Assembly: GCA_050253415.1 (NCBI GenBank)
Contig: JBFWJC010000006.1
Span: 1 to 64,000, forward strand
DNA: 64,000 nt
Source of the DNA: Pedobacter sp.
GTDB lineage: Bacteria; Desulfobacterota; Desulfuromonadia; Desulfuromonadales; Syntrophotaleaceae
Direction of reading: 5' to 3'
A program made the translations under genes and the position numbers. Under the pieces are notes generated by a model. That model had not been told where the DNA came from. It saw only the letters and a program-made list of their open reading frames with translations, and searched no databases. Positions 1-64,000 of this stretch are shown here, piece by piece (positions within the stretch are counted from its first letter, which is position 1; each line of letters starts with the position of its first letter).

Positions 1-122
1 GCGATGCTGCAGGTCGCCAGAGAAACATTAACGACAACTTTTTCGCTTTTGCATTTGTTGGCGGCAGCCTGCAGTTCATCACGCTTTTTCTGCAGTTCCG
101 CCAGAGAATTGATCTTGGCCAT
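1..122 (-). CDS. hndB: HndB-like (2Fe-2S) thioredoxin-like ferredoxin subunit of an NAD(P)-linked hydrogenase (5' part only; runs off the window)
   Basis: Manual translation from ATG at 122 gives MAKINSLAELQKKRDELQAAANKCKSEKVVVNVSLATCSIA. A GGGGAG SD lies upstream, the V.V..ATC.IA motif is typical of HndB, and the gene directly follows the hndA-like gene. It is not in the ORF track. Confidence 0.75.
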   Translation of the reverse strand, partial: MAKINSLAELQKKRDELQAAANKCKSEKVVVNVSLATCSI

Positions 123-141
123 ATCGTGTTATCTCCCCGTA

Positions 142-741
142 TTAAGCGAAGTCAGAAATAATGTCTTTTACTTGGTCAGCCGTAACATTGGCGTAAACCT
201 TCTCCCCTACCAGAACAACCGGAGCGAGGGCACAAGCACCAACGCAACGCAGGCAATCGATGGAGAATTTGCCGTCTTTAGTTACTTCGCTGATTTCAAC
301 ACCGAGTTGCTGCTTGAATGCATGAACAACTTTGTCGGCGCCGGTAACGAAGCAGGCGGTACCCATGCAGACGGAGATCGGATGCTTGCCTTTGGGGATC
401 ATGGTGAAAAAGGTGTAGAAACTGACGACACCATAAACTTTGGCCAGGGACTCGTCCATTTGATCGGCAACGAATTCCTGTACTTCTTTAGGCAGGTAAC
501 CGAACAAGCTCTGGGCTTTGTGCAGAACTGTTACCAAATGACCTTGCTTGGTGGGCAGCGAGGCTACGAAATCGGCCAGTTGCTGATACAGAGTTGCCGG
601 CAACGTGGCACGATCTGGAATCCTGCATTCCCCGGTTTTCTGACATGTTGACGTTTGCATACTGTTCTTCCTCTCCTTTTGATTCGCCAAATCAGAATTT
701 GGCTTTGGTTTACGAAAGAAACTCAGAATCTTCTTCAGCAT
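142..741 (-). CDS. hndA: NuoE/HndA-family [2Fe-2S] subunit of an NAD(P)-linked hydrogenase
   Basis: LHKAQSLFGYLP, VYGVVSFY, CMGTAC...CVGAC (Cx4C...Cx3C). There is an alternative in-frame ATG at 660. Confidence 0.88.
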   Translation of the reverse strand: MLKKILSFFRKPKPNSDLANQKERKNSMQTSTCQKTGECRIPDRATLPATLYQQLADFVASLPTKQGHLVTVLHKAQSLFGYLPKEVQEFVADQMDESLAKVYGVVSFYTFFTMIPKGKHPISVCMGTACFVTGADKVVHAFKQQLGVEISEVTKDGKFSIDCLRCVGACALAPVVLVGEKVYANVTADQVKDIISDFA

Positions 742-1507
742 TGGCGCCTCCTCTTATCAAAAAAACGTAATATGGAAAATAACAGCGAAAACACCCTTTT
801 TAATGTAAAACGGTTTTCCGCACAAATAACAATCATCAAACCACGCCTGACGCAACCGCCGTCAAGCATACCCCAAACAGCTGCAAATAAACCATATTAT
901 AGGCATTAGTGTCAATGACATAACTGCATAAATTTAAAACACTTTTTGGAACAAAAGGGAGCAAATTGTGTATCAATTCGGAACAATTTGTACCAAAATG
1001 AAAAGTTATTACCTGCCAAGAATCGCAACCTCTCGAAAAGCCGCCATTTTATGCCAAGAATAGAAATATATCCAGCGAGATTAGAAGCATGTAAAGGGGT
1101 ATGGCTACCCCAAGAGAAACCGTTTGCACGTGAGTAGAACAACGGTTCTTCGGAAGACAGGGTCCGCGCTATTAGAATGTTGGTTCTACCAAAATTCATA
1201 GAGGGCTATTTTGAATTCTAGATTAAGAGGCATGAAATGCCTGCAAAGGAGGATTTGTTTTGCCAAAATCGGTCGTATATAACCACCTTTTTCATCATTG
1301 GTCAACACTATATTTAGTGTTCAATAATACTGCAAAGTGCCCTATTTCGTGACACGCAGTGAGACAAAATGAAACACTGGCTCACGGCATCAATTTCATG
1401 AAGTCATTTCAGCTATGATTGGTAGTACTCAAAACAATTTGTCTTTCAATCGGAATGTTGGTAAAGTGATCAGCTTGCTTATTTATCGATAAAGGAGTTT
1501 CATAGAT

Positions 1508-1813
1508 ATGACGAAAGAAAAAAAATCACTTACCGGAAAACAGGTCAGGCACCTGAGAGCTCTAGGGCATCATTTAAAGCCTGTCGTGTTAGTTGGTAAG
1601 GAGGGTGTGTCTCCCTCACTTATAATCACCATCGATGAGTGTCTTTCAAACCACGAGCTACTCAAAATCAAATTATTGGAAACGTGCCCTGAAGATCGTC
1701 GTGAAGCCGCTGCGGAAATCGCAAAGCAAACCGGCTCCCACGTAGCACAGGTGCTTGGCAGAACTATTCTTCTCTATCGCAAGGGCGAAACCCCGGAAAT
1801 CACCTTGCCATAA
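1508..1813 (+). CDS. yhbY: CRM-domain RNA-binding protein YhbY
   Basis: LRALGHHLKPVVLVGKEG, HELLKIK, QVLGRTILLYR; AAGGAG SD. Confidence 0.95.
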   Translation: MTKEKKSLTGKQVRHLRALGHHLKPVVLVGKEGVSPSLIITIDECLSNHELLKIKLLETCPEDRREAAAEIAKQTGSHVAQVLGRTILLYRKGETPEITLP

Positions 1814-1849
1814 TATATTGCAAGAGGTGTTTTTCAATGTTTTACCAAA

Positions 1850-2980
1850 TCAAACTGGTTCGTAAGGTTCAAACAGCTTCTTGAACTCATCCAAGGCATA
1901 ACGATCCGTCATGCCGGCTACCAGGTCACAAATGGTGCGTTCCCGCCCAAAAATTTCAAATTTCCGGTGATATTCTACGGGTAGTAACGATGGCGTTTTC
2001 AGATAGCTTTCGAAAATCATAGAGAGGATGCGCTCCACTTTGATGCGCATCCTCTCTACTTTGTGATGCCTGTATAGCCGCTCCCTGAGAAAATTCTTCA
2101 ATATTCTATTCTGCTCCTGTATGCCGCTGCTAAACGATACAACCCTGCCGGTCTGCCGTCGCACATCCTCTTCTGTTTTTATTTCTCGCTTATCAATGTT
2201 AGCAAGGGTTGTTGCCACAACATCAGCAATCAGTTTCCCGATCAGGGAACTTATTGTTTGGTAAATATGTCTTGTTTGATCCAAGGCAGGGTATTTCTGT
2301 ATGATTTCAGCAAAGGTTGCTTTCCAGATTGGTACGCCTTGCAATTCATCAAGGCTAATATAGCCAGCCTTTAAACCATCATCAATATCATGGTTGTTGT
2401 ACGCAATCTCATCCGCCAAATCGATTATCTGGGCTTCGAGAGGAGGAGGAACTTCCGGGAAATATTCTTGTGCCTCGACACAGGCACAACAGGAGTGTCC
2501 GGAATGCTTGATAATCCCCTCGCGGGTTTCCCACGTAAGATTTAAACCGTCAAAGCCCGGGTATCGCTCTTCAAGCAATTCGACTATGCGCAGAGATTGG
2601 CGGTTGTGTTCAAAGCCACCATTTCCTTGCATGAGACGGTTCAGAACTTCTTCTCCGGTATGGCCAAAAGGGGTGTGCCCCAGATCGTGGGCAAGAGACA
2701 GTGCCTCTACTAAATCTTCGTTGAGAAGCAAAAGACGCGCTATGCCGCGTGCGATTTGCGCAACTTCCAATGAGTGCGTAAGCCTCGTGCGATAATAATC
2801 GCCTTCGTGGTTTACAAACACCTGGGTTTTATATTCAAGGCGCCTGAATGCAGCACAATGTATGATGCGGTCGCGGTCTCTGGCAAAAGCCGTACGTTCG
2901 TCCCTGAAATCTTCATGGTGGCGGCGTCCGCGAGTCTGATTACTGCGAACTGCATAAGGGGCAAGGTCAGGTCGTTCCAT
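1850..2980 (-). CDS. dgt: dGTP triphosphohydrolase-like HD protein
   Basis: FRRLEYKTQVF, RTRLTHSLEVAQIAR, HDLGHTPFGH, GFEHN, AGMTDRYA. Confidence 0.95.
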   Translation of the reverse strand: MERPDLAPYAVRSNQTRGRRHHEDFRDERTAFARDRDRIIHCAAFRRLEYKTQVFVNHEGDYYRTRLTHSLEVAQIARGIARLLLLNEDLVEALSLAHDLGHTPFGHTGEEVLNRLMQGNGGFEHNRQSLRIVELLEERYPGFDGLNLTWETREGIIKHSGHSCCACVEAQEYFPEVPPPLEAQIIDLADEIAYNNHDIDDGLKAGYISLDELQGVPIWKATFAEIIQKYPALDQTRHIYQTISSLIGKLIADVVATTLANIDKREIKTEEDVRRQTGRVVSFSSGIQEQNRILKNFLRERLYRHHKVERMRIKVERILSMIFESYLKTPSLLPVEYHRKFEIFGRERTICDLVAGMTDRYALDEFKKLFEPYEPV

Positions 2981-3151
2981 ACCAATCCTCCGATTAACGG
3001 ATCATGTCTACCGCATGTACCATAATCCGTGAGATCATTGACAATAAGATACTGTAATTCTTTGCTAAGTCTTCTTGACCCAATTGGTGCGCTATGTTAA
3101 CTTTTGCGCGTCTTTGATCAAGTATTTCAAGCCAAAAGAGGGAGCCTCTCC

Positions 3152-3730
3152 GTGCGCATTATAAGCGGATCAGCCAAAGGAAGAAAGCTCCGACAGTTTA
3201 AGGGGCAACATATCAGACCTACAGCAGATAGAGTTCGGGAGGCTATCTTCAGCAGTTTGTTAAGCCGATTGGGCTCTTTTGAAAACCTGACGGTTCTCGA
3301 TCTCTTTGCAGGTACCGGCGCCTTGAGCCTTGAAGCTCTTAGCCGAGGAGCGTCGCGAGCGGTGCTTGTTGACCCCAGTGCCCAGTCTGCAGAAATAATC
3401 ACGGAAAACATTCAGACATGCCGCATGGATGACCGTGCCACACTGTTTAAGATGCCTGCCAGTAATTTTATTGCCAAGCCGGCACCCTCGGGACCTTTTG
3501 ATCTCATCTTTCTTGATCCGCCCTACAACAAAAACCTCATCGTTCCAACTTTGCATAAAATCGTGCAAAATGGGATTCTTGCCAAGGAAGGCCTGATTTG
3601 TATCGAGTCCGCTCGCGAAGACTCCATCCCGGATGACTTGCCAGGGCTTATGTTGTTAAGTCGTCGTGAATACGGCTCGACCGCAGTTTCTTTCTACTCT
3701 CTTTCCACCTCAATGGAAGACCACCTATGA
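3152..3730 (+). CDS. rsmD: 16S rRNA m2G966 methyltransferase RsmD
   Basis: RIISG..KGRKL, RPTADRVREAIF, LDLFAGTGAL, DPPY. GTG start at 3152 follows a GAGGGAG SD. Confidence 0.93.
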   Translation: MRIISGSAKGRKLRQFKGQHIRPTADRVREAIFSSLLSRLGSFENLTVLDLFAGTGALSLEALSRGASRAVLVDPSAQSAEIITENIQTCRMDDRATLFKMPASNFIAKPAPSGPFDLIFLDPPYNKNLIVPTLHKIVQNGILAKEGLICIESAREDSIPDDLPGLMLLSRREYGSTAVSFYSLSTSMEDHL

Positions 3731-4227
3731 AAAAACGTATCGCTGTTTATCCAGGGTCCTTCGATCCAATAACTAACGGTCACCTGGATATTATTCAGAG
3801 AGGGCTGGAAATTTTCGATGAGCTTATCGTTGCTGTAGCTCACAATGTTTCCAAAAATAGCCTTTTTTCCATTGATGAACGGTTGGCATTGATTAAAGAA
3901 ACCGTCAAGGACTTCCCTCAGGTTCGAGTTGATACATTCCAAGGCTTGCTGGTTAACTACGTTGCGCGCCAAGATGCCCGCGTGGTTTTAAGAGGGTTGA
4001 GAGCGGTATCCGACTTTGAAAACGAATTCCAACTGGCGCAAATGAATCATTCCATGGACAAGCAACTTGAAACTCTGTTCATGATGACATCGGTTTCCTA
4101 TGGGTATCTGAGCTCTTCTATCGTAAAAGAAGTTGCGACTTGGGGGGGGGATATTGCTGATTTTGTTCCGCCATGCGTTAATAATGCTTTAAAAGAAAAA
4201 TTCCCGATAGCAGAAAAAAGCGACTAA
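3727..4227 (+). CDS. coaD: Phosphopantetheine adenylyltransferase
   Basis: YPGSFDPITNGHLDII, RGLRAVSDFE, SSSIVKE; ATGA overlap with rsmD. Confidence 0.97.
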   Translation: MKKRIAVYPGSFDPITNGHLDIIQRGLEIFDELIVAVAHNVSKNSLFSIDERLALIKETVKDFPQVRVDTFQGLLVNYVARQDARVVLRGLRAVSDFENEFQLAQMNHSMDKQLETLFMMTSVSYGYLSSSIVKEVATWGGDIADFVPPCVNNALKEKFPIAEKSD

Positions 4228-4310
4228 CTTGAATCGACAGGATTGGATGTCATCACTCCAACCCTTTGGAATCGATAAAAGATCGGACCATTACTGAGCA
4301 CACAGGCTTT

Positions 4311-5030
4311 TTAGTCCTGCCAGCCTTCAAATTTGTCCACGAAGCGTTCGAGAGCGTCAACCACCAATTGCTCAATCTTGGCGCCCTTGTCGACTGTCGC
4401 CTTGGTAGGGTCTCCCCACACGCCGCCTGGCCAGTATCGCCGTTTGTTCCGAACAAGCATTCCCATGGGGAAACTAGGGAATTCTCTTTCCGCATTGCCC
4501 TTGACAAGATGAGGATGAGAGTAAAGCATGCGAGATGTCTCGATTTCTCCGGCATGGGAATCACCCTGGGTCTCTATGAGCCCCCTGCCCTCATCGGCCG
4601 CAAGTTGATATTCGGTCAAGACCGCAATCTTCACATCGGCAAACCGCTCCAGCAACTCTTCTCCTGCATCGATAAGCGCTGCATTGTGAGTGCCTCCAGC
4701 GTGACCGGTAAGTAAAATAAAATTTCTCAGTCCATGGCGATACAGTGAAGACACGATATCGCAAACCAGAGCTCTAAGGGTATCGGTCGTAATGGTTATA
4801 GTTCCCGGATGTTGCGAGGTTGAGCGGCAGACACCGTAGGAAACAGCAGGTGCAACAAACAGCGGACGCCGTTCAGCAAGGCGCCGCCCCACTGCAACAG
4901 CCTGCAATGTATCTGTGGACAGGGGCAGATGGGGGCCGTGTTCTTCCGTTGCCCCGAAGGGAATGTAGACCGTTCGAGTTTTATTGAGCCCGGCAACAAA
5001 CTCGGGCATAGTCATGTCTTCAATAATCAC
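4311..5030 (-). CDS. Creatininase-family amidohydrolase
   Basis: GATEEHGPHLPLSTD, GHAGG, HAGEIETS, GVWGDP. GTG start at 5030 follows GGGAGG. Confidence 0.9.
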   Translation of the reverse strand: MIIEDMTMPEFVAGLNKTRTVYIPFGATEEHGPHLPLSTDTLQAVAVGRRLAERRPLFVAPAVSYGVCRSTSQHPGTITITTDTLRALVCDIVSSLYRHGLRNFILLTGHAGGTHNAALIDAGEELLERFADVKIAVLTEYQLAADEGRGLIETQGDSHAGEIETSRMLYSHPHLVKGNAEREFPSFPMGMLVRNKRRYWPGGVWGDPTKATVDKGAKIEQLVVDALERFVDKFEGWQD

Positions 5031-5068
5031 GCAAAGCCTCCCGATCAATACATCTGAAATGCTGCAAT

Positions 5069-5830
5069 TTACAAGAGCCCCAAAAACACATGCGTTTGCG
5101 GAATGACCCTTATATTTCCATGAACACCGGAAAGACTCGCCTGTAATGCCAATAAATGGTCATTGGACATATCCACCTTCCCCCCTCGCGTTACCGGTTG
5201 CAGGCAGATAGTTATATCAGGCGCGATTTGATGGACAAGTCTTCCCAGGTCCCGCATCTCCTCATCCGTGGTCTCCTCTGCAACAACAGCCTTAACCCAA
5301 ACACGGGTTTTTCTGGCTAATTCCAGAAAGGATTGATGAAGTTGCCAAGGGGTAGCGACCCCTGTTACGGAAGACAGTTTGACATCCATGGAGATCCATT
5401 CAATATCCGGCACTAAAGCCCCCAAGGATTTCGGACAGGTTCCATTGGTTTCCAGATGCACTGGCAGGATATCACGCAAGACCGGTAGCCACTCTTGCAA
5501 GATATCACCCTGAAGCAATGGCTCCCCACCGGTAAGGCTGATGGAATGATGCATGCCAGGCGAACGTTCAACCCATTGGGCAATAATGCCGGCAAGAACT
5601 TCCAATGATACAGGGTTGGGTACATTGCGAAACTGTCCGGATCCAGGAGCGTCTTCGATGCGACAATAGTCCTGAGGGGAAAAATCGGTATCGCAATAAG
5701 CACAATCGAGATTACACCCCGCCATTCTTACAAAAATCTGGCGACAACCAATCAGCCCCCCCTCCCCTTGAATTGAAGAGAAGACTTCCAGGAGCTGAGC
5801 TTCACTCGAGGGAATAACTTGCACAGGCAT
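5069..5830 (-). CDS. queE: 7-carboxy-7-deazaguanine synthase (radical SAM)
   Basis: EVFSSIQGEG, GCNLDCAYCDT (Cx3Cx2C), TGGEPLL, ETNGT, PQTH; adjacent to queD. Confidence 0.92.
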   Translation of the reverse strand: MPVQVIPSSEAQLLEVFSSIQGEGGLIGCRQIFVRMAGCNLDCAYCDTDFSPQDYCRIEDAPGSGQFRNVPNPVSLEVLAGIIAQWVERSPGMHHSISLTGGEPLLQGDILQEWLPVLRDILPVHLETNGTCPKSLGALVPDIEWISMDVKLSSVTGVATPWQLHQSFLELARKTRVWVKAVVAEETTDEEMRDLGRLVHQIAPDITICLQPVTRGGKVDMSNDHLLALQASLSGVHGNIRVIPQTHVFLGLL

Positions 5831-6170
5831 GGTCCGACTCCCAGATACGAACGCTTTCTACCGTTACTGATTTTTTAAAGACATCAACCAGTTCCTCAAA
5901 CACAAAACGAGCGATATTTTCCGAGGAAGGGCTAATTCCTTTAAAGAACGGAAGGTCATTGAGGTACTTATGATCAAGCAGATCAAGAATACGATTGGTT
6001 TCCTTTTTGAGAATTTTAAAATCAATTCCCAGCCCTGCTTTGTCGAGCTCCTGGGTTGCCACCGTTACTTCAACTTTCCAATTGTGGCCATGCAAATTTT
6101 CGCAATCACCCTGATAATTCATCAAATTATGAGCCGCGGCAAAGTGAGTGAAAATCATCAAGCGATACAT
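5802..6170 (-). CDS. queD: 6-carboxy-5,6,7,8-tetrahydropterin synthase
   Basis: FAAAH, CENLHGHNW, DF, LDHKYLND, SSENIA. Confidence 0.95.
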   Translation of the reverse strand: MYRLMIFTHFAAAHNLMNYQGDCENLHGHNWKVEVTVATQELDKAGLGIDFKILKKETNRILDLLDHKYLNDLPFFKGISPSSENIARFVFEELVDVFKKSVTVESVRIWESDHACASYSLE

Positions 6171-6208
6171 TAGCTTTTAACTCCAATTATTTGTTTTTTC
6201 AGCGTTAT

Positions 6209-6397
6209 TTATAAATCGAAATCATCTTTCGGCTGACTATCATCTACGGGAACACGGTATTCTTCATCCACCCAGGCACCAAGATCGATCTGAAGGCACC
6301 GACGGGAACAAAAAGGGCGATGAGCATTATTCTCCCAATGGGTCGTCGCTCCACAACGAGGGCATTTAAGAGTCAGGGATTTTAAATTATTTGTCAT
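6209..6397 (-). CDS. yacG: DNA gyrase inhibitor YacG (zinc finger)
   Basis: CPRC...RPFCSRRC..IDLGAW.DEEYR. Confidence 0.93.
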   Translation of the reverse strand: MTNNLKSLTLKCPRCGATTHWENNAHRPFCSRRCLQIDLGAWVDEEYRVPVDDSQPKDDFDL

Positions 6398-6528
6398 ACC
6401 TTGAAGCCTCATAAAGAATAACGTGTCATTCAGACCAAATTAGCATATGGGGGGCCTGGACACAATCTCCGAGAGTTAAAAAGGGTAACGGTTCCCGAAT
6501 TCAGGGGGCTTAAGGACCGGATAAGATC

Positions 6529-6561
6529 AAAAAAAAGGGCAGGCTAATAGCCTGCCCTTTT
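6529..6561 (-). terminator. Intrinsic terminator after tRNA-Gly
   Basis: AAAAGGGCAGGCTA-A-TAGCCTGCCCTTTT inverted repeat with a U-tract on the minus strand. Confidence 0.85.
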
Positions 6562-6569
6562 GAAATTAT

Positions 6570-6644
<75 letters not shown>

Positions 6645-6657
6645 TCTGTGGGCCGGA

Positions 6658-6686
6658 ATTATAGGAGCGCCTTCAGCTATTGTCAA
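6658..6686 (-). promoter_or_regulatory. Consensus sigma70 promoter of tRNA-Gly
   Basis: TTGACA-N17-TATAAT, a perfect match; the -35 box lies inside the last codons of the upstream gene. Confidence 0.85.
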
Positions 6687-8004
6687 CGGATTTTTTCGAC
6701 CGTAATCGCAAAAATTCACGCGCCTGCTCTGCGGAATGAACCCTGCCTGCGATCTCCTCACATCTTAGGGCATGCAAAGCTTCACCTACAAGGGGCCCCG
6801 GTTTCATTTCAAGATGTTGACACAGCCAATTACCATCAACGAGATCTGTAATTGTTTCTGCGCGCTTATATTCTTCAACAAGGGACGACACATGCATGAA
6901 AAGTTCCGGCCTATATTCGCTAGTATTGCATGCCAAAAAAAACAAACAACCTACAGGGTCGGAACCTAACCCGCTAACCCACCAAAAACGGCCACGAAAC
7001 CCACACCTCAGTCTGCTTAACTCCGCCAGTTTAGACGAGGCAAGACTCCAGTATCCAAGCAAGGCCTTAGAAGTCATACGGGACAGTTTCAGGCCAGAAA
7101 TCACCCTTTGAACATCACCGATCGGCCTGCCTTGCAAGATCACGCCTAGAGTAAGCGTAGTCTGCCTTGAAAAACCATCCTCAAACTCTTCCTGCATGAT
7201 CTTCAGGAAACTTCGTGCCTTTTCTGACGCCATGACCTCCTGTATATTGCGGCCAAACGTTTCAAGGGAGTCCATAACGACTGTAAACTGTCTCTCCCCT
7301 ATCCACTCACCGAAAATGGCTTGCGCCAAACCTATAACATGCAGCCACCGAAATACGGTTGCAGGTTCTTCATCGTTAAGCAGAAGGCCAATTTCCTTGC
7401 GTACCCTTTCCTTAGCCACACGTTGCAGCAAGGGGGCAGATACACGCATTAACTCCATGGTCTTCTCAGTCGCGGTAAGGTGCAAGACTTTGCAGTGTCG
7501 TATACCTTTGAGGGTACGCAAGGGGTCGCTACATAAAACCCTTTCGGAACAAACTGCCAATTGTCCCAAACTTAAATCAGAAAGGCCATTCAGGGGGTCA
7601 TAAAAGTCATCTGGTTTGATATCGGCACGGATACGCATCGCGGTCGCATTGACTGTAAAATCGCGCAAGGACAGATCTTCAAAAAGACTCATGGAACGTA
7701 AGGTTCCAAAATCACATAACAACTGGCCATCACAGAGAGATACAACAATGCGACTCTGGCGTCGTTTTTCATCGAGAAAAAACCAGGTTCCAGATAAGTG
7801 ACGTGCAAGTTTTTGAGCAAGACAGGTAGGATCAAAGGGCGTGACAAAATCGAAATCGTTGCAGATCCGTCCGAGAAACGCGTCCCGGATCGCCCCTCCG
7901 ACAAGAAAACATGTTTGCCCGGCAGAAAGCAACCCTGACAGCTCCCGTATCAAAGATACTTTATGCAAATCATGGCACACCTGCTGAAGAGACCGTATCT
8001 TCAT
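6673..8004 (-). CDS. Class II tRNA nucleotidyltransferase family protein (probably CC-adding type)
   Basis: LVGGAIRD..LGR...DFDF, EDLSLRDFTVNA, DPLNGL.DL, DPLR, ERVRKE. Confidence 0.85.
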   Translation of the reverse strand: MKIRSLQQVCHDLHKVSLIRELSGLLSAGQTCFLVGGAIRDAFLGRICNDFDFVTPFDPTCLAQKLARHLSGTWFFLDEKRRQSRIVVSLCDGQLLCDFGTLRSMSLFEDLSLRDFTVNATAMRIRADIKPDDFYDPLNGLSDLSLGQLAVCSERVLCSDPLRTLKGIRHCKVLHLTATEKTMELMRVSAPLLQRVAKERVRKEIGLLLNDEEPATVFRWLHVIGLAQAIFGEWIGERQFTVVMDSLETFGRNIQEVMASEKARSFLKIMQEEFEDGFSRQTTLTLGVILQGRPIGDVQRVISGLKLSRMTSKALLGYWSLASSKLAELSRLRCGFRGRFWWVSGLGSDPVGCLFFLACNTSEYRPELFMHVSSLVEEYKRAETITDLVDGNWLCQHLEMKPGPLVGEALHALRCEEIAGRVHSAEQAREFLRLRSKKSVDNS

Positions 8005-8021
8005 GTGTATTCCTGCCTGAT

Positions 8022-8056
8022 AAAAACAGCAAGGCCCGCTAAAAGCGGGCCTTGCT
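8022..8056 (-). terminator. Intrinsic terminator after the aminotransferase
   Basis: AGCAAGGCCCGCT-AAA-AGCGGGCCTTGCT followed by GTTTTT on the minus strand. Confidence 0.8.
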
Positions 8057-8068
8057 AATTTATCAATC

Positions 8069-9373
8069 TCAGGACAGATCGCCTACTGCCTGGTATATCA
8101 GGTTAAACAATTCGGGTAGATCGTCCTGTTCGATACAGCTGAAAGCAATGCGTAGGTCGGTGCTGTTGATGGCGATGGTGCCGATTCCGTAGGAATCCAG
8201 CAAGTGAACCCTCAAGGCCTCAGCATCGACGGTCTTGAGTTTAAGGCACATGAAATAGCCGGAATTAAATGGATAGAACGACCATGCATCATCGAATGCT
8301 TCGCTATCAAGCACGTCCATGGTTTTAAGAGCACGGCCTTTCATAATCTCAAATTTCTGATGCTTCTGAGCAAGATAGTCCGGAGATTTCAAGCCTTCAA
8401 TAATAAAAGTCTGGGAAGGATGTGGGCAATTTGAAATTGTTCCACGGATAATCCCCAGAGTTTTAGTTTCCAAAACTTTCAAAACATGGGAATCTTCAGA
8501 GGCGCCGCAACCACCAAAGGTGATAAAACCGGTTCTGAACCCCCAGACAAAGTCTTCTTTGGTCGAACCATCGATTTTAACAGCAAGTATGCGCGGGTGC
8601 AGGTCAACCAGACGACCAAAAAGGGATTCCTTAAGGCAATCTTTGTAAAACAACCCAAAATAAGCATCATCGGTAACTACGACCAGATTGCAGCCATTTT
8701 CAGCCTCCTGACGCAAAACTTCGATGATAGCATCCCCTTCGGCCACGCTCGGGGTATAACCACTCGGGTTATTGGGAAAGTTGAGTACAACCAAGGCTTT
8801 GCCATGTTCCATTGCAACCTTGCGCAGAACCTGACGAAAGGCCTCGATATTGTATTCACCTTTTTCGGTGAACGTCGCATGCTTGCAAATCTCGCCATCG
8901 CGTCGTACACCAAAAGTCAGATTGTAATTGCCCCACATCATATCAGCCATAATGATCTTATCGCCTTCATCAACGAAAAGATCGGCAACTATGGAAAGTC
9001 CATGTGTCAGAGCATTGGTTACAATGGGCTCACCGAAAACCTTGCCTGTAAGGCTGGGGTTATCCTTGAGCATTTTTTCCCGCCACAACTTGCGAAGCTC
9101 GGGCTTACCTGCAGGAGGTGCATAGCTATACAAATCAGCAGGATTGAAGGCCGAAAGCTTTTCATGGATGCAAGGCAAGTACATGGGCGCGCCGTTCTCG
9201 GTGGCGATACCGATCGTGGCGTTAAACTTATGAGCCTTGGTTTTGGCCTCAGCGGACTGGGTTAAAATCCCTTTGGGAAAATAGAGATTTTTCCCGAGCC
9301 GTGAAAGCATATCTAAGGCAGCGGAATTTTCCCCTTCCAGCTGCTTGTTCAAGGCAATCGCCAACGGATTCAC
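8069..9373 (-). CDS. PLP-dependent aminotransferase, class I/II
   Basis: NFPNNPSGY, DDAYFGL, STKEDFVWGFRTGF (PLP lysine); GTG start after GGGGAGG. Confidence 0.9.
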   Translation of the reverse strand: MNPLAIALNKQLEGENSAALDMLSRLGKNLYFPKGILTQSAEAKTKAHKFNATIGIATENGAPMYLPCIHEKLSAFNPADLYSYAPPAGKPELRKLWREKMLKDNPSLTGKVFGEPIVTNALTHGLSIVADLFVDEGDKIIMADMMWGNYNLTFGVRRDGEICKHATFTEKGEYNIEAFRQVLRKVAMEHGKALVVLNFPNNPSGYTPSVAEGDAIIEVLRQEAENGCNLVVVTDDAYFGLFYKDCLKESLFGRLVDLHPRILAVKIDGSTKEDFVWGFRTGFITFGGCGASEDSHVLKVLETKTLGIIRGTISNCPHPSQTFIIEGLKSPDYLAQKHQKFEIMKGRALKTMDVLDSEAFDDAWSFYPFNSGYFMCLKLKTVDAEALRVHLLDSYGIGTIAINSTDLRIAFSCIEQDDLPELFNLIYQAVGDLS

Positions 9374-9599
9374 GGTGTTTCCTCCCCGAATTTTAGTTTC
9401 TGGCTAATATGTTGATACCGGCGGTGCGCATTAAAACAAGAATATCCCATTTTTTCAACGGAAATATTCCCTTCACGATGAGCTTTTTTCGCAATTGATT
9501 TTCACTGTCTAACCACTGGTCATCTACAGAGGCCATGATGCACTAAAGTTTTCAAAATGATGGCGGTTATTACTGCATTTTTAATAGAATATCAGGACA

Positions 9600-10400
9600 T
9601 CACCATACGTGGCCTGGAAAAGTGCTCATAGTGGATACATCCCCAACGGTTTTGAAAATTTTTATACCATCCCACGACTGCCGAAGAATACCGTCATGAA
9701 TGGCCCAGCTACGCCCCCTCACCGAAAGGCTCATTTCGGGCCTTCTGAAGGGAGTTGAATTATCAAGCCGCTGCGCGAGTACACCTTCTGGCTGAAACTC
9801 ACGATCGATCCAGGTCATGAACTGGAAACCGGAAATATATCTGAAACCCAACTCTTCATATTGAATTGCGTTATTGTAAGATAAGGGCTCGGCGATAATT
9901 GTATCAACGCCAAGACGTCCTACGAACTGTTCGAAGCGATAAAAGAACTCTCGGAACAACCCGAGTCCAGACCGAACCTGATGAGGGCACAACCCCGCAT
10001 TCATGGCACGAATTTCCTCGGGAATATTGCGTTTCAGGGTACCCAGACAGTTGTCTCTTCCATTGGGGGCAGAATCGATATTGAATCGCTGTGCGTCCAT
10101 ATCGTTTATGATGCACAGTGATAATTCGATCTGGCCGTAAGGCGTATCAACTGCTTGCATAAAAAAGATACAATCTTTATCAGCGGGCGACCGCCGAACT
10201 TCGATTCTGACAAGGCCCAGCCCTGAGGGGCACACATAGCGTTGGGAGGGTGCGTTACATCCAGGGGCACGCCAACGATCATCTGAAAACAGCAATGGCG
10301 GTATGAGGTCCTGATAGACTCGCTCTTTTTGTGCCTGAGGCAAATCATTCAGATTTTTCAGGGAACCTGTAGCACCTTTAATTGTTTCAAGTCCGTTCAA
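9600..10400 (-). CDS. Conserved hypothetical protein with GNAT-like acetyl-CoA-binding motifs, coupled to acuC
   Basis: TTG start at 10400 follows GGAGGT and overlaps the end of acuC. HQVRSGLG resembles GNAT motif A and NNAIQYEELGF resembles motif B. Confidence 0.7.
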   Translation of the reverse strand: MNGLETIKGATGSLKNLNDLPQAQKERVYQDLIPPLLFSDDRWRAPGCNAPSQRYVCPSGLGLVRIEVRRSPADKDCIFFMQAVDTPYGQIELSLCIINDMDAQRFNIDSAPNGRDNCLGTLKRNIPEEIRAMNAGLCPHQVRSGLGLFREFFYRFEQFVGRLGVDTIIAEPLSYNNAIQYEELGFRYISGFQFMTWIDREFQPEGVLAQRLDNSTPFRRPEMSLSVRGRSWAIHDGILRQSWDGIKIFKTVGDVSTMSTFPGHVW

Positions 10401-11559
10401 GATTCGCACCTCCCTTGCCGCGGAAGGGAATCCCATGTAAGGGGAAAAGACGTCTTTTCAGAAAGGACAGATTCTTTTCCAATTCTTCCTGGGCACGGCA
10501 AAAGTCATCGGGTTGTGCAAGATGCGGTCGATCACGCAGGAGGCTCTGCTCGTAGCCTAAAGGCTTAATAACCTCCTGAAATGTTTCAGGTATAAACTCT
10601 CCAACGGGCTGGCCAGTCATGGCCGCCCAAAGCACCGTCCATCCCCGGGCAGAATTAAGTTTATCATATCCTCCCCCTCCCAAAGCCACCCATGGCAAGC
10701 CCGTTTGCAAAAAACTTCGGGCTGCAAAATCAACGGATCCGGTTGTCAGTTCAAGACGTGTAAGGGGATCCGTACGAAGAATGTCCATTCCCATTTGGGT
10801 TATCAGAACATCAGGTGCGAAAGATTGAAGCATCGGCTCGACAACCTGACGGAAAGCCTGTTCAAACACCAGATCGTCTGAATGGGGAGCAAGGGGCACG
10901 TTGACAGCATATCCATACCCTGCACCAACTCCCAACTCCCTTACAAAACCAGTGTGTGGGAAGAAATCCTTGCCGGTTTCGTGCAGCGAAATGGTAAGGA
11001 CCCGGTTGGTATCGTAAAACGCGTCTTGCACACCATCACCGTGATGTGCATCGAGGTCGACATAGGCTACTCTAAGGCCACGTGCAAGCAATAAATTTAT
11101 AGCCACGACAGCATCGTTAAGATAGCTGAAACCGGAGGCGCGAGCAGCATGCGCATGGTGCCAGCCACCGGCCATATTAAAAGCACAGCGGTGATTCTTA
11201 TCTACAACTTGACGTACGGCTTCCAGCGTACCTCCGCAACAAAGGGTTACCCAATCGAAGAGTCCTGGAAATACTGGATTTTCATGATCCCCAAGCCCGA
11301 ATCGAAAATCGGCTCTTAGCGTATCATCCCGGCTGAATTCTTTGAGTGTATGAAGATAATCCTGTCGATGGAAAGTAAGAAGTTCGGATTCCAATGCGAG
11401 GGGTGCTTCGATGATCCGCACTGCAGGTTTTGAAAGCAATTGAAGGGAATCAAGCAATTGATAAGTTAAAGCAAACCGTTCTACTTTGAAAGGGTGGCTA
11501 CCCCCGAAAGAAAAATCGCCAAAACGGCTGGAATAAATAAAAACACAATCACCAGGCAT
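10387..11559 (-). CDS. acuC: AcuC/histone deacetylase family protein
   Basis: HPFKVER, GGWHHAH...ASGFSYLND, YVDLDAHHGDGVQ, SLHE, FFPHTG, GGGGY. Confidence 0.92.
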   Translation of the reverse strand: MPGDCVFIYSSRFGDFSFGGSHPFKVERFALTYQLLDSLQLLSKPAVRIIEAPLALESELLTFHRQDYLHTLKEFSRDDTLRADFRFGLGDHENPVFPGLFDWVTLCCGGTLEAVRQVVDKNHRCAFNMAGGWHHAHAARASGFSYLNDAVVAINLLLARGLRVAYVDLDAHHGDGVQDAFYDTNRVLTISLHETGKDFFPHTGFVRELGVGAGYGYAVNVPLAPHSDDLVFEQAFRQVVEPMLQSFAPDVLITQMGMDILRTDPLTRLELTTGSVDFAARSFLQTGLPWVALGGGGYDKLNSARGWTVLWAAMTGQPVGEFIPETFQEVIKPLGYEQSLLRDRPHLAQPDDFCRAQEELEKNLSFLKRRLFPLHGIPFRGKGGANLERT

Positions 11560-11809
11560 TATGCCCCTCTCCCTGGCTAGGGACCTTCCGCAAGGCAAGG
11601 ATGGCTCCAGTGGGCTTCCCTATCGGGGAAGATGAATGTTTCGATTCATAAATCGTAAATGGCGATATCTTTTGAGACGCTGCGTAAACAAAGCATCAGA
11701 CTGAAGATATCAAAGAGAAAGCCGGAAGAAATAAGACCTGATGTTTATTTACACCCCAGAGGAATAAAGGTCAATCTATCTCATCCACAATTATCCCCAC
11801 CAGGAAAAT

Positions 11810-11841
11810 AAAAAAAAGGTGAAGCTTTCGCTTCACCTTTT
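11810..11841 (-). terminator. Intrinsic terminator downstream of tRNA-Gln
   Basis: AAAAGGTGAAGC-TTTC-GCTTCACCTTTT with a long U-tract on the minus strand. Confidence 0.8.
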
Positions 11842-11901
11842 GGCCGCCCCTCGGGACAACCCAAACTTTATAGAAACACGCAAGCAATACGTGTGTATTT
11901 T

Positions 11902-11975
11902 TGGCTGGGAGACAAGGATTCGAACCTTGGTTGACGGAGTCAGAGTCCGTAGTCCTGCCGCTAGACGATCTCCCA
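11902..11975 (-). tRNA. tRNA-Gln(CTG)
   Basis: TGGGAGATCGTCTAGCGGCAGGACT-ACGGACTCTGACTCCGT-CAACCAAGGTTCGAATCCTTGTCTCCCAGCCA; upstream TTGACA-N17-TAAAAA at 12016-11988. Confidence 0.96.
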
Positions 11976-12162
11976 AAAGCGAGTGAGTTTTTACCAAAGC
12001 TGACCTTCTGTGTCAAGCAGAAAAGACACTTTTTTCAAAAAGTCTCTTTTTGCCCGCCAAACGCGGCTGAACACATATTCCGTCAGGGAGAATTCATGAT
12101 TATATAAATCCAAACAACCCTGCATAAACGTTTTCCTCGATAAACGCACTTTGCTTCAGCAG

Positions 12163-14829
12163 TTATTTTGGATTTCCATGCAAGCATCGCTCGACAATTT
12201 CTCTCAAATCGTTTGAGAGCCCTCCTCGCGACGCAATCTCTTCAAGTCGTTGCCTCATCATATTAGCTCTGTGATCATCAAATCGTCTCCAAGCACTGAA
12301 TGCAACGGCCAAGGTTGCCGCAACCTGGGGATTGATACCATCTATTTTAACGACATAATCAGCAATCAAACGGTAGCCCGCCCCATCGATGCGATGAAAA
12401 CCATAAGGGTTACCTCGGGCAAAAGAATGCAAAACGGAGCGTACACGATTCGGATTACGCAGGTTAAAACACTCATGTTTCAGCAAATGATGAACCTTCT
12501 CCAAAACCAGAGGATGACGCGAGGTAGACTGCACCGCAAACCATTTATCGAGAACCAACGGAACAGATCGCGCCTGCATGAAAAACTTATCCAGCGCAAG
12601 AGGACCTTCTACGGATTGGCTGTCAGCCAACAAGCCCAACAGAGCAAGTCGATCTGTCATGTTATCGGCTTCATCAAGCAGCCTTATCGCTTGCTGCCAG
12701 AAGTCGTTTACCGGCTTGGCCGCAAGATACCCCAAACAGACATTTTTGAGAGCTCGACAGCTTACTTCTTGAGGAGAGATTCCATAGGGACCGGCATTTT
12801 CGTGGACACAATCCTGCCAGCTCGCCTGCCATTCATCATGGAGATGCTCGGATAGCGCTTCACAAACTTTTTTTCGCACCGCGACAATGCCATCGATATC
12901 TACCCTGGCACGTTGATCCATGAGATAGTTCTCGCTGGGAAGCATCAACATCTGAGCTGCCAGTCCCCGATCTGCGCTACTCGATCGTAAAACTTCGCGG
13001 AAAGCTTCCAGCAATAACGGTTCGAGCTGAAACGCCCCACCCTCACGAAAATTGTCGACACCGCGCATGATGACACGTGAGGACAATTGTTGAGCGGCAT
13101 CCCAGCGATTAAATGGATCGCTGTCGTTGACCATCAAAAACATGAGCTCTGTGTCGGGGCAATCATAGACAAGTTTTACTGGTGCGGAAAAATTCTTTAA
13201 CAAAGATATGACTGGAGCACACGGCACCTTATCAAACTGAAAAGTCTGTTCTGCTTTCCGAAAAGACAATACGGTGGTAGTTTGCGGATTTACGCCATCT
13301 GTTCCTGATAAATAAAGAGGGATTTCACGGCCTGAGGAATCAAGCAGTGCGATGGATACCGGAATATGAAACGGCTCTTTTTTGGATTGCCCCGGTGTAT
13401 CGGGACAATCCTGGCAAAGCGTCAAGCTATAGACCTGTTTATTGGAATCATAGTTCCCGGTTGCCCTGATATGCGGTGTGCCAGACTGACTGTACCATAG
13501 TCGAAACTGGCTAAGATCAATTTGCGCTGCATCTTCCACTGCCCCGATGAAATCCTCTATGGTCACCGCCTTACCGTCAAACCGTTTAAAATAGAGGGCA
13601 AGAGCATTTCGAAAGCCTTCGGTGCCGACCAAATTGCGCATCATGCGTATGACTTCGGCGCCCTTTTCATACACGGTTGCAGTGTAGAAATTATTGATTT
13701 CCTGATAGGACTCGGGACGCACCGGATGCGCCAGAGGACCTGAATCTTCAGCAAACTGAACGGTGCGAAGTAATCGCACATCATGGATGCGTTTTAGAGA
13801 TTTGGAAACCTGGTCTGCAGAAAACTCCTGATCCCTGAAAACGGTTAAGCCTTCCTTGAGACTAAGCTGAAACCAGTCCCGACATGTAACACGATTGCCT
13901 GTCCAGTTGTGGAAATATTCATGCGCAACAACTTCTTCAATGGCCTGAAAGTCAGCGTCTGTAGCCGTGTCGGGATCTGCGAGGACATATTTCGAATTAA
14001 ATATATTCAAACCTTTATTTTCCATTGCGCCCATATTGAAATCATCTACGGCAACAATCATGTAAAGGTCCAGATCATATTCAAGTCCGAAAGTATCCTC
14101 ATCCCAGCGCATGGCTTTTTTCAGGGCCTCCAGCGCATGTCTACCCCTTCCAATATTATGCTTTTCCAAATAGATGCGCAGAGCAACTTGTCGGCCGGAA
14201 CAGGTGATGAACGAATCCTCTTCGCAGACAATATCGCCGGCAACAAGAGCAAACAGATAACTGGGCTTGGGGAACGGGTCATGCCAGACAGCTTGATGCA
14301 AGCCGTCATCCAGGTCCTCGCTTTTGACCAGGTTACCGTTGGATAGAAGGACAGGGTAAAGCTTTTTATCCGCCACAATAGTGGTCGTAAACATGGTCAT
14401 AACATCTGGTCGATCCGGAAAAAATGTTATGCGCCGGAATCCTTCGGCTTCGCATTGAGTACAAAACATGCCCCCGGATCGATACAATCCTTCCAGTGCG
14501 GTATTTTCCTGAGGATGAATGCGCACTGTGACTTCCAGGAGAAAAGCATCTGGGGTATGCAGAATAGAAAGACCCTTCGTATCCACACGAAAAGCATGTT
14601 GGGGCAGAGTTTCCCCATCCATTTTCAAGGTTTGCAGAACAAGATCCACTCCATGCAGAAAGAGAGGAGCGTTCTGGTTTTGACTTGCAGGGTTACGCCG
14701 CAAAGCCATAAGGGTCTTAACCATGGCATGGGATGCACAGAGGTCAAAATGTAATTTTACATAATCGATTAAAAACGGCGGAACCGCATAATCAGCCAGA
14801 AAAACAGTTTCGGAACTGCATTGTGTCAT
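12163..14829 (-). CDS. pepN: Aminopeptidase N (M1)
   Basis: TQCEAEGFRRIT, GAMENKGLN, HEYFHNWTGNRVTCRDWFQLSLKEG, YEKGAE, NPNRVRS. Confidence 0.97.
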   Translation of the reverse strand: MTQCSSETVFLADYAVPPFLIDYVKLHFDLCASHAMVKTLMALRRNPASQNQNAPLFLHGVDLVLQTLKMDGETLPQHAFRVDTKGLSILHTPDAFLLEVTVRIHPQENTALEGLYRSGGMFCTQCEAEGFRRITFFPDRPDVMTMFTTTIVADKKLYPVLLSNGNLVKSEDLDDGLHQAVWHDPFPKPSYLFALVAGDIVCEEDSFITCSGRQVALRIYLEKHNIGRGRHALEALKKAMRWDEDTFGLEYDLDLYMIVAVDDFNMGAMENKGLNIFNSKYVLADPDTATDADFQAIEEVVAHEYFHNWTGNRVTCRDWFQLSLKEGLTVFRDQEFSADQVSKSLKRIHDVRLLRTVQFAEDSGPLAHPVRPESYQEINNFYTATVYEKGAEVIRMMRNLVGTEGFRNALALYFKRFDGKAVTIEDFIGAVEDAAQIDLSQFRLWYSQSGTPHIRATGNYDSNKQVYSLTLCQDCPDTPGQSKKEPFHIPVSIALLDSSGREIPLYLSGTDGVNPQTTTVLSFRKAEQTFQFDKVPCAPVISLLKNFSAPVKLVYDCPDTELMFLMVNDSDPFNRWDAAQQLSSRVIMRGVDNFREGGAFQLEPLLLEAFREVLRSSSADRGLAAQMLMLPSENYLMDQRARVDIDGIVAVRKKVCEALSEHLHDEWQASWQDCVHENAGPYGISPQEVSCRALKNVCLGYLAAKPVNDFWQQAIRLLDEADNMTDRLALLGLLADSQSVEGPLALDKFFMQARSVPLVLDKWFAVQSTSRHPLVLEKVHHLLKHECFNLRNPNRVRSVLHSFARGNPYGFHRIDGAGYRLIADYVVKIDGINPQVAATLAVAFSAWRRFDDHRANMMRQRLEEIASRGGLSNDLREIVERCLHGNPK

Positions 14830-14972
14830 GCTAAAGCCCCCCATGGGAATGGACGCAAGTGGCTATGCGACAAAGATTGATCCACTGACCAGAATTCATA
14901 TCCTCGGGTATCCTTGGATACCTACTTGAGGGAGATGATATTACCGATATCTCTGACGGGGTTTGGGAAACT

Positions 14973-15017
14973 AAAACAGGGTGTTTCGCCAGATCAATGA
15001 TCGGAAAAACACCCTGT
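14973..15017 (-). terminator. Hairpin/terminator after gltX
   Basis: ACAGGGTGTTT...AAACACCCTGT arms with an inner GATC/GATC pairing; TTTT follows on the minus strand. Confidence 0.6.
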
Positions 15018-15044
15018 GAATAGCTAATGGCACCCCTTTGAATT

Positions 15045-16445
15045 TCAGTTGCTTGTTCGAGCGACGACATCCTGCAAGCGCTTCAGGGTTTTTTCTCGAC
15101 CGAGAATCTCCATGATAACGCAGATACTCGGACCATTGGTGCTGCCGGTTAAGGCCACTCTTGCGGGCTGGGCTAATTTGCCGAATTTTAACCCTGTAGC
15201 GTCGAGAACTCCCTTAAAAACCTCGTCAAGAACCTCTTCCCTCCAGTCAAGACAGGAATCAAGCGCTAGTAAAAGAGTTTCAAAAATACCCCGGTTATCT
15301 TGGGTAATGAATTTTGCCGCAGCCTGTTCATCGAATTGCACCTCCTCACCAAAAAAGCACAAAGCCTGCTGTGCCATTTCGACCAGCGTTTTAGCGCGGT
15401 CCTGGAGTGCCACGACAATCGCCTCAAGTGCGGGGCCCGGAGACACGTCAAGGCCTTCTTGTTTCAGATGCCAACTGAGCAATTCAGCAAGCCTGGCCGG
15501 ATCACCTGTTTTTATATAGTGACTGTTAAGCCATGATAGTTTGTCAGGATTAAATACACTGGCCGATTTTCCGACATTATCCAAACTGAACAGAGTAATC
15601 AGTTCTTCCATGGAGAAAATCTCCTGATCACCGTGCGACCAACCCAGGCGAACCAGATAATTCACTAAAGCCTCAGGCAGATATCCCATATCCCGATAAG
15701 CCATAACCGAGGTAGCCCCATGGCGCTTGGATAGCCGGCTTTTATCAGCCCCAAGTATCATCGGAACATGAGCAAATTCGGGCACGGGATAACCAAGAGC
15801 TTCGTACAGCATGATCTGCCGAGGGGTATTATTGATGTGGTCATCGCCACGCAGGACCAGATTAATTTGCATCTCAGCATCATCGACCACCACAACAAAG
15901 TTATAGGTTGGGGTGCCATCGGTGCGTTGAATGATCAAATCGTCCAATTCTTCATTTTGAAAAGTAATACTGCCTTTAATGCGATCGTCAAAAGTCGTGG
16001 CCCCGTCTTGAGGCGCCTTAAAACGAATGACATAGGGCTGGCCTTCGAGCATGGTCTGCCGCTGCCTGCAGGTACCGTCGTATTTAGGTTTACGGCCCTG
16101 CGAAAGCGCTAATTCGCGTTTTTTGTCCAGTTCCTCAGCGGTACAGTAACAACGATAGGCCTTGCCTTCTTCGACCAGTTGCTCGATTTTGGCGCGATAT
16201 AAATCAAATCGGTCGGACTGATAGATTGGTCCTTCGTCGCAAGCCATACCAAGCCAATCCATAGCCTGCAATATGGCATCCACCGATTCCTGAGTGGAAC
16301 GAGCCACATCGGTGTCCTCAATCCTTAAAACGAAGGTTCCTTGTTCCTTGCGGGCTAATAGATAATTGAACAAAGCGGTTCTTGCCCCGCCGATATGTAA
16401 ATAACCTGTAGGACTAGGCGCAAACCTGACGCGCAATTTGGACAT
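15045..16445 (-). CDS. gltX: Glutamate--tRNA ligase
   Basis: [16 protein letters not shown] (HIGH motif), LSKRHG (KMSKS motif), CYC...C zinc site; AGGAG SD before ATG 16445. Confidence 0.97.
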
Positions 16446-16470
16446 TATATTCTCCTGTAAACGTAAAAAT

Positions 16471-16498
16471 AAAAATGGGCTGTCATTTGGACAGCCCA
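16471..16498 (-). terminator. Intrinsic terminator after the MEMO-family gene
   Basis: TGGGCTGTC-ATTTG-GACAGCCCA; TTTTT follows on the minus strand. Confidence 0.7.
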
Positions 16499-16568
16499 CA
16501 CTTTTATACTGCAACAGGTTTATATTGACAAGAAGTATTTGGTTGAATGAGGGATGCTGTTGTATCAG

Positions 16569-17372
16569 CTATTCGATGATAACCCCCGCATAGCCGACAA
16601 CCTCGGACTGATCCCCGGTTACTTCCCCCGAATTACCGTAACAAACCACACTGCCCTTTTTCGCACCAAGATACCTGGATGCAGCCATCATGACGACCGT
16701 AGAAACGACCCCACACATACTGATGTGTTCGCTGGTCACGGTCCGGTATAGTCCTTCGGGGTCCAGGGCACAGACATAATCAAGTGCAAGTCGGTCTTTT
16801 TTCCGAGCGGACGTACCAGGTTCATAATGCGTCATATCTGAGCTGGCAACTATTATAGCTGGCTCTGTTTCGGCTGCCAAAACCTTTCCAATAGCCTCCC
16901 CCAAGGAAAGTAATTCCTCCAAGGGTACAGGAGCGAGACACAAAGGAACAATCTGGGCGCCGGGGGCTTTGACCTGGATAAAGGGAAGCTGTACTTCCAG
17001 AGAATGTTCAAATCGATGAGCCAGGTCATCCGCCACCAAGCGAGGATATGCCTGCAGGATTTTACCAGCCAGGTCTTCGGCAATCGGAACTTCGCCTAAT
17101 GGAGTAACCCAGCTGCCTTTGGCGAAAAGCGCAAGGGATTCCCCGTATCCCGTATGGTTGGGACCAATAACGATCACCTTGGATGGCAGGTTTACCATTC
17201 CAAAGGTTTGCCCTGCAATGTTCCCTGAAAAAACATAACCGGCATGCGGAACCATAAGTCCATATACCGATTTGCAGGACGGAGGCTTCTGAATAAACCC
17301 CTCCACCATGGAACGCAAGCTTGTTGGGTCAGCAGGGTAAAACTGCCCGGCAACAGCAGGCATACGACGCAT
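16569..17372 (-). CDS. amrB: MEMO1-family protein (AmmeMemoRadiSam system protein B)
   Basis: PAVAGQFYP, PHAGYVFSG, GPNH, EHSLEVQLPF, SSDMTHY, MCG, VVGYA. Confidence 0.93.
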   Translation of the reverse strand: MRRMPAVAGQFYPADPTSLRSMVEGFIQKPPSCKSVYGLMVPHAGYVFSGNIAGQTFGMVNLPSKVIVIGPNHTGYGESLALFAKGSWVTPLGEVPIAEDLAGKILQAYPRLVADDLAHRFEHSLEVQLPFIQVKAPGAQIVPLCLAPVPLEELLSLGEAIGKVLAAETEPAIIVASSDMTHYEPGTSARKKDRLALDYVCALDPEGLYRTVTSEHISMCGVVSTVVMMAASRYLGAKKGSVVCYGNSGEVTGDQSEVVGYAGVIIE

Positions 17373-17574
17373 AAAAACCTCCCTTGCCACTGAATAAACG
17401 GCTCACCATTTTACTCAAAAGGTGAATTCCTATCGGGCCATGTTCTCCGTGGACATTCTACTCTACCATGAATCGAGAACTTGGCAATCTCATGCCGCGT
17501 TAAACAATATGGATTAAAAAGAGAGGTGCAAAGTAACAAATCAGGTTAGGGGATCCGAGGATAGACATTCTTTT

Positions 17575-17611
17575 AAAAAAAAGAGCCGGCGATTGATTCG
17601 CCGACTCTTTT
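17575..17611 (-). terminator. Intrinsic terminator after tRNA-Cys
   Basis: AAAAGAGCCGGCGA...TCGCCGACTCTTTT with an A8 run (U-tract on the minus strand). Confidence 0.75.
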
Positions 17612-17621
17612 AATTTTTTTA

Positions 17622-17695
<74 letters not shown>

Positions 17696-17793
17696 TCATG
17701 TCTCAAAAGCCCGATAGTGATACCAGATCCGCAGCCTGAGTGTCAAGCGGAAAAAAGCTCGTGACACGTTTATGTAACGAGAATCCTTCAAGA

Positions 17794-19818
17794 CTACCGT
17801 AAACTACGGATAAGCTGCACATATTGATGTTTGTCATAAGGAATTTCATAAAACAATGCCCTCAAAAAACCATGTTCAGGACCATCAAGCGAGCCATACA
17901 ACTTATTTTTAAGTCTGGTAAAAGGATAAATTTGTCCATCCATAAGGATGCCGGCAACCTTGGAATCAAAAGCTCCCCCCTGCGAGTCCAGGCCAAGAAA
18001 AGTTATAGGTCCGCCTACTGAAAAATCTGTTTTGCCAAGGGTTGCCATCAGCGGGTCTACAGAAGCGTCATCACTAGTGCGAGCATCGAACACCTTTTCA
18101 AGTACTATGGCCTTACGATAAAACCCATCCTCGGTGCCTTCAGATTCGCGAATAACATTAAGGAGGGTATAGGCATTCAGCATAATACCGGGTATATCCT
18201 TACCGACATGTCCGATCATGGCATTAAAGGGCGTATCATGATTGGTCAACCACATATCCACGACCTTTGACTGCTCGAGCTGTTCGGCAATGGCTGTTAT
18301 ATACTGAAAGTAGTTTTCGACGCGGCCATCCAGGTTGGATTGATAGGCCAATTGCAAAATACTCGTAACGTCGAAAGGAAATAACTCAATGGCCTGCAAT
18401 TGATAGGCGAAAAAAAGAGAATTCGCTTCGACGCCGGTGCTGAACTCGGAAAGTTGCTGATACAGATCCGCAAGCTCACGTGCTGCATAAGCTGCAAGAA
18501 AATAGGCATTATCCGGCACGATATCCTGATCGATACGCGCATGTCTCTGGAACAGAGCGCAATACTTTAAAAGAGGACTCTCTACCGGGAAAAGAGTTTC
18601 TATCTCATAAGCTTTGCGACGTCCTTTATAATAGTCGGCAAGAATGATGGATAGTTTTCCCGATGCATCCCACAGACGATGCATAGACACCAGATAATTG
18701 CCCCGTTTGTAATACCCATCAGCAATAAAGCCGTTGGATTGATTGGCTCGCATTGCCAGCGTGTCGTACAATTCGATTCCTTTATCGAGATAGGCCGCGG
18801 CCACCCCAGGTAATTGTTCGAAAAAGCGGATCGTGGCAACGGGATCATCAGGGTCACTCATGCGCCTGGTGACATACGTCAAGAAGCCCATGTACTGGGC
18901 CATGATGGTAGCCCTCCCCTTATTGGTATCCGCCCAAAAGTATGCCAATTGATAAAATTTCCGTGCAGCATTAAACTTGGCTACCAATATGTCGGGATTG
19001 GTTGCGGATTCAAAGTCATTGCGATTGGCAGTCCCCTCAAGAAAAGCTACAGCAAAATTGAGGTTATAGTTATCCGAGGAAACCCCATCCATGCGTTCAG
19101 AGATAGCCTCGACAAGCGTTTTATAACCATTTTCCAGGGTGAGTTTGTCACCGATTGACAAAATGACCGTACCAAGTGAAGCAAGATCAGGCATTTCCTG
19201 TTCGATAATAGCCCGGCGAATAACCAAATGGGCGATATTCTCATACAGGTGAGGTAATTCCTTGACAAAACCGACCTTTGCACGATCAGCATCCATAAGA
19301 ATGTTGTCGACTTCCTGCTTTAATACGACATTTTCCCAAAGAGAAAAGACCGACGAGACGAAACCAGGACTGTTTTTGAGCGACATCTGTCGATAGGCAG
19401 CAAACAAATGCTTCCAGAAATCCACATCCCCTTGTGGTTGTTTGTCGGAAAAGACAGAAATTGCTGTTTCAGCGTTGTCAAGATGGACAATTTCGTCGTT
19501 CGCCAAATACAGGCAAAATTCTGCCAAAGAAAGCCGATAATAGTCCGCCAATGGCTTACCAACTAATAAATCATCCTGTTGCAGGCGCCCATCAGGACTG
19601 ATATCAGAAGCAAGCGTCTGCAACAACTCGTCACGATAGGACTCGATGCTTTCGCCATATTCCTTGCCCTTATCCTGCAATAAGCCCTGCAAATCGTTCT
19701 TTGGATACCAACTAAAACGATAAGCCACATCCAAAAGGCTATCCCACTGGGATGCGCCGGCCAGGGCCGGCAAGACCAACAGCACACCAAGAATAATTCC
19801 CAATCTCACTAATTTCAT
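17794..19818 (-). CDS. Large exported, mostly alpha-helical (TPR-like) hypothetical protein, about 674 aa
   Basis: ATG at 19818 follows GTGAGG. Signal peptide MKLVRLGIILGVLLVLPALAGA; TPR-like segment AYQLQAIELFPFDVTSILQLAY; no recognisable catalytic motif. Confidence 0.75.
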   Translation of the reverse strand: MKLVRLGIILGVLLVLPALAGASQWDSLLDVAYRFSWYPKNDLQGLLQDKGKEYGESIESYRDELLQTLASDISPDGRLQQDDLLVGKPLADYYRLSLAEFCLYLANDEIVHLDNAETAISVFSDKQPQGDVDFWKHLFAAYRQMSLKNSPGFVSSVFSLWENVVLKQEVDNILMDADRAKVGFVKELPHLYENIAHLVIRRAIIEQEMPDLASLGTVILSIGDKLTLENGYKTLVEAISERMDGVSSDNYNLNFAVAFLEGTANRNDFESATNPDILVAKFNAARKFYQLAYFWADTNKGRATIMAQYMGFLTYVTRRMSDPDDPVATIRFFEQLPGVAAAYLDKGIELYDTLAMRANQSNGFIADGYYKRGNYLVSMHRLWDASGKLSIILADYYKGRRKAYEIETLFPVESPLLKYCALFQRHARIDQDIVPDNAYFLAAYAARELADLYQQLSEFSTGVEANSLFFAYQLQAIELFPFDVTSILQLAYQSNLDGRVENYFQYITAIAEQLEQSKVVDMWLTNHDTPFNAMIGHVGKDIPGIMLNAYTLLNVIRESEGTEDGFYRKAIVLEKVFDARTSDDASVDPLMATLGKTDFSVGGPITFLGLDSQGGAFDSKVAGILMDGQIYPFTRLKNKLYGSLDGPEHGFLRALFYEIPYDKHQYVQLIRSLR

Positions 19819-19834
19819 TGCGCTAGCCTCACGT

Positions 19835-21229
19835 CTAGGGATTAATACATTGAATAGCCGTACGAAGCGCCTCGCACCGGTCAACAAAGTTTTCAGGATT
19901 AAAGACATCAACTTGCAGAGTGTATCCATTTTCCGTGTTTTTGAAAAAGAAAACCATGTTGCGAATGGAACACTTGCCATTCGTATCAAGAGCGGCAGCA
20001 AGTGATGTCTTTAATGGCCATTCGGCATTGGGATCGATACAGGCATTAAGTTGATTAAGGCTGATCATGCGTGCAGGATCATAGTACCCATCGTCGACGC
20101 CATTAAAACTGACGCTTCCAGACACGAGGCCGTCCCCCGAAGGATTTGAAGCGGACTGCTGCGTACCATTTAAAGAACCTGAGGCCTTCCCTACCCCTGC
20201 AAGAACCGGCATTTCAACACCCTTCGTGCCTCCAATCATGCCAACTCTTTCGCCAACGCTGCGCTTAGTGCCGGAGGGCGTACCTGCAGAAGTAACGCCC
20301 TTATTCAGCGGATCGGTAAAATCACCACCAACCCTGGCCGCACTGCGAATGGAAATATCCGTACCAGCGTTTCCAGCCACAAAGGTCTTTGCGCTACCAT
20401 TACCCCGCATGCTTTGTGTCGAATGAGCAATTTTAAAGTTTTTCTGCATTCCGCCAGTCGATGGCAGATCAACATTTGTACCGGATGCCACAGCAAGACC
20501 AGATTGTTTGCGTTTAGGCAATGCCGTGGCCGAAACAGCGGGGGTTTGTTCATAACGATCGCCCAAACTGGTTGATGCAACAAGGGTATCCTGTTGGCTG
20601 CGCGGAGCAAATGACGTCGATATCTTTCCATCAGGCACAGGGCCAGCCACAACCTTGGATTCCTGATACTGGCGGGTAACGGAGCGCGGACCAGGCAAAA
20701 CCGTTTTCTCGACGGTCTGTTCAGGCAAGGCCACAACCCTTGTTGGTAGTTTGGATACCGTCTTTTTGGGAGGAGCCAGCACCACAGGCGGTGGAGGTTC
20801 TACAGGCTTTGGCAATGGAAGGACGACGGGTTTATTCTGAGATAATTCAGGTTGAGGAACAGGTGCGACCTTGGGTTCCACGATGGGAGGCAAAACAGCA
20901 GCCGGTTCTTCCAAAACCATGGCAAGAATTTCAAGTGGAGGTTGTTCCTCCTGTTCAATCACAGGCAGATATAAACTTGCCAAACCAAAAAGGATAATCA
21001 TGCATAAGGAAACCGCAAAAACCAAAAAGACCTGTAAAGCCGGCAAGTCTCGTTTCACCAAGGCGGACCACATGGACCAAAAACCCAAATGCGCCCCGTA
21101 ACACCGACGCTCCATGGGAGTGGTTTGGTGCGGCAACCCCCTTCGATCATCGAAGATATCTATCGTGGCACGTGGTTGGGGAATGTTACAAACCCCCCAA
21201 CCATAAAGACTTTCCTTCAAAAAGATCAT
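19835..21229 (-). CDS. Atypical TonB/TolA-like single-pass energy-transducer candidate
   Basis: One TM helix (VFLVFAVSLCMIILFGLASLY), a Pro-rich spacer (PPIVEPKVAPVPQPE...PKPVEPPPPV), a Gly/Ser-rich linker and a C-terminal domain with four Cys; ATGA-coupled to the exbD-like gene. Confidence 0.65.
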   Translation of the reverse strand: MIFLKESLYGWGVCNIPQPRATIDIFDDRRGLPHQTTPMERRCYGAHLGFWSMWSALVKRDLPALQVFLVFAVSLCMIILFGLASLYLPVIEQEEQPPLEILAMVLEEPAAVLPPIVEPKVAPVPQPELSQNKPVVLPLPKPVEPPPPVVLAPPKKTVSKLPTRVVALPEQTVEKTVLPGPRSVTRQYQESKVVAGPVPDGKISTSFAPRSQQDTLVASTSLGDRYEQTPAVSATALPKRKQSGLAVASGTNVDLPSTGGMQKNFKIAHSTQSMRGNGSAKTFVAGNAGTDISIRSAARVGGDFTDPLNKGVTSAGTPSGTKRSVGERVGMIGGTKGVEMPVLAGVGKASGSLNGTQQSASNPSGDGLVSGSVSFNGVDDGYYDPARMISLNQLNACIDPNAEWPLKTSLAAALDTNGKCSIRNMVFFFKNTENGYTLQVDVFNPENFVDRCEALRTAIQCINP

Positions 21230-21702
21230 GGTTCAGAATCTCCAGCGACCGTTTCGGCTTCTACAACGGTGCGACTACCATCGGTCCAAACCTTAGCTAT
21301 GACGCCGGCCGCGTAAAGGAAATCCTGACTAAGTGAAGTTTTTTCAGGAAGCAGCATAGGGCGTATATTGCGCTGCTTCAGAGCAAGTACTTCCGGCAAC
21401 AACTGTTCCTTGGTAAGGATTTTATCCTCGTTTCCGGAGACGGTTTTCCCCATGCCAGCCTTAAGCATACGATACGGCGTGGGATGCTTTTCAGATACAG
21501 CAAACACCTGCAACTCCCAGGCTTCCTGCACCTTGGCAACGGGCTCCATGAGTCCGTGTTCCGGGACAACTGGAACATCCATTTCCGCTAGTTTTATCGT
21601 GATATTATCTGGTGCGCTCGGTATCAGGCTGAGGCTTATCAGCAGCAGAAAAGCCAGATCGGTAAAAGAAAATAGCCAGGTTTGGCTGTTCTTCATTTTC
21701 AT
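21226..21702 (-). CDS. ExbD/TolR/MotB-like motor B subunit
   Basis: N-terminal TM WLFSFTDLAFLLLISL carries the conserved Asp. The small ExbD-like periplasmic domain has no OmpA-type peptidoglycan-binding motif. Confidence 0.75.
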   Translation of the reverse strand: MKMKNSQTWLFSFTDLAFLLLISLSLIPSAPDNITIKLAEMDVPVVPEHGLMEPVAKVQEAWELQVFAVSEKHPTPYRMLKAGMGKTVSGNEDKILTKEQLLPEVLALKQRNIRPMLLPEKTSLSQDFLYAAGVIAKVWTDGSRTVVEAETVAGDSEP

Positions 21703-21716
21703 AACAGTCACCGATC

Positions 21717-22388
21717 CTAAATATCTGAAGAATCGTCTGCCAGTTGCACAATGGCAGCCAATCCCTCATCAATTCGTCTATGCGCCAGGGCATAAAAGAC
21801 TTTACGCATGAATTCCAGGAAGGTGAAACAGATAAGAGCAATAAAAGTCGTATAAAGAGCGGTAGCGATACCGGCTACGGTAACCTCGCTGTTAAGCGTT
21901 CCTGAGTTTGATAGAAAATGCACGACCATCCCGATAATGGTTCCAATAAACCCCATAGGAGGCATTAAGTTGGCCATCATCCCAACGGGATCCAAAAACT
22001 TTTCTTCGAAATAACGCTCGCTGAACTGAAAAGCAGCATCCCGAATAAAAGCATCCGGAGGGATTACCTTGTCAGCGGTGCCACGCTGTTGCTCCTGCTC
22101 ATAATGCAACTTGGTACGTGCAAAAAAAGAAGCGGAAATCAGCGCAAGAGGCATAGAAATATCGGCTGTCATATTGTACAGCGATTTACGACTTTTAAGT
22201 TTGCTGAAATCGTAAAATGACAATGCCCGAAAGGACTGAAAGGATTTAATGAGAGCAAAACCGAAAATGCAGGCCATAATCAGGTAAACGATTAGCTGCA
22301 ACAGCCCTGAATAGCTATTAATCAAATAGGTCAGGACATCAATAATACCGTTGGACAATACGTTAAAGATGCTTTCTTGCTGTGGCAT
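21717..22388 (-). CDS. MotA/TolQ/ExbB proton-channel family protein
   Basis: Three TM segments; MPPMGFIGTIIGM and GIATALYTT channel motifs; GAGGTG SD. Confidence 0.88.
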   Translation of the reverse strand: MPQQESIFNVLSNGIIDVLTYLINSYSGLLQLIVYLIMACIFGFALIKSFQSFRALSFYDFSKLKSRKSLYNMTADISMPLALISASFFARTKLHYEQEQQRGTADKVIPPDAFIRDAAFQFSERYFEEKFLDPVGMMANLMPPMGFIGTIIGMVVHFLSNSGTLNSEVTVAGIATALYTTFIALICFTFLEFMRKVFYALAHRRIDEGLAAIVQLADDSSDI

Positions 22389-22435
22389 ATACATCACCTC
22401 TGAAATTTTCCAAAATTATCCCCCTGGATTGTACT

Positions 22436-22978
22436 TCAGGGGGTGAGCAGTTTTATTTCAAGTTTAGCTGCACCATCTGCCAGACGGGAACATCCCATTT
22501 CCGCCGGGTCGACGACGGCATTCAGAATGGAGCTATCTTTTTTATAACGTTTATTGAAAGTCTTCAGAAGTTTTATAGCACGACGATCCTGTCCGGTTTC
22601 CTCATAGATGGAAGCACTTAAAAGGGTCACTTTCGCAACATCAAGGCGGGTTTCGACATGTTCTTGCGCCTCACTATCCTGAATGATAGGCATGGCGTAA
22701 AGTTCTACGTATTTCTGGACTTCGCAGCAGAACTCCTTTCCGCTACAGGCTTGTTGCGCCTCTTCCGGAGTCATTCGCCGATGCGATTCCAGTTCTTTGG
22801 CAGTGAGGCGAAAAACTTTCAGATTTTGTCTGACATTATCCAGATAGATTTTTTTCTGGGGAATGGTCATATGGCCCAGCACGGGTTCTTTCGGCCAATC
22901 AGCCTTATTGCAGGCACAACAGCCCGAGAGTGCCAGAATCAAAACCGATAGCGCAAGGAAAAGGACGTGTTTTCTCAT
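22436..22978 (-). CDS. Cys-rich lipoprotein with a TPR-like C-terminal helix pair
   Basis: ATG at 22978 follows GAAGGAG. Lipobox LALSG-C; TPR-like SASIYEETGQDRRAIKLLKTFNKRY. Confidence 0.75.
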   Translation of the reverse strand: MRKHVLFLALSVLILALSGCCACNKADWPKEPVLGHMTIPQKKIYLDNVRQNLKVFRLTAKELESHRRMTPEEAQQACSGKEFCCEVQKYVELYAMPIIQDSEAQEHVETRLDVAKVTLLSASIYEETGQDRRAIKLLKTFNKRYKKDSSILNAVVDPAEMGCSRLADGAAKLEIKLLTP

Positions 22979-23130
22979 GCATGACTCCTTCAAGGTTACA
23001 CATAATTGAAGTAAACCAGATATTTCTGGCATTTCCACATCAAGGTTACGACATAAAGACCATGATGAAAGTTTCCTTAAGTACCAAGTCTGATGAAAAA
23101 TCAGATATTGGCTGGACGAAGCAGAGCCTA

Positions 23131-23610
23131 TCAAGGACAACCAACTGCATTCACCGGAACATTGAAAGGCGTATCCGGGCAATGATCAAGTCGATCTTCA
23201 AAGCCACCCGAGTCGCTATCGCCTCGTGTCGGTGCCGGGCAACCAGCAGCAGTGCCACTGTGCCCCCAATTGAATCAGGACACAGAGGTAGGCACACCGT
23301 CACGATCGGTATCGCGGGAACAACCACGGCGAGTGACCGGTACCCCCGGAGGGGTTTCAAGGCATCGATCTACGACGTCAAGGATGCCATCTTCATCCGC
23401 ATCCAGATATGCCCTGGTTCCCCTGGGTGTTCCCAGTTGAAAAAACAGGCCGGCTGAGCACAGTCATTTCCATCAGGTGTCAGGAGCACGACCGTTGTCG
23501 CCGACATTAATATCAAGAATGGGACGTATATCGCCCCGTAAAGCGATGTCTTGGGTTATAAAATACTTGAGGCCACCACCAAATGCGAATTGAAAACCAT
23601 CATCGGAGGA
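23131..23610 (-). pseudogene. Decayed OmpA/OprF-like gene: last beta-barrel strands plus thrombospondin type-3 (DxDxDG) repeats
   Basis: Manual translation gives FQFAFGGGLKYFITQDIALRGDIR...*WK*LCSAGLFFQLG...DADEDGILDVVDRCLETPPGVPVTRRGC.RDTDRDGVP...*...DSDSGGFEDRLDHCPDTPFNVPVNAVGCP*. There are three internal stops, LCPDSIGGTV lies in a shifted frame, and there is no start codon or OmpA C-terminal domain. Confidence 0.8.
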
Positions 23611-23778
23611 AACTATTTATAACACGACAATGAGTTGCCCCCAAGAATTGTTGTAAAGGTAACCGCACATATCCAGAAGTCAGCTGAATTCTAATTCAAA
23701 TAAACAAAATTGATATATTTTACTCAGCAAAAATCACACCATCCATGGATAATACCAAAAAAACCTTATCTGTCTTGA

Positions 23779-25932
23779 TTACATCCCCGACGAGGCCTGT
23801 CCAGCGACACGGGGTTGCCCTGCTGGAGCTTGCCTTCTCATATCGGTCAAAACACCGAATGCCTCCCCGATATACAAGTCATCCGCTATCTCCTCATCCA
23901 ACTGATTGCCTCCATGTTTATTCTGTGGAGCATCCGTTCCGAAGAGACCGGTGTCAACAATATCTCTCCTTGATTCCCTTTCCAGTAAGACAGAAGCCAA
24001 CTCAAGGGGACGAAGCGTTTCGTGGCTCCTTTGCAGATTACGTCGGGTTTCTGCGACAAGGGAATCAAAGAGATGACCTTTTTCGACCCTCTGCTGGCTC
24101 AAATGGCGGAGTCGGGAAACATCGGCACCCATATCCCAGCGCTGGAAGGGAACGGCGGTAACGATATCCCAAGGCAATGCATACTCTATATACTTTTCCC
24201 CTGATTCGAGAAAAGCCAAACGATCAGGTAACTCAATATCAGGCTTAACACCCTTAACCTGGGTAGAGCCACCATTGATACGATAAAACTTCTGAACGGT
24301 AATTTTTAAGGCCCCTAACGGTTTAAGCTTTTCCAAAGGGCCATATACCAAGGGTTGATCCATGTCGAAAATAGCTTGAACCGTGCCCTTGCCGTGCGTC
24401 CCCCCTCCTCCTACCACAACGCCTCGCCCATAATCCTGAATGGCGCCAGCTACAATTTCAGAAGCAGATGCACTGAAACGATTCACCAGAACTACCAATG
24501 GCCCCGTATAGGCGATCCCCGGATCCTCATCCTCAAAAACACTGATATTACCGTCGCTATTTTTTACCTGAACAACGGGACCCTTTGAAATGAAAAGACC
24601 AGCAACGCTGATGGCATCCGACAAAGACCCACCCCCATTGTTCCTTAGATCCAGAACAAGACCGGCAATCCCTTGCTTAGTTAAAGTGGCGAGTTCAGTA
24701 CGCACATCATCGGTAACATTTCTAGCGGTTTTTCCACCACGACTACCTTGAAAATCCCTATAAAAAGAGGGAATACGCAAATATCCATAAACCTGCCCCG
24801 GCATTCCGGGAATGGGTACTGTCGTACTCTTGGCAAAACCTTCCTCGATTTCAACAACGTCACGCGTAATGGCTATGACCTGTTCTCGACCAGTCGGTTT
24901 TTGAATGGTGAGACGTACTACTGTACCTTTTTTTCCTCTGATCAATTGAACCGCGTCGCGTAAGCGTGTCTCAGTAACATCAATAGGGTCCTGATCCCCC
25001 TCACCTACTTTTACAATGGTATCTTCAGCAGACAATTGCCCCTGTTTGGCAGCCGGGCTGCCAGGGATTATTTCTACTACCCGGATAAATCCATCATCTT
25101 CTCGCAGCGTCGCACCAATCCCCTCAAGGGAACCTTTCATATAAATTTCAAAATCTTCAAGGGCATCCGGAGCCATATAAGCTGAATGAGGGTCATACGC
25201 TCGCACAAAGGCATTAATGAAACGATCATAATGGTCCTGTTCTGTTTGTTCTAACAGACGGGTCAGTAAATGCTGAATACTTCGTCGAACTTTCTGACTG
25301 GCCTCTTGAAGCAAAACTTTGTCGGTACGCGTATCAGTATATTCATCATCCTTTTTATTTGTAGAAGGATGATTTGAATCCCGCTCTTCCAAAAGCTGAA
25401 CATAACGCATCAAAACCTGATATTTAAGAATCTGGTGCCAGCGTTTTTGGAGCTCGATATCATCTTTTGCGTAACCTATCTTGTCCGGATCTGTTTCAAA
25501 AAACTCCTTACGCTTAAAGTCAAATCCGTTGTCAAGAATTTCAGGCACCATGTCTACGACGGTTTCAATTCGCAGTCGCAGCAAACGCGCACCGATGCGT
25601 GGCAACAGAAGATCCCCATTCACGATGGCGTCGTCAATAGTATGTCTATACTGCCGCAACTGATCCATATCAGATTGAGTAAGAAATCGCTTTTGGGAAT
25701 CAAGTTGCTGCACATACAAATCAAAGGCCGCTTCAGACAAAGTATCGTCGAGTGCCTTATGGCTGAAGTGGTTAACAGTCATTTGCTGTCGAATCAAATG
25801 TGTCAAAAGTCTGGTTCTCAGACGAACAAGATCTTCGGGATTCTCCTGCGATGAGGGACCGGCCCAGGAACCGGTAACCGCCACGAGCAAAACAACAGCA
25901 AGCAGGTAAAATCGAATTTTTTTAAATTTCAT
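23779..25932 (-). CDS. prc: Tail-specific (C-terminal processing) protease Prc/Tsp, S41
   Basis: Signal peptide, YDPHSAY, PDZ (GIGATL), DLRNNGGG, SASASEI, GKGTVQ, KFYRINGGSTQ, ALPWD. Confidence 0.93.
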   Translation of the reverse strand: MKFKKIRFYLLAVVLLVAVTGSWAGPSSQENPEDLVRLRTRLLTHLIRQQMTVNHFSHKALDDTLSEAAFDLYVQQLDSQKRFLTQSDMDQLRQYRHTIDDAIVNGDLLLPRIGARLLRLRIETVVDMVPEILDNGFDFKRKEFFETDPDKIGYAKDDIELQKRWHQILKYQVLMRYVQLLEERDSNHPSTNKKDDEYTDTRTDKVLLQEASQKVRRSIQHLLTRLLEQTEQDHYDRFINAFVRAYDPHSAYMAPDALEDFEIYMKGSLEGIGATLREDDGFIRVVEIIPGSPAAKQGQLSAEDTIVKVGEGDQDPIDVTETRLRDAVQLIRGKKGTVVRLTIQKPTGREQVIAITRDVVEIEEGFAKSTTVPIPGMPGQVYGYLRIPSFYRDFQGSRGGKTARNVTDDVRTELATLTKQGIAGLVLDLRNNGGGSLSDAISVAGLFISKGPVVQVKNSDGNISVFEDEDPGIAYTGPLVVLVNRFSASASEIVAGAIQDYGRGVVVGGGGTHGKGTVQAIFDMDQPLVYGPLEKLKPLGALKITVQKFYRINGGSTQVKGVKPDIELPDRLAFLESGEKYIEYALPWDIVTAVPFQRWDMGADVSRLRHLSQQRVEKGHLFDSLVAETRRNLQRSHETLRPLELASVLLERESRRDIVDTGLFGTDAPQNKHGGNQLDEEIADDLYIGEAFGVLTDMRRQAPAGQPRVAGQASSGM

Positions 25933-26345
25933 CAAGGCTCATCTTTCAGATAGCCCCAAAACCGTGGGGAAAAATAAACGGGTAAACGATTGTTTGTAAA
26001 ACGGGACGCAGGGCCACCCCCAGCAATCCCTTGTAATATTTGATAAAGACTTTTTGCAAGAAACGTGGAACTTCATTTTGAACTCGCGGCAAGGTTCATT
26101 CCTGACGACCATTCAAAGCATACAATACCTTGCTAACCCACTTGTGTGCAATATTACCTGTTTAAAATGTCGTTTAAAGGTGACCTGACAAAAACTTCTA
26201 TAAATACCGCTCATTGGAAAACTCTGTATTTATGTATTCTTCAGTTTCAAACAACGCAGACAATCGGATACTTGACTGCGCCAAAGAGGCTGATAAAGTC
26301 TCAAACGACTCGATAACTTTAATGGATGGAATCAGGGGGGATGTT

Positions 26346-26867
26346 ATGAAGGCTCGGTTTGTCAGCACCATGGTAGCCCTTTCGTTGGCTTTACTGTCGG
26401 GGTGTAAAAGTGAACGTCCGGACCCTGCAGAGACCAATGTGGAAGCGTCTTTAACACGACCGCCAGCAAATGGCGCTGCTATTATTACGCATATTACCGA
26501 GGAAAATGATTACCGGCAATGGCCACTCTACCCGGATAAGGGAGTGCTGTATCCTGGGAAACACCCCCATGGATCGCTGCTGATAACCTATGTATCTCCC
26601 AAGACACTGCTTGCATTAGAGAGCAAGCAAGGTCGGTTACCGGATGGGACGATCATTGTCAAAGAAAACTATAACCTTCAGAATAAGCTACAGGCAACAA
26701 CTGTGATGTATCGCCTGGACGGATATAATCCCGAAGATGGAGACTGGTTCTGGCTGAAATATGCACCGGACCAAACCATCCTGGAGGAAGGCAAACTTGA
26801 AGGGTGCATAAAGTGTCATCAAACGGTAAAAAGCAATGATTGGATTTTTTCTGGGAAGGTAAAGTAA
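26346..26867 (+). CDS. Cytochrome P460-family c-type cytochrome, lipoprotein
   Basis: Lipobox LLSG-C; YRQW, PDGTIIVKENY, GDWFW and a single C-terminal CIKCH followed by DWIF. Confidence 0.85.
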   Translation: MKARFVSTMVALSLALLSGCKSERPDPAETNVEASLTRPPANGAAIITHITEENDYRQWPLYPDKGVLYPGKHPHGSLLITYVSPKTLLALESKQGRLPDGTIIVKENYNLQNKLQATTVMYRLDGYNPEDGDWFWLKYAPDQTILEEGKLEGCIKCHQTVKSNDWIFSGKVK

Positions 26868-27141
26868 ATTCATCCATCTGGATGTTTTATACTCTTCCAA
26901 TATCTCAAGCTTGCGTTCCTCGTTTAACCGGGATCGATTCCTCTGAGATATTCAGGGTCGCACCGTGTGGAAATGTTCCAACATCATTCTTCCCCGAAAG
27001 GCGAATTTTGTGACCACCGCAACAGGCCCCCTGCCCCACATTGCATGACGTAACCACTGGGAACCCTTACCCGGAATTGGAATACAAGCCCATGTTAAAG
27101 TTTACAGTCGTTGCAAAAAGCCACCTTTTTCGCTTCATATG

Positions 27142-27720
27142 CTAATTGCATCGAGAAAGATTTTTACCCAAGGAACGGGCTTTTTCGAGAGGCAGTAACT
27201 CTAAAGAAGGAACGACATCAGGATGAGCGGAAACGACACCTGCAAGCTTAAAGCCTCCTTTACTCAGGACTTGCAATAAGGAAGACCTTTCCGGGATTAG
27301 TTTATCAGGGTGTTTTATTGTTATTTCGTCTAACCCGTCATGGGAAACGATCACCACAGATCTTCCCTTACGCCATGGACAAAACTCTCCTTGCCGATTT
27401 TGAAAAGCCAAATACCCGTCAATGCGGTCCAATAAGGTGTTCAGCTTTAAACTAGGTTTTTCTAAAGAGGTACTTAGACCGATCACCAAGGCATCCGCAT
27501 CAAAGATCATACGACCGACACGTTGCGCATCGTCTTCCGACAATGTGCATTCGCCATATGGAAGACATTTGAAGCATTTTTTGCATGGTGCCACCAATAA
27601 CTCCTGCACATTGACCCATTCAATTTCATGGGGAATGGATATCCCATCACAAACACACTTGAGCAACGTGAATTCCGGTGCCTGTTTGTTAGAACAATCA
27701 CTTAGAATAACAGCTGTCAT
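27142..27720 (-). CDS. Iron-sulfur flavoprotein (Isf)/flavodoxin-like fold protein, degenerate
   Basis: PCKKCFKCLPYGEC..EDD (Cx2Cx2Cx5C), ADALVIG, LLDR; AGAGAGGG SD before ATG 27720. Confidence 0.75.
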   Translation of the reverse strand: MTAVILSDCSNKQAPEFTLLKCVCDGISIPHEIEWVNVQELLVAPCKKCFKCLPYGECTLSEDDAQRVGRMIFDADALVIGLSTSLEKPSLKLNTLLDRIDGYLAFQNRQGEFCPWRKGRSVVIVSHDGLDEITIKHPDKLIPERSSLLQVLSKGGFKLAGVVSAHPDVVPSLELLPLEKARSLGKNLSRCN

Positions 27721-27753
27721 TAATCCCTCTCTTGCTATAGATATCAACACCTG

Positions 27754-27794
27754 TAAAATGATTATCATTATAATGCTGAAATTTGCATGTGCAA
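27754..27794 (-). promoter_or_regulatory. sigma70 promoter overlapped by a Fur-family box
   Basis: On the minus strand, TTGCAC-N16-TATAAT. TATAATGATAATCATTTTA matches the 19-bp Fur consensus GATAATGATAATCATTATC at 16/19. Confidence 0.7.
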
Positions 27795-28280
27795 CAGTCA
27801 ACCTTGCTTTTTAACATTTCTACGGTAAGTCTTATTTGTTTACCAAATTAATAGGATTATTATTGAGCGATGCCCCTTCTTGGCCAAAAGCAAAGAGTTT
27901 AGCTTTTTTGACAAAATCATTATTTCCCAAAGCGGTGCTTACATGCCTGGGCTAACTTTTTCTTGTGTTTTTTACAATACAGATAAATTCATGAAGCCAG
28001 GGAGCAGAACCGGTTCCGTCCATGGCAATCACCAAAATACCTATCTCGGAGATGAGGATAAATATGGAATAGATAAAACAGGCAGGCATAAAATGTATAA
28101 ATAACCGAGAAGTAGAAGCCAATATTAAGGAAGGGCCATGACTAGTTAAGCGGATTTATCCCTCTTTCAATATCCTGAGGTTTTTTTGCAATACGTGCAA
28201 TTCATCCACAATATATACATGTGGTTAAATCTGTAGTACGCCTGTCTTTCGAGACAATGTTGAAAATTTCTTTTATTCCG

Positions 28281-28451
28281 TTAACTTCGTCCAGAACTTC
28301 TGAAGGCTCCTGGACCAAAGCCGCGCACAATGACACGCTCTCGTTTAGGGGATTGCTTGCAAACCAGCGCAAGCTTTTGAAGGATGCGAAGGAAAAAGTT
28401 TATGTTTTTTTTGGGCGGCTTTTTGAACGGTATTACTTTACATTTTCCCAT
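28281..28451 (-). CDS. Small basic hypothetical protein (56 aa)
   Basis: GGAGGT SD 4 nt before ATG 28451; MGKCKVIPFKKPPKKNINFFLRILQKL... Confidence 0.5.
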   Translation of the reverse strand: MGKCKVIPFKKPPKKNINFFLRILQKLALVCKQSPKRERVIVRGFGPGAFRSSGRS

Positions 28452-28580
28452 GATTACCTCCAGACTAAAAATTGATATTGAGGCCCACGGATTCAGACTG
28501 TCCACAAGTCCCTTTACTATAGATATAGTTCAATTGATAAAAATGGCAAGCCCAAGTTTCTGATAGCAATGGTTTCGTAA

Positions 28581-28616
28581 TGAAATACGGCCGTTCTTTT
28601 GAACGGCCGTATTTCA
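28581..28616. terminator. Perfect 16-bp hairpin right after the CoA-disulfide reductase gene
   Basis: TGAAATACGGCCGTTC-TTTT-GAACGGCCGTATTTCA; the U-tract is weak. Confidence 0.65.
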
Positions 28617-28620
28617 GGGG

Positions 28621-30321
28621 TTATTTTTCGCGTCTGTATGGCCAAGCCATTATGCCACCCTCCAGCACTTTGACATTATTCCAGCCGGCAGCTTCTAAAA
28701 CCCTCGCTGCTTCGTATCCACGTAGCGATATTTTACAATAGCAGATAACTTCACGGTTCTTATCGTCAGGAAGATCGCCAAGCCTACCCCTAAGCTCACC
28801 AATGGGAATCAAAGTCTCGCCGATGCCAAGACGCATCTGATCAAATTCAGCAGGTGTTCTAACGTCTAGAATGAATGGTGGGACCTCTTGGTTGAGTTGT
28901 GCTTTCAGTTCTACGGCCGATATGCCAATAAGTCTACCTTTAAGCTTATTTTCCATCAGGTGCGCGGTAGCGATAAAATGGTCTATAGGCAGTGAAAACG
29001 GGGGGGCGTAGGGCAAATCGGCAGTTACCAGGTCAGCGACTGTCAATTTGCCAAGAATCGCCATGGCTGCAGTGGCAATCTGCTTGCTGACATCGCCAGG
29101 TCCGACACACTGAACACCAAGGAGTTTGCCGGTCTGCCCATCCACCACCATCTTGGATACCAGAAGTTTAGCGCCCATGAATTCAGGTTTGTCGAGACTT
29201 GCATTGACTACGGTAACCAGATTCTCATACCCTTCCTGACGAGCGCGAGCTTCGGAAAGCCCCGTAGAGCCAGCGGAAAAGTCGAAAACTTTACAGATAC
29301 CGGTGTGAATGGTACCAGGAAAAGTTACTTGATTGCCAAGTACCGCATTTTCACCAGCTATCCGCCCCTCAAGATTCGCAAGATCTCCGAAGGGAGCGCG
29401 CGTCTTTTTACCGGTAATACGATGTATGAGTTCCACACAATCGCCAACGGCATAGATATCGGGATCGGACGTCTGCATAAACTCGTTGACCGCTACACCA
29501 CCGGTTTCCCCTATTGTCAACCCGGCGTTCTTGGCAAGATCGATATTCGGTGCCACGCCTATGGCCATTACAGCTAACTGGCAGGGCAATTCCGTACCAT
29601 TTTCAAGCCTGATTCCGGTTAATTGTCCGGCCTCCCCGATAAATGAGGCTAGTCTGACATCGGTAATGACATTGGCAGCTTTGCTACGAACGTGATTTTC
29701 CAATATTTTGGCCAGCTCCCAATCGAGAAACATAAGGATCTGGGGTAGCATTTCGATAACCGTGATGTCGATGCCTGACAGTTGCAGCGCTTCACAAGTT
29801 TCTATGCCAATCAGACCGCCACCGATGACCACGGCTTTGGCAATCGTTTTATCATCACGTATTTTACGTAGGAAATCGGCATCTTTCATGGATTGAAGGG
29901 TCGTCACTCCGGCAAGATCAACCCCGGGAATAGCAGGCTTACGAGGCCTGGCGCCTGTGGCGATAATCAATTTATCGTAAGGCAAATCGTCGATCGCACC
30001 TGTTTTCAGATCACGACAACGAACGGTGTGACCTTGACGATCAATAGCAACGACCTCCGTTTCAGTTCGCGCTATTACCCCTTTGGTATGGATGAAAAAA
30101 TTCGGATCACGCACCTCGCCGTAAGGTGTACTCAATAAAGCATTGCGATTGTCGAAAACACCTCCAACAAAGTATGGATACCCGCAGGAGGCCATGGACA
30201 TTTCCGGTGCTTTTTGTATCACCGTAACTTCGGCATCGGGATCAAGACGTTTGGCTCGCGCCGCGGCTTTGGGCCCGGCGGCTGAACCTCCGATGACAAC
30301 AATTTTTGTTTTCTTTTTCAT
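28621..30321 (-). CDS. CoA-disulfide/persulfide reductase-like FAD oxidoreductase with a C-terminal rhodanese domain
   Basis: GGSAAG, SMASCGYPY (redox Cys), GGGLIG, YAVGD, YAPPFS; rhodanese LDVR...YCKISLRG...GGIMAW. Confidence 0.9.
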   Translation of the reverse strand: MKKKTKIVVIGGSAAGPKAAARAKRLDPDAEVTVIQKAPEMSMASCGYPYFVGGVFDNRNALLSTPYGEVRDPNFFIHTKGVIARTETEVVAIDRQGHTVRCRDLKTGAIDDLPYDKLIIATGARPRKPAIPGVDLAGVTTLQSMKDADFLRKIRDDKTIAKAVVIGGGLIGIETCEALQLSGIDITVIEMLPQILMFLDWELAKILENHVRSKAANVITDVRLASFIGEAGQLTGIRLENGTELPCQLAVMAIGVAPNIDLAKNAGLTIGETGGVAVNEFMQTSDPDIYAVGDCVELIHRITGKKTRAPFGDLANLEGRIAGENAVLGNQVTFPGTIHTGICKVFDFSAGSTGLSEARARQEGYENLVTVVNASLDKPEFMGAKLLVSKMVVDGQTGKLLGVQCVGPGDVSKQIATAAMAILGKLTVADLVTADLPYAPPFSLPIDHFIATAHLMENKLKGRLIGISAVELKAQLNQEVPPFILDVRTPAEFDQMRLGIGETLIPIGELRGRLGDLPDDKNREVICYCKISLRGYEAARVLEAAGWNNVKVLEGGIMAWPYRREK

Positions 30322-30505
30322 CTAATTGCCTCCTTACAGATGGATTTGTGTACCATCAAAACTACGGATCAATTTCAAATCCTACACTTTGGAGCACATA
30401 CACATTCAACTATCTACATAGTACGAATATGCGGGCAATCGCAAGATTTTTAATTTGAAAAATGATAATTAGAGGCATATTAAATCTTAAAGAATTGTAT
30501 CTCCA

Positions 30506-32152
30506 TTACACTTTAAGGATCTTAAGTAGATGAGGCAGTAATTGTTTTTTGCGGGACAATACACCTTTAAGTTCATAAAGACCTGCATCAAGCCGCGGAT
30601 AGCCTACCCGGGCCAGCAATTCAGAATTCCCTGCCAACAGTAACAGGCTGGTTGCCCTTACGATATCTGTAACTAACAGCCCACCAAGGTCAAGCGCCCT
30701 ATTTTGGCAAAGTTGCTCAAGGCACGAAGCAATAGCGCCCCGTTTATCCTGAAACTCGTCGAAATTAACGACTTCCACCTGACCGACACCAAAACGCTTG
30801 CCTTCTTGGGTGTATTCTTTAAAGTCTGCGAGGATCAATTCTTCCATGGTCCCGTAGGCCGCAAGTGCGCTGCCTGCTGCGAACATCCGTTCCCCAAATT
30901 CCTGCGCATCGATATTAGCCAGACCAGCCAGCCAATCACAAAGTTCCCGATCTGTATCGGTGGCGGTCGGCGACTTGAGCAATACCGTATCGGAAAGCAA
31001 TCCGGCCAACAACAAACCTGCAGTCTTGGAATCGGGCTTAATACCCGCAGCTCTATAAAGCCCGGCGACTACCGAACAAGTACTACCCAAGGGCTGATTC
31101 ACAAATCGAATGGGTGCGTCCGTGTGCATATTGCCAAGACGATGATGATCGATAATTTCCAGGATTTCCACACGGTCGGCTCCTGGAACCGCCTGACTTA
31201 GTTCATTATGATCGACAAGTACCAGTTTTATGGGTAACGGCTCCAGCAAGGTACTTTTAGTGGCAACCGCTGCAACCTGCGCTGAGCCATTCAGAACCAA
31301 AACCCCCGGATGAGCAGAATCCATGAACCGATAGCGCAGCGCTTCAAGAGATTCGTCCATCCCTGCTGTTGCAAATTCAGTGGTCATAAGACATTCCACA
31401 GGAGTGGAAAGACGAGTCAATGACGCAGTGGTCGCCGTATCATAAGACGTTGCAAGGACAGTCACGCCGTGAGCTCGGGCCGATGCAAGCACCTCTGGGC
31501 TAACAGTCTGACCGCCTGTTACTACAAGCAATCGCACACCGAGCATGGCTGCGTGGTGTTGAATATCCTCGCGGTCTCCGGTAATCACCAGGAGCCGAGC
31601 AGGATCTAGGCCCTGCATGCGTTGACAAAAGCTTTCATATGCCATGGCGCCAACGTAGAGATCGAGTTCCTCCACTTCCTGGGCAGGTCCTTCATTGAGC
31701 ACCTCCGCTTCTAAACAACGCGCCAATGTCAAAAAGGAAGTCTGGATCCGCCGGATACGACCTTCCTGGCCGGCCACTAAAAACCTTTCCGCTACCTGAC
31801 GTAAAAAAAGCAGCCCTAACGCCTGACCACTCTTATCGATGACCGGCAACATACCAATATTGTGACGATGCAGCAGATCAAGCGCCCAGGCCAGAGGGGC
31901 TCCAGCGTGGATGGTGATGGCTGGTTGTTTTACAACGTCCCGGACCCTTGGAACCACATCGGATAAAAGCCTGGGAGGTTCCACGCCGAGGGACTCGAGA
32001 ACAAACTCGGTCTGCCGGTTAAGGTAGCCAGCCCGCGCAGGTATGGCGTTTTGCATACCTTGCATATTCCGCAGCTGCGCATAAGCCAGGGCACTACATA
32101 CAGAATCGGTATCAGGGTTGCGATGCCCTACCACATAGATTTTTTGTTGCAT
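30506..32152 (-). CDS. ppaC: Mn-dependent inorganic pyrophosphatase with a CBS/DRTGG insert
   Basis: GHRNPDTDS, CBS domains, TGDRED...VTGG (DRTGG), LVDHNE, IDHH, SDT, SRKKQ. Confidence 0.93.
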   Translation of the reverse strand: MQQKIYVVGHRNPDTDSVCSALAYAQLRNMQGMQNAIPARAGYLNRQTEFVLESLGVEPPRLLSDVVPRVRDVVKQPAITIHAGAPLAWALDLLHRHNIGMLPVIDKSGQALGLLFLRQVAERFLVAGQEGRIRRIQTSFLTLARCLEAEVLNEGPAQEVEELDLYVGAMAYESFCQRMQGLDPARLLVITGDREDIQHHAAMLGVRLLVVTGGQTVSPEVLASARAHGVTVLATSYDTATTASLTRLSTPVECLMTTEFATAGMDESLEALRYRFMDSAHPGVLVLNGSAQVAAVATKSTLLEPLPIKLVLVDHNELSQAVPGADRVEILEIIDHHRLGNMHTDAPIRFVNQPLGSTCSVVAGLYRAAGIKPDSKTAGLLLAGLLSDTVLLKSPTATDTDRELCDWLAGLANIDAQEFGERMFAAGSALAAYGTMEELILADFKEYTQEGKRFGVGQVEVVNFDEFQDKRGAIASCLEQLCQNRALDLGGLLVTDIVRATSLLLLAGNSELLARVGYPRLDAGLYELKGVLSRKKQLLPHLLKILKV

Positions 32153-32985
32153 CAATCAGCCTCTTTCTGGGTACGCAGCGTTGCTCGAACATCGCCGAGA
32201 CCGACCACATCCTTAACAATAACTTTCGCGGGTTGCAGGTCCTTATCGAACCAGATATAAAGAGTTCCGTCTCCGGTATCAAAAACCTCGGGATCCAGGA
32301 CCACCTTGACAACAAGACCTCCATCAGGCAGCGCTGTATTCTTTGGACGTTTTTTTTCAGGTAACACCGAAATACCTATATCGGTCGATCTACCTCTGGC
32401 AAAAGTAGGAATCTTATAGGAAGCGCCATCGCGCAGCGGACCAAACAGTCCGGCCCTGAAATTGTAAAAGGCTCCAAGGATATCGTAAGGGGCTGGCCCC
32501 TCCCCCATTGCGTAATTCTTAACAGGGCGGTCTCGACCATTGCGTGTCACTTTTTCGATAATTATGCGCCGTGAATAATCGTAGCTCCAATTTTTGAGAC
32601 GGGACGTAACGGTTTTCCCCTTGGTTTTATACATATCGGCATCGTGACTTTCGGGACGTAGACTCCCATCGTTGTCTAATCGCAGATAAGACACATAGCG
32701 CTGCAACCGATTGCTGGTCAACCAGGCCGCGACCCCAAGAGTTTTCGCCTCTAAAACGGCACGATAACGATCCGGCTCGTCCGTCTTCACGAGGGCAAAC
32801 TCCCCTACCGCCAACTGATCGAACCATAAGAAGGCGATATCATACAACAAGGTCTCCCCACATAGGGCATCCAGGGCTTCTCGGGCATTGGCCACGCCGG
32901 AAGGGACCTTTTGGGGTTCAGCCTGCACCGGACAGATAGAGAAAAACAAAAAGCCGAGCACAAGCACTAATATTCCCGTTTTCAA
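32152..32985 (-). CDS. DUF3108-like exported protein
   Basis: Signal peptide, GETLLYDIAFLWF, DILGAFY, IWF...PAK, GDVRATL; TGATG overlap with ppaC. Confidence 0.65.
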   Translation of the reverse strand: MKTGILVLVLGFLFFSICPVQAEPQKVPSGVANAREALDALCGETLLYDIAFLWFDQLAVGEFALVKTDEPDRYRAVLEAKTLGVAAWLTSNRLQRYVSYLRLDNDGSLRPESHDADMYKTKGKTVTSRLKNWSYDYSRRIIIEKVTRNGRDRPVKNYAMGEGPAPYDILGAFYNFRAGLFGPLRDGASYKIPTFARGRSTDIGISVLPEKKRPKNTALPDGGLVVKVVLDPEVFDTGDGTLYIWFDKDLQPAKVIVKDVVGLGDVRATLRTQKEAD

Positions 32986-33165
32986 AGATATGCTCCCGTT
33001 TCAGAGTTGAATAAAGCACAATTATGAAAAAAACCCTGTCTATTCATGCAGGAATGAATGTCGCTGCAGACCTTAATCCTTGACATGGAATCGTTGCCCC
33101 ACTACCATGCGCACTATAAAACAGATTTAGACAAAAATCCCTCAAACAATGTGATTACCCGAACT

Positions 33166-33459
33166 ATGGCCTTTGATAAAAACAAGACATATGAACGCGA
33201 AGCGGATATCCTCAAAGCTCTAGGGCATCCGATTCGCCTTAAAATTATAGCTGGCCTGCTGGCGGAAGCCTGCAATGTCAAAAAAATATGGGAATGCCTC
33301 GGCTTACCTCAGGCAACGGTATCCCAACATCTGGCCCTCCTTAAAAATAAAGGCATCATTGAAGGGCGTCGCACTGGCGTCGAAGTCTTTTATACAGTTA
33401 TTTCAGAAGATGCACGCCGCATCGTTGAAGCTGTTTTTCAACAGAGTACTCCTTTATGA
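33166..33459 (+). CDS. ArsR/SmtB family transcriptional regulator
   Basis: LKALGHPIRLKI, CNV, PQATVSQHLALLK, RRTG..VFY. Confidence 0.9.
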   Translation: MAFDKNKTYEREADILKALGHPIRLKIIAGLLAEACNVKKIWECLGLPQATVSQHLALLKNKGIIEGRRTGVEVFYTVISEDARRIVEAVFQQSTPL

Positions 33460-34634
33460 TTCAACTGCACCTGCGGCCCGGTCACGACCGTCGCATTCGT
33501 CGTGGTCACCCCTGGGTTTTCAGCAACGAAATCCAGTCCCCCGACAAGGACATAAAACCCGGTGAGACGATTGAGATATTAAGCGCAGCTGGAGAATATC
33601 TCGGCACCGGTTATTACAATCCCCACTCCCTGATCGCAGGACGCATCCTATCCAGACAGCGTGAATGCATCGATTGTGTAGATTTTTATCGCGACCGCCT
33701 GCTTAAAGCCATGCTCATGCGCAAGGCAATTTATGGCGAAGCAAACGCTGTGCGTCTGGTCCACGGCGAGGGGGATCACCTTCCGGGCCTTGTGGTTGAC
33801 CGATACGACAACGTGCTTTCAGTGCAGTTTCTTACACTGGGCATGGACTGCCGTAGCAGCTTGATCCTGCAGGCGCTGACCGAACTCTTTAATCCGGGGG
33901 CGATCGTCGGACGTAATAACGTCGCAGTGCGCGACCTGGAAAACTTACCACGCAAAGTTGAAATTTTACAGGGAGACCTTCCGGACCGCCTTGAAATAAC
34001 CGAAAATGGTCTGCGTTTCAAGGTCGACGTTATCCATGGTCAGAAAACAGGACATTTTCTCGACCAAAAAGAGAACCATCTTGCGCTGCGCGAACGTGTA
34101 ACCGGCAAACGGGTCCTCGATCTGTTTTGCTATTCGGGTAGTTGGGCGATCCATGCCGCACGCTACGGAGCAAAAGAAGTCGTTGGCATCGATATTTCTC
34201 CCGGAGCCATAACGCTTGCCCAAGAGAACGCCCGCCTCAACTTCCAGGAGGACACCTGCAACTTTGTGCAGTCCGACGTCTTTGAAAGTCTGCGGCAGTT
34301 CCATGCGAATAACGAACGATTCGGCGGCATCATCCTCGATCCGCCAGCCTTCATAAAAAACCGCAAGCGCATTCGCGAAGGTGTCAAGGGTTACCTGACT
34401 ATTAACCGCCGTGCCATGGAACTTCTGGAACCGGACGGCATTTTATTCACCTGCACCTGCTCCCACCACATGGATCGTGAAACATTCCTCGACACGCTAC
34501 GCCAGGCCTCGTTCCAGGCCGGACGCGAAATGCGGTTGCTCGAAATTCGCGGTCAATCCTACGATCATCCGGTTTTATGTTCATGCCCCGAAACCGAATA
34601 CCTGAAATGCGCTGTATTGCAAGCCTGTGGGTGA
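33456..34634 (+). CDS. rlmI: RlmI-type (23S rRNA m5C1962) SAM methyltransferase
   Basis: GHPWVFSNE (PUA), EGD.LPGLVVDRY, GQKTG.FLDQ, LDLFCYSG, LDPPAF, DHP, ETEYLK. Confidence 0.88.
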   Translation: MIQLHLRPGHDRRIRRGHPWVFSNEIQSPDKDIKPGETIEILSAAGEYLGTGYYNPHSLIAGRILSRQRECIDCVDFYRDRLLKAMLMRKAIYGEANAVRLVHGEGDHLPGLVVDRYDNVLSVQFLTLGMDCRSSLILQALTELFNPGAIVGRNNVAVRDLENLPRKVEILQGDLPDRLEITENGLRFKVDVIHGQKTGHFLDQKENHLALRERVTGKRVLDLFCYSGSWAIHAARYGAKEVVGIDISPGAITLAQENARLNFQEDTCNFVQSDVFESLRQFHANNERFGGIILDPPAFIKNRKRIREGVKGYLTINRRAMELLEPDGILFTCTCSHHMDRETFLDTLRQASFQAGREMRLLEIRGQSYDHPVLCSCPETEYLKCAVLQACG

Positions 34635-34647
34635 ATCAAAAATTCCG

Positions 34648-35451
34648 TCAGGATTTACGCGCCATAGCATAAATTACATGATAGGTTGCCGGCAGAAAGC
34701 CACCGGCTGAAAACCGCTGTCCATAAATTTCGGCCAATCGATGCATGACCCGTCGAGAAGACAGACCGCGTGGTCGGCGCCGCGACGCATTATGCGCACC
34801 GACGCCTTTGAGCGAACGCAATAAGGCCGGCACGGAAACGTGCTGTTCCTCTTCTTCCTCTTCCCACACCCGGAAGTTTTCAAACCCGCCTTCCTTTAAA
34901 GACTTTTCTACCAATGTTTTACACGGCAACGTTAGCAGGTAGTCCGGTTCATCGTAGCCTTCGAGGATCAGCGCCTCACGATAACAGTCTTTAAGTTGCC
35001 ATAATGTCCGGTTACCGAACAAGGCGAACAGGAATACACCTCCCGGCTGCAGAACCCGCAAGCATTCACCAAACGCTGTAGCGAGATTTTCCACCCATTG
35101 GTAAACCGAGGCGCTGCATATCAGTGGCAGAGTCTCAGAGGCGATCGGCAGGGCTGCGGCGTCAAGATCAACGGCCCAGGACCGGGGCAGGCGTTGTTTG
35201 GCAATCCGTGTCATGCCATGAGCCAAATCAGATATCAGCGGGTGCAATCGCGGATTGGATTGTGTCAGTAACTCCGCAAAATACCCGGTACCTGTACCGA
35301 CCTCAAGAAACCTGCCATGACTGGGTCCATCAGATTGGACCAGAGTCGCCAGTCTTTGCGCAACCCGCTTCTGAACATCGGCGAAGCCATCGTAATTTTC
35401 GCAGCTGGCTGAAAAATGGCGCTGCACCTGGCGACGATCTATGCCACTCAT
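34648..35451 (-). CDS. bioC: Malonyl-ACP O-methyltransferase
   Basis: F...YD..A.VQ, LEVGTGTG, QW, LRSLKGVGA, ATYHVIY; ATGA-coupled to bioH. Confidence 0.88.
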   Translation of the reverse strand: MSGIDRRQVQRHFSASCENYDGFADVQKRVAQRLATLVQSDGPSHGRFLEVGTGTGYFAELLTQSNPRLHPLISDLAHGMTRIAKQRLPRSWAVDLDAAALPIASETLPLICSASVYQWVENLATAFGECLRVLQPGGVFLFALFGNRTLWQLKDCYREALILEGYDEPDYLLTLPCKTLVEKSLKEGGFENFRVWEEEEEEQHVSVPALLRSLKGVGAHNASRRRPRGLSSRRVMHRLAEIYGQRFSAGGFLPATYHVIYAMARKS

Positions 35452-36257
35452 GTAAGAAAATCCTCTATCACCCTGGCGCAATAATCCGGTTGACTGATCA
35501 AGGGTGCATGCCCGACCTGATCCAGTTGAACGTATTGTGCATCCGGCAAGTGCTGGGCCAAATAACTCCCGGCAGACGGTGGGATAACAGTGTCACATTC
35601 CCCATGGAGCACTAAGGAAGGCACACTTCGCCACGTGCAACCAAGTAAATCGGCGTTGAGCAAAGTATCCAGCCCCCCCAATGCGGCATCTTTACCCGGA
35701 GGAGGACATGCATCCAGAATCTCACGTTTATGCCCCAGGAGTGTCTCATCATCAAGATGTTCACCATCAAATTGTTGCATGAAAAAGGTTTGCAGGGTTT
35801 TATCAGGATCACGTCTGAACTGCCGTGCCAGAATTTTAACCTGTGCCGCAGGTTGGCCCGCCAACCAGGAATCATGCTGGACAAAACAAGGGGTTGTCGA
35901 CATCAGTACCAGTTTTTTAACCCTTGCACCCAAACGTTCAACCAGTTCAAGGGCCACCAGTCCACCAAGAGACCATCCTAGCAGGCAGATTTCCCCAGCA
36001 CCGACAGTACCGAGCCACTCCTCCACATCGGATGCCAAATGATTCAATTGGTACCCGGGGCCGGGATCCGAACGGCCATGCCCGCGCAAATCCGGTGCCA
36101 GAATTCTGAATGAAGCGGCCAGCGGTTGCATGAGCGATTGAAATACCGCAGAGGACATTCCCCAACCGTGTAACATCACAACGATGGGACCTTTCCCCTG
36201 CTCGCGGTAGCTGACTGTACGACCGTCACCAAGACGGCAAAATCTCATAATTGTCAT
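35448..36257 (-). CDS. bioH: Pimeloyl-ACP methyl ester esterase (alpha/beta hydrolase)
   Basis: LHGWGM, DLRGHG, GWSLGG, HG..D, GHAP; located in the bio operon. Confidence 0.88.
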   Translation of the reverse strand: MTIMRFCRLGDGRTVSYREQGKGPIVVMLHGWGMSSAVFQSLMQPLAASFRILAPDLRGHGRSDPGPGYQLNHLASDVEEWLGTVGAGEICLLGWSLGGLVALELVERLGARVKKLVLMSTTPCFVQHDSWLAGQPAAQVKILARQFRRDPDKTLQTFFMQQFDGEHLDDETLLGHKREILDACPPPGKDAALGGLDTLLNADLLGCTWRSVPSLVLHGECDTVIPPSAGSYLAQHLPDAQYVQLDQVGHAPLISQPDYCARVIEDFLT

Positions 36258-37426
36258 GCGGCAAGAACTCTTCGGATAAGGTCGGCGGCGCGCAGCAGAT
36301 CATCGGGCTGATGGGTGGCCATAAGCGTTACTCTCAGTCGACAGCTTCCTTCGGGGACTGTCGGTGGTCGAATCCCCTGAACAAACACGCCTTGATCCTG
36401 CAACCAGCCACTGGCGCGCATGGTCGGCTCGGGATCGCCAGTGATGATCGGCAAAATCGGCGAAACGCCATCGCTATCAACTGATAAGGATTCTGAGAGA
36501 CGGTTCGTCATAAGCTTGCGGAGTTGTTGCAACTGTAATCGTCGTCGCCGCCCATCTTCACCATCAACGATATCGAGTGCGGCAATGCCTGCAGCAGCCA
36601 CGCCCGGTGGCAGACTGGTCGAAAAGATAAAGGAACGAGCTCGGTTAATCAAAGTTTGGATCAATACTTCAGGACCGGCTACGAAGGCGCCAAATCCGCC
36701 TAAAGCTTTACCAAGAGTCCCCATATGCAGATCGATGTCTGCCATGCACCCCAGATATTCTGCACTGCCTTTTCCACCATCACCGAGCACACCGGTACCA
36801 TGAGCATCATCGACCATCAACAAGCAGTCGTAGCGATTTTTTAAAGCCACCAATTCGGACAATGGCGCGAGGTCGCCGTCCATACTGAAGACGCCATCGG
36901 TGACTATCATCCACTGACCTTTTCTCAGGGGCGCTTCTTTTGCCATCAGCTGTTCCAAGGTGCTGGTATCCTTATGCGGATAGACAACCACCCTGGCTTG
37001 GCTGAGTCGACATCCGTCAATAATCGACGCATGATTTAGACTGTCTGAAAAAATGATATCATCAGGCCCCAGCAATCCTTGCAGGATACCGATGTTGGCG
37101 GCATATCCAGCATTGAAAACCAGGGCTCTATCGGTACCTTTGAACTGCCGCAACCGATCCTCAAGGTCCCGGTGAACCATCATGCTACCGGAAACCAGAC
37201 GACTGGCCCCCGTTCCTGTGCCATATTCCATGGTAGCCCGGCAATGCGCTTCAATGAGGGCCGGATGATCCGCCAGACCAAGGTAGTTATTGGAACACAG
37301 CAGCAAAACCTCACGGCCTTCCAAACAGATATGATCGCGCTGAGCACCGAAAACTGTCTTCAGATTGCGCAGCATTCCTTCGCTACGCAACCGGTCAAGG
37401 GCATTTTCCCAACTTTCAAGCTTCAT
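36254..37426 (-). CDS. bioF: 8-amino-7-oxononanoate synthase
   Basis: SNNYLGL, GASRLVSG, NHASIIDG, DGVFSMDGD, DDAHG, TLGKA, IRPPTVP. Confidence 0.95.
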   Translation of the reverse strand: MKLESWENALDRLRSEGMLRNLKTVFGAQRDHICLEGREVLLLCSNNYLGLADHPALIEAHCRATMEYGTGTGASRLVSGSMMVHRDLEDRLRQFKGTDRALVFNAGYAANIGILQGLLGPDDIIFSDSLNHASIIDGCRLSQARVVVYPHKDTSTLEQLMAKEAPLRKGQWMIVTDGVFSMDGDLAPLSELVALKNRYDCLLMVDDAHGTGVLGDGGKGSAEYLGCMADIDLHMGTLGKALGGFGAFVAGPEVLIQTLINRARSFIFSTSLPPGVAAAGIAALDIVDGEDGRRRRLQLQQLRKLMTNRLSESLSVDSDGVSPILPIITGDPEPTMRASGWLQDQGVFVQGIRPPTVPEGSCRLRVTLMATHQPDDLLRAADLIRRVLAA

Positions 37427-38220
37427 GCGGACCACCTTTCATCGGGAAGCATCCGTCCGACGCGATCAATAATCACAACTTGCTGTTCCAGATATCGATA
37501 AAGACGGTCCAAATCAACCTCGGCGTTTACAAAAAAGGCCCTCCCCCCCCTGTATTCGCCAAGGGGTTTGAGCAGGGGAAATCGCACATAGCCGAAACAG
37601 GGAGATGCAATGTAACCCGCTGTGTAGCCCGGGTCGTCGGACCAGCACAATTCAGCTACAATGCCAGGGGCATGCTGAACTTTGGCAGCAAGCACCAAAG
37701 CTTCTCTTACATGCGGATTATCCAGGCCGACCGGTTGCAGCAACCGATCCAGATAGTTGGCCGCGGCATCATCAAGATCCATGCGCGAGACCCTGACGCC
37801 ACGCTGGAAATCGTGTTCAAGGCGTCTTCCGGTTACAGCATCAATCAGCATGGCACCCCGCATACTTTCACCATCTGGAGCGGCGCCTCCAGCCATGGTA
37901 TCCATAGCGCAACGCGCTGCGTGGAGAGTCACTCCCGCCTTGACAAGCATGGACAAAGCTGCGGCCCTGCCCTCATCGACAGATTCGACGCATATTGTCC
38001 GAATGTCCGGCAATTCAAGACGCATAATGTGCGCCGGATCAACTTTTTCCAGGGTCAGAAAAATCTGGTCGGCCTGCCCCTTATCGTGCTGAAGCGCCCT
38101 GCGAACCATAGCCGCAGCCAATTCATCAAGTCTAGGCGCCATTGCCAGCTTTTCGGCGCCGGAGATGTGGCGCTCATCACGTGAAGAACGCATGCGTATG
38201 CTATATAGTGTGTTATCCAT
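37423..38220 (-). CDS. bioW: 6-carboxyhexanoate--CoA ligase
   Basis: YSIRMR, HISGAE, MRGAML, RGVRVS, EAL.LA.KV, ELCWSDDPGYTAGY. Confidence 0.9.
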   Translation of the reverse strand: MDNTLYSIRMRSSRDERHISGAEKLAMAPRLDELAAAMVRRALQHDKGQADQIFLTLEKVDPAHIMRLELPDIRTICVESVDEGRAAALSMLVKAGVTLHAARCAMDTMAGGAAPDGESMRGAMLIDAVTGRRLEHDFQRGVRVSRMDLDDAAANYLDRLLQPVGLDNPHVREALVLAAKVQHAPGIVAELCWSDDPGYTAGYIASPCFGYVRFPLLKPLGEYRGGRAFFVNAEVDLDRLYRYLEQQVVIIDRVGRMLPDERWSA

Positions 38221-38249
38221 GGAAATGAAAATTATCAGTGCGCGACCGG

Positions 38250-38283
38250 ATTGTCAACAACAAGAGGAAGGATGGTTAACATT
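38250..38283. promoter_or_regulatory. BirA operator overlapping the bioW promoter
   Basis: ATTGTCAAC-N16-GTTAACATT matches the wwTGTtAAC-N14-16-GTTaACAww BirA pattern and contains the TTGACA -35 box on the minus strand. Confidence 0.8.
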
Positions 38284-38309
38284 CGATTTTTTCCAGGTCA
38301 AACATTACC

Positions 38310-38340
38310 AAAAAGCCGCCGGTCACAAACCCGGCGGCTT
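38310..38340 (-). terminator. Intrinsic terminator after dxs
   Basis: AAGCCGCCGG-N8-CCGGCGGCTT; U-tract on the minus strand. Confidence 0.75.
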
Positions 38341-38363
38341 AAGAGATCAATGTCATGCGACCA

Positions 38364-40271
38364 TTATTCGTTAGATGCATCCGAAGTGGTAAAAGACGTT
38401 TCGCGCCCTATAAAGTTTCGGACACTTGCGGCGATTCCTTCGGCGTCCAGTCCATACCGGGCGTAAAGTTGCTGCTGCGTTCCTTGTTCAACAAACCGAT
38501 CAGGCAACCCGATGCGCAAAACACGCACAGCAACGCCTTCGTCGGAGAGCATCTCAAGAACCGCCGAACCGAAGCCGCCTTGACGAACGTTTTCCTCTAC
38601 AGTTACAACAATGCCTGTTCGTTTAGCCTCGGCGATAAGGAGTTCCCGATCCAGAGGTTTAAGGAATCGCGGATCGACCACCGCCACAGACAAACCCTCT
38701 CCGGCCAGGATGTCGGCAGCAACAAGCGCCTCCTGACACACAACGCCCAAGGCGAAGATCACCGCATCGCTACCATCACATAATTTTTCACCTTTACCAA
38801 TGGGCAAAGTCTCAATGGTATCCGGCAGAGTCAATCCAAGAGCTTTTCCTCGAGGATAGCGGTATGCAAGGGGGCCATCATGCACCGTGCCAGTCAAAAT
38901 AGCGCGTTGCAATTCGATTTCGTCGCGTGGGGAAACCACAACCATATTGGGGATATGCCGCAGGAACGAATAATCGAACACACCGTGATGTGTAGGTCCG
39001 TCCGCTCCGACCAGACCTCCGCGGTCAATAGCAAAAGTAACCGGCAGACGTTGTAAGGCTACATCGTGCACAACATTATCGTAAGCGCGCTGCAGAAAGG
39101 TCGAATACAGGGCCACGACTGGACGCATGCCCTGACAGGCAAGACCTGCGGCGAATGTCACAGCGTGCTGCTCAGCAATTCCGACATCAAAAAACCGCGA
39201 TGGAAAGCGCTTGGAAAATTCTTTAAGCCCCGTTCCTTCGAGCATGGCCGCGGTAATGGCGACAATTCGATCATCCTTCTCCGCCAATGCCGTTAGAGTA
39301 CTGCCGAAAACCCCGGTATAACTGGCCGGACCGCCTTTAGAAGCTCGCACTTCGCCGGTGGCCTTGTCAAAAGGACCTACTCCATGGAAAAGACTGGGGT
39401 TTTTTTCAGCGGGCTCATACCCTTTGCCTTTGCGGGTCACGACGTGAACCAGGATCGGACCTTCGAGATGGGCAACATTTTCAAGAGCCGGGATCAGCGT
39501 TTCAAGTCGATGCCCGTTCAGGGGGCCAACATAATCAAAACCAAATGCTTCGAAAAGCATTCCAGGTGTAAAAAATCCCTTGAGGGACTCTTCGGCTTTA
39601 CGTGCTACTTTCAGCAGATCCTTGCCTATGCGGGGGACATGACTGAGAAAATTTTCCGCTTCCTTCTTCAATCGCACGACCAACTCGGAAGTCATCTTGC
39701 GATTGATCAGAGAAGAGATCGCGCCGACATTCGAAGAAATGGACATTTCGTTGTCGTTAAGAATGACAATGAGATTTTTTTTCTGATCGCCTGCATGGTT
39801 AATCGCTTCGAAAGCCATGCCGCCGGTAAGAGAACCGTCACCGATAACAGCGACGAACTTTTCATTTCCCTGACGACAGTCACAAGCTGCGGCCATTCCC
39901 AGTGCGGCGGAAATGGATGTGCTTGAATGTCCGACGTCAAAAGCATCATAGGGGCTTTCTTCCCGCTTGGGAAAACCGCTGATCCCTCCAAGCTGACGCA
40001 AGGTATCAAAACGGTCAAGACGTCCGGTCAACAATTTATGGGCATAGGCCTGGTGTCCGACATCCCAGATGATTTTATCTGCGGGTGTATTCAAAACCTT
40101 GTGAAGAGCAATGGTCAATTCCACAACACCCAGAGAACTGGCAAGATGACCGCCTGTCGTCGAAACGGTATCAATGATTTTTTCACGAATTTCACCAGCC
40201 AAAACCTCAAGTTCTTTAACCGAAAGGTTCTTTAACTCAGCGGGAGATTGCAGATTTTTCAGTAGACTCAC
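38364..40271 (-). CDS. dxs: 1-deoxy-D-xylulose-5-phosphate synthase
   Basis: [27 protein letters not shown]...N, IAEQH, DGPTH, RYPRG. Confidence 0.97.
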
Positions 40272-40291
40272 TATAAAACCCTCCGTCACAC

Positions 40292-41182
40292 TCAGAAAGA
40301 GCGGTCCACGATATAGTGGGCAATGCTTCTTAAAGGTTCAGCGCGTTCATCAAAACAGGACAAGCTGTCCAGTGCCACATCGCGCAATTCCCGGGCACGG
40401 TCACGCGCGGCGTCAAGCCCGAGCAAGGCAGGATAAGTCGCCTTGCCACGTTCCTGGTCGCTTCCGACATCCTTCCCAAGCAAAGCCTGGTCACCAACGA
40501 TATCAAGGATGTCGTCAGCAACCTGAAAAGCAAGGCCTGCAGCTTTGGCATAGCGTCCAAGAGCCTCTACCTGCTCCTGGCTGGCTCCGCCGAGCAGGGC
40601 TCCTGTTTCAACGGAGGCAAGAATAAGTGCACCGGTCTTGCGAGTATGAATATATTCGAGTGTAGGCAGGTCGATATCCTTGCCTTCTGAATCCATATCC
40701 ACGACCTGACCACCTACCATGCCCATGGAACCGGCAGAACGCGCAATCTGGGAGGTCACGCGACGAGCTACCTCAAGCGGAACCGCGTTGTCGGCGCCCA
40801 ATTGGGATAAGAGAATAAAAGCTTCCGTAAGCAGCGCATCACCAGCCAGAATGGCCAATGCCTCTCCAAAAACTTTGTGGCAGGTTGGCCGTCCCCTACG
40901 GAAATCATCATCATCCATTGCCGGGAGATCGTCATGAATCAACGAATACGTATGTATCATTTCCATGGCACAGGCCGCAGGCATAACGACGTCGATTGTC
41001 CCACCTACGGCTTCACATGCCGCCATCATCAAGATAGGACGAATGCGTTTGCCGGCAGCAAAGGTCGAATAGCGCATGGCCTTGTGAAGACTTGCAGGCA
41101 GCACTTCCTCTGCGGGAAGATAGCCATCAAGTGCTTTATCTACACGTGCCCGATATTCTTTCAGATAGGCATTGAGATCCAT
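40292..41182 (-). CDS. ispA: Farnesyl diphosphate synthase (polyprenyl synthetase)
   Basis: [33 protein letters not shown]. Confidence 0.95.
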
Positions 41183-41226
41183 TAATCCTCCATTGCGAAA
41201 AAATTATTCAAACGGCTATTAAACCA

Positions 41227-41451
41227 TTATTCTTCAAATTTGCCAATGGCTAGAGAGCCGTCTTGTTTTTTTAACAGAGTTTCAACCTGTGTTTCGACCG
41301 ATTTGAGCAATTCCTGGCAGCGGTTGGCGCATTTCACCCCCACTTCAAAAGAGGCCAGAGATTCCTCGAGAGAGAGATCGCCTGCTTCAAGCTGTTCGAC
41401 AACAGCTTCCAGAGACCGCAGGGCTTCCTCAAAAGTTGTAGGCTTGTTCAT
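41227..41451 (-). CDS. xseB: Exodeoxyribonuclease VII small subunit
   Basis: FEEAL..LE.VV.QLE.GDLSLEES...FE.G. Confidence 0.93.
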   Translation of the reverse strand: MNKPTTFEEALRSLEAVVEQLEAGDLSLEESLASFEVGVKCANRCQELLKSVETQVETLLKKQDGSLAIGKFEE

Positions 41452-41540
41452 GGATACCTCACGTAAAAAGTCGCGGCCAATTATCCACACCGACCGTAAG
41501 ATGAGTCAAGGTTTTTCCAGAAAGAATCCTGGACTCGGTA

Positions 41541-42746
41541 CTAAGTTTGTGAATCGATATGTTCTACCGTTGCGATTACCGCTCCTTTTGCAAACCGGAT
41601 ATTCAGACGATCACCTTTCTGCAAAGAACCTGCATCGCGAACAGCGACCCGGGTCTTTTCATTGAATGCAATAGCATAACCGCGATCCAGGGTGGCCAGA
41701 GGTGACAGTGCATGCATGTGACTCGCAGCCAGACCGAGTCGATTGGCCGCACTGTCGAGTATTTTTTGCATAGCCAGATGCAAACGTTTGCGGGTCTGTT
41801 CCAGGCTGTTATGCTTACGTTGCAGTTCATCAACGGGAGACCGCAACCGTCGCTGCAAACCGTTAAGCCGCTCCTTGAGCAGTAAAAGCCGTCCCTGCAT
41901 CTGACTACTGAGACGCATGATAAGGTGATCGACATGCCGTTCCAGTTCGTGGCGCCCTTGCACCACGACTTCAGCTGCTGCGCTGGGTGTCGGCGCGCGC
42001 AAATCCGCAACAAGATCCGAAATAGTCACATCCACTTCATGACCAACGGCGGAAATGACCGGGATTCTGGAGGCAAAAATAGCGCGGGCAACGGCCTCTT
42101 CGTTGAAAGCCCATAAATCTTCCGGTGACCCGCCACCTCGTCCAACGATCAACACATCTGCTTGCCCGTGCTGATTCAGGTCGGCAATGGCTTGTGCGAT
42201 TTCACCAGCCGACCCATCGCCCTGCACCCGCACGGGACGCAGCAAGACACGTAATCCGGCACCACGCCGTCGCAGGACATTAAGAATATCGTGAATAGCC
42301 GCCCCGGTCGGTGACGTCACAACTCCAATAGTGCGGGGGAAAGACGGCAAAGGTTGCTTGTGACCGGCATTGAACAACCCCTCGGCATCCAGCATGGTTT
42401 TAAGTTTTTCAAAAGCAAGTTGCCAGTTTCCGACGCCTAAGGGCTCCATGCTGTCCACCACCAACTGCAATTCCCCACGTTGCTGGTAGAGAGACACATG
42501 GCCGGTACAGACGACCTGCATGCCATTTTCCGGCGTAAAGCTCAGAACCCGATTGCTGGACCGAAACATGACACTGCGAAGTTGGGCTTGATCATCTTTG
42601 AGTCCAAAATAGTAATGCCCGGAGGACGGCGCCGAAAAGTTGGCGATTTCACCTGTGACCATCACCTGAACAAAATTATCTTCGACCAGCTCTTTAAGCA
42701 GGTAGACCAGACGTGATACCGATACACTTCCTTCGGAAACACTCAT
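41541..42746 (-). CDS. xseA: Exodeoxyribonuclease VII large subunit
   Basis: GEIANF..SGH.YF, TSPTGAA, RGGGS.EDLWAFN, GHE.D, TPSAAAE, RGYA. Confidence 0.96.
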   Translation of the reverse strand: MSVSEGSVSVSRLVYLLKELVEDNFVQVMVTGEIANFSAPSSGHYYFGLKDDQAQLRSVMFRSSNRVLSFTPENGMQVVCTGHVSLYQQRGELQLVVDSMEPLGVGNWQLAFEKLKTMLDAEGLFNAGHKQPLPSFPRTIGVVTSPTGAAIHDILNVLRRRGAGLRVLLRPVRVQGDGSAGEIAQAIADLNQHGQADVLIVGRGGGSPEDLWAFNEEAVARAIFASRIPVISAVGHEVDVTISDLVADLRAPTPSAAAEVVVQGRHELERHVDHLIMRLSSQMQGRLLLLKERLNGLQRRLRSPVDELQRKHNSLEQTRKRLHLAMQKILDSAANRLGLAASHMHALSPLATLDRGYAIAFNEKTRVAVRDAGSLQKGDRLNIRFAKGAVIATVEHIDSQT

Positions 42747-42773
42747 GTTAAATTCCTGTTGTTCGTCGAGATA

Positions 42774-42802
42774 TTGACATCTTTACCTTGTTTCCCTATA
42801 CA
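42774..42802 (+). promoter_or_regulatory. Probable sigma70 promoter of the parA-like gene
   Basis: TTGACA-N17-TATACA, 35 nt before the ATG. Confidence 0.5.
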
Positions 42803-42837
42803 ATGCCTGCATCATTTATCAAAACGAAGGACAATGT

Positions 42838-44253
42838 ATGTTTGAACCCTATGTGGTAACCGTATCCAGCGAAAAGGGTGGCGTTGGCAAGACCACCCTG
42901 GCAACCAATCTGGCCATCTATCTTAAGGCCCTGAATGAGGAGTTACCTGTTACCCTGTTCAGCTTTGATAATCATTTTTCCGTAGATCGCATGTTCCGCC
43001 TCGGAAGAACCAAACCCAAGGGTGACATGCTCGACCTTCTCAGTGGGACCCCGATAGCAGATCTGCTGGAACTCGGAGAATACGGTGTTCAATTTATTCC
43101 TTCCAGTCGCAAACTTGAAAATATTGCAAGCCGCATGGATCGTTGCGATATCCTGGCAAGAGCCTTGGCCGGATCCGATTTAAAAGGGATTATTATTATA
43201 GACACACGTCCAACCCTGGATATTTTTACGCAAAATGCCCTATTCGCTGCCGATCGTGTCATTGTCCCGGTTAAAGATACCCCCTCGCTTGAGAACTGCC
43301 GGAATCTCTACGATTTTTTTGAAGACAAAGGGCTATCAAAACGTCCATTGCGCCTTTTACCGTGTCTTATCGATTCGCGCGTACATTACGATGGTCCGTT
43401 CAAAAATGCTTATCAGCTTCTCAAAGGCTATGCCATCAATCGCGGCTACCGCTGCCTTGAAGGTTATATTGCTAAAAGCCCGAAAGTAGAATCCCTCAAC
43501 ACCAATCCTGAAGGAAAAATTTATCCGGTGCTGACCCACGGACGAGGCACCAATGTGCATCTGCAGTTCGCCCATCTGGCGCGTCAGGTTTTTATCAGCG
43601 CCAAAGACGAACCACAGCGAAGGCTGGATCAGATACGACAGGAGAGTGAACAGCAGGAACAGAACCGGGATAAGAATTTCCTCACACGGCGGGATCTTGT
43701 GCTACCTGACTGTCCGATTTGTGGACGACAATTGGTCCACCACAATGCCATGGAACCGGCAAGTTATTTTTATACAACATCCGATGGTCAGGTTGCGGGT
43801 TTTCTCGATGAAGCCTGTTTTTGCTCTTTAGTATTCCGTCACTGCTATCATACCCAAAAAAAAATAAGTCCAACGGATCCCCTTGTCGATCTGTTCAGAG
43901 AATCGGCCCTGCGCTCCTATTTTGTGCTGGGTCATCCCCAAAACAACCCGGCGTCGGGATCTCATAATTTGCTTTTCTACCGATTCGATGAGGAAGGGTT
44001 TGAGATTTCACACAAGTCCATCGAACTGCGGAAAACCGAAACACGCTTTCTCAACAAGGGACCATCTGCGTTATACAGACTTGCGTCTCAGACTCTCTTT
44101 AACGAAGACACTCCAATCAAAGACCGATTTTTATTTATCAGACGTATTAACAGCGAGTTCCCCGAAGAAATCCTGCTGGATGAAAATTATGCGAAACTCG
44201 ATGCCGCCATGCATTATATTGGCAGCAAATTATCTTTCAATCCAGCGGACTAA
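42838..44253 (+). CDS. ParA/MinD-family ATPase with a long C-terminal extension
   Basis: Deviant Walker A EKGGVGKTT, IIIDTRP; about 200 extra residues including a coiled segment and CPICG. Confidence 0.85.
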   Translation: MFEPYVVTVSSEKGGVGKTTLATNLAIYLKALNEELPVTLFSFDNHFSVDRMFRLGRTKPKGDMLDLLSGTPIADLLELGEYGVQFIPSSRKLENIASRMDRCDILARALAGSDLKGIIIIDTRPTLDIFTQNALFAADRVIVPVKDTPSLENCRNLYDFFEDKGLSKRPLRLLPCLIDSRVHYDGPFKNAYQLLKGYAINRGYRCLEGYIAKSPKVESLNTNPEGKIYPVLTHGRGTNVHLQFAHLARQVFISAKDEPQRRLDQIRQESEQQEQNRDKNFLTRRDLVLPDCPICGRQLVHHNAMEPASYFYTTSDGQVAGFLDEACFCSLVFRHCYHTQKKISPTDPLVDLFRESALRSYFVLGHPQNNPASGSHNLLFYRFDEEGFEISHKSIELRKTETRFLNKGPSALYRLASQTLFNEDTPIKDRFLFIRRINSEFPEEILLDENYAKLDAAMHYIGSKLSFNPAD

Positions 44254-44304
44254 ACCATCTGCCACGTGTATGGATATGGGATTTCAACCCGGCAGTCGGA
44301 GCAA

Positions 44305-45510
44305 TCAGCGCTGCAATAACCGGGACACAGGAACAACCTGTATGTCTTGCTGACGCAGATACGCCGCTTCTTGACCTAATGCCTTAATCGTCTCCGGATA
44401 CGGATGACAGATGACCACCACTTTATGACGCGAACGGGCAATTTTCACTGCTTCGCGTAATTGGCGGGCGATGGCATCGACATTTCGGTTGTTATCAAGA
44501 AAAACATCCCGGCTGACAGAAGCAATATTGGCCCTATGAGCCTCGGATAGAGCAATCGACCCAGGACTTGTACGGCTGTCCACAAAAAACCAGCCACCTT
44601 CCTTCATCACCTCGAACACGGCCTGCATCCCCTCCGGATATTGCGTGAACCGCGACCCCATGTGATTATTGCCGCCGACGGCATGAGGTACTTTTAAAAA
44701 CATGCTGGTCACCCGGCTCTGAATCTCTGTCCGATCCTGTCCAAGAAGCAACGCGCCTGGTCCGGGATTGTTTTGCGGATAGCTATCGGGTTCCATGGGC
44801 ATATGCACAAGGATTTCCCGGCCGGCACGATGCGATAATTCGGCCGACTCTCTGGTATGCAGTTCCTCAGGCATGACGGCCATGGTCAAATTGAGATCGA
44901 GCGCCAGCAATTTACGTACAGCATGCAGGTCGCGTCCAAGGTCATCGACAATAATGGCAATCTGCGCTTTGGGCCGGATTTTTGACGGTTTGATATCAGA
45001 TCGCTTAAAGTGCAAGAAAAAAATAGGACTTCCCTGTAGAGAAATGCAGACAGGCTGACCGGCGGCACCACTGCCTTTCATCTCAAGCTGAGATGATTGA
45101 CGAACCAAGTCTTGAGTCAAAGAGTTATACCAAGCATCGCCGGGGAAAGTAGACGGCAAAAAGTAATGCGTTACGCCATTTTCTTCCCTTACGTTCATCC
45201 CTGTAAAGGAAATACCCTGCCGCCATAAGGAACGTTCAATGTCCAACTGAACTGCAGAGCTCAAAACAAGGTTCTGGTCCGGGTCAACAGGCGTCCTGAC
45301 TTCCGGTTCCGGCAGGGTCACTACCGGTGCAGGGGGAGTCGTGGTGTGTATATTTGGCTCCGGCGCGCGTTGCACAAAAGTCAGTAACATAAGTGAAACG
45401 ACCAGAAAACCAATCAGAAACAACGATGCAAGAAGAACTTTGAACGTCCGATCAGGCTGTTGCTTTTTAGGCGGGGTTTTCCGCCGGGGTTGTTTTTTTT
45501 TGGTAGCCAT
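44305..45510 (-). CDS. Divergent polysaccharide deacetylase family (YibQ-like), membrane anchored
   Basis: IAIIVDDLG, HMPMEP, NNHMGS, FVDSRT, RDVFLD, ICHP. Confidence 0.9.
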   Translation of the reverse strand: MATKKKQPRRKTPPKKQQPDRTFKVLLASLFLIGFLVVSLMLLTFVQRAPEPNIHTTTPPAPVVTLPEPEVRTPVDPDQNLVLSSAVQLDIERSLWRQGISFTGMNVREENGVTHYFLPSTFPGDAWYNSLTQDLVRQSSQLEMKGSGAAGQPVCISLQGSPIFFLHFKRSDIKPSKIRPKAQIAIIVDDLGRDLHAVRKLLALDLNLTMAVMPEELHTRESAELSHRAGREILVHMPMEPDSYPQNNPGPGALLLGQDRTEIQSRVTSMFLKVPHAVGGNNHMGSRFTQYPEGMQAVFEVMKEGGWFFVDSRTSPGSIALSEAHRANIASVSRDVFLDNNRNVDAIARQLREAVKIARSRHKVVVICHPYPETIKALGQEAAYLRQQDIQVVPVSRLLQR

Positions 45511-45560
45511 AAATTAGGGGGATGGTGCATCCCCCCCTTTGAATGAGTGAAATAAAGTGA

Positions 45561-46880
45561 TCAGGCGGCGGTTTTTTTTAAGCCCTTGAGTAATTCCCAC
45601 CCTTTGAGCAAATCGAGCGCACGTAACAGCTGATAATCATGCTGCATCCCTTGTTCATCAATCAAGGCTTGCTCGGATTCTTGCGTACCGACGGAATCGG
45701 CATCGGGCTTACGCTCACTCTCCATATGATTGTCGAGATCTTTTTCACGAAGAGTGATGTTGTCACCCACTTCTTTAAGTTCCATTTGACGTACAACAAT
45801 ATCGGGAGTGATGCCTTTGGCCTGAATCGAGGTCCCCGAAGGGGTATAATAACGTGCTGTGGTAAGACGCAACCCAGCTTCATTTTCCAGACCAATCACC
45901 GTTTGCACCGAACCTTTACCAAAACTTTGGGTGCCTAGAATGACCGCCCTGTGATTATCCTGTAACGCGCCAGCAACAATTTCGGAAGCACTGGCGCTGC
46001 CGCCGTTAATGAGTACAACCATGGGATAATCCGGTTCAGTTCCCATACGATGCGCTTCAAAGCGCATACGACTGTCTTCAACACGACCTTCTGTATAGAC
46101 GATCAAGCCTTCCCGGAGAAACAGATCAGCAACATCTGCGGCCTGATCAAGCAGGCCCCCAGGATTATTTCGCAAATCGAGAACCAGTCCCTGAAGAGGC
46201 GCATGATTCGCGGAGTGTAAACTTTTAAGTGCATTTTTCAGATCTTTGGCGGACCGCTCCTGAAACTGAGCGAGTCGCACGTATCCGAATCCGTTTTCAA
46301 GCATGCGGAATTTCACGCTCTTCACAACGATGATTTCGCGGGTCAAAGTATATTCACGCGGCTTATCAAAGGAAGACCGCATAATCGTGATCGTTACGTT
46401 GGTTCCTTTTGGACCACGCATCATCTTGATGGCTTCCATAATCGAGAGATCTTTGGTCCAACGATCACCGATTTTAACAATCACATCGCCTGCAGCCAGT
46501 CCGATACGATAGGCGGGGGTATCCTCAATGGGAGAAACGATGGTCAAGACACCTTCTTTCAGGGTTATTTCAATCCCCAAACCACCAAACTCGCCAGAGG
46601 TATCGATCTGCATTTCCCGAAACATATCCGGTGAAAGATAAGACGAATGAGGGTCAAGTGCACCCAACATGCCATTAATGGCCCCTTCGATAAGTTTCGA
46701 CATGGGCACTTCTTCCACATAACTGTTCTGAATAATAGTCAAAACATCGGTAAACTGCTCGAGCTCCTTATAAGGAGTGCCGGTTTCGGCTTCGCTGCAG
46801 CCGACAAAAAGATTTGCCATCCAGCACCCCATTACCAGGGTAAACAGCAACAATAAGGCAATCCGCTTCCCCTTAGCCAT
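45561..46880 (-). CDS. ctpA: C-terminal processing peptidase S41A
   Basis: LDPHS, GEFGGLGIEI (PDZ), DLRNNPGG, SASASEIV, FGKGSVQ, GITPD. Confidence 0.93.
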   Translation of the reverse strand: MAKGKRIALLLLFTLVMGCWMANLFVGCSEAETGTPYKELEQFTDVLTIIQNSYVEEVPMSKLIEGAINGMLGALDPHSSYLSPDMFREMQIDTSGEFGGLGIEITLKEGVLTIVSPIEDTPAYRIGLAAGDVIVKIGDRWTKDLSIMEAIKMMRGPKGTNVTITIMRSSFDKPREYTLTREIIVVKSVKFRMLENGFGYVRLAQFQERSAKDLKNALKSLHSANHAPLQGLVLDLRNNPGGLLDQAADVADLFLREGLIVYTEGRVEDSRMRFEAHRMGTEPDYPMVVLINGGSASASEIVAGALQDNHRAVILGTQSFGKGSVQTVIGLENEAGLRLTTARYYTPSGTSIQAKGITPDIVVRQMELKEVGDNITLREKDLDNHMESERKPDADSVGTQESEQALIDEQGMQHDYQLLRALDLLKGWELLKGLKKTAA

Positions 46881-46906
46881 CAAGGTATCTCCTCCCCTAT
46901 GTCTCA

Positions 46907-48082
46907 TCACCGCGGCTTAAGCCACTGGAGGGGATCCAGCGGTGTCCCGCGTTGTCTGATCTCAAAATAGATCGTTTTACTGTCCCCAAAACCGGAAATA
47001 CCAACATTTTCGCCAGCGGTAACCTCCTCGCCAACTTTTTTGACGAGCTGACTGGCCTGTGCGTACAGCGTATAATATCCCCCGCCGTGATCCAGAATCA
47101 ATAAGTTGCCGAATCCCCGGAACGGTTTTGCAAAAACCACTTTTCCGCCGGCGACAGCATGTATGGGGGTACCAGGAACCTGCGCAAGTTCGATCCCCTG
47201 GCTTTCATAACGGCTCCCAAGGTCATCATTGAAATTATTCCCGAAGCGCACCATCAACTTGCCTGGGCCAGGCCATGGCAAGGACCCTTTTTGTTGCTTA
47301 AAACTTCCAGATGCGCCGACCGATGCGCCACTATACTCACGTGATTTGGCGGATTCAAGCGTTTTAAGCAGATTACGCAAACGCTGAGCTTTTTCTTTCA
47401 ACCCGGCAATTTCCCCGGTTAACTCTGTACGATTTTGGCGCAGTTTGTTAAGAGTAGATGTGTGGGTCTGACGGCCCTTATCGAGTGTCTTGTGGCTGGC
47501 ATCGAGAACATTCAGACGTCTTTGCTGTTCGCTACGCAGGTGTTCAAGCTCCTGCAATGCATCGCGTAAAACATGCCAATCGTCACGATAATTTTTAAGA
47601 AGCTCACGATCCTGTCTAACAAGACGCGTAAGGTAAAAAAAGTTTTCTGCAAGTTGCGAGGGGGAACCCTTTTCAAATAAAACTTTAAACAGGCGCATTT
47701 CGCCTCGCCGATATAATGCCCTCAGTCGCCGACGGACATATTGCTCTCTTTCGGAAATTTCCTTACGTAAGAGTTCGGCACGTTTTTCTTTACCGCCGAT
47801 GTCCTTATTCAAATCGTTCAATCGTGTTTGCAAGCGGCGGGAATTTTTTTGCAGCCCGGATAATTCTTTATCCAGTTGCGCCAATTCCTGTTGGACTGCC
47901 CCTTCCTGCTCACGACTACTGACCAATTGTTTTGAGAGTCTATCGATACGTGCTTGAATTTCCTTGAGGCTCTGACGTTGGCGATCGACATCATCCCCCC
48001 TTGCGGGCACCGCAAGACATAACAGCAACATAAGACAGCAAACAAGCCGCGCGATAGAACAAAGGGTCTGGAAACGTGCCAT
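46907..48082 (-). CDS. envC: Murein hydrolase activator EnvC (coiled coil plus degenerate M23)
   Basis: Signal peptide, long coiled coil, LPWP, GNLLILDHG, YFEIR; the M23 zinc ligands are absent; follows ftsEX. Confidence 0.85.
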   Translation of the reverse strand: MARFQTLCSIARLVCCLMLLLCLAVPARGDDVDRQRQSLKEIQARIDRLSKQLVSSREQEGAVQQELAQLDKELSGLQKNSRRLQTRLNDLNKDIGGKEKRAELLRKEISEREQYVRRRLRALYRRGEMRLFKVLFEKGSPSQLAENFFYLTRLVRQDRELLKNYRDDWHVLRDALQELEHLRSEQQRRLNVLDASHKTLDKGRQTHTSTLNKLRQNRTELTGEIAGLKEKAQRLRNLLKTLESAKSREYSGASVGASGSFKQQKGSLPWPGPGKLMVRFGNNFNDDLGSRYESQGIELAQVPGTPIHAVAGGKVVFAKPFRGFGNLLILDHGGGYYTLYAQASQLVKKVGEEVTAGENVGISGFGDSKTIYFEIRQRGTPLDPLQWLKPR

Positions 48083-48084
48083 GG

Positions 48085-48981
48085 TTAAATCCTGACGAAT
48101 TTTCTCAGGGAAAGCACACTGCCTGTAAGCCCCAGAATCAAGCCGCAACCTGCCATACCCCATTGTTGCACCGGTGAAAGGAAAAGGATGCCATCGGTAC
48201 CGGTTACCATCAAAATCCCGTAAAGCCCTTCCTGCAGTACCAGCGTAAAAACCACCCAGACGCCGACCAATGCGAGCACACCACCGACGACACCCTGTAA
48301 GGCGCCCTCAATCAGAAAGGGCATTTTAATGAACAAAGGCGTTCCGCCGACGAGGGTCATTATCTCTATTTCCTCGCGACGGGCATAAAGGGTTAGTTTA
48401 ATGGTGTTCGCAACAATGAACAACGCGGCAAATAACAAAAAACCGCCAAATACAATCCCGGCGACTTTTAACAACCCGACAAAGGCATCGAAACGTTCCA
48501 GCCATTCCGGTTCGTAGCTTACATCCGCCAGTTCCGGAATCTCTTTCAGCCGCTGCACCACGCTTTCTACGCCGATTTTGTTCTGATTGTCCTCAAACAG
48601 AACGACTTCCAATGAGGCCGGTAAAAAATCGGTCCCGACCCCATCCAGAAGATCGGCATCATCCCCGAGGCGTTCTTTAAAACGTGTAAAAGCCTCGTCA
48701 CGACTCACAAATTGAACCCGCTCAATTTCGGGCATCGCCTCAAGTTTGGTCTTCCACTGTTTCACCTTATTCGCATCGGGAACCTTGTCGAAATAAGCGA
48801 CAACCTGGATTTCACGACTCCACTGCTGTGCCACCTGCTGTACGTTAATCACAACAATGGCAAAGAAACCGATAATCATGAGAGCAACAGCTACAGTACC
48901 TATAGCGGCACTGCACAGAACAGGTGTCTGCCTCAGATTGCGCCCTACCCTGCGCATGAAATATCCGATAGATTGCAGCAC
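48085..48981 (-). CDS. ftsX: Cell division permease-like protein FtsX
   Basis: Four TM segments, LPAS, NTIKL..YARREEIEIM.LVG, PFLIEG. Confidence 0.93.
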   Translation of the reverse strand: MLQSIGYFMRRVGRNLRQTPVLCSAAIGTVAVALMIIGFFAIVVINVQQVAQQWSREIQVVAYFDKVPDANKVKQWKTKLEAMPEIERVQFVSRDEAFTRFKERLGDDADLLDGVGTDFLPASLEVVLFEDNQNKIGVESVVQRLKEIPELADVSYEPEWLERFDAFVGLLKVAGIVFGGFLLFAALFIVANTIKLTLYARREEIEIMTLVGGTPLFIKMPFLIEGALQGVVGGVLALVGVWVVFTLVLQEGLYGILMVTGTDGILFLSPVQQWGMAGCGLILGLTGSVLSLRKFVRI

Positions 48982-49046
48982 GATTCATTCCCTTCAGAAC
49001 AAAATAAGATGTGGTAACGTGAAACTTCAGACTGGAAAAGGCAGGG

Positions 49047-49712
49047 TCAGGGGGTATGGTCGTCGACCAGACGTCCTTTGTCAAGAGACACTATTCGACG
49101 TGGGTAACGTCGAATCATTTCCCTGTTATGCGTAGCAAGCAATACGGTCGTGCCTCGCGCATTGGCCCCTTTGAATAATTCCATAATTTCATATGTAACG
49201 TCATCATCAAGGTTACCGGTCGGCTCATCGGCAAGCAAAATCAACGGATCGGTAACCAATGCACGGGCAATGGCAGCTCGTTGTTGTTCTCCCCCTGATA
49301 GCTGCAGAGGAAAACGGTTGAGCTTGCCCTGCAAGCCTACATGCTTGAGTGCCTGATAGACCTTGTTACTTATTTCATACCGCTTTTTTCCCTGCATTTC
49401 CAAGGGGAATGCCACATTTTCAAACAAGGTACGCGTTGAAATAAGCTTGAAATCCTGAAAAACGATGCCCAGCTTGCGACGAAGCATGGGGATACGCCAG
49501 GAACGCATACGAGTTATATTCATGCCATTGATCAGGATCTGACCCCGGGTCGGCTTTACTGCACCATAGAGTAATTTCAAGAGGGTGGATTTACCGGCTC
49601 CTGAGGGGCCAGTAAGGTACAGGAAATCACCTTTTGGCACCTTAAGGCTGAATTCCGTCAGGGCAGTGGCTTCCTTTTGATAAGACATGCAGACATTGTA
49701 AAGTTGAATCAT
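49047..49712 (-). CDS. ftsE: Cell division ATP-binding protein FtsE
   Basis: GPSGAGKST, VFQDFKL, LSGGEQQR, ADEPTGNLD. Confidence 0.95.
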   Translation of the reverse strand: MIQLYNVCMSYQKEATALTEFSLKVPKGDFLYLTGPSGAGKSTLLKLLYGAVKPTRGQILINGMNITRMRSWRIPMLRRKLGIVFQDFKLISTRTLFENVAFPLEMQGKKRYEISNKVYQALKHVGLQGKLNRFPLQLSGGEQQRAAIARALVTDPLILLADEPTGNLDDDVTYEIMELFKGANARGTTVLLATHNREMIRRYPRRIVSLDKGRLVDDHTP

Positions 49713-49719
49713 TGGGTCT

Positions 49720-50109
49720 CTACCAGTCGCGATAAGGTACGCCGTTTAGTCCCACCAGGTCGCTACCGCTATGAACATCGAAAACGGTACCAATATCTCC
49801 CACGGCAGGATCGATAACTTCAGGAGCTATGGTGTACCATGTTTCCGCACTTCTGGTAAAGGGGTCCTTGGGGAGGTCTCGCAGGTACCGTTTTTCAACG
49901 AGCTCATCGAGACTATTGGGATATCTGCGCTGATCTGCATAAAACGCGTCTATGGCTTTGCGCATCTGGTACAGGTTTTCGCTTAACACGGTCTCGCGGG
50001 CTTTGATGACATTACGCTGGTAATGAGGCACGGCAATTGAGGCCAGGATAGCGACGATCGTCATGACAATCATGAGCTCAATGAGCGTAAAAGCGCGGCA
50101 AAACCGCAC
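49720..50109 (-). CDS. Type II secretion pseudopilin (GspG/OxpG-like); start codon uncertain
   Basis: Prepilin motif A|FTLIELMIVM, YP.SL.ELV...YLR..P.DPF. Confidence 0.85.
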   Translation of the reverse strand: MRFCRAFTLIELMIVMTIVAILASIAVPHYQRNVIKARETVLSENLYQMRKAIDAFYADQRRYPNSLDELVEKRYLRDLPKDPFTRSAETWYTIAPEVIDPAVGDIGTVFDVHSGSDLVGLNGVPYRDW

Positions 50110-50125
50110 GTCTTTGTTAACAACT

Positions 50126-50617
50126 TTACCAGGAACTATACGCTGTTCCGTCAAGAGCGGTTCGGTCACTTTTAGAATAGACATCATAGATATCCTTCCC
50201 ATCCCAGGAAGTAGAATCCGGGGCATCCCGGTAGCCTCGCAAGCCCCATCCTTGTCCATCGTCAAAAGGATCGACAGGTATACGCCGTAAATATTTGCGG
50301 GGAAATGCGTAAAGTCCTTTCCAATCCATACCTTGGACCAACTCCTCAAGACTGACCGGATACCCCGTCTGATCCGCGTCGGCTATAATATTTTTGTTTT
50401 TTACCGCAAGGTCGAAGTCCTCCTTGTATTGATCGATGGCTATGCGTAAGGTTCGCAAAGCTCGCCGAAGTTCCAATTCACGTGTACGTTGAACGGTTAC
50501 TTCAGCCAGTGGCAAGACCGCGCTTACCAGGATGCCAAGAATGGCCACTGTAATGACGACCTCGATCAGGGTAAAACCGGGGCCATTCCGCAATAAATAA
50601 GCTTTACCGGTACGCAT
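50126..50617 (-). CDS. Second GspG-like pseudopilin
   Basis: G|FTLIEVVI, RELELRRALR, YP.SLEELV, YLRRIPVDP. Confidence 0.88.
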   Translation of the reverse strand: MRTGKAYLLRNGPGFTLIEVVITVAILGILVSAVLPLAEVTVQRTRELELRRALRTLRIAIDQYKEDFDLAVKNKNIIADADQTGYPVSLEELVQGMDWKGLYAFPRKYLRRIPVDPFDDGQGWGLRGYRDAPDSTSWDGKDIYDVYSKSDRTALDGTAYSSW

Positions 50618-52924
50618 TTATTCCATCTCAATCGTCAAGGGGGACGCCTCACAGGATCCAGTGTCTCCCTGTCCGGATTCAAGGCTGCAGTCCTGCAATG
50701 AAAATTCAAGGGAACCACTGTTCTTTGCCTTGAACTCAAAAACCGCAATGGTGCCACCTCCCGATACCCCGCTCCTGCCGTCACTTCGACCTACCTCTGC
50801 AACAACAGTATTCAACGCGTCGGACGGCGAGGTTTCGGCAAAACTTTCCTCTGTTTCGGGACCTAAAAGGGTGCCCGGTCTCACTTCAACAAAATCGACC
50901 AACGATGCTGGATAGTTCAAAGCAAGCCGCGCTTTAACAAGGTCCTGCATCCCCGTCGCAGTAATCTGAACAATAAATGCCTGGTCGGCTGTAACCACTT
51001 GCGGCCCTACCAGCCTGAACTGCTGAGGTTTTTCATCCGTCGCAGCGGATTGTCCGGAAGATTGTGCAGTATTTGCGATTTGCTCAAAGGCAGTCCCATT
51101 GTCGATTTGATTGTTCTCTGTAAAAGATGCAAACCGGGCACCGGGAGCCAGGTCCTCTTCGCTACCGGACCATATAGTGGCGACATCGGGGCGGGGCACA
51201 TCAAGGTTGCGTACGATATGAGGCGTAATCGACAACAGTATTTCTCTTTTATTTTTTTCTTTGTTCCGACCGGTAAAAAGTTGCCCGATAATAGGGATGC
51301 TACCGATAAACGGCAGGGTGTTACGGGTATTACTCAGGTCATCGCGAATCAGGCCACCAATGATGGTGCGCTCGCCATCTTTGAGGATCAAGGACGATCC
51401 TGCATTTGTGGTTGATATACGAAGAGCGAACCCTCCGCCGGTGATTTCCTCTTTTTCCAGGATATTACTGACTTCGAGACTTAGGGTGGTGACAACGGTA
51501 TCATCCAGCTGAATATTCGGCTCGACGTCAAGCTTGACCCCGACATCGATATATTGCACGTTGCTAGACGTAACATCCCCGGTGGTCGTACTGATATTGG
51601 TGGTTACAATAGGCTCCCTGGTACCAATGTGAACCTTCGCTTTGGCCCGATTTTTCACCCGGATTTTCGGGCTGGCCAGAATTTCGCTATCCGTAAGCGT
51701 CTTTGCAAAATCAAAGGTCGCTGTAGGCAGCGTATAAAAGGATTCGAGACGGCTAAAACTTCTCACCAGGGTGTCTGTCGATCCACCTGCCGTCAATACA
51801 TCGCTCACCAAATTGGTTACCGTATTTCCATCGCTATCGACGATGGCGCGTCCCATGCCAGCGCTAATAGAATATGTGCTGAGTTTTGGACCCAGATTCA
51901 GCACATCGCGATGGCTGACCTCAACCAGCTCAAGATCAAAAACCACTTCTGAATCATTACGGTCTGCGGCATCCAAAACCTGTCTGGCCAGCTCTATAAC
52001 CTCTGGCTTGTCACGCATGACAATGGCGTTTAGCTCTTCATGCACATAAATTTTCCGCGACTGCAGCATGGTGCGTAACATGTTTACGGCATTTTTCGCT
52101 TCGATGTTGGAAAGATAAAAGACCTGTATGATACGGTCCTCGTATTGTTTTTCCTTTTCCTGGGTTTTCGGATATACAAGAATGGTCTGGGCGTTAAGAA
52201 CCCGTTTACCAAGTCCGTTAAGCTTAAGCAGCAGATCAAGGACCTGTGCAAAAGAGGCCTTTTTCAGCAATAAGGTAACCGGCCGGGGGCTGATTTCCTC
52301 GTCGAGAATAAAATGTATTCCGGAGAGTTGGCTTAATACCGCAAAAGCCTGGCGCAAATCCATATCGGTAAACTGCAGACTTAAAGGCTCACGGGAAGTG
52401 AGCTCCAGTTCATAGCCGTCCATAACAGTCTGGCTTGCCAGTTGAACCTCGAGCAAAAGTTGCTCGGCACCGGGGTGCTTGGGAACAAGTTGCAGCGCTT
52501 TGCCAAGGTTTGCCCGGGCTTGATTGTACCTTCCTTTCAGATAAAATTCATCGGCCTCGGCAATCAGTTGGTCCGCCTGAATAAGATCCTGAACCTTATT
52601 TAACTTCTGCACGGCGGCGGTAAGACTGCCATCGAGGGTAGCCGCCTGTCGATATTCCACGGCGGCCTGGGTCAGATTGCCCTCCCCGGCCAACTTCAAC
52701 CCACGTTCATAGTGCCACACAGCCGAGCGACCACGAGCGTCAAGCCATTTCATACGATATTCCTGTCGCTCCGGATCCTGGGCTATGGCCGAGGCATATT
52801 GCTCCATGGCCAGATCGTATTCGCCCTGCTGGTAATATTGATCCCCGGCATTAAAGGCTTTTTCCCCTGCACAGCCTGCCAGCACCAGGCACATAATACC
52901 AACCCACCAGACAGCCTTATTCAT
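50618..52924 (-). CDS. Secretin (GspD/PilQ family): lipoprotein with N-terminal TPRs and a C-terminal cohesin-like domain
   Basis: Lipobox LAG-C, TPR repeats, secretin core (ASPKIRV, DVGVKL.VEP, IGGLI, PIIGQLF, ITPHIV), beta-rich tail. Confidence 0.9.
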   Translation of the reverse strand: MNKAVWWVGIMCLVLAGCAGEKAFNAGDQYYQQGEYDLAMEQYASAIAQDPERQEYRMKWLDARGRSAVWHYERGLKLAGEGNLTQAAVEYRQAATLDGSLTAAVQKLNKVQDLIQADQLIAEADEFYLKGRYNQARANLGKALQLVPKHPGAEQLLLEVQLASQTVMDGYELELTSREPLSLQFTDMDLRQAFAVLSQLSGIHFILDEEISPRPVTLLLKKASFAQVLDLLLKLNGLGKRVLNAQTILVYPKTQEKEKQYEDRIIQVFYLSNIEAKNAVNMLRTMLQSRKIYVHEELNAIVMRDKPEVIELARQVLDAADRNDSEVVFDLELVEVSHRDVLNLGPKLSTYSISAGMGRAIVDSDGNTVTNLVSDVLTAGGSTDTLVRSFSRLESFYTLPTATFDFAKTLTDSEILASPKIRVKNRAKAKVHIGTREPIVTTNISTTTGDVTSSNVQYIDVGVKLDVEPNIQLDDTVVTTLSLEVSNILEKEEITGGGFALRISTTNAGSSLILKDGERTIIGGLIRDDLSNTRNTLPFIGSIPIIGQLFTGRNKEKNKREILLSITPHIVRNLDVPRPDVATIWSGSEEDLAPGARFASFTENNQIDNGTAFEQIANTAQSSGQSAATDEKPQQFRLVGPQVVTADQAFIVQITATGMQDLVKARLALNYPASLVDFVEVRPGTLLGPETEESFAETSPSDALNTVVAEVGRSDGRSGVSGGGTIAVFEFKAKNSGSLEFSLQDCSLESGQGDTGSCEASPLTIEME

Positions 52925-53588
52925 CGATGACGTTATCAATGGGAACCTCCTTATCCAAACTCCCTGGTTCGATCGGGACATTAATTTCCGTTGGTTCGAC
53001 CGGCTGCATGACTTCCACATAGGAGGCTCCGGAAGACGAAATCAGCGATATTGGTTGTTCCGCAGTCTCTATCTGGAAAGTATCTTTATCTTCCTTATAT
53101 TTTACGATCAGATATTGCGATGCAATTTCAAGCAAACGATAGGTATTGTCCGCACCAAAACTGTCACCAGGACCAACGACATACACTTCTCCCTCTACGG
53201 ATAGAAAAACCTTCTGTCGACCTGCGTGGCGCAATTTACCCAAAAAAACAGGGGTGGGCGTGGGAGGAGGAAGAACAACCGGAGGGAGGGGGGCACTTTC
53301 AGTCTGGGATTCCTGGATCTCGGGCAAAGATGCCTGGGCAGGAAGACTAAAAAGTGGAGAAAAAATATTTCTGTTAACCAGTGTTTCCCTCTCTTCCGGA
53401 ACCTGGTTTTTTGGCAATACCTCGCCTGCGGGGGGTGAAGCATCAGGCTTAACCGAAATACCTGTGGATATACCAGGGGCAGGCACGCTCGCTACGCGGG
53501 TTTGGCGGGGCCAGCTAAAGTAGGCGTACACAAGCGCTACCGCAAGGAGTAGTAAAAAGCCGATTAAAGTTTTAACCGAAGTGTTCAT
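52917..53588 (-). CDS. PilP/GspC-like assembly protein
   Basis: N-terminal TM, RNIF, Pro-rich linker, FLG...VFL...VYVV..GD. Confidence 0.65.
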   Translation of the reverse strand: MNTSVKTLIGFLLLLAVALVYAYFSWPRQTRVASVPAPGISTGISVKPDASPPAGEVLPKNQVPEERETLVNRNIFSPLFSLPAQASLPEIQESQTESAPLPPVVLPPPTPTPVFLGKLRHAGRQKVFLSVEGEVYVVGPGDSFGADNTYRLLEIASQYLIVKYKEDKDTFQIETAEQPISLISSSGASYVEVMQPVEPTEINVPIEPGSLDKEVPIDNVIDE

Positions 53589-54139
53589 GATGGCACCGTG
53601 TTGAAATAAGCAGCAAGACGGATACTCAAAACCACTTCATCGCTATCCGGTTTTTGTCCGGAAAGTTTCACCTGTTCCACCACTACCAGCTGTGGCCAGC
53701 CCTCAAGAGCATGAAGGAATTCCTTAATCTGTCCGTATTGCCCGGTCACGGAAAAGTCCAGCTCATATTTGAGTACCGTTCGCAAGTCGGTTTTTTCGGG
53801 CCGATAGGTAATTCGATCGATACTCAACCCGGCATCCCCCGAGTACTGATATAACTGCTGCAAAAACTCAGGAAATTTTTCATACGCAGCAACCTGACCA
53901 TAAAATTTTTCGAGAATAGCCGATGCAGAGGGACGCCCCTGGCTCAATGGGTCGCTCCCGGCCCGACGCTGAATCGCCTGATGTTGAACCAAAAGGGTCT
54001 GATCATTTTCCAGACCAGGTAACATACTTGCAAGTAACACGCTGAATAAAAAGATATTCAAAATCAAACCGACAAGCACCAGTACTGTCCTTACGCGGTT
54101 GGTTCGCCACAGTTCTTCAAAAACACCCTTAAGTACCAT
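53585..54139 (-). CDS. PilO/GspM-like protein
   Basis: Single TM, VTGQY.QIKEFL..LE. Confidence 0.78.
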   Translation of the reverse strand: MVLKGVFEELWRTNRVRTVLVLVGLILNIFLFSVLLASMLPGLENDQTLLVQHQAIQRRAGSDPLSQGRPSASAILEKFYGQVAAYEKFPEFLQQLYQYSGDAGLSIDRITYRPEKTDLRTVLKYELDFSVTGQYGQIKEFLHALEGWPQLVVVEQVKLSGQKPDSDEVVLSIRLAAYFNTVPS

Positions 54140-54140
54140 G

Positions 54141-54683
54141 TCAGAACCCCCCACGGATGCTTATCTCACAGCGTATGACAGAAAAGTTCTGGCCGACGTA
54201 ATCCTTGATATCGACATTTTCTTGCCGCAATAACAAGACCTCGGAAAATGGCTTATATTGCAGTAAGTTACCAAGATATTCCCGAAAAACCGCCCCGTCT
54301 CTTGCCAGCACCTGAATGGAAAGGCTTTGCTTGTCGAAATTGGGTTCGATGGATCGAATCTGTATCCCATCGATACCGGTTTGCTCCAGATGATTCAGGA
54401 TTTGTGACCATTGAAAAGCACGACGTTTTAAAATAATTTCGGCTTTGGCGGACTCCGATTGGAGAGCCCGTTCATCGCCAGTGTTTGTTCGCCCGCTCGA
54501 AACATCAGCCGTAGTTAGCGCGAGCAGCTCACGTACCTTTTGATGCCGCTGCCGAACCATCACCATATACCCCAGTGCGATAATAAGGGAGGTCACCAGC
54601 AATACCAGCATTGCATTGCAAAGTTTTCGCAAGACAACCCCATCCACCGGGCGTTGAGTGACAAGATTGACTGTCAGCTTCAT
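54141..54683 (-). CDS. PilN-like protein
   Basis: N-terminal VNL motif, TM, WS.IL..L. Confidence 0.78.
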   Translation of the reverse strand: MKLTVNLVTQRPVDGVVLRKLCNAMLVLLVTSLIIALGYMVMVRQRHQKVRELLALTTADVSSGRTNTGDERALQSESAKAEIILKRRAFQWSQILNHLEQTGIDGIQIRSIEPNFDKQSLSIQVLARDGAVFREYLGNLLQYKPFSEVLLLRQENVDIKDYVGQNFSVIRCEISIRGGF

Positions 54684-55571
54684 TCAACCTCCCATCATCA
54701 TGCACTCAGCAGCACCAAGGGCCGCTGCAAGCGCAGGGGGACTGCCTGCATGCCCCTCAAGAAGTTGTACCTTCCGGCCAAAGCATTCGTTCAAAGCCTC
54801 TTGAGCACCCGGCTCAACAGGCTTGTCAGCGTGGAGATATGCCTTGAACCTTCCACGCCCTGAAAACTCACGGCCATAACCAGCTACGATTCGATGCAGC
54901 TCCTGCACCTGCCTAGATACTTGGTTGCCCACCGCACGGGCTCTGTAGTATTCCAGGACACCGCCCCGGAACGACTGGACAACAATACCTTCCTGATTCA
55001 GGGATACCAAAATAGCATCCCCTTCCGGGTCAAGACGGTAACGCCAATGTCGATAAACATTCAGCCCGTAAAAGCCTATATGATCAGGAATAAACCCAGA
55101 TTGACTGATTAAATTTTCGTATTCCCCAACAATCTTTTTCTCTGCCGCAATCACTAGCAGTCGCACTGCTCCGCCTGCCGAACGTGTCAATACCTGGTAA
55201 TCGAATTGTATTTCGGATAGACCGGGTAACAATTTTCCGATCTGCCATGCAACAACCTGTTTACCTTCTCCACGCAAGCGAGGAAATCTGTCGATATCAA
55301 GTGTCATTACATAGCCGCAGCGATCCGGCAGAGACAACGCCACCCGCCGTTCTTTGTTGACGATAGGAAGCAAGGCGTCATGCAATGCCGTGACGAGCGC
55401 CTGCCGAGATGCAGGAGATAGTTGCCGGAGATCTTCCGGAATCGGACCACCAGGGATAGAACAAATATGGCTACCGACCAATTGTCCTCCCTTGCGCCAT
55501 CTTCTTCTCAGGGAAACGACCCGGATTTCGTCACTCTGCATATCGATTCCGACATACCGGCGCCATTTCAT
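54684..55571 (-). CDS. PilM/GspL-like actin-fold protein
   Basis: VGID, LSLPD, FDYQ, terminal AALGAA; position in the cluster. Confidence 0.78.
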   Translation of the reverse strand: MKWRRYVGIDMQSDEIRVVSLRRRWRKGGQLVGSHICSIPGGPIPEDLRQLSPASRQALVTALHDALLPIVNKERRVALSLPDRCGYVMTLDIDRFPRLRGEGKQVVAWQIGKLLPGLSEIQFDYQVLTRSAGGAVRLLVIAAEKKIVGEYENLISQSGFIPDHIGFYGLNVYRHWRYRLDPEGDAILVSLNQEGIVVQSFRGGVLEYYRARAVGNQVSRQVQELHRIVAGYGREFSGRGRFKAYLHADKPVEPGAQEALNECFGRKVQLLEGHAGSPPALAAALGAAECMMMGG

Positions 55572-57295
55572 GACGGTATCTCCCCCTCAACGAAAGTTAC
55601 TCTATCGATTTCCGCAAGGCTGGTTATGCCCTCAAATACTTTTTCCAGGGCCGCCTGCCGCAAAAAGACCGTTCCATTGCGAGCAGCAACCTGCCGTAAA
55701 TGTCCAATGGGGGCTCTTTTATCGATCAATTCCCGTAGCTCGTCATTCATTTCAAGCAACTCGATAATCGCCGATCGACCGGAAAATCCAAGCCCATGAC
55801 AATGTGCACAGCCGACCCCTTCATAAAAAGTCTGTTGACCATAACGCTCATAATTAATGCCGGCTTTTTCCAGAACGGTGCGAGAATACCTGACAGGTTT
55901 CTTGCACTCGGGACAGATTTTTCGGACCAGGCGTTGAGCCAGGACCATATTAAGACTGGAGAGAAAGTGGTAAGGATCCAGCCCCATATGCAAGAACCGG
56001 CCAAGCACATCAAATACATTGTTGGCATGTACTGTGGTAAAAACCAGATGCCCCGTAAGAGCCGACTGTACGGCTATCTGGGCGGTCTCGGGATCGCGAA
56101 TCTCCCCAACCATAATCTTATCCGGATCATGCCGCAGTATGGAACGCAACCCCCGCGCAAAGGTCAGACCTTTTTTTTCATTAACAGGAACCTGAACAAT
56201 GCCGGGCACCTGATATTCTACAGGATCTTCGATAGTTATTATCTTTTCCTGTTCTGTATGGATTTCAGCCAGCGCGGCATACAAGGTGGTTGTTTTCCCA
56301 CTTCCTGTAGGACCCGTAACCAATACCATCCCATACGGAGATCTGATCTGCCTGCGAAAACGTTGGATTTCGCGATCATTAAAACCTAAAGACTCCAGAC
56401 TCAATCCTTTGAGGTCCGCGGCAATACTGCTTTTATCCAAAATCCTGATAACGGCATCCTCGCCAAAGCTACTCGGGAGAATAGAGACCCTGAAATCGAT
56501 AGGTCGGCCGCCCATGCGGACTTTGAACCTACCATCCTGGGGAATCCGGCGCTCGGATATATCAAGTTCGCTCATTACTTTAACGCGCGATATAATCGGT
56601 CCCTGAAATCGACTGTCGAGAGGTTCCATGGCTCTCGACAGAACGCCATCGATGCGATACTTGATCAGCACTCCATCAGGGCCTGATTCAATATGAATAT
56701 CACTGGCACGTTTGTTAAGAGCATCGATCAGAGTTGTATCAATCAGTTTGATTACAGGACTGTGCTCAGCCTCTGTTACGTCAGAGACGAGGAGATCTTT
56801 ATCTTCTCTACCTTTTGTAACTGTCTGACTGCGAAACTTTTCGAGGGTACTTTCCAATACCTCCCCTGTCACGGTATGGCTGCCTGTTGTCATTCGCTGA
56901 ATATGGCTCTTTGCTGCAACCTTTAAGAGGATAGGACAACCAACAGCCCATTCGAGTTGATCAAGTCGAATGATGTCCGTAGGGTCAGAGGTGGCAACCA
57001 CCAAACTACCATCGACACGCTGCAAGGGAACGACACCGAAACGAACGGCCAGATCCTCTGGAAGACCGTCTAATGGCTCGGGGAGTCTGCTACCCATATC
57101 GATGTAATCGATGCCGAATTGTCTCGCGAGAGCCTGGGCCAAAACTTCCTCGTCATAGAACCCAAGGTCAATCCCGGTTTCACCGAACCGCAAACCAAGG
57201 GTTTTCATTCGACCAAGAATAATTTCAGTCTGACCAGGAGCAATGGCCCCTGATTCAACGAGCAATTCACCTATTTTTAGCCATCGATATGACAT
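55568..57295 (-). CDS. gspE: GspE/PilB secretion ATPase
   Basis: [45 protein letters not shown]...CAHC. Confidence 0.92.
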   Translation of the reverse strand: MSYRWLKIGELLVESGAIAPGQTEIILGRMKTLGLRFGETGIDLGFYDEEVLAQALARQFGIDYIDMGSRLPEPLDGLPEDLAVRFGVVPLQRVDGSLVVATSDPTDIIRLDQLEWAVGCPILLKVAAKSHIQRMTTGSHTVTGEVLESTLEKFRSQTVTKGREDKDLLVSDVTEAEHSPVIKLIDTTLIDALNKRASDIHIESGPDGVLIKYRIDGVLSRAMEPLDSRFQGPIISRVKVMSELDISERRIPQDGRFKVRMGGRPIDFRVSILPSSFGEDAVIRILDKSSIAADLKGLSLESLGFNDREIQRFRRQIRSPYGMVLVTGPTGSGKTTTLYAALAEIHTEQEKIITIEDPVEYQVPGIVQVPVNEKKGLTFARGLRSILRHDPDKIMVGEIRDPETAQIAVQSALTGHLVFTTVHANNVFDVLGRFLHMGLDPYHFLSSLNMVLAQRLVRKICPECKKPVRYSRTVLEKAGINYERYGQQTFYEGVGCAHCHGLGFSGRSAIIELLEMNDELRELIDKRAPIGHLRQVAARNGTVFLRQAALEKVFEGITSLAEIDRVTFVEGEIPS

Positions 57296-57313
57296 GCGAA
57301 AACTCCCAATGAG

Positions 57314-58522
57314 CTAACGAACGGTGCCGGCCAGTTGGAAGATAGGCAAATAAATAGCTACCACAATCCCACCGATAACCAGCCCTACAAAGAGCAAAAT
57401 AAGTGGCTCGGCAAGACTTGCCAACCTCTCTAGGCGAGTGTCTATATCCGCTTCATAGTATTCCGAAACTTCCTCAAACATTTGAGGTAAAGTACCGGTT
57501 TTTTCGCCAGTGGAAATCATGCGCAAGGCCACGGTGGGAAATAAACGACTGCTGTGCAAGGCATTACCAAGGGTATCACCTTCATTGACTGATGAAACCA
57601 CGTTGGTAATTCCCTGCTGAAGGACAACATTATTGAGAACTCCGCGGGCAAGATTCATGGCTTCTACAAGCGGCAAACCGCTGGCAAGAATGGTTGCGGT
57701 TGTGCGGCAAAAGTTGACCATTCCACTCAATCGGAACAATATGCCAATAATCGGCATATTTATAAGAGCCTTATCCAAAAACCTTCTACCGTTAGGTGTC
57801 GTAAAAAACCTTCGTATTAGCCAAACACTCAGCCCCAGGATGATGAGAATGAAAATCCATCCGCGAGCAACAAAACTTGATAGGCCCAAAACCATACGCG
57901 TAAGCCATGGCAAGGAAACTTGAGCATCAGCATAAATCTGCATAAAACTAGGGATGACGAAAAAAATCATGAACAACAAAACGCCGAAGGTTGCAGCCAA
58001 AAGGAACAGCGGATAGAAAGCTGCCGATTTAAGACGTTCACGAACCCTGGCAAAGCGTTTTTGATAAGCCAGATAACGTAAAATAGTTTGAGGCAAATCG
58101 CCGGTTTTTTCACCCGAGGCAATGGTGGATACATAGAGCTTGGGGAAAAACTGAGGAAAGGCAGAAAAAGCTTCCGATAGAGAAGCACCACCCTGAACCC
58201 CTTCTTTTATTTCCAGAAGGACAGCCTTGGTAGAAGGGGAATCCGTTTCCTGAACAAGAGAATCGAGGATTTCCAAGATGGGCATGCCAGATCTGAGTAA
58301 GGCAAGCAATTCCTGATTGAACAGCAAAAACCGATGCGATGACCAAGACTTTTTGCCACGATCGGAAAAAAAGGAAAGTGAAAAAAGAGCACGTCTAACT
58401 TTAAAAACGCAATACCCCTCCTCTTCCAGACTTTCCTGAAGTTCAAAGCGGTTACGGGCTTTGCAGTATCGTAAAAGAACCCGTCCGTCCGGAGTGCCAA
58501 CTTTACAGACAAATAATGCCAT
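57314..58522 (-). CDS. gspF: GspF/PilC inner-membrane platform protein
   Basis: SG.P, GEKTG (twice), YP, EP, LPIF. Confidence 0.92.
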   Translation of the reverse strand: MALFVCKVGTPDGRVLLRYCKARNRFELQESLEEEGYCVFKVRRALFSLSFFSDRGKKSWSSHRFLLFNQELLALLRSGMPILEILDSLVQETDSPSTKAVLLEIKEGVQGGASLSEAFSAFPQFFPKLYVSTIASGEKTGDLPQTILRYLAYQKRFARVRERLKSAAFYPLFLLAATFGVLLFMIFFVIPSFMQIYADAQVSLPWLTRMVLGLSSFVARGWIFILIILGLSVWLIRRFFTTPNGRRFLDKALINMPIIGILFRLSGMVNFCRTTATILASGLPLVEAMNLARGVLNNVVLQQGITNVVSSVNEGDTLGNALHSSRLFPTVALRMISTGEKTGTLPQMFEEVSEYYEADIDTRLERLASLAEPLILLFVGLVIGGIVVAIYLPIFQLAGTVR

Positions 58523-58575
58523 GGTGATAAAAAGTTTACCACAGGTGGCGAAGTATGAAATATAAGGCCAAAACT

Positions 58576-58609
58576 AAAAAAAAGGCACCGCATATCGCGG
58601 TGCCTTTTT
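58576..58609 (-). terminator. Intrinsic terminator of the tRNA array
   Basis: AAAAAGGCACCGC-ATATC-GCGGTGCCTTTTT. Confidence 0.85.
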
Positions 58610-58619
58610 AAGGTTTTAA

Positions 58620-58696
58620 TGGCGGGGCTGACGGGACTCGAACCCGCGACCTCCGGCGTGACAGGCCGGCGTTGTAACCGACTCTACTACAGCCCC
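58620..58696 (-). tRNA. tRNA-Asp(GTC)
   Basis: GGGGCTGTAG...CCGGCCTGTCACGCCGG...GGTTCGAGTCCCGTCAGCCCCGCCA. Confidence 0.96.
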
Positions 58697-58735
58697 CGGT
58701 GTTTCTTAGACGCAGGAAGCGCCGTTTAAATTTAA

Positions 58736-58811
58736 TGGTGGGCGAAACAGGGATCGAACCTGTGACCCTCGGCTTGTAAGGCCGATGCTCTCCCAGCTGA
58801 GCTATTCGCCC
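58736..58811 (-). tRNA. tRNA-Val(TAC)
   Basis: GGGCGAATAGCTCAG...TCGGCCTTACAAGCCGA...GGTTCGATCCCTGTTTCGCCCACCA. Confidence 0.96.
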
Positions 58812-58910
58812 ATTTTTTACAGCATTTTTAAGCGAGAATGAACCCGCCCAGAGTCTTGCTTTCATCAAAAAAGCACCGCATTCATTAGCGATGCCATTCA
58901 TGAAATTCAA

Positions 58911-58987
58911 TGGCGGGGCTGACGGGACTCGAACCCGCGACCTCCGGCGTGACAGGCCGGCGTTGTAACCGACTCTACTACAGCCCC
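58911..58987 (-). tRNA. tRNA-Asp(GTC), copy 2
   Basis: Identical to 58620-58696. Confidence 0.96.
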
Positions 58988-59026
58988 CGGTGTTTCTTAG
59001 ACGCAGGAAGCGCCGTTTAAATTTAA

Positions 59027-59102
59027 TGGTGGGCGAAACAGGGATCGAACCTGTGACCCTCGGCTTGTAAGGCCGATGCTCTCCCAGCTGAGCTATTCGC
59101 CC
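59027..59102 (-). tRNA. tRNA-Val(TAC), copy 2
   Basis: Identical to 58736-58811. Confidence 0.96.
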
Positions 59103-59110
59103 GATTGATA

Positions 59111-59187
59111 TGGCGGGGCTGACGGGACTCGAACCCGCGACCTCCGGCGTGACAGGCCGGCGTTGTAACCGACTCTACTACAGCCCC
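59111..59187 (-). tRNA. tRNA-Asp(GTC), copy 3
   Basis: Identical to the other tRNA-Asp copies. Confidence 0.96.
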
Positions 59188-59296
59188 TTTTTGTACATTA
59201 AAAAAGGAAACACTTTATAGTCCGAAAACTTATCTACAGATCCGCGACTAGGGCGTTTCCTCTTTAAATCTTCAATCAGTTTGTGGTCTTCCGTGC

Positions 59297-59569
59297 TTAA
59301 TTAACGGAATCCTTGAGTGCCTTGCCAGGTTTGAACTTAGGCACCTTGGCAGCAGGAATATCCATTTTTTCGCCAGTCTGGGGATTCTGACCTACGCGAG
59401 CAGCACGTTCACCTACACTGAATGTACCGAAACCAACCAGCGCTACTTTTTCGCCAGCTTTCAGAGCTTCAGTGATAACATCAGTAAAAGCCTTAATAGC
59501 TTTTTCAGTATCTGCTTTGCTCATACCGGCTTTTTCAGCCATCGCATTAACAAGATCGGCTTTGGTCAC
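59297..59569 (-). CDS. hup: DNA-binding protein HU
   Basis: [32 protein letters not shown] start after GGAGGT. Confidence 0.96.
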
Positions 59570-59671
59570 AATATACCTCCACTTTTGATTGAAAGATTTG
59601 GTGCCGCTGAAAGTGCGATACTTATATCAGAACTGGAAAAAGAGTGTCAAGGAATTATTTCAACTTTTTTC

Positions 59672-62077
59672 CTAATGACAAACAGGTCCATCCGTACCAA
59701 GTACCTGATCTTTCTTAGCGGGACCGACCCCTACAGAAGCAGGGAATTTAAGTGACTGCTCGAGCACTTCATCCATATGTGATACAGGAATAATCTCCAA
59801 AGCAGCCAGGATCACCTCAGGAACCTCTTCAAGGTTCTTCTTATTATCTACAGGAATCAGGATACGTTTCAACCCAGCTCTTTTTGCTGCCAGCAGCTTT
59901 TCCTTCAAGCCGCCAATGGGAAGCACTCGACCCCGCAAGGTAATTTCACCGGTCATAGCCAGGTTACGATCCACCGGACGTTCCGTCAATGCAGACGCCA
60001 GGGCGGTGGCCATGGTAATGCCCGCAGAGGGACCATCCTTTGGGATAGCACCTTCAGGTACATGTATATGAATATCAATCTTATGGTAAAAGTCTTTTTC
60101 CAAATGCAATTCCTGCCACCGCGATCGTATGTAACTCAATGCGGCTTTGGCGGATTCCTGCATAACTTCGCCCAACTTGCCTGTAACCGTAAGTTTCCCG
60201 TTACCGGGCAAAACGGTTGTTTCGATAGTAAGGAGTTCCCCTCCCACTTCCGTCCAGGCCAATCCGGTGACAAGCCCAACGGAACTCTCCTCTTCCTTGA
60301 CGCCATATTCGTAGCGATGCACACCAAGATAGTTGCCGACTGATTCGCCATCAATGACAAAATGATCTTTTTTGTCTTTGGACATAACGACCTGACGCGC
60401 AACTTTTCTACAAATGTTGGCCACTTCGCGTTCAAGGTTTCTCACCCCGGCTTCCCGGGTAAAATTCCGGATGATCCGATAAATTGCATCGTTATCAAAA
60501 GCTACCCTTGCAGGATCAAGGCCATGAGCTTTAACTTGCTTGTTTACAAGGTATTTTTGCGCAATGTTCACCTTTTCGTCTTCGGTATATCCTTCAATAC
60601 GAATAACTTCCATCCGATCAAGAAGTGGTCGCGCTATACTGTGTAAACTGTTGGCCGTGGCGATAAACATGACATCCGACAGGTCATATTCCACCTCCAT
60701 ATAATGATCACCAAAGGTACTATTCTGCTCAGGATCAAGTACCTCAAGAAGAGCCGAAGAAGGATCCCCGCGAAAATCGCTGCTGACCTTATCAATCTCA
60801 TCCAGTAGAAAGACCGGGTTTTTAACCTCCACCTTCCGCATATTCTGGACAATTTTACCGGGCATAGCACCGATATAGGTACGCCTGTGACCACGGATTT
60901 CGGCTTCGTCTCGCAATCCACCAAGGGAAATACGTGCAAACTTGCGCCCCAGGGAGCGTGCAATAGATTTCCCCAAAGAGGTTTTCCCTACGCCGGGAGG
61001 CCCGACAAGACAAAGAATCGGACCCTTTATCTTTTTTACCAGTGCCTGGACCGCCAGATACTCAAGAATACGTTCTTTGACCTTGTCCAAACCGTAATGA
61101 TCGGCTTCAAGGATTTCTTCTGCGTAGACCATATCACGGCGATCCCGAGTTTTCTTTTTCCAGGGAACAGACACCAGCCAGTCGATATAGTTACGAACCA
61201 CTGTCGCCTCAGCCGAGGTAGGGGACATCATACGCAATTTGCGTAGTTCTCCAAATGCCCTTTCTTCGGCTTCCTTAGACATGTGCGACTGCTTGATACG
61301 CTCTTCCAGATCCTTTATTTCGGCTTTGAACTCGTCACTCTCTCCAAGCTCTTTTTGGATGGCGCGCATCTGCTCGTTGAGATAGTACTCTTTTTGACTG
61401 CGCTCCATCTGGCCCTTGACCCGGGATCGAATTTTCTTCTCGATCTCAAGGATCTCAACCTCGCGAGCAAGCAGAGTAATAAGCTTTTCAAGACGTAAAA
61501 TCGGGTCAAGATCGCTAAGTAGTTCTTGCTTTTCCTGAACTCTCAGACTCAGATGGGCAGCTACCGTATCCGACAACCGTCCTGGAGCTTGAGTCCCTGA
61601 AACGGACGCGGCCACCTCGGTTGGGATTTTTTTACTTAGCGAGACATAGGACTCGAAAAGCTCGCTAACACTGCGGAGCAGTGCCTCAAGCTCAGCACCT
61701 TCAACAACCTCGCTGTCTTCCAGGGGCGAAAAATCGACGTGAATGGACTCATCGGTTGCAGTCCAATGATTGATACGGCCCCTTTGTTTACCCTCGACAA
61801 GCACTTTTATAGTGCCATCGGGCAGTTTCAACAACTGGACGATATGGGCAAAGGTCCCGACCTCATAAACGTCGTCAAAAGAAGGATCATCAATCTGAGG
61901 ATCCTTTTGCGTAGCCAAGAAGATATGCTTTTCACCTTCCATAGCCTCTTCGAGAGCACTAATGGATTTATCGCGCGCCACAAATAGTGGTGTCACCATG
62001 GAAGGAAAAATGACAATATCGCGCAAAGGCAGCAACGGAGTTCCGTTGCTGCCTGTATTTGATTCCTGCATAGTCAT
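59672..62077 (-). CDS. lon: ATP-dependent protease Lon
   Basis: [35 protein letters not shown]. Confidence 0.97.
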
Positions 62078-62116
62078 TATGATTCAGTATTTCCCGGCAA
62101 TCGTACCACCAACCAC

Positions 62117-63367
62117 CTAGGCCGATTCCGCACAGTCGTAAACGATTATAGGTTTGCCCTGCTGACGGATGACATCTTCATTGATGACAACTTCCTTAAC
62201 ACGATCTTGAGAAGGAATATCATACATGACGTCAAGCATGGCATTTTCAATAATAGAACGCAAACCACGCGCTCCGGTTTTACGCTTAAGAGCTTCTTCC
62301 GCTACGGCGACCAACGCACCATCGGTAAACTTGAGATGGACTTTCTCCATCTGGAAAAGCTTTTGATACTGTTTTACGAGGGCGTTTTTCGGCTCTTTAA
62401 GAATACGCACCAGCGATTCTTCATCAAGCTCTTCCAGAGTCGCGATGACTGCTAAACGACCAACAAATTCAGGGATAAGACCAAAGCGAATAAGGTCCAT
62501 GGGCTCGGTCATGGCAAGAATTTCACCCACACCCTGGTCCTTCTTCTCCTTGATTTCAGCGCCAAACCCCATAGCCTTACTGCCGCTACGCTGTTTGATA
62601 ACGCTCTCAAGACCGGAAAAGGCACCGCCACAAATAAACAGAATGTTTGTGGTGTCTACCTTGAGGAATTCTTGCTGCGGATGCTTGCGGCCACCCTTAG
62701 GGGGAACACTAGCGGTCGTACCTTCGATAATCTTAAGCAAAGCCTGCTGAACACCTTCCCCGGAAACATCACGAGTGATGGAGGGAGAGTCAGACTTGCG
62801 TGCGATTTTGTCGACCTCATCAATATAGATAATCCCGCGCTGCGCCTTTTCCAAATCGTAATCGGCGGCCTGCAAAAGATTCAGGATTATGTTCTCTACA
62901 TCCTCGCCAACATATCCAGCCTCAGTGAGGTTGGTCGCATCAGCAATGGCAAAAGGCACATTCAGCAAGCGCGCAAGCGTTTGAGCCAGCAATGTTTTTC
63001 CACTGCCGGTCGGCCCAAGCATGAGTATATTACTTTTCTGGATTTCTACATCGTCGCCATCCAGAATCGTTTCAACCCGCTTGTAATGATTATAAACAGC
63101 CACGGAGAGGACCTTTTTTGCCCTTTCCTGTCCGATTACGTATTCATCCAGAGCGTCTTTGATTTCTGAGGGGCGCGGTAAGCGCTTGGGGCCATTATCG
63201 GAGGTATCCTCCAGCTTGGCTTCTTCAGCAATGATGTCTTTGCACAATTCTATGCACTCATCGCAAATGTATACTTCAGGCCCTGCGATCAGCTTTTTGA
63301 CATCATCCTGTCCCTTGCCACAGAAGGAACAGGTTAGATATCCGGACTTCCCATCATGGTCGCTCAC
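62117..63367 (-). CDS. clpX: ClpX ATPase
   Basis: CSFCGK...CDEC zinc domain, [25 protein letters not shown] loop. Confidence 0.98.
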
Positions 63368-63389
63368 AAAATCCTCCGTGCTAAAAAGC

Positions 63390-63974
63390 TTAGACTTTCC
63401 TTTTTACTATATCGTCAACGATACCATACTTTTTAGCTTCCTCGCTACCCATGAAAAAATCTCGCTCGGTATCGGCTGCAATTTTTTCAAAAGTCTGTCC
63501 GGAGTGCCTGGACAGCACACCATTCAGGGTCTCACGCATCCGCAGGATTTCCTGTGCATGGATATTAATATCGGTTGCTTGCCCCTGAAAACCACCCCAG
63601 GGCTGATGAATCATAATACGAGCATGAGGTAAAGCGAAGCGCTTACCTTCGGCCCCGGCTGCGAGTAAAACCGCACCCATACTTGCTGCCTGTCCGACAC
63701 AAAGAGTGGAAACCGGACAACGAACATATTGCATGGTGTCATAGATCGCCATGCCGGCAGTAACCACCCCACCGGGGGAGTTAACGTACAAAAAGATATC
63801 TTTTTCGGGGTCCTCGGATTCAAGGAACAGTAATTGGGCAATAATCAGATTTGCAACCTGATCATCAATGCCTCCACCCAAGAAGATAATGCGATCCTTG
63901 AGCAAACGAGAAAAGATATCATAAGCTCTCTCGCCTCTTCCTGTCTGCTCAACGACCATGGGGATAAGACTCAT
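63390..63974 (-). CDS. clpP: ClpP protease subunit
   Basis: [29 protein letters not shown]. Confidence 0.98.
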
Positions 63975-64000
63975 ACGATTACTCCTCTGCCATTTGGGGC

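Follow-up and report, generated by a model that had tools for sequence, protein, structure and literature searches.

Organization of the five-gene cluster

The window, that is, the whole 64-kb stretch of DNA analysed, carries on its minus strand five tightly packed genes (g1 to g5) identified by ORF calling. They are located between a tRNA-Cys gene (17622-17695) and prc (23779-25935; Peptidase_S41, TSP_NTD and PDZ domains). The first-pass annotation had placed five co-directional genes there with gaps of about 47, 14, -4 and 16 nt, and this was borne out; the gaps are 41 nt (47 nt if g2 starts at 22388), 14 nt, -4 nt (an ATGA overlap at the g3/g4 junction) and 16 nt. The cluster is surrounded by housekeeping genes, and this synteny is kept within the family.

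Pfam identified none of 45 further ORFs in the window as a TonB-dependent receptor, as TolB or Pal, or as part of a flagellum or a Zorya system. The operon had been called receptor-less, which holds for the window but not for the genome, where seven Plug-domain receptors are encoded elsewhere. One locus of this Syntrophotalea genome contains canonical TolQ, TolR and TolB and, at the place of TolA, a TonB_C match that is weak (23 bits) and falls below the cut-off. Two ExbB-ExbD sets, MotA and four TonB_C matches (one below the cut-off) are also found outside the cluster, and some of the TonB_C/ExbB-ExbD sets adjoin receptors. Because canonical Tol-Pal, ExbBD-TonB and MotA components as well as seven receptors are present elsewhere, the five-gene cluster is therefore an extra system.

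The putative motor pair g2 and g3

Gene g2 (21717-22394, minus strand) encodes a divergent MotA/TolQ/ExbB-type channel subunit of 225 aa (223 aa if it starts at 22388). The channel motifs ascribed to it earlier were confirmed by Pfam, as its score of 34.1 bits against MotA_ExbB (PF01618) exceeds the cut-off of 22.9. A hydropathy scan revealed three hydrophobic segments (aa 31-49, 143-161 and 171-189), with TM2-TM3 at 21828-21968 on the minus strand. Residues G148, G151, T152, G155, T182 and T183 are invariant in all 19 homologues and make up a G-x-x-G-T motif in TM2 and a Thr-Thr pair in TM3. Against the PDB, the g2 profile gave E values of 0.007 for PomA, 0.016 for ExbB, 0.06 for TolQ and 0.07 for MotA, while its scores on the canonical paralogues ranged from 14 to 28 bits (ExbB 19-28, TolQ 18, MotA 14). 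Judged by sequence, g2 belongs only marginally to the MotA/ExbB family, as a very divergent member.

Gene g3 (21226-21702, minus strand) encodes a single-pass protein of 158 aa at the position of a B subunit. Its transmembrane segment (aa 9-27; 21622-21678, minus strand) does contain the expected Asp; Asp15 of the FTDL motif (21658-21660, minus strand) is invariant in 22/22 homologues. The periplasmic domain belongs to no recognised family. Neither ExbD (no match) nor MotB_plug (marginal, in two of the 22 members, E 0.19) was convincingly matched, and hhalign gave a probability of 0.75% against ExbD/TolR. The Atlas model of g3 aligned to a TolR cluster with a TM score of 0.47, which is a lead only. 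Thus no sequence method identifies g3 as ExbD, TolR or MotB, and its role as B subunit is inferred from position, size and the invariant Asp.

The transducer-like protein g4

The 464-aa product of g4 (19835-21229, minus strand) was said to be single-pass with a Pro-rich spacer, and its architecture agrees with this. A cytoplasmic N-terminal motif, SLYGWGV..IP.PR..D....DRR (aa 7-30; 21140-21211), precedes the sole hydrophobic segment (aa 67-85; 20975-21031). By composition, this is followed by a Pro/Val-rich spacer with 23% Pro (aa 87-200; 20630-20971) and a linker rich in Ser, Gly, Ala and Thr (aa 201-375; 20105-20629). The structure model places a folded C-terminal head at aa 368-464 (19838-20128), with a pLDDT of 85.5 and the order beta-alpha-beta-beta-beta-alpha; all of these features lie on the minus strand. 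Residues Y9, G10, G12, C397 and C452 are invariant in all 20 homologues. The membrane anchor of TolA and TonB carries a His-containing motif; the membrane helix of g4 lacks it and is not conserved.

The possibility that the head is a TonB_C domain was considered and ruled out. No Pfam or NCBIfam match was found for g4, hhalign gave a probability of 0.09% against the TonB_C domains of the same genome, the local g4-head HMM scored -1 to -2 bits on these domains, and TonB or TolA chains were absent from both fold searches. The earlier description of g4 as atypical, not canonical TonB_C, is thus upheld. The sequence indicates that the head is a putative disulfide-type C-terminal domain, distinct from TonB_C.

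The solenoid g5, the lipoprotein g1 and the predicted docking

Gene g5 (17794-19818, minus strand) encodes a secreted all-helical repeat (TPR-like solenoid) protein of 674 aa with a signal peptide at aa 1-23 (19750-19818, minus strand). The AF2 model is all-helical repeat throughout (mean pLDDT 88, pTM 0.82), and the fold matches were generic helical-repeat proteins only (Foldseek E at least 0.023; VIA Z at most 11.1). The 79 g5 relatives all lack Pfam domains, and the names displayed for them all read 'hypothetical'. Within the order, the g5 profile detected relatives in 3 of 116 genomes of the two largest families searched (f11 1/72, f17 2/44). Among 1.84 billion representatives it found 123 clusters; therefore no large Glt family is being detected.

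Gene g1 (22436-22978, minus strand) encodes a small helical lipoprotein of 180 aa. Its lipobox LSGC (aa 17-20; 22919-22930, minus strand) has a Gly-Cys pair invariant in 14/14 homologues. Both g1 as lipoprotein and g5 as helical protein with a signal peptide stand as first annotated. Pfam matches of g1 are limited to sub-threshold TPR_6 and TPR_14, and g1 founds a family that heads every variant of the cluster. Pfam found no FHA, TonB_C or above-threshold TPR domain in g1, g4 or g5. In NCBIfam, g4 and g5 had no match at E <= 1, and g1 and g3 gave chance-level rows only.

Docking of the g4 C-terminal domain on g5 or on the lipoprotein had been suggested as a check, and the complex prediction did place it on g5. 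The pair of g4 head and g5 scored 0.69 (runs 0.69, 0.00 and 0.70, that is, one run in three scored 0.00) versus 0.00 for the best control; the partner pLDDT is 70 or higher, and the agreement of contacts between runs is given as at least 0%. Of 157 solved complexes, 116 attain the score mark used, as do 2 of 215 mismatched pairs. No sequence relative of either chain is in the PDB, so the pass probably does not reflect structures already known to the predictor. The predicted site on g5 comprises aa 234-271, 311-319, 381-392 and 634-644. Interface residues are somewhat more conserved than all others (mean majority frequency 0.665 vs 0.573, Mann-Whitney p 0.023); for strictly conserved residues, the enrichment there is not significant (9/32 vs 127/674, p 0.13). 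The controlled prediction thus supports g5 as the docking partner of the g4 head.

Conservation and modularity

Of 25 distinct related loci, from Desulfuromonadales and from MAGs labelled Desulfobacterales, 22 have g1 to g5 in this order, with g5 identities of 33-94%. In two of the other three, the cluster runs into a contig end; the third has a different motor. Hence the five genes do co-occur in other genomes, and their arrangement exceeds chance.

In one MAG (L063), a protein whose N-terminus is TolA-like, encoded after a TolR-like gene, matched the g4-head profile at 75 bits. At three canonical ExbB/ExbD loci, whose motors score 90 bits (ExbB) and 58 bits (ExbD), the proteins in the TonB position matched it at 33-37 bits. 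Each of these g4-head proteins is encoded directly upstream of a g5-family gene. The g1 profile gave 22-45 bits on the first gene of all seven variant loci tested, and at a further locus (L086) only a g1-like and a g5-like gene are present. Four loci of one genome family, namely the three ExbB/ExbD loci and L086, have a canonical TPR lipoprotein with six repeats next to them. The families of g1, g4 head and g5 are associated modularly with three motor types. Since they also occur beside canonical ExbB/ExbD motors or after a TolR-like gene, they would constitute a portable output module for Tol/Ton-type motors.

No receptor gene was seen among the neighbours scanned at 11 related loci. Disrupted copies were also encountered, with a g4 frameshift (L023), a g5 in two pieces (G004) and a fragmented cluster (L035); these reflect either dispensable genes or assembly errors.

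Proposed function and alternative explanations

On balance, we lean towards reading the operon as an extra, self-contained Tol/Ton-type trans-envelope energy transducer. In such a system, g2 and g3 would form an ion-driven motor in the inner membrane, presumably of the 5:2 MotA/ExbB kind, with a g2 pentamer as the channel and g3 as the axle bearing the proton-accepting Asp15. Coupled to this motor, g4 would take the transducer role of TolA/TonB, anchored by one helix and, in this variant, the conserved cytoplasmic YGWG...PMPR motif. Its linker of ~290 residues, Pro-rich and then Ser/Gly-rich, would cross the periplasm and end in the small disulfide-stabilised head, for which a conserved groove on g5, the secreted solenoid, is the predicted docking site. 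Presumably at the outer membrane, g5 would act in contact with lipoprotein g1. If the system works like TolA-TolB-Pal, proton flow might make g4 pull on or remodel the g5-g1 complex, so that inner-membrane energy would reach a periplasmic or outer-membrane process. Outer-membrane or cell-wall homeostasis as the physiological output is a guess.

According to the accessible part of Luciano et al. 2011 (PMC3169522), the Agl-Glt 'core complex' (AglR, AglQ/S, GltG, GltD, GltE and GltC) is conserved in non-gliding bacteria, in which its function is unknown. It seems unlikely that the operon is a divergent member of this complex, with a periplasmic shaft moved laterally or rotationally against an outer-membrane complex and no Tol-Pal-like pulling. 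As far as the accessible text of PMC3169522 and PMC11761067 goes, the layouts run parallel (lipoprotein to GltE, A subunit to AglR, B subunit to AglQ/S, helical-repeat protein to GltD or GltC), and g4 resembles GltG in its single pass, cytoplasmic extension and long disordered linker. A published AlphaFold model in which the GltG C-terminus docks on GltD (PMC11761067, accessible part) parallels the predicted contact of the g4 head with g5, and a Geobacter GltC homologue in the PMC3169522 supplement is a 629-aa 'hypothetical protein' near g5 in size. Against this, the cluster has one B subunit and not two, the Pfam and NCBIfam searches returned none of the expected domains in g1, g4 or g5, and a g5 profile that finds 123 clusters does not describe a large Glt family. 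The terms 'Pcar' and 'Pelobacter' are absent from the main text of PMC3169522 and from the 12 of its 15 supplement files that were searchable.

An accessory TonB-type energiser, in which g4 is an unusual TonB for receptors and g5 and g1 are auxiliary TPR-type, TtpD-like proteins, is improbable. The TonB-like make-up of g4 (an anchor in the membrane, a Pro-rich spacer and a small domain at the C-terminus), the seven receptors in the genome, the related loci with canonical ExbB/ExbD and a neighbouring 6-repeat TPR lipoprotein, and the slightly higher score of the g2 profile on ExbB than on TolQ and MotA would all agree with it. It conflicts with a head that is not TonB_C and whose predicted partner is g5, with the lack of an adjacent receptor in the window or at the 11 related loci scanned, and with the TonB_C and ExbB-ExbD sets already present. 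A role in defence, Zorya-like or with another membrane motor, is very improbable, and so is a decaying remnant without joint function. MotAB-type motors also power Zorya and a weak ZorA row was obtained (E 0.016-0.022), but g2, at 225 aa, does not have ZorA's long tail, effectors or nucleases of the ZorC/D kind are absent, and there was no other PADLOC match. The disrupted copies could point to a remnant; the housekeeping surroundings with kept synteny, the conservation of all five proteins across orders, at identities of 33-94%, and the invariant functional residues argue otherwise.

The reading as an extra energy transducer agrees with the first-pass proposal of a trans-periplasmic motor machine fitting no described system. 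Searches of Pfam, NCBIfam, PADLOC and PDB sequences linked g1, g3, g4 and g5 to nothing characterised, and no paper citing Pcar_1652 to Pcar_1656 was found in the literature searched. Hence these four proteins are outside every named family, solved structure and paper found.

Comparison with known systems

The Vibrio TonB2 type includes TtpB, TtpC and the TPR protein TtpD. The operon has no TonB_C, adjacent receptor, or TtpB- or TtpC-like gene and in this differs from TonB2 and from ExbB-ExbD-TonB, whereas g4 has the TonB layout, and the g1, g4-head and g5 families have members located after canonical ExbB, ExbD and a fusion of the two. Non-flagellar MotAB homologues, termed GIT ('generic ion transporter'), include ExbBD, TolQR, AglRS and members of unknown function (PMC12505986, accessible part); g2 and g3 fit this class. 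That survey covers 205 genomes, and 'Desulf' is absent from its main text.

With Agl-Glt, as described in the accessible part of PMC3169522, the cluster has in common that a receptor-less operon encodes a motor together with a single-pass protein resembling TonB, a lipoprotein of the TPR type and a large protein made of helical repeats. It differs in having a single B subunit, no FHA, TonB-CTD-like head or Pfam TPR, and five genes versus seven or eight. The resemblance to Agl-Glt/TtpC noted at first is one of layout; the closest evolutionary link found is to Tol/ExbBD-type operons.

In Tol-Pal (TolQ-TolR-TolA-TolB-Pal-CpoB), one operon likewise encodes an A subunit with three TM segments, a B subunit that crosses the membrane once and carries an Asp there, and a transducer, also single-pass, whose long periplasmic linker leads to a small head, along with a soluble partner in the periplasm and a lipoprotein. 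Moreover, in L063 the g4-type head sits on the protein with the TolA-like N-terminus directly after the TolR-like gene. The parts differ, as an alpha-solenoid stands in place of the beta-propeller TolB, a small helical lipoprotein in place of the OmpA-like Pal and a new disulfide head in place of TolA domain III, with no sequence or fold similarity detected between them. Furthermore, the divergence of g2 and g3 far exceeds that of TolQ and TolR, and canonical Tol-Pal is kept elsewhere in the genome. We read the operon as one of the Tol/Ton/Agl kind, with a logic closest to that of Tol-Pal.

Results

Layout of the operon and its flanks

The five co-directional genes that the first-pass annotation had placed between tRNA-Cys and prc were recovered with coordinates and spacing in agreement. 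All of them are read on the minus strand, in the order g1 (the lipoprotein; 22436-22978, 180 aa), g2 (the MotA/ExbB-type channel; 21717-22394, 225 aa, with an alternative start at 22388 that has a better-spaced GAGG), g3 (in the B-subunit position; 21226-21702, 158 aa), g4 (transducer-like; 19835-21229, 464 aa) and g5 (a putative secreted helical-repeat protein; 17794-19818, 674 aa). The successive spacings are 41 or 47, 14, -4 and 16 nt, the negative value being an ATGA overlap. tRNA-Cys (17622-17695) lies on the downstream side of the operon, and prc, encoding a tail-specific protease (23779-25935), on the upstream side. The interval of about 800 nt between prc and g1 (22979-23778) contains a single terminator-like hairpin (23521-23537, minus strand); neither a convincing ORF nor an Rfam match was found in it, the Rfam scan having found tRNAs only, and the promoter and terminator scan did not rise above shuffled expectation.

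prc adjoins the cluster in 6 Syntrophotaleaceae loci. g1 was also considered as a possible NlpI-like partner of the neighbouring Prc, but this was not adopted as the principal interpretation, since g1 accompanies g2-g5 even in lineages without an adjacent prc. A cytochrome P460-family gene on the other strand (26214-26864, plus) lies a short way upstream of prc. Farther along the window, three minus-strand features were noted. A cell-division and cell-wall run (44308-49712) encodes FtsE (an ABC ATPase), FtsX, an M23 (EnvC-like) peptidase, a CtpA-type S41 protease and a divergent polysaccharide deacetylase. At 49723-58522 lies a cluster for assembly of a type IV pilus or an MSH-like structure, with genes for a T2SSF platform protein, a T2SSE/MshEN ATPase and a PilO-like protein, and for a secretin of 800 aa in which TPR and cohesin domains were matched too. 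A tandem tRNA array, Asp-Val-Asp-Val-Asp, occupies 58620-59187 as near-identical repeats.

Distribution and conserved gene order

An orthologue of g5 with 80% identity was found in Syntrophotalea carbinolica DSM 2380 (Pcar_1652), which assigns the window to a Syntrophotalea. Among 5.8 billion cluster representatives, g5 has 79 relatives, none with a Pfam domain and each displayed name being 'hypothetical'; the g5 profile retrieved 123 clusters among 1.84 billion representatives. Of 233 Desulfuromonadales genomes, 29 carry the gene, among them 14 of the 16 from the window's own family. A profile built from distant relatives was run on 401 genomes from the whole phylum and matched 13, 9 of them strongly. 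Maridesulfovibrio frigidus has a distant relative, annotated as a hypothetical protein. When 185,579 species genomes were scanned, 31 loci were obtained, some in MAGs labelled Desulfobacterales or Desulfobacteraceae.

The five genes do co-occur in other genomes, and g1-g5 stand in identical order at 22 of the 25 distinct loci checked. As for the remaining three, L031 and L065 are cut by contig ends and L063 has another motor. Disrupted copies were seen at three places in relatives, through either real decay or assembly errors: g4 is read in two frames at L023 in a one-contig genome (G009), g2, g3 and g5 are in pieces at L035 (G103), and g5 is split into two ORFs on contig 1 of G004 (1527568-1529585).

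A neighbour survey at 11 loci outside the Syntrophotaleaceae found no recurrent extra partner. A SPOR protein, an OmpA-family protein, an AMIN-domain beta-barrel, an HtrA-type protease and Lnt were found once each; together with prc, these neighbours hint only weakly at the envelope or cell wall.

A putative divergent motor pair

A curated family exists for g2 alone among the five proteins. g2 scored 34.1 bits against Pfam MotA_ExbB (PF01618; gathering score 22.9), with only aa 131-200 covered, and has three hydrophobic segments, as in ExbB/TolQ. The NCBIfam subfamily models for PomA, TolQ, ExbB, MotA and ZorA gave 13-18 bits on g2, far below their cut-offs. A g2 profile of 19 sequences found PomA (E 0.007), ExbB (0.016), TolQ (0.06) and MotA (0.07) in PDB, and with a local g2 HMM, ExbB paralogues scored 19-28 bits, TolQ 18 and MotA 14. 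On these scores, g2 is a deep, roughly equidistant branch. The channel motifs reported for this gene were borne out, since the last two helices carry Gly/Thr motifs (G148, G151, T152, G155, T182 and T183) that do not vary in 19/19 sequences. These residues align to the PomA TM3/TM4 region, and we take them to be equivalent to the ExbB/TolQ threonines. The cytoplasmic loop IPPDAFIRDAAFQFSERYFEEKF is conserved as well.

The putative second motor subunit is recognized by position, size and a single residue. g3 begins 14 nt after g2, directly behind the A subunit, and has one N-terminal TM with an FTDL motif whose Asp15 is invariant (22/22), as expected from its annotation as the Asp-containing TM of a motor B subunit. 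The ExbD model (PF02472) matched 0 of the 22 family members, MotB_plug gave a marginal row in 2 of them (E 0.19), hhalign against ExbD/TolR reached a probability of 0.75% over the TM only, and a local g3 HMM gave at most 4.6 bits on canonical ExbD/TolR. No Pfam domain was seen in the 120 relatives listed of 217, and the g3 profile found nothing meaningful among PDB sequences. A low-confidence ESM Atlas model (pLDDT 0.63) has a TM-score of 0.47 to a TolR cluster, no more than a lead; the ESM Atlas search with g3 led to its own cluster and to a Myxococcota cluster.

A transducer-like protein with a distinct head

g4 matched nothing in Pfam or NCBIfam. It consists of a conserved cytoplasmic N-terminus, a membrane helix, a Pro-rich spacer, a Ser/Gly/Ala/Thr-rich linker and a conserved C-terminal head (aa 368-464) with an invariant Cys pair. 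The single-pass topology with a Pro-rich spacer was thus confirmed: one TM covers aa 67-85 and is followed by a stretch of 23% Pro (aa 87-200). In the cytoplasmic motif SLYGWGV..IP.PR, Y9, G10 and G12 are invariant. The TM helix of TonB and TolA carries a conserved His-containing anchor motif. No invariant His was found in the g4 TM among 20 sequences, and the TM columns are not conserved.

The head was modelled with pLDDT 85.5 in the order beta-alpha-beta-beta-beta-alpha. Fold searches with this model found nothing above noise (best Foldseek E 0.51, best VIA Z 3.6), no TonB or TolA chain was among the fold matches listed, and the head profile had no match among PDB sequences. Against the genome's own TonB_C domains, hhalign gave a probability of 0.09% and the head profile, as a local HMM, -1 to -2 bits. 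Together with the lack of a Pfam match, this means that g4 does not match TonB_C by sequence.

The lipoprotein and the secreted solenoid

The outer genes of the operon had been read as a lipoprotein and a signal-peptide protein with TPR-like helices, which agrees with our results. The lipobox Gly-Cys of g1 is invariant in 14/14 homologues, and g5 has a signal peptide and is modelled as a helical-repeat solenoid (pLDDT 88, pTM 0.82). In Pfam, both proteins gave TPR rows below threshold only. Foldseek with the g5 model against PDB returned generic helical repeats (best E 0.023), and the wide VIA search returned designed repeat proteins (best Z 11.1); no enzyme-like or specific fold match came from either. 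The g5 profile found nothing meaningful among PDB sequences. ESM Atlas gave TPR-type neighbours only (0.90-0.92), which we treat as a lead only.

Predicted docking of the g4 head on g5

Docking of the gene 4 C-domain onto gene 5, proposed earlier as a check, was favoured by complex prediction. The pair of g5 and the g4 head scored 0.69 (runs 0.69, 0.00 and 0.70), against 0.00 for all three controls, with a partner pLDDT of at least 70 and a between-run contact agreement stated only as at least 0%. The score mark applied is reached by 116 of 157 solved complexes as against 2 of 215 mismatched pairs. Because neither g5 nor the g4 head has a sequence relative in PDB, memorised structures are unlikely to account for the pass.

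The predicted interface on g5 comprises aa 234-271, 311-319, 381-392 and 634-644, where E241, R242, E270, G311, Y315, R318, R319, K388 and Y641 are invariant or nearly so. Enrichment of conserved residues is modest (9/32 vs 127/674, p 0.13), and mean column conservation is 0.665 at the interface vs 0.573 (p 0.023). The prediction supports binding of the g4 head to g5 but does not show it.

The same module behind other motors

Distant g5 relatives led to other architectures. Four loci, L088-L091, belong to one family, for which the neighbourhood was read in L088-L090 and L091 is known from tblastn matches alone. The order in L088, L089 and L090 runs from a secreted g1-like protein through ExbB, an ExbB-ExbD fusion, ExbD and a protein in the TonB position to a g5-like protein. 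In L089, the only one of the four scanned with Pfam, a canonical ExbB (90 bits), the fusion and a canonical ExbD (58 bits) were identified. A canonical six-repeat TPR lipoprotein adjoins the g5-like gene in these three loci and in L086. L086 itself holds only the g1-like and g5-like pair, and the same genome's other locus has a motor.

At L063 (G226 contig 52, 1-1423), a g4-like protein is encoded behind a TolR-like gene, of which the 3' end is present. This protein does carry S-x3-H, and its N-terminus, including that motif, is almost identical to that of the TolA of the same MAG, whose gene likewise lies behind a TolR-like 3' end (L092, G226 contig 151). The MAG is 79% complete and the evidence lies at contig ends, so that the case for a g4-head protein in a TolR-type locus is only suggestive. 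L063 and L092 look like a duplicated tolQR-tolA region recruited to g5.

The g4-head profile gave 75 bits on L063, 33-37 on three ExbBD-type loci and 25-32 on two remote divergent-motor loci, and the g1 profile gave 22-45 bits on the first gene of all seven variant loci (7/7). The cytoplasmic motif YG.G...PMPR is present in 20/20 aligned g4 sequences and in L085, and partly in L087, whereas the four g4-like proteins that go with canonical motors lack it; hence it accompanies the divergent motor only. Across the variant loci, therefore, g1, the g4 head and g5 are constant, and the motor and the anchoring of g4 vary together. As a separate observation, L087 (G367 contig 9, 9330-14256) contains tandem g5-family paralogues (758 and 861 aa) behind one g2-g3-g4-like set, and beyond them a convergent gene for an outer-membrane beta-barrel with an AMIN domain.

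Canonical systems in the same genome

The rest of the 4.1-Mb genome encodes four canonical MotA_ExbB genes, three ExbD/TolR genes, four TonB_C matches (one below the family cut-off) and seven Plug-domain receptors. The only TolB_N match of the genome is on contig 2 (40.8-41.1 kb), beside TolQ and TolR. As canonical Tol-Pal and Ton genes are located elsewhere, the operon is an addition and no replacement for Tol-Pal or Ton.

Discussion

The data support the earlier reading of the operon as a PMF-driven trans-periplasmic machine. Judging from family, topology and invariant residues, g2 and g3 would be an ion motor of the 5:2 type. g4 is probably its transducer, given the position and layout of g4 and the variants that are TolA-like or associated with ExbBD; the g4 head is predicted to dock on g5. 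In turn, g5 may cooperate with the lipoprotein g1 at the outer membrane or close to it, as their strict co-occurrence and the stand-alone pair suggest.

What MotA/ExbB-superfamily motors drive is, to our knowledge, understood in only a few cases, namely flagellar rotation, TonB uptake, Tol-Pal, gliding and Zorya, and we know of no job for many 'generic' motors. The operon is a compact, conserved five-gene case in which the output module is delimited to a lipoprotein, a new transducer head and a solenoid. We tentatively propose, with the balance still somewhat against it, that g1, the g4 head and g5 together act as a 'load' in the periplasm and outer membrane on proton-driven 5:2 motors, of a class that had gone unrecognised. 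Such a class would be a branch beside TonB-receptor, TolA-TolB-Pal and Glt, with its own head fold and solenoid receptor, pluggable onto an ExbBD-type, a TolQR-type or its own highly diverged motor, and, in anaerobic Desulfobacterota, would carry out a task in the envelope for which a demand for inner-membrane energy is not yet known. The recurrence of the module behind three motor types offers precise, testable partners and point mutants, and the module is found in cultured organisms, namely S. carbinolica DSM 2380 and, as a distant relative, M. frigidus. Knowing its function would add to the processes known to be energised across the periplasm in diderm bacteria, and would supply new folds for the TolA/TonB-type step in which a head meets its partner.

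How the operon relates to described systems can be judged from its parts. The one PADLOC row was ZorA for g2 (E 0.016), and the remaining four proteins gave none; Zorya was rejected, as g2 with its 225 aa has no long ZorA tail and ZorC/D/E effector genes are absent. Ton systems are alike in transducer layout but differ in having a TonB_C domain and a receptor, both missing from the operon. The Agl-Glt core complex (PMC3169522) is strikingly similar in layout, and in PMC11761067 its transducer is modelled docking on a helical protein. However, Agl-Glt has two TolR-like B subunits (AglQ and AglS), whereas a single B-type gene stands here between g2 and g4; it has a GltG-type FHA domain and a TonB-CTD-like head, neither of which Pfam detects in g4; and its TPR proteins are recognisable, unlike g1 and g5 with their sub-threshold TPR rows. 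Pelobacter is not listed in the searched passages and supplement of PMC3169522. Our literature search found Pcar_1652 to Pcar_1656 not named, and for Pelobacter carbinolicus with ExbB, TolQ or MotA only general Tol/Ton/MotAB work was among the best 12 matches. Passages of PMC12505986 term non-flagellar motors of the g2/g3 sort 'generic ion transporters', some without assigned function.

Tol-Pal is alike in gene logic, but unrelated proteins stand in the place of TolB, Pal and the TolA head, and neither TolB (PF04052) nor an OmpA-like Pal was matched by Pfam in g5 or g1. By analogy, the logic of the operon would be closest to TolA-TolB-Pal. We place the g1-g5 operon with the Tol/Ton/Agl kind, although four of the five proteins that it encodes belong to no described family.
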